Assembly (NCBI GenBank): GCA_043228905.1
Contig: JBHGNT010000006.1
Location: forward strand, 12,896,001-12,960,000
From: Azolla caroliniana
Taxonomy: Eukaryota; Plantae; Polypodiophyta
DNA length: 64,000 nucleotides
Reading direction: 5' to 3'
The translations under genes and the position numbers were made by a program. Positions 1-64,000 of this stretch are shown here, in pieces. The notes beneath the pieces were generated by a model. The model was not told the origin of the DNA. It did not search any database and was given only the letters and a program-made list of their open reading frames with translations. How positions within the stretch are numbered: the stretch's first letter is position 1; each line of letters begins with the position of its first letter.

Positions 1-330
1 GTCGCAACGCCTCTACCAGTCTCAAGACCCATTACGAGGGATGACCCAACTCCAATGGAAATAGAGTCAACATAACGTCGGGGGCCCTTATTGGATGTTG
101 AGAGGCAACGACGTCGAGCACACCACTTATGTCTATATTGTGGGGGTCCAGGACATAGAGCCGTGAATTGTCCTCATAAGCCTAGACATCAAGTATACCA
201 AGTAAGTGCACAAGCCAACCCTACTTCAAGTTCCGTTATTTCTTCTAATAACATAATTAAGCGTAGTAGTTCATGCCATGAGAATAGATTCGAGGTCTTG
301 AGCCAATTAGAGGATGTGTTAAACGAGTAA
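1..330 (+). pseudogene. gag: gag C-terminus with CCHC zinc knuckle
   Basis: ORF 91..330 contains CX2CX4HX4C; there is an in-frame stop upstream. Confidence 0.85.
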
Positions 331-3300
331 GTCCGGCCTAAATAGGAGCCATTTGGTTGGACAACCCTAGATATGTAGAGTTAGTTCCTAGTTGTGGTTC
401 CATTTCATCAAATCAAGTTAGTTGAGCTTTTTCTGCACAAGTTGAGCTTAGCATAGCTACATGTCATCGCGTCCTAGCCTCTACCCTATTAGATTCTGGA
501 GCCAACTCTTGTTTCATGGATCGTGAGTTTCCATTGACACAAAACATCCTCTTGAATAGCCTCCCCAACCCAGTATCCGTAGAAGTCATCGATGGTTGTC
601 CTATAGCATTAGGTGATATAGTCGAAGAGTTTGAGCCAATTTGTGTAGTTCTTGGTGATTTGACAAGTATAATCTATTTCAACATTATTCGTAGTCCAAA
701 ACACCCACTAGTTCTAGGTCTCCCTTGGTTTGAACTGCATAACCCAAACATTGATTGGATGAAAAGAACAATTGAGGAATCCCAAGAAAAAAGAACTACA
801 CTCGCATCCCTCAACACTCCAAAATTTGATACTGGGTCCCATAAGTTATCAACCATCTCTCTCCATCAGTTACGTGAGGAAGGGGGGAACGAGGACATGT
901 TTGTTTTTGCAATTGTAGCAACTCCATCAAGCCCATCACCCACCTTACCGGAGCCGGACGTCCAATTACCAAAAAAATACAAAGAGTTTTCAGACGTCTT
1001 TGATAAGTTGAAGGCAAATACACTGCCAGAGCATAGGCCATACGACTGCCCTATTGACTTACAACCAGGGAAAGAACCGCCATGGGGGCCAATTTATAAT
1101 CTCTCTCCTATCGAGCTAGAGACTTTGCGAGTATATATCGAGGAGAATCTTGCAAATGGATTCATCCGGCATTCTAGATCCCCTGTTGGTGCACCTATCT
1201 TCTTTGTTAAGAAGAAAAACGGGTCTCTTCGGTTGGTCATGGATTATCGATGGCTGAACAAAGTGACTATCCGGAATAGATATCCTCTACCCTTGATCCC
1301 AAACCTTTTGGAACATCTCAGTAGAGCAAAATATTTCACAAAATTGGACCTTCGCGGTGCATACAATTTAGTTCGGATTCACCTAGGGGACGAATGGAAA
1401 ACTGCTTTTCGTACTCGTTATGGACATTTCGAGTATACCGTGATGCCATTCGGTCTCACAAATGCGCTTGCAGTGTTCCATCATATGGCGAATGATATTT
1501 TTCGAGATTTTCTCGATATCTTCACTATAGTTTATCTGGACGACATTTTGATCTACTCAAAGACTGAAGAGGAGCATGATAAACATGTTCGTCAGGTATT
1601 ATGTCGACTACGAGAATATGGTCTCTACGCAAAATTAGAAAAGTGTAGTTTCGGCCAAAATCAAGTGGAGTTTTTGGGGTATGTTATAATCAACTGGCAT
1701 CTCTATGAACCCAATGAAGGTTCAAACAATTTTAGATTTTCAAACACCCCTTTCCATGCGTGATGTACAATGTTTTCTTGGGTTTGCAAATTTTTATTAG
1801 AAATTCATTAAAAATTATTCCAAGGTCATGCTTCCGCTCCCCCAACTCACGTAGAAAAATCAACCATTCATATGGAATTCAGAGGCGACCGAGGCGTTAG
1901 AAAGTTTAAAATGAGCATTTACAACAACGCCTATTTTGACTCATGTTGATCCCAAGAAACACTTCATCCTTGAAGCTAATGCATCCGATTTTGCATTAGG
2001 AAGTGTTCTATCACAAACTGGAGATGACGGGCAGCTACATCCTATTGCTTTTCATTCCCAAAAACTCGAAGCTGCAGAGATTAACTACGAGATCCATGAC
2101 AAAGAGCTTCTGGCAATTGTGGATTCTTTTCAACAATGGCGACATTTTCTAGAAGGTTCTTCTCAGCAGATCATTGTCTACAATGATCACAAGAACTTAA
2201 CATATTTCAAAAATGCTCGAGTCTTAAGTCGGCGACAAGCCCGTTGGGAGCAATTTTTGACCCACTCCAACTTCGTAATCATATATCGCCCAGGGATGCA
2301 GCAACGAAAAGCGGAAGCTCTTTCTTGACGCTCTTATATGGAACTTCATCCAAGAGAACCAGCTTTTGAGCATCAAAAACAAATCCTTTTGGGCCCAAAT
2401 CGCCTACGAGTTATGACTGTCAATTCTATAACCACACCCAGGGATTCCACTCTTCTTGATTCCATTCGAGATCATATGGCTACTGATGTGTTCACGAAAG
2501 AAGTTTTAGATCATATTATCCCGGATCGTGCTTCTTGCTCGAAGTCGCAAAACCCTCGTACTGACTATAGGCAGTTCTATTGGCATGGTGGTTTTCTGTT
2601 TTGACAAAACCTTCTGTATGTACCTGATGGTCCCCCACATTTGCAAGTCTTACAACATTTTCATGACACTCCAATGGCTAGACATTTTGGAGTAGCCAAA
2701 ACTCTAGAATTAGTTTCTCGGCGATATTGGTGGCCTCAACTTCGTCATTTTGTGGAGGAGTATGTCCGAAGTTGTGATACATGTTGTCAATCAAAGAGTC
2801 CTCGACACCAATCATATGGGTTACTCCAACCACTTCCAATTACTGAAAATCCGTGGAAGTCTATATCCTTGGATTTCATCACCGATCTCCCAGTTTCGAG
2901 GGGTTTTGATACCATTCTGATCGTGGTCGATTGACTTACCAAAATGGCACATTTTTTGCCATGTACAAAGTCTATTATGAGTCAAGAGATAGTCGATCTA
3001 GTTATGTGGGAGGTATTGAAGCATCATGGTCTCCTAGACGATATTATTAGTGATTGAGGTCCACAATTCATCTCAAAGTTTTGGAAGCACATGTTAAAAC
3101 TTCTCTGAGTTTCGGCTAAGCTTTCTTCGAGCTATCATCCAGAGACTAATGGCCAAACCGAGCATACCACCCAGACTTTGGAGCAGTATCTTCGTTGTTT
3201 CATCAACTATCAACAGGATGATTGGGTTGATTTTCTACACTTTGCTGAATTCGCTTATAACAACTTAGTCCATTCGTCTATAGGATATTCTCCATTTTTC

Positions 3301-3981
3301 GCAAATACTGGTTCTCATCCTCGTTGGACAATGACTGAACACCCCGGAGTTCCTCTCAACCCTGCTGCTACGGATCGTCTCAGTCGTCTCCAAGAAGTTC
3401 ACGCTACCATTCTCCACAATTTGTGTGATGCCCAAAGTACATACAAGAGGATTGCGGACCGTCATCGCCTAGACTCCTCAGAAATGTTTCAGGTCGGGGA
3501 TCGTGTATGGCTTCTACAACACAACATCAAGACCACTCGGCCTTGTGGTAAATTAGATTACCAATAGTTCAGCCCATACGATATCATTGGTAAGATAAGC
3601 GATGTTGCATTTCGTCTTGGCCTCCCTCCTCACATGCATCGTCTTGACCCTGTGTTTCATGTCTCCCTTCTCAAACCTTACATCACAAGTTCAATTCTGG
3701 GCCGTCTTACAACTCCCTTGCCACCGATAGAGTTTTTGGAAGGACCGGAATTTGAGGTTTCGGCCATTCTCGATTCCAAGATCGTGCGCAACAAGTTGTA
3801 TTACTTGGTCAATTGGTTAAGCTATACACCCAATGCTCGAACTGGGGAACCTGCTGAAAATTTTGTCAATGTTGCAGACATGGTCACCAAATTTCATCGA
3901 CAATATCCTCATAAGCCCGGTCCTAGTTCAACCCATGTGACTCATGATACGGGTCTTCGAAGAAGGGGGATAGTGTCATGA
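318..3981 (+). pseudogene. pol: pol (PR-RT-RH-IN-chromodomain), disrupted by stops and frameshifts
   Basis: ORF fragments 516..1763 (RT), 1936..2328 (RH), 2641..2934 and 3178..3567 (IN), 3634..3981 (EFEVSAILDSKIVRNKLYYLVNW..., chromodomain). Confidence 0.92.
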
Positions 3982-4432
3982 TGACACTTACATGCAACTT
4001 GGGTTTACAAGGAATCGAACCCACAACCTTGTTATATTCACGTCGAGTTCTTGACCATTGTAATGATATATTTATTTGTAAAAGAATTGATAAACTATAT
4101 GAAATACTATAGAGTAATCTAGAGTACTCTATGTTCTAGAATGTTCTAGAATATTCTAGAGTGCTCTTTTGTCTAGGAAATTCTAGAATATTCTAGCATG
4201 GTCTTTATTCTAGGAAGTTCTAGAATATTCTAGCATGGTCTGTATTCTATGACTTTCTAGAATATCCTATTAAAACTTATAAATATGCATATTACCATAA
4301 GGGATGAACCAATTTGGTTCAATGCCATTCTAGAGCTCCCTTATTTACTCGTTGTATTCCACTCTTCTATTGCAATACATTATCTTTACAATACTCTCAC
4401 TCACTCACTCTCTCTCTCTCTCTCTCTTGACA
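3974..4432 (+). repeat. 3' LTR of chromovirus copy 1
   Basis: Follows the PPT; TGTCA/TGACA termini; internal TCTAGAATATTCTAG palindromic repeats (about 4118-4265); TATAAAT near 4278; (CT)n before the end. Confidence 0.88.
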
Positions 4433-5630
4433 CATGCTCTTCCTGGGTCTTCGAATAAATCAATAGATCATCCAGATAGATGATCAAATAGATATCCAAG
4501 AGATCTCTGACTATATCTTTTGCCATGTGTTGGAAGACTGCGGGCGCATTGGTTAGACCGAACGACATAACGGTATACTCAAAGTGCCCATATCGAGTGC
4601 GAAAAGCGGTCTTCCATTCGTCTCCCAGTCAGATCCGCACAAGGTTATATGCTCCTCGTAAGTTGATTTTTGTAAAAAACTTGGCACCATTTACACGTTC
4701 TAATAGACTTGATATAAGGGGAACTGCATACCTATTCCGAATGGTGACCTTATTCAAGTTGCGGTAATCAATGACGAGACAAAGGAATCTATCTTTCTTT
4801 TTGACAAAGAAAATGGGTGCACCGGCCGGAGATTTTGAATGACGAATAAACCCGCTTGCCAAATTATCTTCTATGTAGACTTGAAGGACTTCCAACTCGG
4901 TTGGTGACAAGCTGTAAATCGGTCCCCACGGTGGCTCTATTCCTAGTTGTAAATCGATGGGACAATCATAGGGACGATGATGAGGAAGAGTACCAGCTCT
5001 GACCTTGCCAAATACATCAGCATAAGGATGATATTTCAAGGGAAGTTGAACTAAGGATTCCTTTTTAATAGTGCTGGAAGGATGTACTGATATTGCAAAT
5101 AGAAACATTGACTCCTTGCATCCTTCTTCACATAATTGATGGAGCGAAATGGTCGAAACTCGATGACTACATTCTCGGGGTTGTCGATACCGGAGTTCTC
5201 TTGTTCTCCAATCTATGTCTCGATTATGTACTTCAAACCAAGGTAATCCCGGGAGAATGGGATGCTCTGGACTACTAATTATATTAAATGATACCACACA
5301 CACAAAGCTATCTATGGGTTCTGACTCTTCTATGATATTCCTAGAAGCAATGGGACGACCATCAATGACTACTACAGATGCAGGGCAAGGAAGTTTTCCT
5401 AAGTATATCTGAGAAGCTTGGGCAAAATTCCGATACATGAAACAAGATTTGGCTCTAGAATCTAAAAGTGCTATGACATGTACTCGAGGGGTACTTTTAG
5501 TACTAATCATGACTTGGGCTAAGAACACATTGCTAACTTGCTTAGAGGGAATGGAACCACTAATGGGCTGCACAGATCTAGGGCTTTCCAACCAAACGGC
5601 TCCTATTTTGGTTGGACTTAGTCGTTTAAC
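4433..5630 (-). pseudogene. pol: pol (PR and partial RT) of copy 2
   Basis: LLDSRAKSCF protease motif; PIFFVKKK and RGAYNLVRI RT motifs. Confidence 0.9.
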
Positions 5631-6775
5631 TCTTCCTCTAATTGACTGAGGATTTCAATTTTGTTTGAGATACTTGGGCTATTAATACTATTAATACTAT
5701 CAGACACTCCTAAGGGAATTGACTTGGGTTTAGTATAGGCTACGATTTGATTTACTTGTCTTCTTGGCCTATGGGGACAGTTGATGGCGATATGCCCTAG
5801 TCCACCGCAATAAAGACATAATCGATTTGCACATCGTCATTGCTTTTCTTCTTCTAATAACGGGCCACATCGACGCATGGTGTCGATCACCATCGGCATC
5901 GGAGTATTTGCCTGAGATACATCTCGTGCAACCGGTTTAGTTGCGACTGAGGTGTATGTGGGCTCTGGCCTAGTCCGTGGCATTTGAAATTGACGTTCCG
6001 AACGTCGTTCGAAAAGGCGGTTGTCGCATCGGACCGCTCGACTGATTGCCTCTGTAAGAGATTTTGGTTCTTCAGGAAAGGTTAAAAGTAAATCTTTGAC
6101 ATTGTTTCGCAGGCCATAGCGAAACTTCTCCATTAGTGCTTGATCATCCCAAGGGATATCTGAGGCGAGTAGACGGAAATCCTCCACGTAGGCAGAGGCT
6201 GCTGGACGATCGCCTTGACGCAATTGTCGGATTTTGTTGATCGCCATCCTGATGCTATCGGTATCTCCAAAGTAGGCTTTAAACTCACTAATAAAGTCTT
6301 CAAAATTATTAAGCAAGGGAGATTGTTTTTCCAAAAGCGGAGCAAACCATGCCAAGGCTGAGCCACTGAGCAACGTGCCTATTAGGCCTACTCGGGATGC
6401 ATTAGTGGGGTATCAGGAACGATGCATTTGCATGATTGAGCGTACCTGATTAAGGAATCCTCTAAATTGTGAGCGCGTTCCATCGAATTTCACAGGAAGA
6501 CCAATCTTGGGCTCTTTATGAAGTCGTTGGGGACTTGATCCCTATTGTTGTAACGCTACGATGGTTGCTTCGAGTTGTTGTACGCGTAACGCTAACTCCC
6601 CATGTTGTTGTTGCAACTCCACATGTTGTTGATGTGTTTGTTGTTTTTCTGAAGCGATTTGTTGAAGATCCCCTAACAATCATTGGTTTTCTTGTTCCAA
6701 TGCAACGAATTTTTCTTTTAGACACTGTAGCTCAGAAAAAACGGATTGATATTCCTGGGCGCTAACAGTAGCCAT
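5618..6775 (-). pseudogene. gag: gag of copy 2 (frameshifted)
   Basis: ORF 5837..6373 with the retrotransposon capsid signature (ALAWF...IRQLRQGDR...FRYGL); zinc knuckle near 5780-5820. Confidence 0.85.
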
Positions 6776-6896
6776 AGTATTGGAAAAAGGGGTAAGAGGA
6801 TGAGGGAAACTGAAAAGAAGACCAGAGGGAAATTTTGGTTCAAAATGTTAGGAATAGTTCTAAAACAGAGAGAGAATTAGTACTAGAGAAGGGAAG

Positions 6897-7602
6897 TGTT
6901 GGGAGATAGGTCCCTCCGGATGCGAAGGGAGAAGAACAGTGCCGACGAACAAACTTGGCCGAGGCCGAAACGGTATGCGGAGAACCCGACTACGGAGAGC
7001 CGGATGATACAGACCCGGTGAAGACCGGATGAGGAGTACCCGGCTACGGAGAGCCGGATGGTGCAGGCCCGGTGTGAACCGGATGAGGAGTACCCGGCTA
7101 CGGAGAGCCGGATGGTGCAGAACCGGTGAGAACCGGAGGAAGAGACATATTCGTAAATATGTTTCTGAGAGCCCATCGAGGCTATATTTGTAAATAGCCG
7201 AAAAGTCATATTAGTAAAAATATGACTTAGGGCAAACTTTTAGTTGTTGTTGTCATTTTCTTGTTGGTGCAAGAAGAAGAGAGAGCACGTAACAGTGTAC
7301 AGAGAGAGAGAGAGAGAGAAAGAGGTCGCTACCTCTGTTGTAACCGCCGCCTGTGGCGAAAATCGTGAGCACGAGGTCGTTGCCTTTGTGAACTCACTAT
7401 TTTGTACATTCCAACTTAGTGATAGTTTGCAGCCTGTGGGCTGCCGTGGTTTTTCCCTCTTTGGGTTTTTTCCACGTAAACATTCTGTGTACCCTTTTTT
7501 CTCTCCTTTGTGTCAAGTGTTTTTCGTTTATTGTTTCCTGTGTATGAAAAGAAGCTCGGTTGTGGCCGAGCGTTGTGTATAAGGAGCGTTGAGTTCCCGT
7601 CA
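6897..7602 (+). repeat. 5' LTR of C1a (706 bp)
   Basis: Direct repeat of 12173-12932; contains 54-bp CCGG-rich tandem units. Confidence 0.95.
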
Positions 7603-7604
7603 AG

Positions 7605-7616
7605 TGGTATCAGAGC
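7605..7616 (+). promoter_or_regulatory. PBS complementary to initiator tRNA-Met
   Basis: TGGTATCAGAGC, 2 nt after the LTR end. Confidence 0.95.
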
Positions 7617-7632
7617 GAAATCGACACAGAAA

Positions 7633-10600
7633 ATGGACGAATCATTTGGCGGCATGTTCAAGCTCACCGGCTCCAACTATTCAGTATGGAAGGCGAAGAT
7701 GAGGGACATGCTCATTGTTAAAGACCTCTAGCTGCCGGTTCAATTCGGGGACAAGAGACCGGACAAAATCGACGCCGCGATATGGGAGGTGATGCACATG
7801 AAGAAAACGGCGTACATACTGTGCTTCATCGACATGAGCCAGTACAACAACTTCAATGAAGAGAGCAAGGCTCATGAGCTCTGGGAGAAGATCGGCATAA
7901 TGTTTCAGAACAAAAATGTTGTCAATCAGGTGTCGGTATTCCGGAAGCTAGTAAGACTCCGGTACCAAGATGGCTCCAGCATGGCGGAGCACATGAATGC
8001 CTTCCAGGGGCTGATACACCAGGCAACTTCATTGGAAGTACCTCTCGTGGATGAGGTACCTGCGCTACTCCTGCTCGATTCCCTCCCGGATAGCTGGGAG
8101 ACGTTGGTTGTCACTTTGGGCAACACCGGGCCGGAAGGAAAATGGTTATCCCTAGCAAGAGTAAAGTCGAGCTTGCTAGATGAGGAGGCGCATCGGAAAG
8201 ACAAAGATACGAGCTCCGACTCCAAAGCGGTTCTTACCGAATCGGAACGTGGAAGACATAGAAACCGTAGTCCCCAGAACCGGGAGAAGTCGGGGACACG
8301 GTCAAAGTCAAGGGGGAGGCCTACTTGCTTCTATTGCGGCAAGCCGGGACACTTCCAAAAGAACTATCGGCATTTCTGTAAAGACAAGGAAACCGACGGT
8401 ACCGATTCGAAGCAAACCTCAGACCGGAACGGTAAAGACCGAAAGGGGTCGGACCGGAAGGGAACGACGGCAATCGCGGCTAGCGAAGAAGAGTTTATGC
8501 TCATCACCGAGGAGAGTGAAATAAACCTTGCCGGCGACGAGATGACCTGGGTGGTAGACTCCGGAGCGTCGTTCCACCTTACCCCGGAACGGAAATGCTT
8601 CTCATCCTATTCAGCCGGTGATCACGGCTGTGTCCGGATGGGGAATGAAGGAAAATGCCGAATTGTCGGCATAGGAGACGTGTGGCTGACAACACCAACC
8701 GGATGCAAGTTGCTGCTGAAAGATGTCCGACACGTTCCGGAAGTTCGTCTGAACCTGATATCAGCCGGTCGGCTAGATGATGAAGGCTACACGGGTAGCA
8801 TCCGGAACGGTGTTATGAAGTTCAGCAAAGGGAGCCTGATTGTGGCTCGGGCCAGGAAAGTAAGCACATTGTACCTGATGAATGCCCGGTTATGTCCGGA
8901 AGAAGTGAATGTGGCATCTGACACTACCGGTGAGCTGTGGCACAAGAGGTTGTGTCATATGAGCGAGAAGGGGATGAAGAGGCTTGCAGACGACAACCTC
9001 ATTCCAGTGAAGAACGTGCACTTAGAGAAGTGCACTGATTGTCTGGCCGGTAAGCAGAACCGGACCTCCTTCCGACCAAGGCCACCGATGAGACGTAATG
9101 CACCACTGGAGTTTGTGCATACGGATGTGTGTCAGGTAGACATGAAGTCACATGCCGGAGCGCAGTACTTCGTGACTTTCATAGATGACCACAACCGGAA
9201 GCTGTGGGCCACACCATTGAAGACGAAGGATCAGGTGCTATCCGTCTTCAAAGAGCTCCACGCGAGAGTGGAAAGAGAAACCGGCCGGAAGCTGAAGGCG
9301 GTTCGAGCAGATAACGGAGGAGAGTACCGAGGGCAGTTTGAGGAGTACTGCCGCTCGAAGGGAATCCGGCTCGAATTTACCGTGCCAAAGACGCCGGAAC
9401 AAAACGGTCTGGCCGAGAGGATGAACCGGACCATAATGGAGAGGGTCCGGAGTATGTTAACGCATGCAAAACTACCCAAGAAGCTTTGGGTTGAGGCATT
9501 GTCGACGGCGACATATGTGATAAACAGATCACCCTCAGTACCCTTGGACGGAGACATGCCACAGAGAGTATGGACCGGTAAGGAAGTGTCCTACCGGCAT
9601 CTGAAGGTGTTCGGGTGTCTCGCGTACGTGCATGTAGCAAAGGACCGGAGAGGAAAGTTAGATCCAAAGACCCGGCCATGCATATTCCTCGGTTACGGTG
9701 ACGATGAGTTCGGCTACCGAGTGTGGGACCCGGTCGACAAGAAGGTATTCCGGAGTCGAGATATTATCTTCATGGAGAACAAGACGCTCGCCGACTGGGA
9801 GTCGGAGAAGAAGATAATGAACTCCGAGTCGACCGGTAAGGATAGACCCTACGATGAGCAGACCCAACCGGCAAGAGACCGGTTAGCACTCGAGGGACCA
9901 GCCGGTTATGGTGAGGATACCGAACAGGCTGAAGAAGAAATAGTGGAAGCTGAAACCGGAACCGGCCTAGACCCCGAATCGGATTCGGATGTAGAGCATA
10001 TGGACGAGGCGGTTACTGAAGCCTGAAGACGGAGATATCCTCTCAGAGAGAGAAGGGCGCCCCGGAGATTTCCAGATGCAGAGCATGTTCTGCTGACCGA
10101 TGAGGGGGAGCCGGAAAGCTTCGAAGAAGCGAAGGAAGACACCCACAGCCGAAAATGGTTAAGTGCCATGGAGGATGAGATGGATTCCCTGCATGAGAAC
10201 CATACGTACGAATTGGTGGAGTTGCCGAAAGGAAAGCGAGCACTTCGAAACAAGTGGGTCTACAAGTTGAAACCGGGAGATGCCGGGAACCCCCCGAGAT
10301 ACAAAGCCAGGATCATGGTGAAGGGATTCTAGCAGAAGAAGGGCGTGGACTTCGATGAGATATTTGCCCCGGTAGTAAAGATGACCTCCATCCGAACGGT
10401 GCTGAGTATAGCAGCAAGCATGGATCTCGAGGTAGAGCAGCTGGATGTGAAGACGACATTCCTTCACGGTGACCTCGAAGAGGAGATCTACATGCAGCAA
10501 CCGGAAGGATTCGTGGAGAAAGGGAAGAAGCACCTGGTTTGTCGGTTGAAGAAGAGTCTCTGCAGAGCATGTTCTGCTGACCGATGAGGGGGAGCCGGAA

Positions 10601-12162
10601 AGCTTCGAAGAAGCGAAGGAAGACACCCACAGCCGAAAATGGTTAAGTGCCATGGAGGATGAGATGGATTCCCTGCATGAGAACCATACGTACGAATTGG
10701 TGGAGTTGCCGAAAGGAAAGCGGGCACTTCGAAACAAGTGGGTCTACAAGTTGAAACCGGGAGATGCCGGGAACCCCCCGAGATACAAAGCCAGGATCAT
10801 GGTGAAGGGGTTCCAGCAGAAGAAGGGCGTGGACTTCGATGAGATATTTGCCCCGGTAGTAAAGATGACCTCCATCCGAATGGTGCTGAGTATAGCAGCA
10901 AGCATGGATCTCGAGGTAGAGCAGCTGGATGTGAAGATGACATTCCTTCACGGCGACCTCGAAGAGGAGATCTACATGCAACAACCGGAAGGTTTCGTGG
11001 AGAAAGGGAAGGAGCACCTGGTATGCCGGTTGAAGAAGAGCCTGTACGGACTGAAGCAGGCTCCCCGACAATGGTACCGGAAGTTTAACTCCTTCATGAC
11101 CAATCAAGGGTACCACAAGACGCAGGCCGATCACTGCGTGTTTGTGAAGAAGTTTGAAGGAGGGGACTTCCTGATACTCCTCCTGTACGTGGATGACATG
11201 TTGATTGTCGGACGGGACCAAGTCAAAATACGGATGCTGAAGAAGCCTCTCAACCGGACCTTCTCAATGAAAGACTTGGGTCTGGCAAAACAGATGTTGG
11301 GGATGCACATCATCCGGAACCGTTCAGCGAAGCAATTATGGCTGTCACAGGAGAAGTATGTGACAAAGGTGCTTCACCGGTTCAACATGTCAGAAGCGAA
11401 ACCGGTCGGATCGACACTTCCGGCAAGCTGCAGGCTATCCAGCAAGCAAAGCCCGAAGACGAAAGCAGAGAAGGCGTATATGATGAAGATTCCATATGCC
11501 TCTGCCGTCGGGAGCTTGATGTACGCAATGGTGTGTACCCGACCAGATATAGGATACGCAGTCGGAGTGGTGAGCCGGTTCATGAGTAATCCCGGCAAGG
11601 AGCACTGGAACGCGGTCAAATGGATACTCCGTTATTTGAAGGGCACTTCAAATATGTGTCTCTGATTCGGCTCTCGAAAACCTTAATTGGACGGTTTCAC
11701 CGATTCGGACATGTCGGCTGATGTGGATACCAGCCGGTCTACATCCGGGTATATGATGACATATGCAGGGGGAGCTGTTTCGTGGCAGTCGAGGCTGCAG
11801 AAGACAGTTGCATTGTCAACCACGGAGGCGGAGTACATGGCAGTTGTGGAAGCCGGCAAGGAATCTTATGGATGAAGGACTTCATCGGTGAGCTCGGTAT
11901 ACGGCAAGAGGAATACCGACTCTATTGCGACAGTCAAAGTGCCATCCACCTTGCTATGAATGCGGCCTACCATTCCCGAACGAAGCATATCCAGCGGAGG
12001 TATCATTGGATCCGGGAAAGAGTAGATGACCAGGAGTTCGCACTGACGAAGATCCACACGGCCGAGAACAGGTCAGATATGCTGACCAAAGTGCTGACAC
12101 CCGACAAGCTGGATGCATGCCGGAAGAGAATCGGACTGGTAAGACACCCCATGCCAGAGTGA
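7633..12162 (+). pseudogene. copia Gag-Pol polyprotein, disrupted
   Basis: ORFs 7789..10026 (Gag, PR VDSGAS, IN), 10652..11665 (RT, YVDD) and RH fragments. Stops at 7729 and 10024; 484-bp internal duplication. Confidence 0.95.
10077..11044 (+). repeat. 484-bp tandem duplication in RT
   Basis: TGCAGAGCATGTTCTG starts at both 10077 and 10561. Confidence 0.95.
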
Positions 12163-12172
12163 AGGGGGAGTT

Positions 12173-12932
12173 TGTTGGGAGACAGGTCCCTCCGGATGGG
12201 AAGGGAGAAGAACAGTGCCGACGAACAAACTCGGCCGAGGCCGAAACGGTATGAGGAGAACCCGGCTACGGAGAGCCGGATGATACAGACCCGGTGAAGA
12301 CCGGATGAGGAGTACCCGGCTACAGAGAGCCGGATGGTGCAGGCCCGGTGTGAACCGGATGAGGAGTACCCGGCTACGGAGAGTCGGATGGTGCTGGCCC
12401 GGTGTGAACCGGATGAGGAGTACCCGGCTACGGAGAGCCGGATGGTGCAGAACCGGTGAGAACCGGAGGAAGAGACATATTCGTAAATATGTTTCTGAGA
12501 ACCCATCGAGGCTATATTTGTAAATAGCCGAAAAGTCATATTAGTATAAATATGACTTAGGGCAAACTTTTAGTTGTTGTTGTCATTTTCTTGTTGGTGC
12601 AAGAAGAAGAGAGAGCACGTAACAGTGTACAGAGAGAGAGAGAGAGAGAAAGAGGTCATTGCCTCTGTTGTAACCGCCGTCTGTGGCGAAGATCGTGAGC
12701 ATGAGGTCGTTGCCTTTGTGAACTCACTGTTTTGTACATTCTAACTTAGTGATAGTTTGCAGCCTGTGGGCTGCCGTGGTTTTTCCCTCTTTGGGTTTTT
12801 TCCACGTAAACATTCTGTGTACCCTTTTTTCTCTCCTTTGTGTCGCGTGTTTTTCGTTTCTTGTTTCCTGTGTGTGAAAAGAAGCTCGGTTGTGGCTGAG
12901 CGTTGTGTATAAGGAGCGTTGAGTTCCCGTCA
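12173..12932 (+). repeat. 3' LTR of C1a (760 bp)
   Basis: Matches the 5' LTR, with one extra 54-bp unit. Confidence 0.95.
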
Positions 12933-13313
12933 GGAAGTACTATTAGTATTAAGAGGACAGAATGCGTAAGACTCACGAGAGAGAGATAGCGAAGGCGAGA
13001 GAGAGAGAGAGAGAGGATGATGATAACATATGATATATTATGTGAAGAGTAAGTACAAAATAGCTATGAGGCTTAAGACTGGCATTGAACCAATTTGGTT
13101 CGAAATAATGCCTTGTGCCTCTTTTTATAGTGTTCTCAGGAATAGTCCTGAAACTACAAGAATGTTCCGAAGAAATCTAGAATATACAATAATTTTCTAT
13201 AGTAAAACTTAAATGAAAATAATATCTTACGTATTACAATAGATAATGTAATGGTCAAGAGCTCGATACATATAACATAAGGTTATGGGTTCGAGTCTTG
13301 CCATATCATGACA

Positions 13314-13451
13314 CCTACAATGTTATAATTTGAATTTTATACAATACAATAATGCATAGATGGATGTAGCTCAATTGATAAGGTTGCCCAATAAGACCAG
13401 GAGGTCATGGGTTTATCCCCCTACATTCGATGTGGCATCCTGTTTATGACA
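13314..13451 (-). repeat. Remnant 5' end of an older gypsy-type LTR carrying a tRNA-like module
   Basis: Ends in TATGACA at the junction with copia integrase sequence (TGTCATA start on the minus strand); tRNA-like segment at 13362-13440. Confidence 0.6.
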
Positions 13452-16400
13452 CAAAATCGGACTTCAAACGGAGGAGTGTCGCCACATGAGCTATACTTCG
13501 GAAAGAAGTCGAACTTGGCACACTTGAGGGTATTCAATAGCATTGCATATCTCCATGTGCTAAAGGAGAAGTAGAGGAATCTAGACGTGAAAGGCGAGAA
13601 GTGCATTGTCATCGGCTACTGGGATGAACAGAAGGGTAATAAATGTTATAACCCTCGAACCAAACAGGCCCGAGTAAGTCGAGATGTCATGTGCGACGAG
13701 TCGGTGTCATGGTACTTGCCCTCGTCTCCAACCCCCGACAACTCTATATTCCGATCTCTTAGCACAAGGTCAATGAGGCCAAAATGCTTCCGGGCGAAGA
13801 AGAAAATGGAGCTCAAGAAGAGAGTCTGATCTCATTCTGGCTAAGTGGGTTGAATGAGAAACTGAGTCAGATTGACCAATCAGATGACAAGTTGATAAGT
13901 AGTAGAGACTTAGTCGTGCACTCCCCATGCAAGGAACTGAGGAGACGGTTCACAAGGAAGGAAAAAGAAAAGAAGAAGATGCTAGAATATGACACCGACA
14001 AGGGAGAGTCAGATTAGAGCTAATCCAACTCCAAAAGGCATGAAGACGAACCTCCAGAGAAGAGGTTGGCGTCGGCCAAGAAGGCCATCAAATCGGCAGA
14101 GCAGAATTTGTGCCAATCTACCTCTAGAAGTACCCCGTAGTCCAATACGAATACAACGAGTATATTGCGCATCACTATGCGTAGATGACAAAGGTGGCGG
14201 AAGTGCGTGAATTGGAGAGTTACGTGGAAGAGGCAAAAGACGCAAATTGGCGTGCCACAATAGAGGAAGAGATGCACGCGCTCATGGAGAACGAAACATG
14301 GGACCTAGTTGACGCACCGAAGGGTGTACAAGATCGAGTACAACGCTAATGGCTCCATTAACCAATACAAGGCCCGGTTAGTGTCCAAGGGCTATGTGCA
14401 GCAACACAGTGTCGACTATGATGAGATGTTCGAGCTGGTTGCGAAGATAACGATTGTCCATGTCTTGCTTGTTGTCACCGCTACAAAGGGTTGGCATCTG
14501 CATCAAATGGATGTGAAGATTGCATTCCTACACAGAGAACTTGAGGAATAGGGATACATGGTGCAGCCACCGAGATTTCAGTCCGAAAATGAACACGTCG
14601 ACTGTTTGCCGACTAAAGAAGTCAATTTATAGATTAACGCAAGCCCCGGGTGCCGGGATCGCAACGCACCGCCTGCGTCAGATACAATTTGCTACATCCA
14701 AGTCAGACTCTTCACTCTTCATCCAGCAAGATCAAAATGACCCGGTAAGTCTTTTACTTTATGTTGATGATTTAATCCTCACCGACGCCGACCTAGAGGA
14801 AATCGACCGTGTGAAGCCCCAACTAGCGTCATCATTTGAGATGAAGGACCTGGGGACCTTCACTACTTCCTCGGGATTGAAGTGATCAATACCCCCGACG
14901 GAATATTGTTATCTCAACGACGTTATGTCTTGAATATGTTGTACAAGTTTGGCATGACCGTTTGTTGACCGGTCTCAACACCCCTTGACCGGAATCATAA
15001 GCTACGTTTCGACTTCGGACCAGCTTGCAAAAAGAAACGATTTCGACAAATTTTCAGAAGCTTGATCTATCTTACTATCACCCGACCCGACATCAACTCT
15101 CTGTCTGGGGTGATCAGTCAATATATGCAGAAGCCGACCGTCGAGAACCTTCACTGCGTGCATCAACTATTGAGATATGTGAGTGACAATGTTATACTGA
15201 CACGGTATAACCGAACAACTAATCGGTTATAAAAATGCTGACTTGGCCAGTGATGCATCAGATCGTTGGTCCACCTCCAGCTTCATGTTTTCCCTTGGTA
15301 GTATAGTTTTTGCGTGGAGCAACAAGAAGTAGTCAACAGTGGCTCTATCAAGCACTGAGGTTGAGTACCGGGAAGCTACCGTTGCGACCTGTGAAGCCGT
15401 ATAGCTTCAGTGGCTGCTGCAAGACCTCCGGATCAAAGTACCGACTTCGATCTCGATCTACTGCGACAACATAAGAAGCATGCAGCTAGCCAAGAACCTT
15501 AGGTTCCATGATCGGATGAAGCACATAGAAGTGCATTATCACTTTGTGTGCGAGCGAGTCCTGAGTAGTGAAGTGGAACTCCCATATGTTTGAACAGATC
15601 GGTGTGCACTCCCCAGGCAAGGAACTGAAGAGACAATTCACACGGAAGGAAAAACGAAAGAAGATGATGCTAGAATATGACACCGACAAGGGAGAGTCAG
15701 ATCAGAGGTAATCCAACTCTAGAAGGCATGAAGACGGACCTCCAGAGATGGGATTGGCATCGGTCATGAAGGCCATCAACTCAGCAGAGTAGAACTTGTG
15801 CCGATCTACCCGCCATAATCACCCCATAGTCCAATATTGAATGGCGCATCACTATGCATGCATGACAAAGGTGACGGAAGTGCGTGAATCAAAGAGTTAC
15901 ATAGAAGGAGGAAGAGATGCACACACTCATGGAGAACGAAACATGGGACCTAGTTGATGCACCGAAGGGTGCGAAGCCAATCAGATGCATGTGGGTGTAC
16001 AAGATCAAGTACAACGTTAATGGCTTCGTCAACCGATACAAGGCCCGGTTAGTGGTCAAGGGCTATGCGCAGCAGCACGACGTCGACTATGATGAGACAT
16101 TTGCGCCGGTTGCGAGGATAACGATTGTCCGTGTCTTGCTTGCGGTCGCTGCTGCAAAGGGTTGACATCTGCACCAGATGGATGTGAAGAATGCATTCCT
16201 ACAGGGAGAACTTGAGGAATAGGGCTACATGGTGCGGCCACCCGAATTTCAGTCTAGAATGAACACGTCAGCCGTTTGCCAACTAAAGAAGTCCCTTTAT
16301 GGATTAAAGCAAACCCCGCGTGCTTTGATCCTAGTCTACTGCGACAACATAAGTAGCATGTAGCTGGCCAAGAACCCTATGTTCCATGCTCGGATGAAGC

Positions 16401-17662
16401 ACATGGAAGTGCAATATCACTTTGTGCGCGAGCGGGTCCTGAGTGGTGAAGTTGAATGCCGGTTTGTTTGAACGGATCAGTAGGTTGCCGACATCTTCAC
16501 CAAGCCACTCAGATCGAACAAGTTACGACACTTTTCGGAGATGCTTGCGTTACAGCATCTCAACGTGTCGCACTAGAGGGGGAGAACCGGAATAGGAACA
16601 TGAAAGACAGGTAAAGGCACGGGAGAAGCAACCGGAGACAAGGAGGAAAAGACCGAAATAGGGGGAGACAAGAAGAAAAAGGGGTTGAGTCGACTGAAGA
16701 AGTCGGATCAAGCGGCAACGGCGGATGAGTCAAGAAGGACAGAGCCGATAGGATGAAGAAGGACAGAGCCGATAGGATGAAGAAGGCCAAGATCCGGACT
16801 TGGTCTAATGTGGTGAAGGGCCTAGAGGATAAGGACAAATTGGAGACAACCAATTCGAACAAGAGTTGGAATGAATTAGAGTCAGCTGATTTGGAAGAGG
16901 TGTTCGATTCGGAGGAGCCGAATCGACTGAAGGCCAAACGGATGAGAAGGCAACGGAAGTCAACGCCAACACGGAGGACCTAACGGGTCGAGAAGCGCCA
17001 AAGTCACAACAACGAAGGAGCTAAGATGGGTCTAATGAATGGACAAGCCAACCAAGAAGGTCAAGGTGTGCGCAATACCAAACAAGTCGTGGAAAGTGGT
17101 ACCAGACCGAACGAGGAGTGCAAGCAAGGCGAGAAGACGCCAAGAGGAGCCAGAGGGAAGGACAGGCACTAACACCACGATCCGACCTCAAGTTGAGCTT
17201 GAGGGGGAGTGTTGAGCGAGCATGCTCAACATGATCTGGATTGGTTGAATAAGCCAAGAGTCGGATCGGTGTCCAGAACGATGTCCGCAATGAAGAACCA
17301 GATCGGTGTCCGGAATGATGTTTGGAATGGAGAGCCAGATCGGTGTTCGGATCTTATTGTAACCGGTAGGCCATTAGAGGCCTACGATCCTAGCCTAATA
17401 CGTAGGGATATTTTTAGGAGTTTGTGTCAGTAGCTCGGTACAAGCATTGAAGTACTTGTCCGTCCTTTTAAGGACTCGTATAAAAGTTCTCACAGAGCAC
17501 ATAGTATGTACAAAGGTTTTAAAGTGTTTTTTGAAATAGAGATTATTGTCTTGCTTTCTCTGTCTCTCTCACCTACTCTATGTACTCCATTCTCTGTGTT
17601 TTCTGTGGTTATCTGGTCGAGCCGGTTGAGGTCTCTTTAGCTTCCACATATTCATCTTTTCA
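13452..17662 (+). mobile_element. Ty1/copia family C2 copy a (IN end-RT-RH, internal duplication, 3' LTR), decayed
   Basis: IN/RT/RH fragments; linker/RT duplicated at about 15601-16325; PPT TTGAGGGGGAG; LTR 17210-17662 (TGTTGAGC...TTTCA). Inserted into the RNase H of chromovirus copy 3. Confidence 0.88.
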
Positions 17663-20600
17663 TGTTGTGACAAAATACTACTAAGTGTGAAATCCAAGGC
17701 ATCTACTTCAATAATAAATGGTTTTTGTGGATCAACATGAACTAGACTAAGAGCCAATGTAAATGCTTTCTTGAGATCCACAAAACATGAATCCTAAAAA
17801 ACATTGCACGTCTAACACCATTTGGAGCTTAACTAGATCCATAGAGATTCCTTTAGAGAAGATGACATGACCTAGAAATTCCACTTGTTTACAATCAAAA
17901 CTACACTTTTCGAGTTTTGCATAAAGACCATGTTCTTGTAGTCGTTGAATGAGAATCATGCTCTTCTTGTGTTTTTGAATAAATGAGATTTCGAGTTTTG
18001 AATGAAAATCATGCTCTTCTTGTAGTCCATGCAAAACTCGAAACATAGTACTAATCTTAGATGAGAATCATGCTCTTCTTGTAGTCCATGCAAAACTCGA
18101 AACATAGTACTAATCTTAGATGAGAATCATGCTCTTCTTGTGTTTTTGAATAAATGAGATCACCTAGGTAGATGATCAGACAAATCTCCAAAATATCTCG
18201 AAAAATGTCATTTGCCATGTGTTGAAAGACTGTTGGTGCATTGGTGAGCCCAACTGGCATAACCATATACTCAAGATGCCCATGTTGGGTGCAGAAAGTT
18301 GTCTTCCACTCGTCTCCCAGTCAAATCTGTACGAGGTTATATGCCCCTCGTAAGTCGATCTTTGTGAAAAACTTTTCACCATTAATCCTTTCTAAAAGAC
18401 TCGAGATCAGGGGAAGTGCATACCTATTTCTGATGATGACCTTATTCAAGCCACGGTGATCCACAACTAGATGAAGTGATCCATCCTTTTTCTTTACAAA
18501 GAAAATAGGTGTGTGGTTGGAGATTTCGAATGTTGAATGAACCCATTTGTCAAGTTTTCCTGTATGTAGGCTCGAAGAACCTCAAGCTTGGTTGGTGGCA
18601 AGATCTAGATCATTCCCCACGGTGGCTCTTTTCCTGGCTATAAATTAATGGGACAATGGTACGGTCGATGTTGAGGAAGAGCACTAGCTTTTACCTTGTC
18701 AAACGTATCAGTATATTGGTGATACTTCTTTGGAAGTTGAATTATTGATACCTCTTTAATGATACTTAAAGGTTTCACTGATACCATGAATAAAAGCATT
18801 GGTTCCTCCCGTCCTTCCTCACGTAATTGATGCAGCGAAATGGTTGAGATTCTATGAGTGGATGCTTGAGGTTGGTGATACCTGATTTCTCTCGTTCTCC
18901 AATTGATTTCGGGGTTGTGTAATTTGAACCATGGTAACCCCAAGACAAATGGATACTCTGGACTACTATTTATATTAAATGATATTGCACATGCCAAATT
19001 ATCTAGGAAAACACGAACTGACTCTGACTCTTCTACAATATTTCCAAAAGCAATGGGGGAACCACCAATGACTACTACGGAAGTTGGGCAAGGGAGCTTT
19101 CTTAGGGATATTTGATGAACTTGAGCAAAATTCCTATCCTTGAAGCAAGAATTATCCCCGAATCTAAGAGTGTTAGGACATGTACTGGAGGGTTGCTTGT
19201 AGTACTAACTTCTACTTGAGCTAAGAACACCTTGATAATTTTCGTAGGAGGAATGGAACCACTAATGGGCAGCACAGATCCAGGGTTGTCCAACCAAATG
19301 GCTCCTATTTTTGTTGGACTTAATCATTTAACTCTTCTTCTAGTTGCCTTGGACCAACGCAATATAGACATAGGTGATTTGCTTAGTGTCGTCGTTTTTC
19401 CACTTCCGACAATTGTCCACGACAACGTGTTGTGTTGATTTCCATTGGTGGTGGTGGTATTTGCCGGGGACATATTATATGAATCCTTTGGAAAAGGTTT
19501 TGCTATATGATGAGGTAGAGATGATAGAAAGGAGTGATAAGGAAGATAAACAGACCCAAAACCACAAAGATCTATTGCTAATGAATAATTATGATGGAAG
19601 GAAGAGAGAAAGAAGATACATAAATCGAAGTCTACAAGGATAAATTGATAACAACTCAACCAACACTACGTGAATAGGCAAGAAAACATCACAAGGAAGA
19701 GAGAAAGAAGATACAAGTATAAATATCTATTGATAAGAATTCAAACAACACTACATGAATTGGAAAGAAATCATCACCAAAAAGAGACTCTCTCACACCA
19801 CCTTACTCTTCTTCCTTTATATAAAGTTCTCTTCCACCGGATAAGCTTCCCTTGCTTTCTTTTTTATGCTTCTTTTAGAGTTTTCATCGAGTCCTATTCT
19901 TATCTATGACACAACGATCTTGAAATCGTCATATCTCCCTCGTCCAAGCTCTAAATATAGATATTTAAAAAGCTATGGATAGCTCTCTTCACAAGATTTC
20001 CAACCCATCTTTACACATTATATTTGGCTTCCAAACGAATGAGTTATGAGCGTTCGTTGCAGACTGCATTTTGGTGCCTGCTTTTTTCTTCTTTTACTTT
20101 TCTCCATCTTTCTTGCTTTTAGTTTGACTTATCCTTAAGACCTTAGCTCGTGATCTTGCCCTCCGGATGTGAACGCACCATACCTTATATTCTTGTAGTG
20201 TCCAATACCTTGAATTCCAAAATCACTTTCACACTGTGACTGATGCGTCTGTAGGCTCCGATCTTGTCCTTGGCATTTGTAATTGTCGTTCTGGATGTCC
20301 TTCGAAAAGCCGATTATCGCATTGCACCCGTCGACTGATTGCCTCCATGTGCGACTTCGGTTCTTCAAGAAAAGTCAGGAGTAAGTCTGTGATACAACTG
20401 CGTAGGCCATACCAAAATTGCTCCATCAATGGGTGGTTATTCTGTGGGATATTAGTGGTGAGTAGACGGAAATCTGCAGCATAAGCTGAGGCTAGACGAT
20501 TTCCTTCACGTAGTCTTCGGATTTTATTGATTGTCATCCTAATGCTATGAGTATCTCCAAAACATGCTTTAAACTTTCTAATAAACTCGAAATTATTTAA

Positions 20601-21475
20601 CAAAGGAGATCCTTTTTCTAACAAAGGGTCGAACCATGATAATGTTGTGCCATTAAGTAAGGTGCCTACTAGTCCCACTCGTGATGCATCGATGGGAGAC
20701 CGAGAAGGATGCATTTGAATCACTAGGCGTACCTAATTAAGGCTATGAATAGTGATCGTGTTCCATCAAATTTCATGGGAAGCCCAATCTTGGGTTCTTT
20801 AGGGATCCCTTGAGTACTCAGTCCTTGTTGTTGCAACGACACAATAGTTGCTTCCAGTTGTTGCACGCGTAATGCCAACTCCCCATGTTGTTGCTGCTTT
20901 TGCTACTTTTCTATAGTGATTTGGTGAAGATCTCCCAACAAACGTTGATTTAATTGTTCGAATGCTACAAATTTTTCTTTCAAGCATTGAAGATTCGAGA
21001 AGAAGGATTGGTATTCTTGTGCACTAATAGTTTCCATTTAGTATTAGAGGAATGAAGGATATGAAGATTAAAATTAGAGGAAGGAGATATTAAGAATATG
21101 GGAAATTCGGTTGAAACTGTGAGGAATAGTACTAGAGGTAGAGAGAATTAGTACTAGAGAGGTAGAGAAGAGAGAAAAGATTGTGTGAGGATCACGAGAG
21201 AGAGAGAGAGAGAGAGAGATCTGGGTGGAAGAGAGAAGTATGATAACATGGAGTATATTATATGAAGTACAGTACAAGGAAAGTTATGAGGATAAAGACT
21301 GGCGTGGAACATCTATTTATAGTATTATCAGGAGTATTCCTACATGAATTTTCCATAATTAAATAATAAATGAAAAAAAAAATTGTATTATAATTGTTAT
21401 CCTAACGGTTTGGCCTCAACCTGTGAACATAAGGTCACAAGTTCAATTCCTTTAGGGCCATACCATATCATGACA
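17663..21475 (-). mobile_element. Ty3/gypsy chromovirus-type (Tcn1-like) copy 3, decayed
   Basis: Homologous to copy 2: gag 20229..20723, PR/RT 18057-19293, RH near 17663-17780. 5' LTR about 21192-21475 begins TGTCATGA on the minus strand. Confidence 0.88.
19508..20233 (-). repeat. Probable solo LTR inserted in the gag of copy 3
   Basis: TG...CA termini; interrupts gag between ...ASVT and AKPF...; flanks CTATA/CTGTG look like a decayed 5-bp TSD; TATA-like TTTATATAAAG. Strand is tentative. Confidence 0.65.
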
Positions 21476-23964
21476 ATACCCCTCACCCCATCGAACATAT
21501 TGGAAACGTCCCACTAAGCCATGTCGGCCAGAAAGGGATTATGAGGAACATTTTGCACGTCCCGCCAATCACCGAAAATTTTGTGTCAATCGGACAGATA
21601 GTCGACTAGGGAATGCATGTTCAATTCACCCATCATGGGTGCTTCATTGAAGAAGAAGGAAAGATCATTGTGCAAGGGCGCTAAGAAGGAAGAATGTTTA
21701 TCCTCAAAACGAATGATGTCTACACTACTATGTTTGCCAAATGGCAAAAGGCCAATTTGGATATCAACCTATGGCACAAGTGATTCAGCCACGTCAACTT
21801 CCCGCGGCTTTGAGAAATGCAGACAAAGAACATCATTTTCGGCTTGCCACAATTTAGTGGTCGGAATGGCCAAGGTTGCAATGCCTATCAACTTGGGAAG
21901 AAGCACTGACTTCCATTCCCTAACGAGTGTAATCGGAGCCGTAACAAACTCGATTTATTCCATTCGAATGTGTGGGGCCCGACAGAGAACATGAGTATCG
22001 GCAAGAGTCGTTACTTTGTAACTTTCATCTATGACTACACTTGGCACACTTGAGCATGCTTGATCGAGAAGAAAAGTGAATTCTTCTCCTGTTTTCTTAA
22101 GGTGATGAGCCTTGCTAAACAGGAGACTGGAAGAAATATCAAGTGCTTAAGTTCTGATGGTGGAAAGGGGTACTTTTCCGACCATTTCTTGAGCTATCTA
22201 TAGAAGGAGGGAATACGGCGCAAATTCTCCTGCATATACAGACCAGAACATAATGGTGTGGCCAATGGAAGAATCAGACGATTGAGGAGGTGGCACGGGC
22301 AATACTTGAGGAGAAGTATATGCCAAAGTTCTAATGGGCCGAAGCGGTCAGGATGGCCATTTACCTACAGAATCAGACATTTGCATATGGAGGATTGTCA
22401 CAGCATGAGCTATACTTTGGGAAGACGTTGAATCTGGGACACTTGAGGGTGTTTGGTAGCATCGCATATGTGCATGTGCCGAAAGAGAAGAGGACGAAGC
22501 TGGATACAATAGCCGAGAAGTGCATTCTGGTCGGCTACTCGGATGAGCAAAAGGGTTATAGATGCTATAACCCCCGAACGAAACATGCCCGAGTCAGTTG
22601 ATATGTCATATTCGACGAATCAGCTTCGTGGTACTTGCTCCGTCTCCAACCCCCATTAACTCCATTTCAAATTTAGAGGATGAGGCCACCGAGGCCGAGA
22701 TGCCCCTAGATGCAGAAGAAATCGGAGATTTAGAAGAGAGACTGACCTCATTCCGGCTAAGTGGGTGAGCCAAATTTGAGACTGAGTCAGAACGACCAGT
22801 CGGATGAAGAGTCGGCGAGTAGTGGAGACTCAATCGTGATGTCTGTGTGCCAAAAGCTGAGGAGATGACTTACGCTTAAGGAGAAGGGGAAGAAGAAGAT
22901 GTCGGAATATGGCATAGAGGCCATTGCATCGGATCAGGGTGAATCCGATGTAATCAAGAGCGAAGATGGACCTCATGAGTTGAGGTAAGAGTCGGCCAAG
23001 AGGGCCATGAAATCAACAACACAGAAGTTGGGTCAGAAGAACCCCTTAGTTCGATATGGGTACAACAACTATATGGCACATCACTATGCGTATATGGCGA
23101 AGGTAACGGAACTGCATGAATTGGAGAACTACGTAGAGGCGGTGAAAGATGGTAATTGGTATGCCACAATGGAGGAAGAGATGCGTGCATTAGTGGAGAA
23201 CGAGATGTGGGACTTGTTTGACACCCCCAAAGGTGTGAAGCCAATCGTGCAAGTGGGTGTACAAGGTCAAGTATAACATTGAAGGCTCTATCAACCGGTA
23301 CAAGGCCCAACTGGTGGCCAAGGGACAACAACATGGCATCAACTACGATGAGACGTTCGCGTCGGACCCATTGATGATAACCGTCTGTGTGTTGCTAGCG
23401 GTAACAGCAACCAAGGGATGGCACTTACACCAGATGGATGTGAAGAACGTGTTCCTACAAGGAGAACTTGAGGAACAGGTGTATATGGTGCAACCTCCTG
23501 GATTTCAGTCTAGATTGAACACATTGGCCGTTAGTCGACTGAAGAAGTCTCTTTATAGACAAAAGCAAGCCATGTGTGCTTGGAACGTGAAGATCATACA
23601 ACGACTGTGTCGAATGGGATTTGCTATGTCGAAGTCGGACTTTTCCCTTTTCATCAAGCAAGGTCGGAATGGGCCGTTAAGCATTCTTCTTTATGTTGAT
23701 GACTTGGTCATCGTCGGCGCCGAGCTGGATGAAATCGACTGCATAATGTCCCAACTTGCCGTATCATTTGAAATGAAGGATCTGGGGGACTTACATTATC
23801 TCCTCGGGGTTGAAGTGATCCACACCCTTGAAGGCATACTAATAAGCCAAAGGTATTGTGTGTTGCGTATGCTCTTCAAGTTTGGAATGACAAATTGCAA
23901 GTCCATCTCGACTCCTCTAGACTGAAACATGAAGCTTCACCAAGGTTCGGGAACGGTCTGCAAA
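21476..23964 (+). mobile_element. Ty1/copia family C2 copy b fragment (PR end-IN-RT)
   Basis: IN ORF 22353..22601; RT ORF 23257..23925 (LLYVDDL). Cut on both sides by other insertions. Confidence 0.85.
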
Positions 23965-25622
23965 TGTTGAGATACAAGCTCAACATTGGCCGGATCGGCT
24001 TTGCAAGCCGAGAACCAGATCGGTGCGTAAACCGGTGCGTAAATTGGTGCGCAAACCGGTGCGCAACAAGAGGCTGGATCAGTGCAGAAACCGTGAGGGA
24101 ATATATTTGGGAGTTAGTGTAGGAGCTCAGTTATGAGCATTGAAGTACGTGTCAATACTTTTGTCAATCCGTATGGACTTGTATAAAAGTGCTCTCTGAG
24201 CACATCCTATGTACAAAGTTTACACATTATTCGAATTTAGTTTTTTTAGTGTGTTTTTCCTTGTGTCTCTCCCGCGTACATTGTGTCTTAAGCTCTCCAT
24301 TAAACCTGTTTTTCTCTATTGGTATTCTATGTTTCATATAGCTTCCGCACATAACATTTCACATGGTATCAAAGCACGAGGGTTGAGAACCTCTGCAGCC
24401 GACTTCAGCTTGAAACAAAAAAAACTAATCTCGGTGAAGAACAGAAAGGAAAAAAAAAGGATAGATGTATGGCTAGTTCGCTTCCAACTGAGAAGCTCGA
24501 CAAAAGTAACTATGCATCTTGGTCGTACAAGATGCACCAGTACCTGCTCGAACAGGGATACTGGAGTTATGTCGATGGAGCGAATGATGCAACACCCGAA
24601 TTGACATACAGAGCTCACGTAAGCCACGATGTCATGTTCGATGAGTCTACGTCTTGGTATTTACCTCCGACTCCGGACCTCAGCTCCAATCCAAGTTCTA
24701 AAGATGAGGTCAGCGAGGCTGAGATGCCTCCTGATGAGCATGAAGTCGAAACTCTTGAAGAGAGTCCAATCTCATTTCGGCTAAGTGGACCGGGTTGACG
24801 AGTCAGATGAAGAGCCAGGGAGTAGTGGAGTCTTGGCCATGCATTCCCCGCACAAGAAGCCGAAGAGACGGCTTACGCGCAAAGAAAAGGGAAACAAGAA
24901 GATGCCAGAGTACGGCATGGATAGGGACGAGTCGGATCAACGCAAATCCGACTCCAAGAAGAGCGATGATGGGCCTTCAAGAGCGAAGTTCGTGTCAGCC
25001 AGAACAGCCTCAACATCGGCTAATCAGCAATTACGCCGATCTACCCGCTAGAAGAATCTTGTTATGTGGTTCGGATACAATGAGTACATGGTGCATCACT
25101 ATGCGTACATGACACATGTAGCAGAAGTGCGGGAGCCGGAGAGCTAAACAGAAGCGGCAAAGGACACGAATTCGCGTACCACCATGGAGGAAGAGATGAA
25201 CGCACTTGCGGAGAATGAAACCTGGGACCTGGTTGATGCCCCCAAGGGTGTAAAGCCGATTGGATGCAGGTGGGTGTACAAGGTCAAGTACAACACTGAC
25301 GGCTCGGTCAACCGATACAAGGCCCGGTTAGTAGCAAAAGGCTACGTGCAGCAACACGACATCGATTATGATGAAATGTTTGTGTCGATCGCAAAGATGA
25401 CGATCGTTTATGTTTTGCTTGCGGTAGCTGCGACGAAGGGGTGGCACTTACATCAGATGGATGTAAAGAATGTGTTCCTGCAAGGCGAGTTTGAGGAACA
25501 ACTGTATATGGTACAACCCCCCAGATTTCACTTCAGAACAAACACTTCGGTGGTATCCCGGTTGAAGAAATCCCTTTACAGACTAAAGCAAGCCCTGCAT
25601 ACCTGAACCACGAATATCACGC

Positions 25623-26649
25623 TGTCGTGAAGATTTTCGGCAATAGTGTGAAAATCCCATAAAATGTACAAAATCGAGTATGAATCACGTAATACAATAA
25701 TTGTGAAGATAACATTTTTAATATCTAAGTACAAAATGATGGAGGTTTCGAATGCACTTTATTACACAAGAAATGGACAACTAAATGTCAAGATATGAGG
25801 GTATAAAGTTTGTGAAAAGAAAAGAGAAAATTGTGAGATATCCCACATAGGCACGACAAATACGGCTCTCATCATATATAAGGTGGAGCAAAAGATATTA
25901 TCTTTGTGTCTATGTGTGGAGCATAGAGAGTTCAAGGTAACTTGAACTTAGAGTGGAGGTGGCTAGCTACTCGAAAAGGGTTTTGGCCAACCAAAACCGG
26001 ACCGGCGATGGAGCCGGTGATCCGACGGCATCCGACGGCAATCCGGCGGCGGCATGCGGCACCGGTATCCGCATCCGGCGGCGGCACCGGTATCCGGCGA
26101 CGACATTCGACGACGGTATCCGGCGAACCGGCGACTAGATAAAATAAATATATAAAAATATATACATATTTACATATACAAGGAGGGCAAGTATGGACTC
26201 AAACCTTGCACCTCCAAGTTAGGAGTCAAATGGCTTACCATTAAGCCATGGTATTTAGTTGAAATTATATTTCTATCATTGTACTTTTACATGTAAATTC
26301 TCATCCATGAGTGCTAAAATGAGTGACATGATTAGCATGCACCACATGTAATACTTAAGCGCCAAATGGCAAACATGCAATTTATGCATGTCTTGTACCC
26401 TCACATGCATCATATGCATGAGAGCATCTATAAAAGAGGGAAGGGGGAGGAGAAAAACACGGTTTTTTTTTATGAAAATTAAGAAGAAGAAATTCGTTAT
26501 CAAATCAATCGTGTAATCTCATCTTCTCTCTTTCCCAATCTATCTTAAGTACTTTCTCGCCAAAGCTTGTATCGACTCTAAATCCTTCTGGTCCAGAACC
26601 CCGGCGGTTCCGCCTCACGATCCGCGCGTAGTGACGGATCTTCACGACA
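25623..26649 (+). repeat. 5' LTR of element A (1027 bp)
   Basis: Direct repeat of 32447-33505, which has 32 bp more in its GC-rich repeat block. Confidence 0.95.
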
Positions 26650-26657
26650 TAATTAAG

Positions 26658-26675
26658 TGGTGAACCCGACGTGAA
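26658..26675 (+). promoter_or_regulatory. PBS complementary to tRNA-Trp
   Basis: TGGTGAACCCGACGTGAA is the reverse complement of the plant cytosolic tRNA-Trp 3' end (...TTCACGTCGGGTTCACCA, recalled from memory). Confidence 0.9.
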
Positions 26676-26716
26676 CGAGGCGGTAGGAAGGATCAAGTCG
26701 AGATTAATAGTTGGAG

Positions 26717-28889
26717 ATGGCGTCCTCAAGCAACCAAGCGGGAGAGCTCGAAAGGATGATGCTAATCGTCGAGCAAATGATGAGATCTCGGGACAACGAC
26801 GCGAGCGTGGAGAAGGCTGTTGATCGTGTCGTAGAGCTCGAGGGCCAATTCGATGGAAGGAACGTTACGAAGTTCCTTGATGCATATAAGAGGGAGATGA
26901 ATCAAAGGGACGTGTCCGAGGCACGTCAAATCGCAAGCTTCAAGAGAGTTGTCGCCAACAACATCCAAAGACGCATCATCGAGCTTCAAGAAGGAAAGAC
27001 AACATGGTCCGAGTTCGAGAAAACGATACTAGCGGAGTTCGTGACTGAAGACTCAACGAGGATGACTCGACATGCCCTGATGAAGTGGATAGAGAAGAAG
27101 AATAAGAAGATGAGCGTCTCGAGGGTGTACGACGAATTCGACCAGATGTTTAGTCGTCTTCCCAATACGGACCAAGTATTGCTTGAAGAGGACAAGACTT
27201 TGTACTTCTTGAAGGCCGTGGACATAAAGGATAGACGGGAGTTGGGGACTCTTCTCGAAGATGATACCCAAGAAAATGGGCTCGTAGCGGACTGGATCGC
27301 GGTGAAGCGGGCATGCAATAGGCTCGACAAGCATCGCCAATGGGTTGATGACACCGACTTGACGGGACCGACTACCACGGAGAAAGCAAGACCGCCGAAA
27401 GTAGCTGAGCCGCTGAGACAAAGTAACGTGGAAGAAAAGAAGATTGATGACGACATCATCGAAGAGCTAGCGAAGAAGTTCGAGAAGGTCACTCTAGCCA
27501 ACATGAATCGTCGGGGCCCTAAAGGAAAAGAACCCTTTAGATGCGTGTGGTGCGATAGCATGGACCACATGAGAAGGGATTGTGCGAGCCTTTGAGAGGC
27601 GATTCCACATGATCTGCTCAAGCGAGACTAGAAGACCCCTACGGGTGAATTTCGGAAGAGGAGGAATGAAGAGATCTATGGAGGATGCCGATGCGACTCA
27701 TGTGGATGCGATGCACTATGCTGCGTCGGCCGGAATAAGAGTCGGGAAAGACAAGACTGAAGCTGCTAGAGCGGGAGCAAAGTTTTGGACTTCCGTTCTC
27801 GAATATGAGAAGAAGGGAAAAATCACATCGAACGAGGTAGAGCTTGCGGACCGAAGCGTGCAAAGCATAATCGGGTGGTCAGATCCGGTGGATGACAACA
27901 CCATACTCGCAGAGGTGATGTGCGACAACCACGAGGTGTTCGTCGAAGAAAAGAGAAAGAGAATAGAAGAGCAAGGGCCATCAAAAAGACATGAAACAAG
28001 GAATGCGAAAAAGAAGGACAATGCGGAGACGAGTCGACCTTTACAAACGGAGGAATGAGAATCAAGCCGAAAAGGGGAGCCGAGCGTACGAGTTGAAGAA
28101 ACGGTTCGGCCCGTGAAGGTTGGTGTCGAAGACCCCGCTCGGAGGACAAGGACCATACCTACCTATAAGCTAAGGTCGGACATAGAGCAGACGACGGACC
28201 TAAAGAAGATTCTCGAAGAACAAGTTCTTGATAGCCACGTAACTTTGTCCTTGAGGGAATTGCTTGGCATTACGAAGAAGGAGTTCCATGACACGATCGT
28301 GGACCTTGTAAAGAGAAAGAGACAACAATCGGACGAGGAAGAAGAGAAGCCGCAAAAAGCAAAAACGAATGCCATAACGATGGCAAGAGACGAAATCGAT
28401 GAAGATATGATGGACAGCCACTACACTCGACCTCATTGGGCACGAGCGACAACGGAGACGCCGGTGAAGATCGGGGAGAAGAAAGAGACCGTGGTAGCCT
28501 TGATCGACCACGGCTCGGAGATCAACCTCATGTCAACCGACTTCTACAAAAAGGGAAGATGGCCAATCAATACAAACCACGGATGGAAGATTCGCGCAGC
28601 AACAAAGTCTACGGAGGACTTGTACGGAGCTTGTCCCAATGTCAAAGTCACGATCGGGGATGTGGAGAAGGATCAACACTTCTTCGTACAAGAATCGGCG
28701 TTGCATCCTGTCATCCTAGGGCAACCTTATATCACATCATCTCGGATGGAGACCAAAGTGTTCGATAATGGAGCAGCCTTCGCACGAATAAAGAGTCTTG
28801 ACAACCAAAGATCGGTCCAATTCCTAACAGTGCGAGCCAATCATGAAAGGAATCGAGATAGTCTCGGAGGTGAATCCTCGGATTTTTAG
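26717..28889 (+). pseudogene. gag: gag-protease of element A, broken into three ORFs
   Basis: ORFs 26711..27595 (CVWCDSMDHMRRDC knuckle), 27582..28058 and 28113..28889 (ALIDHGSEINLM protease); collinear with the intact ORF 36598..38658. Confidence 0.9.
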
Positions 28890-31800
28890 AGCGGACTATT
28901 GAAGCATGGGACACAAATAGTCCGAGCAATCACAAGACCCCACAAGAAAGAAGAGCGCGTGGATTGCAAGGAGAAGCAACATGTGTCACACCTAGTGGCG
29001 CATGTAAACTAGTACTACCCGACAAGAAGCACAAGCGCCGGATACAAGAATTCGAGAAGATGCTGAAAGAAGAGAACATAATAGAAGAAGGAGAGTTCGT
29101 GACTCATATTATGGAAGAAGCCTCATTTAACGACACCATCGGCGAAATCGAGGACGTCGTGGACTTGAGCTATCTTCACAACCAACGTGTGATTTCGGTT
29201 AACTCCGTCAACATGTACGCTATCATCGATGAATACCGTCGTGGCATCTCGATGAATGAAGCTGACATCAACACGAAATATAAAACAGTGGATAAGAAGA
29301 TCAGGCCAGTTGCGGTTCCGCTACCGGAAGATAGCTGGCAAAAGATGAAGGAAGTCGCTAACGATCCAAGCTTAAGAGATCCGAAGAAGATAGGTCATGA
29401 CTTCACCAAAGAGACGAAGGGGAAGCTACGCGTTGGAAAGGAGGATTTCCTTCTCCCTCAAGAGGAGCGAATGTTTCGCGATATGCTTGAGAGACATGGG
29501 AAGGCTTTCGCATTCTTCCCACGAGAAATCGGATGCGCCGACCCAAAGGTTATAGAGCCAATGGTGATCTTCACGGTGCCTCATGTGCCTTGGAATTTGA
29601 AACCGATACCGGTTCCGAGAGCACACCTTCCGAAGCTGATCGAGCTCTTAAAGGAGAAGGTGAGTATGGGAATTCTAGAACCGTCGAATGCTCCTTATTC
29701 CAATAGGTGGTTCACGGTGCCGAAGAAGAATGGATCATTGCGATTCATCCAAGATCTTCAACCCGTCAACAAGGTGACAATTCGAAATGTTGGAATCGGT
29801 CCGAGCGTGGACGAATTTGCCGAAGCGTTTGCGGGCCGGTCCATCTACTCCATTGGCGATCTCTACTCCGGATATGACCAATTCCAGTTGGTGATCGACA
29901 GTCGGGACATTACAACCATGAGTACTCCGATCGGGCTTGTGCGGATGTGTACCTTACCCCAAGGCGCAACGAACTCGGTGGCTCATATGGTGAATGCCAT
30001 GAATAAAGTCTTGAAGGATTGCATTCCGGACATCACGATGCCATTCTTGGATGATATTTCGATAAAAGGATGTTCGGATGAGGAGGAAGATGAATCGAAA
30101 GATAAGGAAGGTTGTAGAAAGTTCGTTGCGGATCATATGAAAGATTGCGAGAAGGTGCTTCAAAGGCTCGAAGATGCGAATTTGACATTTTCGGGAGAAA
30201 AATCCGCATTCGGGCAACCGGAGATCTTGGTGGTAGGTCACTTGTGTGGAGCATACGGCCGGAAGCCCTCGCCATCCAAAGTGAACGCAATCCAAGACAT
30301 GAAAGAAGAATGCGAAAACCAAACGGAGGTTCGAAGGTTCCTTGGAGCGTGCGCGTTTTATCATATATGGATTCCTCACTACGCTCATGTCGCTGAACCA
30401 TTATATGGACTACTAAAGAAAAGAATAAAGTTCGAATGGCGAGACGAGCACATAGAGGCGATGCGAAGATTAAAGAAACTGCTTCTTGAAGCTCCGGCAC
30501 TAAGGAAGGCCGACTATGCCGAAGGGAAACCAATTTACGTGACCGTAGATACGAGCCCAACCAGAATCGGGTGGGTCATCAATCAAGAAGGTGAAGATAA
30601 TGCGCGATATGCCGTCCGGTTCGGAGCAAAGGTTCTTAGCGAACGGCAACAAAGATATGCCCAAGTCAAGCGGGAACTTGGGGGTATTGTGTCGGCAGTG
30701 AAGACGGACAAAGATTACCTGATAGGGTCAGAAGTGATAATAGAGACAGATTGTCTCCCAATTCTCGGAATGGTCTCGGGATGCACGACCCCAGATCTTG
30801 CTATGCTAAGGTGGATCGCCTACATCAAGTCTTTAAACCCAAAGATCCGTCACATCGCAGGGAAGAAGAACGCCATGGCTGACATGCTGTCGAGGGCAAG
30901 ATTTTCAAATGGAAGTAACATGGTTTCGGAAGATGAAGATGTCGCCCTCGACTTCTTCAAGATGGCTCGATTGTCGGCGGAAGACCAGGACACACAAACC
31001 CTCCACACCTTCAACGAGAACGAGTACGAAGGAGAGTGGTTACTCATCGGTAGATTCCTAAGAACATTGACGACCGATGCTTCGTTGACAAAGGAGGAGG
31101 CCCTACGAATCCGGAAGAAAGCTTATCGATACTTCTTGAAGGGAGGATTCCTTTGGCGACATCCAAAAAGAAGGACAGGAATACCACGTCGAGTGGTGGT
31201 AAAGAAAGAAGAGCAAGAGACGCTGATGACCGAATTCCACGAGAGTGCTTGGGCAGGTCATAGAGGGACATGGGCGACGTTCGAAAAATTGAAGGAGAAG
31301 TACTGGTGGCCAAGCATGTACAAAGATGTACTCCATTTCGTGTCCACATGTGAAACTTGCCAAATATATTCAAATATACGTCATCGTGATGAGTTAAAGC
31401 CGACATACCCACTCACCATTCACTTCAAATGGATGGTGGATCTGGTCTCGATGCCAATGGGAGTGGGACAAATGAAGTACTTAGCGCTCGCAAGGGAAGA
31501 CTTGACAAATCAAGTGGAAGGACGAGCCTTGACAAATAAGACGACTTCAGCCGTTTGTAAATTTTTACTTGAAGATGTTGTTTGCCGATATGGATGTGTA
31601 GGGAAGATAGTGGCCGACCGAGGGGAGTTGGACGCACACGAAGCGACGGAGCTCTTCGGAAGACTAGGCGTGAAGCTCTCCCTCACGACTGCCTACAATC
31701 CGGAAGCAAATGGGAAGATTGAGCGAGGGCATGGACCTATCGTTAAAACCATCGTACAGGCATGCAACGGTCGAGTCGGGAATTGGCCACGACTATTACC

Positions 31801-32374
31801 CTATGCCTTGTGGGCCGATATAACGACATATAGCTCGGTGACAGGGTATATGCCGACGGAGCTTATGTATGGACAAAAGCCGATTATGCCCATCGAAAGG
31901 ACGATCGCCTCATGGGTAGCGATACCATGGGAGAACGAGATGAGCCGAGAAGAGTTATTAGCGGCGCGGATAAGGCAACTTGAAAGAAGACCTGAAGATT
32001 TAGAAAAAGCGCGAAAGATGATGAAGGCAGCCCGAGTAAAGAACAAAGTTCGGTTCGACAACACGCATCGACTTCGTCCCAAGAAGATTGAAGAAGGGGA
32101 TTGGGTTTTGGTTTACGACAGCACCCTTGACAATCAACATAGTACAACAAGGAAGTTCGCAAGAAGATGGTTTGGGCCGTATGTGGTGACAAGTGCCAAC
32201 GATAAGGCCACATACCACCTTGTGGAACTAGACGGATCAAGGTTGGCCGTACCCATTGCGGGAAAAAGAGTAAAGCTTTTCAAGAAAAGACAAGACAAGG
32301 ATCCTCACCTCGATTACCTCGACGATGAACATAATAGGCCGGATGAAAATGAAGACATGGAGGAATCTAATTGA
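28880..32374 (+). CDS. pol: Pol (RT-RH-IN) of element A, open, in the -1 frame relative to gag-PR
   Basis: 1136-aa ORF with RT FLDD, RH VDTS/TDC, IN HHCC, DDE core and WFGPY. Frame is open back to the slippery site. Confidence 0.93.
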   Translation, partial: GFLERTIEAWDTNSPSNHKTPQERRARGLQGEATCVTPSGACKLVLPDKKHKRRIQEFEKMLKEENIIEEGEFVTHIMEEASFNDTIGEIEDVVDLSYLHNQRVISVNSVNMYAIIDEYRRGISMNEADINTKYKTVDKKIRPVAVPLPEDSWQKMKEVANDPSLRDPKKIGHDFTKETKGKLRVGKEDFLLPQEERMFRDMLERHGKAFAFFPREIGCADPKVIEPMVIFTVPHVPWNLKPIPVPRAHLPKLIELLKEKVSMGILEPSNAPYSNRWFTVPKKNGSLRFIQDLQPVNKVTIRNVGIGPSVDEFAEAFAGRSIYSIGDLYSGYDQFQLVIDSRDITTMSTPIGLVRMCTLPQGATNSVAHMVNAMNKVLKDCIPDITMPFLDDISIKGCSDEEEDESKDKEGCRKFVADHMKDCEKVLQRLEDANLTFSGEKSAFGQPEILVVGHLCGAYGRKPSPSKVNAIQDMKEECENQTEVRRFLGACAFYHIWIPHYAHVAEPLYGLLKKRIKFEWRDEHIEAMRRLKKLLLEAPALRKADYAEGKPIYVTVDTSPTRIGWVINQEGEDNARYAVRFGAKVLSERQQRYAQVKRELGGIVSAVKTDKDYLIGSEVIIETDCLPILGMVSGCTTPDLAMLRWIAYIKSLNPKIRHIAGKKNAMADMLSRARFSNGSNMVSEDEDVALDFFKMARLSAEDQDTQTLHTFNENEYEGEWLLIGRFLRTLTTDASLTKEEALRIRKKAYRYFLKGGFLWRHPKRRTGIPRRVVVKKEEQETLMTEFHESAWAGHRGTWATFEKLKEKYWWPSMYKDVLHFVSTCETCQIYSNIRHRDELKPTYPLTIHFKWMVDLVSMPMGVGQMKYLALAREDLTNQVEGRALTNKTTSAVCKFLLEDVVCRYGCVGKIVADRGELDAHEATELFGRLGVKLSLTTAYNPEANGKIERGHGPIVKTIVQACNGRVGNWPRLLPYALWADITTYSSVTGYMPTELMYGQKPIMPIERTIASWVAIPWENEMSREELLAARIRQLERRPEDLEKARKMMKAARVKNKVRFDNTHRLRPKKIEEGDWVLVYDSTLDNQHSTTRKFARRWFGPYVVTSANDKATYHLVELDGSRLAVPIAGKRVKLFKKRQDKDPHLDYLDDEHNRPDENEDMEESN

Positions 32375-32446
32375 TCATCGTAGCCGAAATCTCACTTCTT
32401 CTCTTCTTGGCACGTACCGGAGGACGTGCGGTTTGGTGGGGGTGGA

Positions 32447-33505
32447 TGTCGTGAAGATTTTCGGCAATAGTGTGAAAATCCCATAAAACGTACAAAATCG
32501 AGTATGAATCACGTAATACAATAATTGTGAAGATAACATTTTTAATATCTAAGTACAAAATGATGGAGGTTTCGAATGCACTTTATTACACGAGAAATGG
32601 ACAACTAAATGTCAAGATATGAGGGTATAAAGTTTGTGAAAAGAAAAGAGAAAATTGTGAGATATCCCGCATAGGCACGACAAATACGGCTCTCATCATA
32701 TATAAGGTGGAGCAAAAGATATTATCTTTGTGTCTATGTGTGGAGCATAGAGAGTTCAAGGTAACTTGAACTTAGAGTGGAGGTGGCTAGCTACTCGAAA
32801 AGGGTTTTGGCCAACCAAAACCGGACCGGCGATGGAGCCGGTAATCCGACGGCATCCGACGGCAATCCGGCGGCGGCATGCGGCACCGGTATCCGGCGTC
32901 GGCGTCGGTATCCGGCATCGGTATCCGCATCCGGCGGCGGCACCGGTATCCGGCGACGACATCCGGCGACGGTATCCGGCGAACCGGCGACTAGATAAAA
33001 TAAATATATAAAAATATATACATATTTACATATACAAGGAGGGCAAGTATGGATTCAAACCTTGCACCTCCAAGTTAGGAGTCAAATGGCTTACCATTAA
33101 GCCATGGTATTTAGTTGAAATTATATTTCTATCATTGTACTTTTACATGTAAATTCTCATCCATGAGTGCTAAAATGAGTGACATGGTTAGCATGCACCA
33201 CATGTAATACTTAAGCGCCAAATGGAAAACATGCAATTTATGCATGTCTTGTACCCTCACATGCATCATATGCATGAGAGCATCTATAAAAGAGGGAAGG
33301 GGGAGGAGAAAAACACGGTTTTTTTTTATGAAAATTAAGAAGAAGAAATTTGTTATCAAATCAATCGTGTAATCTCATCTTCTCTCTTTCCCAATCTATC
33401 TTAAGTACTTTCTCGCCAAAGCTTGTATCGACTCTAAATCCTTCTGGTCCAGAACCCCGGCGGTTCCGCCTCACGATCCGCGCGTAGTGACGGATCTTCA
33501 CGACA
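32447..33505 (+). repeat. 3' LTR of element A (1059 bp)
   Basis: Matches the 5' LTR with few SNPs. Confidence 0.95.
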
Positions 33506-35850
33506 ACGCAACGATTGTGTCGGATGGGATTTGCAACGTCCAAATCGGACTCTTCATTGTTCGTCTGGCAAGGTCGACTTGGGCCGGTTAGTATTTTACT
33601 TTATGTTGATGACTTGGTCATCACCGGCATCGACCTAGGTGAAATTGACCGCGTAAAGCTCCAGCTTGCGGCATCATTTGATATGAAGTACCTGGGGGAC
33701 CTTCATTGCTTTCTCGGAATCAAAGTGATCCGAGCCCCTGAATGCATACTATTCAACCAACGTCATTACGTGCTGAGTATGCTCTTCAAGTTCGGGATGG
33801 CAGATTGTAAGTTCGTCTCAACTCCTCTGGACAGAACTGTGAAGCTTCGCCCTGACTCCGAAAAGGTTCCGACAGATTGTCGGAGGCCTCATATACTTGA
33901 CTATCACCCAGCCAAACCTCAGTTACCCGGTCGGCTTGATTAGTGAGTTCATGGTGCGGCCAACCGAGGAGCACCTTCAGTGCACGCAACACATACTCAG
34001 GTACATCAATGGCACTGAGGACCTGGGGCTACTATATCGAACCAGTACTTCCGCGCAGCTAGTTGGCTATATAGATGCCGACTGGGCCGGAATTGCAGAT
34101 GATTGTCGATCCACATACGGAGTCGTGTTCTCCCTTGGGAGCGCCGCGATCACGTGGAGTAGCAAGAAGCAACCGATAGTTGCATTGTGGACCACAAAGG
34201 CCAAGTATCGAAGAGTAGTTGTCGCAACGTGCGAAGCCATATGGCTGAAGCGGCTTCTTAAGGATCTACAGGTGGAGGTGTCCGGTCCGATGACGATCTA
34301 CTGTGACAACCTCAGTAGCATCAAACTTGCGAAGAACCCCGTCTTCCACGCCTGGACTAAGCACATTCGGGTGGAAGCCGAAACGGGACGAAAGATCAAG
34401 TGCCTGCGGTCGGATGGCGGAAAAGAGTACTTTTTCGGTCAATTCAACGGTTACCTACAATAAATGGGAATTCGCCGCGAATTCAATTGTAGATACACGC
34501 CAGAGCAGAACGGCGTGGCCGAGAGAAAGAATCGGTCAGTTGTGGAAGCGGCAAGGGCAATGCTGGAGGAGAAGAGCTTGCCCAAGTACTACTGGGCCGA
34601 GGCGGTAAGGACCGCGGTATACATCCAAAATCGGATCGGAGACAAAGTGTCTGCGCACGAGTTATATTTCGGAACGAAGCCGAACATGCGACACTTGAGG
34701 GTGTTCGGTAGCATTGCGTATGTGCATGTACCGAAGGAGAAAAGGAGGAAGCTGGACGCAAAGGCCGAGAAGTGCATCTTGGTCGGTTACTCGGACGAGC
34801 AAAAGGGTTATAAATGCTATAACCCTCGCACCAAACAAGCGCGTGTCAGCCACGACGTTGTGTTTGACGAGTCCGCGTCCTGGTACCTACCCCCGACTCG
34901 GAACCCCGACTCCAATCCGATCTCTGACGATGAGGTCAGCGACGCCGAGATGCCTCCGGATGAGCCCGAAATCGAGACCCGCGAAGAGAGTCCGATTTCA
35001 CTCCGGTTAAGTGGACCGATTCGACGACTAAGTCGGTACGACCAGTCCGATGAAGAGCCGGCGAGTAGTGGAGACTCGGCCGTGCATTCCCCGCGCAGGA
35101 AGCCGAGGAGACGGCTTACGCGCAAAGAGAAAGGGAAGAAGAAGGTGTCGGATTCCAGCACGGAAAGGAACGAGTCAGACCGACACGAGTCCGACTCCGA
35201 GGGAACCGGTGATGGGTCTTTAAAGGTGAAGACCGCATCGACCAAGAAGGCCTAGACATCGGCTAATGTGATATTATGCCGATCTACCCGCCAAAAGAAC
35301 CAAGTTGTGCGGTTCGGATACAACGAGTACATGGTGCATCATTATGCGTACGTGACCCGTGTAGCGGAAGTGCGTGAGCCGGAGAGCTACGCAGAAGCGG
35401 CTAAAGACGCGAATTGGCGTGCCGCGATGGAGGAAGAGATGCACGCATTGGCGGAGAACGAGACTTGGAACCTGGTTGACACACCGAAGGGTGTGAAGCC
35501 GATCAGATGTAGGTGGGTGTACAAAGTCAACTACAACACCGATGGCTCGGTCAACCGGTACAAGGCTCGACTAGTGGCAAAGGGCTACGCGCAGAAGCAC
35601 GGCATCGACTACAATGAGACATTTGCGCCGGTCGCAAAAATGACGACCGTGTTTTCCTTGCAGTAGCCGCGGCCAAGGGGTGGCACTTACATCAAATGGA
35701 TGTAAAGAATGCGTTCCTACAAGGTGACCTTGAGGAACAAGTGTACATGGTACAGCCCCCCGGATTTCACTCCGGAACGAACTCCTCGGCAGTATGCCGA
35801 CTGAAGAGGTCCCTTTACGGACTGAAGCAAGCCCCGCGTGCCTGGAACGC

Positions 35851-36579
35851 TATCGTAGTGTATTTTGTACACTACGTGAAAAACGTATATAGTATTAGAT
35901 TCAATAAAAAATGAAGAAATAGAAGAAAATAGCAAAATAAATGGAACATGCATAGGGCAAGATTCGAACCTTGCACCTCCATGTTAATAATGTAATGTCT
36001 TACCATTACACTAGCATTTCATTAGTGTTAAAGCATAGATGTCCCACATAGAAAGGTAAATTCACGCTAGGATAAACATTAGAAAAACGCATAACAAAAG
36101 AAAAAGCTACACATACACATCTAGCGTGCATGATAAAAAACGCACAAGTTAGAAAAAAGCATGATCACTTTAGATAAAGCATATAGTCTATCTATAGGAA
36201 AAGCATGGGGTCTATAGTTAGAGAAAAAGCATGGATTACTAAGACTTCCTCATCACTACATAAGGATGGGGAGCACAATGTAATAGGCGTGTGAAAAATA
36301 TTTGGAAACTGGATATGTTTCTAAAAAACACCAATTAATAAACTATACTCGTGGGATTCACGAGAATTCTATATCATTCTCTTTCAACCGAAGTTTATAT
36401 TCTTATATTCATATTGATTAATCTAATACAATACACTCGTGGGATTCACGAGTTTGCTATAACTCTTTCTTACAACATATTTATATTCTTATTAGCCTTA
36501 AAACTCTCCTCTTCCTAGTCCAAAACCCCAGCGGTTCCCACCCGACTCACGCAACGATCTGGCGCCGAAAGGCACGACA
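35851..36579 (+). repeat. 5' LTR of element B
   Basis: TATCGTAGTG...CACGACA; direct repeat of 42759-43487. Confidence 0.95.
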
Positions 36580-36584
36580 CAAGT

Positions 36585-36602
36585 TGGTGAACCCGACGTG
36601 AA
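36585..36602 (+). promoter_or_regulatory. PBS complementary to tRNA-Trp
   Basis: TGGTGAACCCGACGTGAA, the same as in element A. Confidence 0.9.
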
Positions 36603-36618
36603 AGCGGGTGGCAAGGAG

Positions 36619-38658
36619 ATGGAGGCTCAACAAGCTAACAATATCATGGCGATGTTCGAACGGATGCTTCAAGAACAACGCATGATGTCGGAGATTTCGG
36701 CATCAGTAGAGCGGCTCGTGCAACGCAACGGGCAATTTAATGGTAAGGATGTGTCGCGATATTTGCAGGACTACAAGGCGGAGATGCTCCGGTGCCGGGC
36801 TTCGGAAGGACTGCAAGTGACATCCTTTAACCGGGTGGCGACCGACGGGCTTCAAGGGAGTATCCACGGGTTGCAACAACAAAATCCGACGTGGGAAGCA
36901 TTCGAAGAGGCGTTAAAGACCACGTTTGCCATCGAGGACTCCTCCAAGGCAACGCGGAGGGGATTCGAGGATTGGGTGGAAACGTCAGGTAAGGGGCTGA
37001 AGGTCCTCGAAGTGTTTTCGACATTCGAAAGTCGGTTCGGGAGGTTGTCCGCGAGAGATCAAACTATTCTTGCACCGGACAAAGTCATCATGTTTTTGCG
37101 AGCTGTGGACGTCCGGGACCGGAAAGATCTCGGAGTGCTTCTTGAGGACACGACCACCGAAAGCGGCCTCACCGAAACATGGGAAAGCGTGCGGGATATC
37201 GTCGCGCGGTACACGAAGAGGGGGCAATGGCTTGCCAACGAAGAAAAGAGGGTTTCGGAACCGATTCCGAAACCGAGAACGGGACTGGAAGACCATCAAC
37301 CGAGGGCTCGGGAGATTACGGCCGAGAAGGGAGTCGACGCATCTACGGTGGAGCAGCTGCTGAAGGAGATGGAGAATCTAAAGATCGCGATGGTGAAGAA
37401 GTCGGATGACCGCCCCACAAGCTCCAAATATACGGATCGACGGTGCATATGGTGCGACAGCGCCGAACACGATCGGAGGGATTGCGACGACCATAAGGAG
37501 GCGCTACGACGGGATCTCATCTACTACGAGGGAAACCGGATTCATTCGATGGACTCTCGGAAGCCACTCCGACCGAACTTCCGGAAAGGCGGCATGAAGA
37601 AGGTGCTCGAGGAGGAGTTAGCGGCAAGAAGCAACTATGCGACAACCGCGGGAATATGTGTCGGGGAGTCATCGGGAGCGAAGGCGTCTTTCTGGCCGGA
37701 GGTGCTAAGAAACACCGAGAAAACCGACTCCAACGATATCCGAAACACCGCGGAAGGCGTCCGGGAAGCTACGGGATGGGAATGCCTTGTCGATAAGAAT
37801 AGCATATACGCCCTGTGTCAATTACATGAGGTGTATGTGGACGAGAAACGACGGCGCACGGAGGATGCGGCCGGACCATCGAAGATACCGGAAAGCTGGA
37901 ACTCCGGAGGTAAGGGAAAAGAAAAGGCGACTCCGGCATTCAAGCTCGCCTCGGACATAGAACAACAAACCGACTTGAAAAGAGTGTTCGAGGAAAGAAT
38001 CTTGGATAGCCGGGTAGATTTTTCGCTGCGGGAACTACTCGGAATAGCGAAGAAGGAGTTTCACGATCTTCTCGTGGATCTCGTGAAAAGGAAGAGACAA
38101 AGTACGGAGGAAAATGCTCCAAGGGTGAATGCAAATACCGTTTCAATGAACGACACCGAAGTGGAAGGCGAAATTCCGAACTCCCACTATACAAGGCCAC
38201 ACTGGGCACGTGCGACTACGGAGACTCCGGTCCGAATCGGCAACATCAAAGAACCCGTGCTAGCATTGATTGATCACGGATCGGAGATCAACTTGATGTC
38301 CAAGGAGTTCTACCGAAAGGGGAAGTGGCCTATAAACACCAACCATGGATGGAAGATTCGGGCAGCCACGAAAACGACAGAAGACCTATTTGCGGCTTGT
38401 CCGGATGTGACGGTAAAGATCGGGGATGTCGAAATTGACCAAAATTTCTTTGTGCAGGATGAGGTTTCACATTCTGTCATCCTCGGCCAACCCTTTATCA
38501 CGGCTTCACGGATAGAGACGAAGGTGCTCGATAGTGGTGCGGCTTTTGCGCGAATTCGGAGCCAAAACGGAGGGAAATCCGTCCAATTCCTAACGGTGCC
38601 GGCAAATCACGAAAGGAACAAGAGGGAACTCTTGTCCCAAGTGAGAATGGATTTTTAA
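36619..38658 (+). CDS. gag: Gag-protease polyprotein of element B
   Basis: Open ORF (track 36598..38658, first ATG at 36619) with CIWCDSAEHDRRDC knuckle and ALIDHGSEINLM aspartic protease. Confidence 0.93.
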   Translation: MEAQQANNIMAMFERMLQEQRMMSEISASVERLVQRNGQFNGKDVSRYLQDYKAEMLRCRASEGLQVTSFNRVATDGLQGSIHGLQQQNPTWEAFEEALKTTFAIEDSSKATRRGFEDWVETSGKGLKVLEVFSTFESRFGRLSARDQTILAPDKVIMFLRAVDVRDRKDLGVLLEDTTTESGLTETWESVRDIVARYTKRGQWLANEEKRVSEPIPKPRTGLEDHQPRAREITAEKGVDASTVEQLLKEMENLKIAMVKKSDDRPTSSKYTDRRCIWCDSAEHDRRDCDDHKEALRRDLIYYEGNRIHSMDSRKPLRPNFRKGGMKKVLEEELAARSNYATTAGICVGESSGAKASFWPEVLRNTEKTDSNDIRNTAEGVREATGWECLVDKNSIYALCQLHEVYVDEKRRRTEDAAGPSKIPESWNSGGKGKEKATPAFKLASDIEQQTDLKRVFEERILDSRVDFSLRELLGIAKKEFHDLLVDLVKRKRQSTEENAPRVNANTVSMNDTEVEGEIPNSHYTRPHWARATTETPVRIGNIKEPVLALIDHGSEINLMSKEFYRKGKWPINTNHGWKIRAATKTTEDLFAACPDVTVKIGDVEIDQNFFVQDEVSHSVILGQPFITASRIETKVLDSGAAFARIRSQNGGKSVQFLTVPANHERNKRELLSQVRMDF

Positions 38659-41600
38659 AGCGGACTGTTGCGGAGTGGGGAAGTGATAGTCCGAGAAGCC
38701 CTGATACCCCACACAGGAAGAAAACTCTCGGAGCAAAACAAGTACGAATCGGCCCGGATGGGGCATCTACGTACACGGCCGTAACCGGAGGAATGAAGAA
38801 ACAATACCGACAAGTGGAGGATAAGTTACGGTCGGCATCAATAATAAAAGAAGACGAAGAAATCGTGGGAGTGATCGAGGAAGTGTTCTATGGGAATACA
38901 CTACAACGGCTTGAAGAGCTTGCGGAAGATAAAAGCCAAGGGAACCGGGTAGTCCCGGTGGAATCGGTCGAGATGTACGAGATCGTTGCGAAAATGGGGC
39001 CGGATGCGCTCCGCAAAGAAGAAGCAATGGTAAGTACGAAATACAAGACCGTGGAGAAGAAGGTGAAACCAGCCGCGGGACCACTACCCGCCGATAGCGA
39101 ACAAAAGAAGAAAGAAGTCTCGGGAGATCCGACACTTCGGAAGTCCGTGGATATCGGACATGCCTTCACGGATGAGACCCGGAAGAAACTTCGGATCGGT
39201 GGAGGTGGGTTCCTATTACAGAAAGAAGAAGAACGGTTTCGCGAGATGTTGGAGCAACATGGCAAAGCATTCGCTTTCACATCGAGGGAGATCGGGTGCA
39301 TTGATCCAAAGATAGTGGAGCCGATGGTGATTTTCACGATTGATCATGTACCGTGGAACCTGAAGCCGATTCCGGTGCCACGGGCGCATATTCCGAAAGT
39401 CATCGACTTGCTCAAGGAGAAGGTGGCGATGGGGATTCTAGAGCCATCAAGTGCTCCGTACTCAAATCGATGGTTTACGGTTCCGAAGAAGAATGGGTCA
39501 CTCCGATTCATCCAAGACTTGCAACCGGTGAACAAGGTCACGATCCGGAACTCGGGAGTCGGTCCGATAGTGGACGAATTCGCGGAAGCTTTTGCCGGAC
39601 GTGCGATATACTCCATCGGGGACCTATACTCGGGGTATGACCAATTCCAACTAGCCGTGGAGAGCCGAGACATCACTACCATGCGGACACCGATAGGACT
39701 AGTTCGAATGTGCACACTACCACAAGGAGCGACAAACTCGGTTGCACATATGATGAACGCGATGAACAAGGTGCTTCGAGATTGCATCCCGGAGATAACG
39801 ATGCCGTTTCTAGATGACATTCCGATGAAAGGATGCGCGGTGAAAGAAAAAGATGAGACTATGGATGATCGGGGATGCCGAAAGTTCGTGGTCGACCATA
39901 TTCATGATTGCGAGAAAGTGTTGCGAAAGCTAGAAGATGTGCACCTAACACTTTCCGGGGAGAAATCGGCATTCGGGCAAGAAGAAATATTGGTGGTCGG
40001 ACATCTATGTGGACCCTACGGCCGAAGACCGTCACCAACAAAGATCGATGCGATTCAAGCTATGAAGGAAGTATGTGAGTCAACATCGGAAGTCCGAAGG
40101 TTTCTGGGTGCGTGTGCATTCTATCACATATGGATTCCGCACTATGCACATATAGCGGACCCGCTCTATCACTTGTTGCGGAAAGGTAAGAAATTCGAGT
40201 GGAAACCGGAACACACTAAAGCCATGAGGAAGCTCAAGAAGACACTATGGAGGGCGGAATCACTTAAGAAGCCAAGCTACGAGCGGCCAATCATAGTAAC
40301 GGTTGATACAAGTCCAACCGGTATCGGGTGGGTCATCAATCAAGCCGACTCGGATGGTTCGCGGTATCCGATCCGATTTGGAGCAAAGGTCCTCAACGAA
40401 AGGCAACGCGGATATGCACAAGTCAAAAGAGAATTGTGGGGAGTCGTGTCGGCGATAAAATCAGATCGGGATTATTTGATCGGAGCTGAAGTGGTGATCG
40501 AGACGGATTGTCTTCCGATACTCGGGATGATGCGGTGTTGTACGATACCGGATGTGGCTATGCTAAGGTGGATTGCATATGTCAAGTCACTTAATCCGGA
40601 GGTTCGACACATCTCGGGGAAGGACAACGCGGTAGCGGACATGTTATCGAGGGCGCGGTTTGAAGACAACATTACCGAATCAGATAATGATGGTGGAAGA
40701 TATTGGTGGAAGAACATGTATAAAGATGTCGCGGAGTTCACAGAAAGCTGCGAGAAATGTCAAGTCTACTCCGGGGTCCGACACCGAGATGAGCTGCATC
40801 CGACATTCTCACCGACAATCAACTTCAAGTGGATGGTCGACATTGTAGCTATGCCGACCGGGATTGGACAAAAGAAATACTTGGTGTTAGCTCGAGAAGA
40901 TCTCACAAACCAAGTTGAAGGTCGAGCGCTTCGGAGGAAAACGTGTGCCGCGGTGTGCCAATTTCTTTTGGAAGAAGTGTTTTGTAGGTACGGCTGCGTA
41001 GGACAAGTGATTGCGGACCGGGGAGAACTCGACTCGGACAAAGCTAGGGGATTCTTCGCCAAACATGGAGTTCGGTTAACGTTGACAACGGCCTACAATC
41101 CGGAGGCCAACGGGAAGATCGAACGAGGACATAGTCCGATCGTGAAAGCACTTGCGAAGGCATGCGACGGAAGGGTGAAGGATTGGCCACAAATGCTTCC
41201 GTATGCACTATGGGCGGATCGGACGACGCATAGCTCCGTGACCGGTTACATGCCGGCAGAACTCATGACCGGACAAGCACCGGTAATGCCAACGGAAACC
41301 GCAATCGCGACATGGTCAATACTACCGTGGAAGGAAGAGATGAGCCGGGAAGAACTACTAGCGGTCCGGATACGACAACTGGAGGGAAGACCGAAAGATG
41401 TAGCGGAAGCGTCACGCCGACAACAAGAAGCACGGTTCCGGAACAAAAGCCGGTTCGACACAAAGCACCGACTACGACCGAGGAGGATTGAAGAAGGAGA
41501 TTGGGTGATCGTCTATGATAGTAGCTTGGACCATCAACATACAACGATGCGGAAATTCGCGAAAAGGTGGTTCGGGCCGTACGAGGTTCGGAAGGTCTTC

Positions 41601-41912
41601 GACAACGGGACGTACCGACTGTCCGAGTTGGATGGAACAATACTACGAGTGCCTATAGCCGGGAAGCGGGTGAAGATTTTCAAGAAGCGGACCGACGACA
41701 AACCTTATGTGATCCAAGTCGAGGCCGACAACGAGGAGCAATCGGACGAAGACCACAATGATGCGGGAAGCGAAGAAAGTGGATTACAACTCATAGTCGA
41801 CATAAGGGGAGAATCGGAGGAAGCTTCGGATGAAGACGGATACGAAGAATCAAGAACTTCGGCACATACCGGAGGATGTGCGGGTTTGGAGGGGGCGAGT
41901 GTCGTAGTGTAG
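38649..41912 (+). CDS. pol: Pol (RT-RH-IN) of element B, -1 frame, with an in-frame deletion before the IN core
   Basis: 1039-aa ORF collinear with the Pol of element A but lacking about 120 aa near 40690. Confidence 0.9.
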   Translation, partial: GFLKRTVAEWGSDSPRSPDTPHRKKTLGAKQVRIGPDGASTYTAVTGGMKKQYRQVEDKLRSASIIKEDEEIVGVIEEVFYGNTLQRLEELAEDKSQGNRVVPVESVEMYEIVAKMGPDALRKEEAMVSTKYKTVEKKVKPAAGPLPADSEQKKKEVSGDPTLRKSVDIGHAFTDETRKKLRIGGGGFLLQKEEERFREMLEQHGKAFAFTSREIGCIDPKIVEPMVIFTIDHVPWNLKPIPVPRAHIPKVIDLLKEKVAMGILEPSSAPYSNRWFTVPKKNGSLRFIQDLQPVNKVTIRNSGVGPIVDEFAEAFAGRAIYSIGDLYSGYDQFQLAVESRDITTMRTPIGLVRMCTLPQGATNSVAHMMNAMNKVLRDCIPEITMPFLDDIPMKGCAVKEKDETMDDRGCRKFVVDHIHDCEKVLRKLEDVHLTLSGEKSAFGQEEILVVGHLCGPYGRRPSPTKIDAIQAMKEVCESTSEVRRFLGACAFYHIWIPHYAHIADPLYHLLRKGKKFEWKPEHTKAMRKLKKTLWRAESLKKPSYERPIIVTVDTSPTGIGWVINQADSDGSRYPIRFGAKVLNERQRGYAQVKRELWGVVSAIKSDRDYLIGAEVVIETDCLPILGMMRCCTIPDVAMLRWIAYVKSLNPEVRHISGKDNAVADMLSRARFEDNITESDNDGGRYWWKNMYKDVAEFTESCEKCQVYSGVRHRDELHPTFSPTINFKWMVDIVAMPTGIGQKKYLVLAREDLTNQVEGRALRRKTCAAVCQFLLEEVFCRYGCVGQVIADRGELDSDKARGFFAKHGVRLTLTTAYNPEANGKIERGHSPIVKALAKACDGRVKDWPQMLPYALWADRTTHSSVTGYMPAELMTGQAPVMPTETAIATWSILPWKEEMSREELLAVRIRQLEGRPKDVAEASRRQQEARFRNKSRFDTKHRLRPRRIEEGDWVIVYDSSLDHQHTTMRKFAKRWFGPYEVRKVFDNGTYRLSELDGTILRVPIAGKRVKIFKKRTDDKPYVIQVEADNEEQSDEDHNDAGSEESGLQLIVDIRGESEEASDEDGYEESRTSAHTGGCAGLEGASVVV

Positions 41913-42746
41913 GTTGCACACTATGTGGAAATTATATTTTTGTCCCTCTGGATAGAAAATGGAGTGCTCGGTGAGAAACGGAAGAAAACGGCATACCGGC
42001 AAGGAGGAAAACGGCATACCGTCAAGGAGGAAAACGGCATACCGAAAAGGAGGAAAACGGCATACCGGCAAGGAGGAAAACGGCATACCGGCAAGGAGGA
42101 AAACGGCATACCGGCAAGGAAGAAAACGGCATACCGGCAAATGTAAAAAGAAAGAGACATAAATGTAAAAAGAAAGAAAATACTCACTGCTGCGCAGGGC
42201 GTGATTCGAACTCTGCACCTCCACGTTGACAAACCCCAACCTTACCATTACATTAACTTATCTTAAGTGTTTTAAATATAGATTTAATACGTATAAGACC
42301 TTTATTTATGCATACCTTTATTAAAAGGTAAATCGTGTATTTTTTTAATATATGAAAAAGAAAAACGCGAGACACTAAAAATAACTCATGCACATCTAGC
42401 GTGCATGAGCCCTATACTTAGGAAATAAAAAAGCATCACATGGACATTTAGTGGACATGAACACTTTTTGTAAAAAAAAAAAGCATGAAGCCATGCTTAG
42501 CTCTTCTTTCCTTATATAAGGAGGAGAGAAATATGTAAAGGGTTGTTGATTATTTGGATTAAGTATTAATCAATACAAAAATTATTCGTGGGATTCACGA
42601 TTTATACATCTACTTCTCTCTTAACATCCTAAGTACCAATTAATATAGTATACTCGTGTGATTCACGAGTTTCTTATCTTTCTCTTTGCTATTTACTCAT
42701 AATTAATCTCTATCTCACGAACTTCTTTCTCCTAGTCCAAGACCTC
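41900..42746 (+). repeat. Internal heterologous LTR (3'-truncated) with seven 23-bp tandem units
   Basis: Follows PPT GGAGGGGGCGAG; starts TGTCGTAGTG; resembles solo LTR 52371-53154; unit AAAACGGCATACCGGCAAGGAGG at about 41985-42140. Confidence 0.88.
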
Positions 42747-42758
42747 TGTGGTGGTGAG

Positions 42759-43487
42759 TGTCGTAGTGTATTTTGTACACTACGTGAAAAACGTATATAG
42801 TATTAGATTCAATAAAAAATGAAGAAATAGAAGAAAATAGCAAAATAAATGGAACATGCATAGGGCAAGATTCGAACCTTGCACCTCCATGTTAATAATG
42901 TAATGTCTTACCATTACACTAGCATTTCATTAGTGTTAAAGCATAGATGTCCCACATAGAAAGGTAAATTCACGCTAGGATAAACATTAGAAAAACGCAT
43001 AACAAAAGAAAAAGCTACACATACACATCTAGCGTGCATGATAAAAAACGCACAAGTTAGAAAAAAGCATGATCACTTTAGATAAAGCATATAGTCTATC
43101 TATAGGAAAAGCATGGGGTCTATAGTTAGAGAAAAAGCATGGATTACTAAGACTTCCTCATCACTACATAAGGATGGGGAGCACAATGTAATAGGCGTGT
43201 GAAAAATATTTGGAAACTGGATATGTTTCTAAAAAACACCAATTAATAAACTATACTCGTGGGATTCACGAGAATTCTATATCATTCTCTTTCAACCGAA
43301 GTTTATATTCTTATATTCATATTGATTAATCTAATACAATACACTCGTGGGATTCACGAGTTTGCTATAACTCTTTCTTACAACATATTTATATTCTTAT
43401 TAGCCTTAAAACTCTCCTCTTCCTAGTCCAAAACCCCAGCGGTTCCCACCCGACTCACGCAACGATCTGGCGCCGAAAGGCACGACA
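42759..43487 (+). repeat. 3' LTR of element B
   Basis: TGTCGTAGTG...CACGACA, followed by TSD ACGC. Confidence 0.95.
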
Positions 43488-45479
43488 ACGCGAAGATCAC
43501 GCAACAACTTCGTCGGATGGGCTTCGTCACGACAAAATTGTACTCTTCTCTGTTCATCTGGAAAGGTCGACTCGGACCGGTTAGTATTTTACTATATGTT
43601 GATGACTTGGTCATCACCGGCGCCGATCTAGCTGAAATCAACCGCGTGAAGCTCCAGCTTGCGGCATCGTTCGACATGAAGGATCTGGGGGACCTTCATT
43701 ACTTCCTCGGGATCGAAGTGATCCGTACCCCCGAAGGCATATTGATCAGCCAACGTCATTACGTGCTGAGTATGCTCTTCAAATTTGGGATGGCCGACTG
43801 TAAATCTGTCTCGACTCCTCTGGACAGAACCGTCAAGCTTTGTCCCGATATGGGAAAGGTATGCGACCCGACGAGGTTCCGACAAATTGTCGGAAGCCTC
43901 ATATACTTGACCATCACCCGACCCGACCTCAGTTACCCGGTCAGGGTGATCAGTCAGTTCATGGCACGACCTACCAAGGAGCACCTTCAGTGTGCGCAAT
44001 GCGTACTGCGGTACGTAAAGGGCACTAAGGACCAAGGACTGCTATATCGGACTGGTGCATCCGTGCAGTTAGTCGGCTACACCGATGCTGATTGGGCTGG
44101 CAACGCCGCCGATCGCTGATGCACGTCTGGATACGCGTTCTCCCTCGGGAGTGCCGCGATCGCGTGGAGCAATAAGAAGCAGCCGACAGTTGCACTGTCG
44201 AGCACTAAAGCGGAGTACCGAGGAGTGGCTGTCGCGACATGCGAAGCCATATGGTTGAAGCGGCTACTTAAGGACCTGCAAGAGGAGGTGTCCGATCCAA
44301 TGACGATCTACTGCGACAACCTCAGCAGCATCCAACTCGCGAAGAACCCCGTCTTCCACGCACGGACCAAGCACATTGAGGTGCACTACCATTTCATCCG
44401 TGACCGTGTCCTTTCCGGTGAAGTCGAACTTCAGTACGTTCCGACGGATCGGTAGGCTGCCGACATCTTCACCAAGCCTCTTGGTCTGGACAAGTTGCGG
44501 CAATTCTCAGGTGTGCTCGGATTGTGTCACCTTGACGTGCCGAACTTGAGGGGGAGAACAGTCCCGAACGACCAAGCAAAGTAGCAGGAAAGGAGCAGAG
44601 ACCGCGACACCGAGTCGGTTGACAAGTTCGACTTCGGATCGACTGAAGAAGTCGAGGACGGACCCGCGGAGAAGTTCGGAAGCGAACAGAAGGGGAGCAG
44701 CCGAAGGAGAGAGCCGAAGCCAACCACGCATAGGGGAGATGACGCCATCGAGGGCGAGAAGACCGAAGACGAGTTGGAGGCAGCCAACTCGGACGAGAGC
44801 GAAAACCGATCAGAGGTAGCCGAGTCGGTTCGGATGTTTGATTCAGATACGCTGAATCAACCAAGGCCCAAGCGGAAGAAAAGGCAGCAGGAGAAGCGTC
44901 GACACCGCAACAGCAGAAGAGCTGATAAGGGCCGCATGAGCATACAAGCCGACCGGAAGGGTCGAAGCGCGCGGAGTCGAACAGGTCGAGGAGCGCGAGC
45001 GAGGCGTGAAGCCAGGAGGAACCGGAGCCGTGAGCCCGAGGATCCGTGAGCCCGAGGATCCCGAAGAGCCTCGAGTTGAGCTTGAGGGGGAGTGTTGAGA
45101 GACAAGCTCAACATCGGCCGGATCGGCTGAAGAAGCCGAGGACCGGATCGGTTGGGACCGATCGGTTAGGCCGAGTGCGTAAACCGGGAGGTGGTTAGGA
45201 AAGATATTCCGTGAGGAATATATTTGGGAGTTAGTGTAGGAGCTCTTAATGAGCATTGACGTACTATCAGAACTTCGGTCAGTCCTTCCAGGACTTGTAT
45301 AAAAGTGTTCACTTAGCACGTCTTATGTACAGACTTGAGTATTATTATTGAATATAGTTTTTTGTGTCTACTCTCTTTGTCTCTCCCGCGTATACCGTGT
45401 AAGCCCAAGCTCTCCATTGAACCTGAGTTTCCTTCCTCTGTTCTGTCTTCATACTTGCTTCCGCACGCTACTTTCTACA

Positions 45480-46651
45480 CGTATGAGCAAAGAAACACAG
45501 GGACACAGCCCTATCAACGCAGAAGACACGAATGGACATAGAGACAGAGAGACACGAATGTTTGTATATTAATGAATGACAAATAAACAACAGAGCACGC
45601 GAGCGGTTATAACCGAACAGGCCGGCGAACAGATGTCGATGCCTGCTCGTGTGCGCACGAAAGGGGATAGAATGGAGGTGCTGCCGGAAGCACACGGGCG
45701 TTCCTCGAAGCAGTGCGAGCCTCCCGAAAACCTGCAGAGAAGAGCGATGGAGAACGAACAAAGGAGAAGCGTTCGGTTTCGGTCCGACAGCACTTCGTCC
45801 TCCTCAATAAAATAATGTGCGCCCCTCTCCCCGCGTCTCCCTCTCTTTTATAGCTTCAAGAAGGGAGTCGTTTCCCTCATTAACTTCCTACCTACTGAAT
45901 CTAACTACCTAGGATATACCTTTGTACCTAATTCTATATTATATACATTAAAGGGCGTGCACGCGTGAAGAGCTGGTTCACGCGCGCTATGCACCGATTG
46001 CGCTAAGGGACGGTTTTCTTCACGAAAACGGAGGTCTTGGACTAAGGAGTAGAGGAGAAGGAATAGGACACGGAAAGGAAGCTATGCTCAAGAAGAAGAA
46101 GAATGAACAAGAGGAAGATGGAGACAAGATGAACAACAAGATGTATTAAAACGAGATGAACGATTACAAAATGGTGGCCGCATAGGCCGCACCAAACAAC
46201 TACTCGAAACCCTAACCCTAACCCTAACACTTGACCTATGTGGTATACCTCGCACACTCAAAATAGGCAACCCTCACAATGGTGCCTTCCCTCTGCTTTC
46301 ATAACACAAGGAGGGAAGACCGTTTACAAAAACGAGACTAAAATATCCCCTTTCATTCAAAGGGAATATTTGCCTTGATTTGGGGGAGGGTGAGATTGAT
46401 GGCCCCTTAACTCCCACCTCCTCACAAACGACTAGGTACCTATGTACCGCATAGTACCTCTCTCTCTCGCGTGGATGTGCGCACAAGACCACATCGCCTT
46501 TATACCTTAGGGATCTTATGGGGCATTTCTAGCACCATACCCTTTACCCCTATTATTATTATTAATACATTATGTACGTGTGCAACGTTGCACATCGCTC
46601 TTTGGCTCTCGTTGCTCGGGTTTCCGCTCGTGGACGAAAATCTTCACGACA
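45480..46651 (-). repeat. LTR-derived sequence of the A/B lineage (possibly two nested LTRs, junction near 45962)
   Basis: Minus strand starts TGTCGTGAAGATTTTCG like the element A LTR; contains TAGTCCAAGACCTC as in LTR 41900; TATA-like CTATAAAAG near 45850; interrupts copia RT at EHWDA. Confidence 0.7.
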
Positions 46652-49600
46652 GCGTCCCAGTGCTCGTTGCCAAGATTGCTCATAAACCGGCTCACCACTC
46701 CGACTCTGTATCCTATATCCGGTCGGGTACACACCATTGCGTACATTAAGCTCCCGACGGCAGAGGTATATGGAACCTTCATCATATCCGCCTTCTCTGC
46801 TTTCGTCTTCGGGCTTTGCTTACCAGATAACCTGCAGTTTGCCAGAAGTGCCGATCCGACCGGTTTCGCACCTGACATGTTGAACCGCTGAAGCACCTTT
46901 GTCACGTATTTCTCCTGTGACAGCCACAATTGCTTCGTTGGTCGGTTCCGGATGATATGCATCCCCAACATCTGTCTTGCTGAACCCAAGTCTTTCATTG
47001 AGAAGGTCCGGTTGAGAGCCTTCTTCAGCATCCGTATTAGGAAGTAGCCTCCTTCGAACTTCTTCACAAACACGCAGTGATCGGCCTGCATCTTGTGGTA
47101 CCCTTGATCGGTCATGAAGGACTCGAACTTCTAGTACCATTGTCGGGGGGCCTGCTTCAACCCGTAGAGACTCTTCTTCAACCGGCAAACCAAGTGCTTC
47201 TTCCCTTTCTCCACGAATCCTTCCGGTTGCTGCATGTAGATCTCCTCTTCGAGGTCACCGTGAAGGAATGTCGTCTTCACATCCAGCTGCTCTACCTCGA
47301 GGTCCATGCTTGCCGCAATACTCAGCACCGTCCGGATGGAGGTCATCTTTACTACCGGGGCAAATATCTCGTCGAAGTCCACGCCCTTCTTCTGCTGGAA
47401 CCCCTTCACCATGATCCTGGCTTTGTATCTCGGGGGGTTGCCGACATCTCCCGGTTTCAACTTGTACACCCACTTATTTTGGAGTGCCCGCTTTCCTTTC
47501 GGCAACTCCACCAATTCGTATGTATGGTTCTCATGCAGGGAATCCATCTCATCCTGCATGGCACTTAACCATTTGCAGTTATGGGCGTCACTTTTTGCTT
47601 CCTCGAAGCTTTCTGGCTCCCCCTCATTGGTCAGCAGCACATGCTCTGAATCTGGAAATCTCCGGGGGGGCCTTCTCTCTCTGAGAGGATATCTCCGTCT
47701 CTGGGCTTCGGTAACCGGCTCCTCCATTTTCTCTTCATCCGAATCCGATTCAGGGTCTTGGCTGGTTCCAATTTCAGCTTCCTGTACTTCTTCTTCAGCC
47801 TGTTCGGTATCCTCACCGTAACCGGCTGGTTCCTCGAGTGCTAACCGGTCTCTTGCCGGTTGGGTCTACGCATTGTAGAAACAATCCTTACCAGTCGACT
47901 CAGAGTTCATTATCTTCTTCTCCGACTCCCAGTCGGCGAGCGTCTTGTCCTCCATGAAGATAATATCTCGACTTCGGAATACCTTCTTGTCGACCGGGTC
48001 CCACACTCGGTAGCCGAACTCATCGTCGCCGTAACCGAGGAATATGCATGGCCGGGTCTTTGGATCTAACTTTCCTCTCCGGTCCTTAGCAACATGCACG
48101 TACACGAGACACCCGAACACCTTCAGATGCCGGTAGGACACTTCCTTACCGGTCCAGAATCTTTGTGGCGTGTCTTCGTCCAAGGGTACTAAGGGTGATC
48201 TGTTTATCACAGATATCACCGTTGACAGTGCCTCAGCCCAAAACTTCTTCGGTAGTTTTGCATGTGCCAGCATACTTTGGACCCTCTCCATTATGGTCCG
48301 GTTCATCCTCTCGGCTAGCCCGTTTAGTTTCGGCATCTTCAGCACGGTAAATTCGAGCCGGATTCCCTTCGAGCGACAGTACTCCTCGAACTACCCCCGG
48401 TATTCACCTCCGTTATCTGCTCGAACCGCCTTCAGCTTCTGGCCGGTTTCACATTCCACTCTCACGTGGAGCTCTTTGAAGATGGATAACACCTGATCCT
48501 TCGTCTTCAACGGTGTGGCCCATAGCTTCCGGCTGTGGTCATCTATGAACGTCACGAAGTACTGTGATTCGGCATGTGACTTCGTGTCCACTTGACATAC
48601 ATCAGTATGCACCAACTCCAGTGGTGCATTACGTCTCATCAGTGGCCTCGATCGGAAGGAGGTCCGGTTTAGCTTACCGGGCAGAAAATCAACGCACGTC
48701 TCCAAGTGCACGTTCTTCACTGGAATGAGGTTGTCATCTGCAAGCCTCTTCATCCCCTTCTCGCTCATGTGACACAGCCTTTTGGGCCACAGCTCACCGG
48801 TGGTGTCGGATGCCACGTTCACTTCCTCCGAACAAAACCGGGCATTAATCAGGTACAGCGTGTTTACCTTCCGGGCCCGAGCCACAATCAGGCTCCCTTT
48901 GCTGAACTTCATAACACCGTTCTGGATGCTACCCGTGTAGCCTTCATCATCTAGCTGACCGGCTGATATCACGTTCAGACGAACCTCCGGAACGTGTCGG
49001 ACATCCTTCAGCAGCAGCTTGCATCCGGTTGGTGTTGTCAACCACATGTCTCTTATGCTGACAATTCGGCATGTACCTTCATTCCCCATCCGGACACAGC
49101 CGTGATCACCGGCTGAGTAGGATGAGAAGCATTTCCGGTCTGAGGTAAGGTGGAATGACGCTCCGGAGTCGACCACCCAGGTCATCTCGTCGCCGGCAAG
49201 GTTTAGCTCACTCTCCTCGGTGATGAGCATCAACTCTTCTTCACTTGCCGCGATTGCCGTCGTTCCCTTCCGGTCTGGCCCCCTCCGGTCTTTACCGTTC
49301 CGGTCCGGTGTCCACTTCGAATCGGTACCATCGGTTTCCTTGTCTTTTCGGAAGTGCCGACAGTTCTTCTGGAAGTGTCCCAGCTTGCCGCAATAGAAGC
49401 AAGTAGGCCTCCCCCTTGACTTTGACCGTGTCCCCGACTTCTCCCGGTTCTGGGGACTACGGTTCCTTTGTCTTCCGCGTTCCGATTCGGTAAGGAGCGC
49501 TTTGGAGTCGGAGCTCGTATCCTTATCTTTCCGACGCGCCTCCTCATCTAGCAAGCTCGACTTCACTATTGCTAGGGATAACCGTTTCCCTTCCGGCCCG

Positions 49601-50794
49601 GCGTTGCCCAAAGTGACAACCAACGTCTCCCAGCTATCCGGGAGGGAACCGAGCAGGAGTAGCGCTAGTACCTCATCGGCGAGAGGTACTTCCAATGATG
49701 TTGCCTGGTGTATCAGCCCCTGGAAGGCATTCATGTGCTCCGCCATGCTAGAGCCATCTTGGTACCGGAGTCTTACTAGCTTCCGGAATACCGAAACCTG
49801 ATTAACAGCATTTTTGTTCTGAAACATAATGTCGATCTTCTACCAAAGCTCATGAGCCTTGCTCTCTTCATTGAAGTTGTTGTATAGGCTCATGTTGATG
49901 AAGCACCGTATATACGTTGTTGTCTTCATGTGCATCACCTCCCATATCATGGCGTCGATTTTGTCCAGTCTCTTGTCCCCGAACTGAACCGGCAACCAAA
50001 GATCTTTAACCACGAGCATGTCCCTCATCTTCGACTTCCACACGAAATAGTTGGAGCCGGTAAGCTTGAACATGCCTCCCAACGAATCATCCATTTTTCT
50101 GTGTCGTTTCACTCTGATACCACTTTGACAGGAACACACGCTCCCTAAGCACAACGCTCGGCCACAACCGAGGCTAGGATCAAACACAGAAAATGGATAA
50201 TGAATGCACGACACAGTGAAGAGAAGAGTACACAGGATGTTTACGTGGAAAACCCAAGCAAGGGAAAAACCACGGCAACCCATGGGCTGCAAACTATCAC
50301 TATGTTACAATGTACAACAGTAAAGCACCGAGGCAACAACCTCGAGCTTTCTATCTTCGCCACAGGCGGTGTTTACAACAGAGACAACGACCTCTTCCTC
50401 TCTCTCTCTCTCTCTCTCTCTGTGCACAGTTATGCACTCAAATCTTGCATCAACAAGAAATGACAACTATAGATAAGGTTTGCCCTAAGTCATATTTATA
50501 CTAATATGACTTTTCGGCTATTTACAAATATAACCCCGATGGACTCTCAGAAACATATTTACGAATATGTCCCTCCCTCCGGTGAACACTCCTCATCGGG
50601 CCTGCATCATCCGACGCTTGCCGGGCACTCATCATCCGGTTCTCACCGGGTCTTCACCATCCGCCTCTTGCCGGGTACTTGTCATCCGGCGTTTGCCGGG
50701 TACACCATATCCGGTTCTCACCGGGTCCTTCGTTTCTGGGTACTCCACATCCGGTTCTTTTCACTTCCCATCCGGAGGGACCTGTTTCCTAACA
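46652..50794 (-). mobile_element. Ty1/copia family C1 copy b (5' LTR to RT), defective
   Basis: 5' LTR 50126-50794; PBS-Met at 50111-50122; ORFs 48391..49827, 47866..48345 and 47131..47727 closely match C1a. Confidence 0.93.
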
Positions 50795-51130
50795 GAACCG
50801 ACATATGTTGACACAAGGAAGCGACATCAAGTTAAGCTTGAGTGGGAGTGTTGAGCGAGCAAGCTCAACTTGGGCCGGATCGACTGAAGAAGTCGAGAAC
50901 CAGATTAGATGGACACCGATCGGTTAGGCCCGGATCGGCTGAAACAACCAACACCTAGATTGGACAAAGACCGATCAGCTAGGCTAGATCGATGGGAAGT
51001 CGGTAGGCCGTTTGGACCGATATTCCTGGTAGGAATAATTTTGGGAGTTAGTGCCAAATGCTCATTTAATGAGCACTCAAGTACTCGTCAGTACTTGTCA
51101 ACCCAGGACAATCCGCCTCGACACTTTGGG
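50795..51130 (+). mobile_element. C2-family 3' end: PPT and LTR fragment
   Basis: AAGCTTGAGTGGGAG, then TGTTGAGCGAGCAAGCTCAAC at 50849, homologous to the LTRs at 17210, 23965 and 45093. Right boundary is approximate. Confidence 0.7.
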
Positions 51131-52370
51131 ATTTAGCTTTTGGCAATCGGCATAGTCAATCCGGCTTCTACTCTCGGACCTACCAATTCGGACTCTGTTC
51201 TTTTGGCCATTGTTGATTCAACTATAGGCCGATCTGTCCTAATGTCTCTTTGTAGAATCTATATTGTTTTGTTTTATATTATAGATTCTTTTGTTGTATA
51301 CGCCCATTATAGGGGTGTGTCGAATATTGGTGTACAATGGTCGTATTCATATTGTCCTATTTGGATAAACTAGACTAGGACATATTTGTAATATTATCAA
51401 AGGGCAATTGCCCTAACTCAGTGTTGAGAATCGATTCATAAAACCACAAGATCAAACGATACTGAAAATATACAACACATCCACACAACGACACAGTACA
51501 CATAGATTCACGTGGAAACCCTAAAACGGGAGAAAACCATGAGAGAGGAAAAACTTCACTATACAGTAGATGTCTAGGATAGAGATTACAGCACTCTGAT
51601 TATGAGTGTATCAACCACACAAGGTTCTTGGCGTCTGCTAGTATGCACACAGCTATGGCACCACTCTCTCTCCCATTGAACAATCGACTCTTTGTTGTCG
51701 ACTCTTCGACTGTCGACTATTTCCGAACAGTCGGTTCCTTCGACTCTTCAAATGTCAGCTACTTCCGAACAGTCGGTTCCTCCCACTGGAGGGACATATC
51801 CCCAACAAACTCCCCCTTCACTCCTGTGGGAGGAAATCAGTCAATCCTGTCTTCTGTCGACAGACTCTAAGTCTATCCATAGGTAGGTTATTTGTGAGCA
51901 TGTCAGATCCATTGTTATCCATGTGGATATTCACAAGTGTAAACTCTCCTTCTTCGACTTTCTCCCACAACCAATGATACCTTCTCTGTATGTGCTTGGT
52001 CCGGGAGTGATATGTAGCATTCTTAGTAAGATGTATGGCACTCTGGCTGTCACAGTGAAGCGAGAACTCCCTCTGCTTCATCCCTAGCTCATTGAGAAAA
52101 TTTCTCATCCAGATCAGCTCTTTGTCGGCCTCTGTCCCTGCCATATACTCTACCTCTGTAGTCGACAAGGCTACAAAACTTCTATAGTCGTGATTGCCAC
52201 GACACTACTCCCCCTCCATAGGTCATCACGTACCCCGACGTGGATCGGATTGAGTCTACATCTCCCGACATGTCCGAGCCAGTAAAACCTTCCAACACAG
52301 GTTTTCCGACACCATACCCTAGGTACACCCCTGAGGTGCCTTTTAAGTACCTGAGTATCCACTTCACCGT

Positions 52371-53154
52371 TGTCGTAGTGTAATTCGCACACTACGTGAA
52401 AATTGCATTTTTGTCCCTCTGGATGGAACCGGTAAGGAGGAACCGGTGAGAACCGGATGAAGGATGGAATCGGCAAGGAGGAACCGGTAAGGAGACCCGA
52501 TAAGAACCGGATCAAGCAGAACCAGCAAGAGTCGGATAAAGAAGGCCGGGGAGAGTCTCTCACTGGATGAAGAGACAAATTTGTAAATAGAAGAAAATAT
52601 TGTTACATGCATAGGGTAAGATTCAAACCCTGTACCTCCATGTTAACAATTTTTAAGCCTTACCACTATACTAGCATATTATGAATTTTAAAGTTATACT
52701 AAATTTTATCCCATGTAAATATTCTAGATATGCATGGTACAAAAAGTTATTCATGCATACACACTCGAGTTAAAAGAAAAGATGGGATAGAAAGCTAATC
52801 ATGCACATGCAGTGTGCATGAAAACTAAAGTTAGGAAAAGCATGATGCTTGCATGTGATAAACTTAGACTCTTCCAACACTATATAAGGAAGAGAGAAAG
52901 ATGTATAGGTTGTTGATTTTTATAAGGTTTGAATAATATAAAACAATCGTGGGATTCACGATTTTTCCATCTATTTCTCTCTTACAATCCAAGTATCAAT
53001 TAATGCACTATACTCGTGGGATTCACGAGTTTCATGTCTTCTTCTTGCAATTTCTTCCTAACTAACATTATCTCATATTCTTCTTTCTCCTAGTCCAAAA
53101 CCCAGCGGTTCTCACCTAACTCACGCAAACGATCCGGCGCCGAAAGGCACGACA
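52371..53154 (+). repeat. Solo LTR of the element B lineage
   Basis: TGTCGTAGTG...GGCACGACA; 4-bp TSD CCGT at 52367-52370 and 53155-53158; no PBS or PPT. Confidence 0.93.
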
Positions 53155-53460
53155 CCGTTGCCCAGTGTTCCCTTCCTGGATTACTCGTATATCGGCTTAC
53201 AGCTCCCACAGCAAATGTTATGTCTGGTCTCATACAGACCATAGCATACATTAGACTGCCGATAGCCAAGGCATATGGTACCTTCCTCATCTCGGCCTTC
53301 TCCTTCTCCCCTTTCGGGCACTGCTTCGCATTCAACCTGCAATTTGTCGGCAACACCGAGCTGACCGGCTTTGCGTTCGACATGTTGAACCTTTCTAGGA
53401 TCTTCGTCACATACCTTTGTTGTGACAACCATAGCATCGTTTGAGTTCTGTCTCGAACTA

Positions 53461-53737
53461 GGGTTTTCCTTACGGCTTTGCAAGGAGTGCGGGTCGGTAT
53501 ACCGCTCGAATATGGAGCATGTCCACTCTTGATAGCAATGGGCCCCCCCGAACCCATTACTATCGTAGATGTAACCAGGACTTGCTTGACCTCCGGGGAA
53601 GTCTTGGTTACATCTACTCTTGGTTACATCTACGATAGTAATGGGTTCGGGGGGGCCCATTGCTATCAAGAGTGGACACGCTCTGTATTCGAGTGGTATA
53701 CCGACCCGCACTCCTTGCAAAGCCGTAAGGCAAACCC
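53461..53737. mobile_element. Foldback MITE (277 bp)
   Basis: Near-perfect inverted arms of about 120 bp (GGGTTTTCCTTACGGC.../...GCCGTAAGGCAAACCC), TA on both flanks, inside copia RT. Confidence 0.85.
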
Positions 53738-56730
53738 TAAAATCTGTTTAGCCGGTCCAAGGTCTTTCATGGCAAACGACCTGCCTAGAGCTTTCTTCGA
53801 GCTTCCAATCTTCCTTGTATCTTGACTGACTATCAACATGTCATCAACATATAATAAGAGAATCAAGAAGTCTCCTTCTACGTGCCTTTTGACGAACACA
53901 CAATGATTGGCCTGTGTTTTCTGGAACCGTTGTTCCATCATGAAGGACTCGAACTTCTTGTACCATTGGCGTGGAGCTTGTTTCAGATCGTACAAGCTTT
54001 TCTCCAGTAGACACACTAGGTTCTCTTTCCTTTTCTCTTCAAAGCCTTTGGGTTGCTGCATGTAGATTTCTTCTTCTAGGTCCTCGTGTAAGAGTGCGGT
54101 TTTGACATCCAACTGTTCGATCTCCAGGTCCATATTGGCCACTATGCTCAAAACAGTTCGAATGGATGTCATCTTTACAACTACTGCATTTCGTCAAAGT
54201 CGACGCCCTTTTTTTGTTGAAAACCCTTCACCACTAAGCGGGCTTTATACCTGGGCTCACTGTCAGCTTCTCCAGTCTTCACCTTGTAGACCCACTTACT
54301 CCTGAGTGCTCTCTTACCTTTCGGCAGCTCTACCAAGTCGTAGGTGTAATTCTCGTGCAAGGATTCCATTTCATCTTGCATCGCACTCAGCCATATTTCT
54401 CTGTGCTCGTCGACAATGGCTTCTTCACAGCACTCTAGTTCACCTTCATCAGTCAAGAGGATGTATTGATTGGCATATGTTTTCAGTGCTTTCCTATCTC
54501 TGAGTGGGTATCTCCTTCCACTCGTTGTTGGTTGTCTTTCGGATGTCTCTGCCAACTCTTCTCTTCGCTTGGATTCTTGCACGTCAATCGACATCTCCAG
54601 GTTGGACGATTACAACTCATACTCTTCAATTGACCTTAGCAGCTCTGCTGACTCTGACTCATAGTCAGTCGGTCTCTCCAAGTCGAACGACTCGGATTCA
54701 GCTGTGCCGACGTTGTCAGCTCACTTGACCTTAGATCGCCGCTAATCGAGGTTGACTAGGGAGTCGCATCTGACTTCTGTTGCTTCCAGTCTTCAATCGT
54801 CTTATCTTCAAGAAAGACTACATCCCAACTTCTCACTACCTTCTTGTTGACTAGGTTCCATAGCCTATAGCCGAACTCATCTTCCAAGTATCCCATGAAT
54901 ATGCATGCTTTTGACTTACTGTCGAGCTTTGACCTCTGATCCTTCGGTACATGCATATACCCCAAACATCTGAACACCCTCAGGTGTTGGTAGGAGACAT
55001 CCTTCCCTATGCACACTCTCTGTGCAACATCACCCTTTAATGGTACTGAGGGAGACCTATTGATCAGATAAACAACCGTGTACATCGCCTCCGCCCAATA
55101 GGATTTCGGCAATTTCGCATGAGAGAGCATGCTCCTTACCCTCTCCATGATTGTTCGATTCATCCTCTCTACAAGCCCATTCAACTCTGGGGACTTTGGC
55201 ACTGTGTATTCGATCTGAATACCTTGGCACTTGTAGTATTCCTCAAATTGCCCTCTATACTCGCCACCATTGTCCATTCGAACAGTCTTCAGGTTCCAAC
55301 CCGACTCTCGTTCAGCTCTAGCCTGAAACTCCTTGAAAACCGATAGCACTTGATCCTTCGACTTCAGTTCTGACTATAGTCGTCGATGAACGTCACAAAG
55401 TATTGTCCACCTCGATGCGATGGAGCATCTACACAACACACATCTGTGTGTGCCAGTTCCAGTGCAACTTCTCTTCTTCTTGGTGGTGTTGTGTGGAATG
55501 TTGATCGGTTCTACTTTCTGACTAAGCAGTCGACACACTTCTCTAGGTGCACTCCCTTTACTTCTGGTAGAAGCTTTTGGTGCATTCCTTTCTCACTCAT
55601 GTGGCCTAGCCTCTTATGCGATATCTCTCTTGTCATGTCGACTGCCACATTTACTTCCGATTTGCACAGTTGAGCATGCATCATATATAATGTGCCTTCT
55701 TTCTGTGGTCGGACCACTATAAAATTTCCTCGGCAGAACTTCCACTTGCCATTCCGAAAGCTACCACTATAGCCTTCATCATCTAACCTTCCAGCCGATA
55801 TCAGATTCAATCTGATATCGGGGACGGGTCAAACATCCTTTAGAGTCAATCGACACCCTGTCGACGTTGTCAAGCAGACACTTCCGATTCCGGCTATCTT
55901 ACACTCTCCACTATCACCCATTTTGACATAATCGTGATCTCCGACTATGTAAGTCGAGAAATAGTCTCTCGACGGAGTTATGTGGAACGATGCCCTGGAA
56001 TCGATCACCCAAGTGCATTCTTCACTTGCAAGATTTGCACTTGTCTCTTCACAGATGAACAACAGTTCTTCATTGCTCGTAGCAGTAGCAGAAGTGTTCT
56101 TCTCATCAGGAGTATTCCTAGGTTCGACATTGTTTCCGACACCCTTGTCTTTGGTAGTCCTTTTGGAAGTGTCTAGGTTTACCTCAGTAAAAGCACACTA
56201 GCTTACCTCTAGACTTCGATCTGGCTTGGGATTTTTCTCTCCTTGGTGGACTTCTGTTGTCCACCAGAATCATAACCGACGGACAGAAATGCAGAAATAT
56301 TATAATATAGTAAAGCGTTAAGAAAAGAATGTAACGGTTCACGCGGGAAGCGTGAACGGCTAAAGGCCCTATGTATATAAAGGGCAGAAATCCTCTGTAA
56401 GAGGTAGCGTGTAATTTTGAGTGTAGGACGTTTTTCTAATAGAATCCTATCTTCTTTGATCTTTGTGGATATCTGTGTCTATCTGTGTGACAGTTCATTG
56501 TTACTCTATTGCGTACCGTTTAAATCGTAAGTGTGTGTAAGCGTAAGTGCGTATACTAGTGCACTTCATAAGGAGTTCGGTTGTAGCCATCTCCCTTATA
56601 CACTACCAGGATACGAGGTGGTATCCCATCACTCTTTATGCAAAAACGGTTCCATTCCTTGTAACACGGTCACCTTGAGGTCTACCTCGAAGGACTGAGC
56701 GTAGACAATGTTCCTAATCGGTAACACTTT

Positions 56731-56786
56731 TGGCACGCCTGGTGGGACCCGAACCCACAATCCCTTGATTAGAAGTCAAGTGCCTT
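56731..56786 (-). pseudogene. Partial retro-copy of mature tRNA-Arg(UCU), nt 21-76 including CCA, forming an extended PBS
   Basis: Reverse complement reads AAGGCA CTTGA CTTCTAA TCAAG GGATT GTGGG TTCGGGT CCCAC CAGGCGT G CCA, with perfect anticodon and T stems. Confidence 0.9.
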
Positions 56787-58134
56787 TTGGCACGCTTGGT
56801 GATCTGCGATTTCTCACAGACGAACAGCAACGGATGGATGTCTAGCCGTAGACAACCCAGAGAACCAACCCGACAAGTCTGACCACTCACGAGGTCCATC
56901 ACACGCCAGACAGAGGAGCGTGCACGGCAAAAACCTCACCTCAGTGATATCTGTCCGGACCACAAAGTCGACTCCATGCTCACCCAGCACCGCAACGTCA
57001 AACAGGAAGTTCTGTCACCACACGAGTACCGTGATCTTTCCTTGCCCACCATAGCATCCGGAATGGCCTTCTTCTACCCATGCTTTAATGGTGAAACAGA
57101 CGTCGCAAGCCACATCCGGCTATTCCTGAACGTTTGGAACACGAATCACATGGCGCAACAATTCCCAGAAGACGAACCGCACCAGTAAAAAATGTCAAAG
57201 TTTGGTTTAACTCTGAATGGTAGAACCGTGTTTTGGCATTCACAAATGCATCTGCCAGCAATCCACACCTTCGACCAGTTGTCGTCAGCATTTCTGCGAT
57301 TTTTTCATTGGAGGGTACCTCAACATGAAATCATCGAGCAGTTCTACACAATCAAGCAACTGCCAACAAAATTGGTCGCAAACATTAGCTTACGCTTCCA
57401 AAATCTACAGCAGAAATTAGAACGGGCCCCAACAGATGGCGAGGCTAGGGAGACGTTTTTGGCAACCCTGCGGCGGCCTATCAGGACGACGCTGAACACA
57501 CATAGTGTGAAAAGGGAAACAACCGACATGGTCATCGAGATAGCATTACAGCTTGAGTTGGACAAAGAGGAGGAAGGATTTTCTTTGTCCTCATTACGAC
57601 AGGTGTTGCCTCAGGACGAGGAACGCCACTTTCATTAAGCTATTCAGTGCACGATTTGCCTCAATTTCGGGCATTCCGTAGTGGAATGCAATATGCGAAT
57701 TCACACACCCAATTTGTCACTCAAAGGCACACACGATCGAGCAGTGTGAGTACAATATGCTGAAGAGACCTACGCCCACAGTACGATGCGTAGAACCACA
57801 AAGACCGCCTCACCGAAATGATCAAAGGCGCCAAGAGGAACGACCTCGATATACGGATCGAAATCCACGCAATGACCGGCACTACCGTAATCACCGGAAT
57901 AACAACGATTGCGACGAAGAGGAGCCGGAGGACGAAGAATATCGGGGCAACCACCGGTATAATAAAGGAGGGCGTCGTTACGACAACCCCCGTTCAACGA
58001 ACAGGCGTTGTGGATTCAATGGGCCTCACTCACGAGGAAAGCATCGACAGTATAGGGACCAACGATGTTACGACGAAAGTTCGGAAGATGACCTGCGCTA
58101 GGAGGCACACAGAGACCAACCGCAAACACCCCGG

Positions 58135-59337
58135 TGTCATGTGAATCTTCACACACTATGTAAAAAAATTATGAAATAATTGTTATAGATTAGATTAGTA
58201 TCTTACTATAGAAAGATGGATATACTCAAGAGCTTCAAAACGTATTTTACTATATACAAAATGGAGAAATACATATCATGTTATGAAAAAATAAAGTTTG
58301 ATTAGGGAAATTAGAACTATCCCACATAGATAGGAAAGTTAAGGCCCTGGCTATATAAACACCTTGAGCTCCCTCATTTTTCATTTGTGCTAAGAGCACT
58401 TTGGCCACTTTGTCTTGATGGATGATGGTGGCCAAATTCCCTAAAACCGGAAACCGGTCGGTAAGCAAATCTGGAAAACGGGTCCGGTAAGAAAATCCAG
58501 AAACCGGCCGGCCGGTAAGCAAAATCGGAACCGGCTGGCAAGCAAGACCGGAAACCGGCCGGTAAGCAAAACCGGAACCGGAACCGGCAAGCAAAACCGG
58601 ACCGGAACCGGCAAGCAAACCGGAACCGGAACCGACCAGCAAGCAAAATGGAACTGGCTAACGGACGAGGTTGGACGCGGACGGACGAAAGATTGGATCA
58701 TGCAACAAACTAAAGTAAAGTGAAGAGAACTAAAGTAAAGGCCATGTGGACGCAATCAACTAAAGAAGGAGTGCATGGAAAAAGTAAAGGTCATGTGGAC
58801 AATCACATGCAACCAAAAGAAAAAGCTAGGCAACTAAAAGTAGAGGCCATGCAACAAAAAGTGGAAAGGCTATGATCAAGGGAGAACTCCATATTTATTC
58901 CATTTTTTTTCCTACACTAGGACTCACTCTCCATATTATCTAAATTTATTTTTTTCTTTTGTTGGGGAGCTCTCTTATCTTATCAAAGCCAATAACCCTA
59001 ATCTTCCCTACGGAAGCTATCTCTCAAGTAAACCATAATTTCCATACAGAAGCATCTCTCAAAATCCAAAATTCCTTGTCAAAGCCATATCACTCAAGAA
59101 TCATAATCTCTTATTTCCTCTTATCTATTATTCTAATCATCTCCATAAGATAAAACTTTTGTAATCCCAATCTTCGGATTGATTGTAATCTTTCTTTCCC
59201 TTTAATTAATGAAATTTGTTAATCTTTCTCATTTCGGTTAATTCTTAGTATATAAATACACGAATTTGATATCCTCTAGACAAAGGCCTTGGGGTCTTGC
59301 CTCAACGTTCACGTATCCTCGTCGTATTTTCGCGACA
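58135..59337 (+). repeat. Solo LTR (1203 bp) related to the A/B lineage
   Basis: TGTCATGTGAAT...ATTTTCGCGACA; 4-bp TSD CCGG at 58131-58134 and 59338-59341; ACCGGA/GCAAGCAAA tandem block at about 58444-58650. Confidence 0.88.
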
Positions 59338-62300
59338 CCGGAATTCCAGAAGAATGCAACAAGACCAAGAGGAGCTAGCGACGCTTGGGGATAGGAATCT
59401 GACGGCAGGTGCAGAGAAAGGAGAGTCTAGTGTACATTGTTTTGTCTGCCAACAGCCCAGACATTACGCAACTCAATGTCCACTGCGCAAGGGAAAAGAA
59501 CTAGCCATAATACGATTACGGCGGAAGTTCCGCAAGTCACGACACAGCAACAAACAAAGAATGTTGACTAGGTTGCACAAGATGAGGTACGCAAAGCGGC
59601 CCAAGCATGGGTAGAAAAAGCAAATGCGGCAAATACGATGCGTATGCGGTAGGAGTCCGCAACCAATGTTGGGCCAATAGAAGAAAACACAATATCCACG
59701 AACCCCATATGGCAAGCATTGGCAGGCTGCGAAATAACCATGACTATGGAAAAACTCCTTCCACTAGTTCCACAATTTCAGCAGGCCGTCCAAGATCGAA
59801 TAACAAGCAAGCCTAGTATAAACGTCTCAGCAAATTTTGCCGAAACTAGCACCGGACCAACAGTGGTGAATCACCACAATCCAACCATTAAGCTAGTATT
59901 ACATAGGCAAGAAATAACGGGCTGTATAATCGATGGGGGCTCAGGCGTTAATGTGATTAGTGCAAAGATGTGTGAGTAGTTAGGAATTTCGGAATGGGAA
60001 GCTTGCCCCTTTTGGTTTTGCATGGCGGATACCCGATCTGTCAGGTCGTTAGGGTTAATCTAGAAACTATGCATCGTCATTGGTGGTCACCACTTTGACA
60101 TCTTGGCGGTAGTACTCACACTCGACGCTCCGGGAGCATACCCAATACTACTTGGCCGACCTTGGCCTCGTTCGGCTAACATCAAACAAAGCTGGCAACA
60201 TAATTGTATCAGTTTCTGACGAGGACACAGCAAAGTTTGTGTACCCACAGAAGAAATGACAACGCAACCCAAAGGAATGACACCATTGTACGCAGAAGAA
60301 AAAAATATGTTGGAAGGAGTGGATGATACAGAGTTGGAAGCATACCTGGAGGAGCCCCCGTGAATCATCCCCCTATTCGAAATTGACGTAATAGAAACCG
60401 CGGCGGAGTACGCTACTCCCACTACACTTCACGAAGAGGCTTATGAACCAAACCTAGAGACGATAATGGAATTAAACTGAGCATGGGCCGCATTCAAGAA
60501 AGAAATGGAAATTTCACGATGAGTCATTGCCTCGGCATTGGAAGAAGTTAACGTAGGAATGACAACGGATCCCCGATTACTCTCCATCGCAAAAGACTTA
60601 CTACCGGATCAGAAAGAGGCAATGTTAGCTCTACTCAAGGAATACAGAGATGTGTTTGCATGGTCCCACGAAGACATAAAGGGATTAGACCCAAAATTCT
60701 ACCAGCATAAGATCAATTTAGCTACCGACACGAAACCTGTTCAAGAGCGTCGATACCGAATGAATCTGAATTACGCGGCTCACGTAAAAGAAGAAATTGA
60801 CAAACTTCTCAAGGCGCGATTCATTCGACCAGTCAAGCAAGCTACATGGCTGAGTTCGATAGTCGTAGTCTCGAAGAAAAATGGAAAAATCCGCGGTGTA
60901 TGGGACAACAGCCGACCATCTGAGTCATTTACGACTGTGTCCGGAGCGCTACTAGGTTGCACACTTAAGCCTGAATCCAGCCAAATGTGCGTTCGGCGTC
61001 ACAAACAAAGCCCTCCTCGGCCACATCATCACCAAGGAGGGGATAGCGGTGGATCCTAATAAAATCTCCGTGATCATTCAAGCAAAAACGTCGACAACGG
61101 CCAAAGCACTCAACCGTTTTCTAGGACAAATACGTTGGCATAGTCGTATGTTACGATATTTGGCGGATTTCGCCACGCCGTTTCATGCCGCCATCCACCG
61201 TGCACCTTTCAACTGGACGGCAACTGAAGACAAAGCGTACGACGCGCTTAAAATAATGTTGACTCAGGCATCAATCATACAACCACCAAATTGGGGGGAA
61301 ACCATTTCACGTTTTTGTAGACGCCTCAGACATAGCGATAGGTAGTGCGTTGATGCAGCTCACGGAGCCAAATTGGTATAGACCAATGTATTACACCAGT
61401 AGGAAGCTATCAAAGGCAGAGCGTAACTACTCCACAACGGAACGAGAAGCGTTGGGGATGATATACAACATCAATAAATTCCAACATTATCTACAGGGGC
61501 GGAAATTTACGTTTCACGTGGACCATACGGCATTGCTATACCTTGTGGGGAAGCAGGCGCTAACAGGAAAATTGGCTAGATGGATGTTGTTGCTCCAGGA
61601 GTTCGACTTTGTTATACAGCATCAACCTAGTACGCAACACGTTGTAGCGGATTTCTTAAGCAGGATAGATAATGGAGAAATGGTGCGAAAGGATGACGAC
61701 GACTTTCTTGATGCAGATATCCTACGGATCGCAACTATAGCGACACGTACAGAAAAAAGTTTTTCCAATCGTTGGTTGATGGCAATGACAATCTTTTTGA
61801 CACAGGATTACCACCGCCACAATTAAGGACGGACGAAAAGAAACGATTGGCCGTTCGAAGTTGTAACTTTTGTTTGGTCAAAGGGGTCTTGTATCACAAA
61901 GGCAGCGACGGGATCTAGCAACACAGAATACGCCAGGATGAGAAGGACGTGGTCTTACACAAAGCTCATTGTGGTACGGCAAGAGGACACTACGCGGGCG
62001 ATGTTACGGCTCGTAAAGTCTAGCAAGCCGGCCTATGGTGGCCGACTACGCAAAAGGATGCGTATGAATCTTGCAAACAATGTGATCTGTGTCAACGGAT
62101 GGGCCAGCCCACGAAGGTCGCAAGGATGCCACATCAACCAGTGTTGCTGTTGGATCCATTCCAAAAATGGGGACTCAATTTCGTGGGGTCGTTTACATCG
62201 GCAGCAACTCGGACTGGCAATAAATATATACTCATGGCTACTAATTATTGCACCAAGTGGGTGGACGCAAAAGCACTACAAGAAAATATCGCGGCAGTGA

Positions 62301-63429
62301 CAACAAAATTTCTTTACGAACACATCTGGTGTTGTTTTGGCTGCCCTATCGAGCTCATCAGCGACCAAGGAAGCCACTTTCTAAATTCGTTCATCCGAGA
62401 GTTGACACAACACTATGCCATTGTCCACAAGAAAAGCAAGCCATATTATCCACAGGCGAATGGTTTAGCGGAGTCCACGAACAAAACGTTACAAACCATA
62501 CTAAAAAAGATCATCAATGAGAATAGAACAGACTGGGATACCAAATTACACAGCGCGTTATGGGCATACCGAACCAGCTATAAGACTAGTGTATAATCCT
62601 CGCCTTTCCGGCTAGCATTTGGGCTAGGGGTCGTAATGCCTGTCGAATTTCAGGTACCCAGTGTGCAGATTCAGGTACGAGACCGGCTATTAGAAGACAA
62701 ATCCGAACAAATACGACTATAGCATCTGCTCGAACTAGGCAAGACACAAGTATGAATCATGGCCATACTGGAACAAGAGCAGCGTCGACGTAAAGCATTC
62801 GTGGACCGGCATCAAAATGCGTGTGAAAAAGATTTTGCGGTCGGCAAAGCGGTCTTAGTCTTTCAAACACGGATGGGACAAATGCCAGGTAAATTAAGAT
62901 TCTGTTGGACGGGGCCGTACTGGATAGTTGGCACGGAAAACAACACGCTTCAACTAGGCACTCTAGTCGGAGAAGTGTTACGACAAAAGGTGAATGGGTT
63001 TCAACTAAAACCCTACCTGGGACCGGTGGCACCAAACCCGTTCAATGCCATAAACGACACGGCCGAAGAATACGCGAATTAATTAAAGGGACCCACCTGT
63101 ATTATAGTGTAACAATAATATTGTATTTAACCGTTAGAGAAAAAAAGAAAAGAAAAAGATAGTGACGCTATTAAAAGGACTTGATGCATGCACAAACTTC
63201 TAGAGCAAGAACACGCGGCACCACAATGGCTCACAGACCAATGAACCCTAGGCCACAAAAAGAAGAAAATAGAAGGTTTTCTGCACAGTACAGAAACCAA
63301 TCTTCAACCTTTAACCCTCCTCGCTCTCGTCGATCTCCTCACTCACCTTACTCCCCATCATACCACAAAGCCCACGTTCGCCATAGCCAGCAAACCTCAC
63401 CCACTACCCACGAGTCTCACCCACCTACG

Positions 63430-64000
63430 ATGCCGATCACTATTTCTGCCGCCTTGCGCAAATGGCTCCTCGAAAAGAGACTAGATGGATATATCAAAGT
63501 CACTGAGGCACCTGCTCACCCTGAAGCCCTAGAAATTGCCAGGAAGCTCAATATAGACACGGTCACCAACGCTACCATCCGGAAGAAGCTTAACTTATCA
63601 TAGCTCGGAGAAAAACATTTCAACATCCCTTCTACGGAAACCTTGCAAAAATATTTCGGGGCATATTCGGTGTCCGCCAAAGCATACAGGACGAAGGAAA
63701 TCCCCAGCCCCTTCTTTCAAGAAATAGCCAAGTTTTTGTTGGAGGTAGGATGTGTGCACGTAAATGCCTATGGGATGCCAAAGCAGAAGGCAGGCAGGCA
63801 TCATTGATACCTTCGAAGGGCGCGCGGTCGATTGGGGGATAATTACGGGACCAGCTTTACGGGAAGGTTTGCACACGTATCAGGGCGGCAAAAAGCTAAG
63901 GCCAATCATACAACAGTATCTGACAATACTATTTCCACCCCGAGGTTTGCCCACAGCACAACCCAGCAAACCCATGCCGCCACCACGTTCCGCAAAACGG
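63430..64000 (+). pseudogene. Extra ORF downstream of pol (unknown function), disrupted and truncated by the window
   Basis: MPITISAALRKWLLEKRLDGY... continues past a stop at 63601 and a frameshift into ...FEGRAVDWGIITGPALREGL.... Confidence 0.55.

Follow-up and report, generated by a model that had tools for sequence, protein, structure and literature searches.

Degraded tRNA-derived modules, each pairing a Pol III A box with a B box, recur in the LTRs of autonomous gypsy elements from two distant lineages, and we tentatively interpret them as putative TFIIIC docking sites that would help to keep a nearby TATA promoter accessible in heterochromatin. The LTR module is real, recurrent and apparently undescribed, a Pol III-in-LTR design that appears in autonomous elements of both lineages.

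tRNA-derived modules in gypsy LTRs

The window, which is the whole 64-kb stretch of DNA that was analysed, is a nest of LTR retrotransposons. A scan built from the generic type-2 Pol III A-box and B-box consensus alone gives nine matches in the window, all nine in gypsy LTRs, with the boxes 42–44 nt apart; ten dinucleotide shuffles of the window give 0, 1, 3, 2, 0, 0, 0, 1, 1 and 1 matches. Across the window and the related LTRs described below, these sites present a type-2 promoter layout, with A and B boxes at tRNA spacing (42–45 nt). The module on which the initial annotation centred lies in the 5′ LTR of element B (Table 1). Its reverse complement reads as quoted in that annotation, with both boxes in place, and homologous modules were found at all five other places that it named.

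The likeness of this module to a tRNA holds in register and falls short in score. Positions 8–63 of RF00005 align in register to 36013–35957 with 13.4 bits (E 8.4), below the gathering threshold of 29, and a whole-window Rfam search at normal thresholds reported none of the modules. The GCAAG/CTTGC stem pointed out initially is present, shifted one base from the canonical T-arm register with RF00005 needing an inserted base, and neither the D-stem nor the T-stem is conserved in a set of 28 modules. ARAGORN called no tRNA gene in the window or in the 54 of 81 loci that were scanned. We rejected a functional tRNA gene on the score, on the absence of an ARAGORN call and on cloverleaf pairs that are not kept.

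Table 1 Coordinates of modules and host features in the window.
Feature	Position	Strand	Basis or remark
tRNA-derived module, element B 5′ LTR	35949..36017	−	RF00005 alignment and A/B-box scan
A box of B 5′ LTR module	36003–36013	−	
AGGT of B 5′ LTR module	35975–35978	−	
B box of B 5′ LTR module	35960–35970	−	
First T4 run past B box	35934..35937	−	candidate Pol III terminator; putative role
Element B 5′ LTR	35851..36579	+	TSD ACGC at 35847–35850
TATA-like box of B LTR, TACATAA (sister LTRs TATATAA)	36257..36263	+	LTR alignment; putative role
Element B primer-binding site	36585..36602	+	presumably tRNA-Trp
Element B gag and pol frames	36502..41912	+	RT, RNase H, integrase; without chromodomain
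Inner 3′ LTR of B, L036-type	41900..42758	+	module 42190–42254 on −
Outer 3′ LTR of B	42759..43487	+	module 42857–42925 on −; TSD ACGC follows
Element A 5′ LTR	25623..26649	+	module 26186–26251 on −; tRNA position 56 is T in the B box
Element A gag and pol frames	26711..32374	+	
Element A 3′ LTR	32447..33505	+	module 33043–33107 on −
Solo LTR	52371..53154	+	TSD CCGT; module 52609–52675 on −
3′ LTR, chromodomain-bearing Tcn1-like element	3974..4433	+	antisense module ~4000–4065, B box 4011–4021
Chromodomain of Tcn1-like element	3730..3945	+	PF00385, 33.9 bits, cut-off 25.1
Module in 5′ LTR of minus-strand Tcn1-like element	13244..13298	+	antisense to element; LTR edge 13313
Module in 5′ LTR of third Tcn1-like element	21398..21450	+	antisense to element; LTR edge 21475

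Host elements in two lineages

The gag-pol frames in the window bear out that the modules are located in LTRs of coding gypsy elements. Elements A (25623–33505) and B (35851–43487) are 7–8-kb gag-pol elements with a TATA box; they encode gag, RT, RNase H and integrase and have no chromodomain. Elements of this type fit Phygy as described in the accessible text of Neumann 2019 (PMC6317226), with no chromodomain, coding that spans the interior and an NCGN target. The TSDs are four-base NCGN (ACGC, ACGC; CCGT for the solo LTR), and A, B and the solo LTR are inserted at NCGN sites within copia sequence. The closest named relatives of the A polymerase are from a liverwort, Riccia sorocarpa (~66% identity), with metagenomic matches of up to 94%. 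Six of the eight Phygy-type LTRs in the window bear a module; two further Phygy-type LTRs (~45480–46650, minus strand) carry none, and none was found in the approximately eight copia LTR pieces of the window, delimited by eye. The 5′ and outer 3′ LTRs of B are identical at 728 of 729 positions, so their two modules count as one observation.

Element B is a recent recombinant with the arrangement LTR–interior–LTR′–LTR: both the interior and the inner 3′ LTR belong with the family of related locus L036 (integrase 99%), and its two outer LTRs resemble L034. The LTR of element A looks chimeric, combining L052/L001-type and L002-type LTRs, and has two TATA-like boxes, one on either side of the module, at ~25880 and ~26428. 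A conserved CATGCA-rich palindrome, which we take to be RY-like, lies between module and TATA at 36107–36133, 42387–42407, 52800–52820 and 26336–26420 and likewise in L017, L044 and L046, and is common to many module-bearing LTRs. On the minus strand at 56742–56791, the primer site of another gypsy element carries ~50 nt resembling tRNA-Arg(UCU) (RF00005 30.9 bits), an unusually long capture that is followed by a partial PBS repeat.

The other three of the nine window matches lie in Tcn1-like LTRs, a lineage separate from the Phygy-type elements, and every Tcn1-like LTR in the window (3/3) bears a module. These elements, which have a Ty3-type gag, are Tcn1-like in their chromodomain, their lack of a tRNA PBS and their self-priming-type complement; by eye, no TGG PBS follows two of the 5′ LTRs, and a 9-nt complement of this type is present in one. 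The initial annotation described the module for Trp-primed gypsy LTRs; a restriction to such elements fails on these three Tcn1-like LTRs. Here the B box is 14–37 nt from the outer LTR edge, a boundary position.

Three further observations concern this lineage and its surroundings. Palindromic TTCTAGAA repeats, presumably resembling heat-shock elements, occupy 4098–4270 in a Tcn1-like U3. Locus L016 has a further antisense module at 11950–12080, near the start of a possible Tcn1-like LTR inside copia sequence. A different tRNA-like repeat, possibly a SINE or pseudogene, stands outside LTRs at 13360–13428 (plus strand) and matches L012 3031–3141 at 79%, being partly duplicated in L012.

Modules in related LTRs

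Out of 246 confirmed metagenome loci, the best 80 by Phygy integrase alignment were taken as relatives, and their selection is therefore independent of module presence. Forty-seven of the 80 loci, listed by hand, were usable in that the start of the 3′ LTR and 375 nt or more were available. A/B-box matches occur in 19 of these 47 LTRs, compared with 0–2 in 20 shuffles and none in 47 internal control segments; the other 28 LTRs have no match. Seventeen of the 19 scoring LTRs are credible and two, L011 and L076, are doubtful, with 45-nt spacing and three mismatches, on a U5 motif common to these LTRs. In some families this motif, which Phygy LTRs have close to their 3′ end (~36515–36540 and equivalents; L011, L076, L035), resembles a lone B box. 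A profile trained on 28 modules, circular for those modules and used solely for extra weak copies, adds copies in L031, L038 and L030 and a second one in L051.

The antisense orientation that was initially reported as invariable applies to all nine window modules and breaks down among the relatives, where 16 modules are antisense and 8 are sense (6 sense without the doubtful two). Sense modules lie upstream of the TATA box in L005, L006 and L040 and downstream of it in L021, L023 and L048, and the latter three LTRs hold two or three modules each. On the integrase tree, modules turn up along many deep branches, whole clades have none, and sister families differ in the module (L022 versus L025 at 94% integrase identity, L070 versus L001 at 96%). 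The module is an optional feature of LTRs.

By their sequence outside the boxes, the modules form several groups: B, A, L002, L017 and L046 (34–78%); L022 and L048; the antisense modules of L021 and L023; the Tcn1-like modules; and several sense types. Between groups, non-box identity is at approximately chance level, which would fit both repeated capture and old saturation. The L046 and L017 modules are 63–67% identical to that of B outside the boxes, at 68–69% integrase identity. U3 blocks appear to have been exchanged between families. In L042, half of the B box is lost from an A-type LTR. A search of viral contigs returned one distant chromovirus only (L081), without a module, and no free module copy outside LTRs was found in the 486 kb searched.

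Conservation of boxes and absence of a common fold

Across 28 aligned modules, in which box columns are conserved partly through scan selection, G18, G19, G53, T54, T55, A58 and C61 are invariant (28/28). Several tRNA positions that were not selected are also kept, namely Y33 (28/28), A38 (22/28), A44 (25/28), G45 (27/28), G46 (28/28) and T47 (25/28). The proposed tRNA origin is supported by the tRNA-like sequence, by the spacing and by these unselected positions. C56, a critical base for TFIIIC, reads T in 4 of the 28 modules, among them those of both A LTRs, and in 2 of 7 in the B clade; the T in both LTRs of element A indicates that A transposed with it.

Finer comparison is possible in the B clade, represented by the solo LTR and four rows that the integrase tree singled out (B, solo, L049, L047 and L036; L034 and the inner LTR were dropped as near duplicates). 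Pairwise identity, gaps excluded, is 0.80 in the A box, 0.87 in the B box and 1.0 in AGGT, versus 0.62 in the anticodon arm and 0.53–0.69 in the flanks, in agreement with the initial observation that the boxes are kept while the anticodon region drifts. The same holds site by site: 18 of 26 columns in the boxes and AGGT are invariant, compared with 7 of 21 in the spacer (Fisher, p 0.02) and 18 of 77 in the flanks (p 4e-5), AGGT having been joined to the box class post hoc, once its conservation in the 28 modules was seen. Box spacing in this clade is nearly indel-free inside an indel-rich U3. Contigs of runs X2 and X4 aligned at 80% or more pile on 35950–35979, the B-box half, far above the flanks; this peak, a measure of cover and not of copy number, fits an island that diverged LTRs have in common. 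These sequence comparisons lend moderate support to selection on the boxes.

A conserved RNA fold did not survive the analysis. The named pairs of the cloverleaf are formed in 47.3% of cells in the 28 modules versus 48.2% after shuffling, with 386 of 500 shuffles as high; RNAalifold found no consensus pair across the aligned modules; and single-module hairpins have z < −2 in 7 of 28 cases, compared with 17 of 36 control LTR windows (control mean z −1.88). On these three results we rejected a conserved cloverleaf or dumbbell.

A candidate TFIIIC docking site

Box conservation without a cloverleaf points to promoter logic rather than RNA structure, and the variable orientation and copy number suit a binding site. 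tDNA/TFIIIC sites act as barriers. Under the tentative docking-site interpretation, tRNA genes or tRNA-SINE heads would have been captured into U3, once or several times, and reverse transcription would have copied the captured module to both LTRs. TFIIIC may then bind the boxes, perhaps with TFIIIB/Pol III, with a short transcript of ~85–110 nt as a possible by-product. A local nucleosome-poor or barrier effect would favour Pol II transcription of the element, and the bipartite DNA signal might in this way buffer the Pol II promoter from the surrounding heterochromatin.

The element RNA itself is probably made by Pol II, given an antisense module and a TATA box ~110–290 nt further into the LTR. 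An antisense module with a T-run behind it cannot make genomic RNA; most copies are antisense, with a T-run ~25 nt past the B box, and the idea that the module serves as the promoter of the element's RNA is thereby not supported. Docking is supported by the occurrence of the module in a chromovirus lineage without a tRNA primer site, near the outer LTR edge. Against it, most LTRs lack the module and close sister families differ; the B box is damaged in some families, by C56T or by the loss of half of it in L042; AGGT and Y33 are kept though they are not classic promoter bases; and recent spread could mimic conservation, as U3 blocks were apparently swapped between families.

The T-runs bear on an alternative that treats the module as a small Pol III gene; its short RNA, in most cases antisense to U3, would be the functional product and would either regulate or give rise to small RNAs. 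Reading in the direction of the module, 25 of 37 modules, among them all four sense U3 modules, have a T4 run in the next 80 nt downstream, compared with 9 of 37 that have an A4 run there; the sequence upstream of modules is A-rich; and, according to the accessible text of PMC3993851, foamy virus LTR miRNAs rely on an A box, a B box and a terminator. However, the T-run bias, strong among antisense modules (18 versus 4 of 24), is weak in the sense class (7 versus 5 of 13) and might stem from U3 strands rich in A, and no T4 run follows the module inside Tcn1-like LTRs. The absent common fold, hairpins no stronger than in control LTR windows and non-box sequence near chance identity between groups also make such a gene unlikely.

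In another reading, the modules are passive relics of tRNA-SINE or tRNA insertions that were reshuffled with U3 blocks. Their patchy presence, damaged B boxes in active families and swapped U3 blocks would be explained; these elements do capture tRNA accidentally, as in the tRNA-Arg copy at the PBS described above; a tRNA-like repeat exists outside LTRs at 13360–13428 and in L012; and SINE insertion is proposed as Helenus's origin in the available portion of Kojima 2024 (PMC10886601). We nevertheless judge this improbable, as boxes and spacing within a single clade outlast the spacer and the flanks, both boxes are retained in each of at least five module groups that are unrelated outside them, and neither the 47 internal control segments nor the copia LTRs of the window give a match.

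A third possibility is that the antisense module acts on the genomic RNA, where the 3′ U3 copy would pair with a packaged tRNA and aid minus-strand transfer, as reported for HIV-1 U3-R. Most modules are antisense and in U3, and the positions that persist (D-loop, AGGT, T-loop, Y33) are ones that many tRNAs have in common. This is very unlikely, because sense copies exist, because positions 62–73 match the PBS-defined primer 3′ end at a mean of only 3.6/12 with CCA absent in 28 of 28 modules, and because the Tcn1-like elements have no tRNA PBS and instead a self-priming-type complement (compare the accessible text of Neumann 2019, PMC6317226). The mean match of 3.6/12 and the missing CCA likewise leave descent from the primer tRNA unsupported. 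It is scarcely credible that the module is a landing pad for Pol III-targeting retroelements that builds heterochromatic clusters: the tRNA-like repeat at 13360 does have the end of one Tcn1-like 5′ LTR ~46 nt upstream, whereas none of the nine window modules, judged by eye, has an insertion immediately upstream, and A, B and the solo LTR occupy NCGN sites in copia sequence.

Beyond the docking-site interpretation itself lies a bolder proposal, which we consider rather doubtful, that unrelated gypsy lineages have several times, and separately from one another, domesticated tRNA genes to serve as portable TFIIIC insulators or else as mini Pol III genes; such a cis-acting device against silencing would keep elements that live in heterochromatin transcribable.

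Implications

The open question on which these modules may bear is how gypsy elements dwelling in heterochromatin keep their promoters usable. Most known plant counter-silencing is protein-based. A tRNA-type site in an LTR is a small, mutable target, and sister families at 94–96% integrase identity, with and without the module, allow a natural and direct comparison. The modules would carry the Pol III-in-LTR design beyond non-coding TRIMs, into autonomous plant elements, and host heterochromatin is predicted to hide many B boxes and pseudo-tRNAs.

Comparison with known systems

A literature check, with Repbase entries, subscription papers and preprint supplements outside its scope, found no description of such a module, in line with the initial annotation. 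The hosts fit the Phygy and Tcn1 clades by TSD, domain content and priming as given in the accessible text of Neumann 2019 (PMC6317226), and that text describes no tRNA-like LTR module. The word ‘tRNA’ is absent from the accessible text of Vendrell-Mir 2020 (PMC7466625), and the available parts of PMC7466625, PMC11899658, PMC3350952, PMC13570524, PMC6468702 and PMC11241228 contain no description of the module.

In HIV-1, U3-R contains a tRNA-Lys3-like sequence that is tRNA-complementary on the genomic RNA (Piekna-Przybylska 2010, as cited in the accessible text of PMC6468702 and PMC11241228). The present modules are similar in placing tRNA-gene-like sequence within U3. They differ in that, by the same portions of these sources, HIV-1 matches its primer tRNA, whereas our modules do not match the primer 3′ end and also occur in a lineage without a tRNA PBS. 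Foamy virus offers a parallel as an autonomous retroelement with Pol III boxes in its LTR, where A/B-box units and terminators stand beside a Pol II promoter; its cassettes make conserved hairpin precursors, in the available text of Kincaid 2014 (PMC3993851), whereas our modules have no conserved fold.

Cassandra and Ajax TRIMs likewise hold a Pol III promoter from a small-RNA gene within the LTR. They are 5S-derived and non-autonomous, and in Cassandra the promoter drives the element's RNA (accessible text of PMC10886601); the present modules, in contrast, are tRNA-derived and gave no 5S rRNA match in Rfam searches. Cassandra, the comparison offered initially, therefore gives way to Helenus (TRIMp3), the nearer published case. 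As far as the available text of Kojima 2024 (PMC10886601) goes, Helenus elements are non-coding, 311–1263 bp long, and have tRNA-derived LTR sequence with conserved boxes A and B and no functional tRNA, for which multiple origins by SINE insertion are proposed; in the Helenus LTRs SMo and ToGe (supplement) the module is sense and presumed to be the sole promoter. The same portion of that paper argues that the autonomous partners have to rely on Pol II, and it remarks, without analysis, that ‘not a few LTRs’ in Repbase look like part of a tRNA. Our modules share with Helenus a tRNA-derived LTR sequence in which boxes A and B are conserved. Their hosts, unlike the short non-coding TRIMs, are gag-pol elements with RT, RNase H and integrase, and the modules number up to three per LTR and are antisense in 9 of 9 cases in the window and 16 of 24 in the relatives. 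With coding hosts and mostly antisense modules, they fall outside Helenus.
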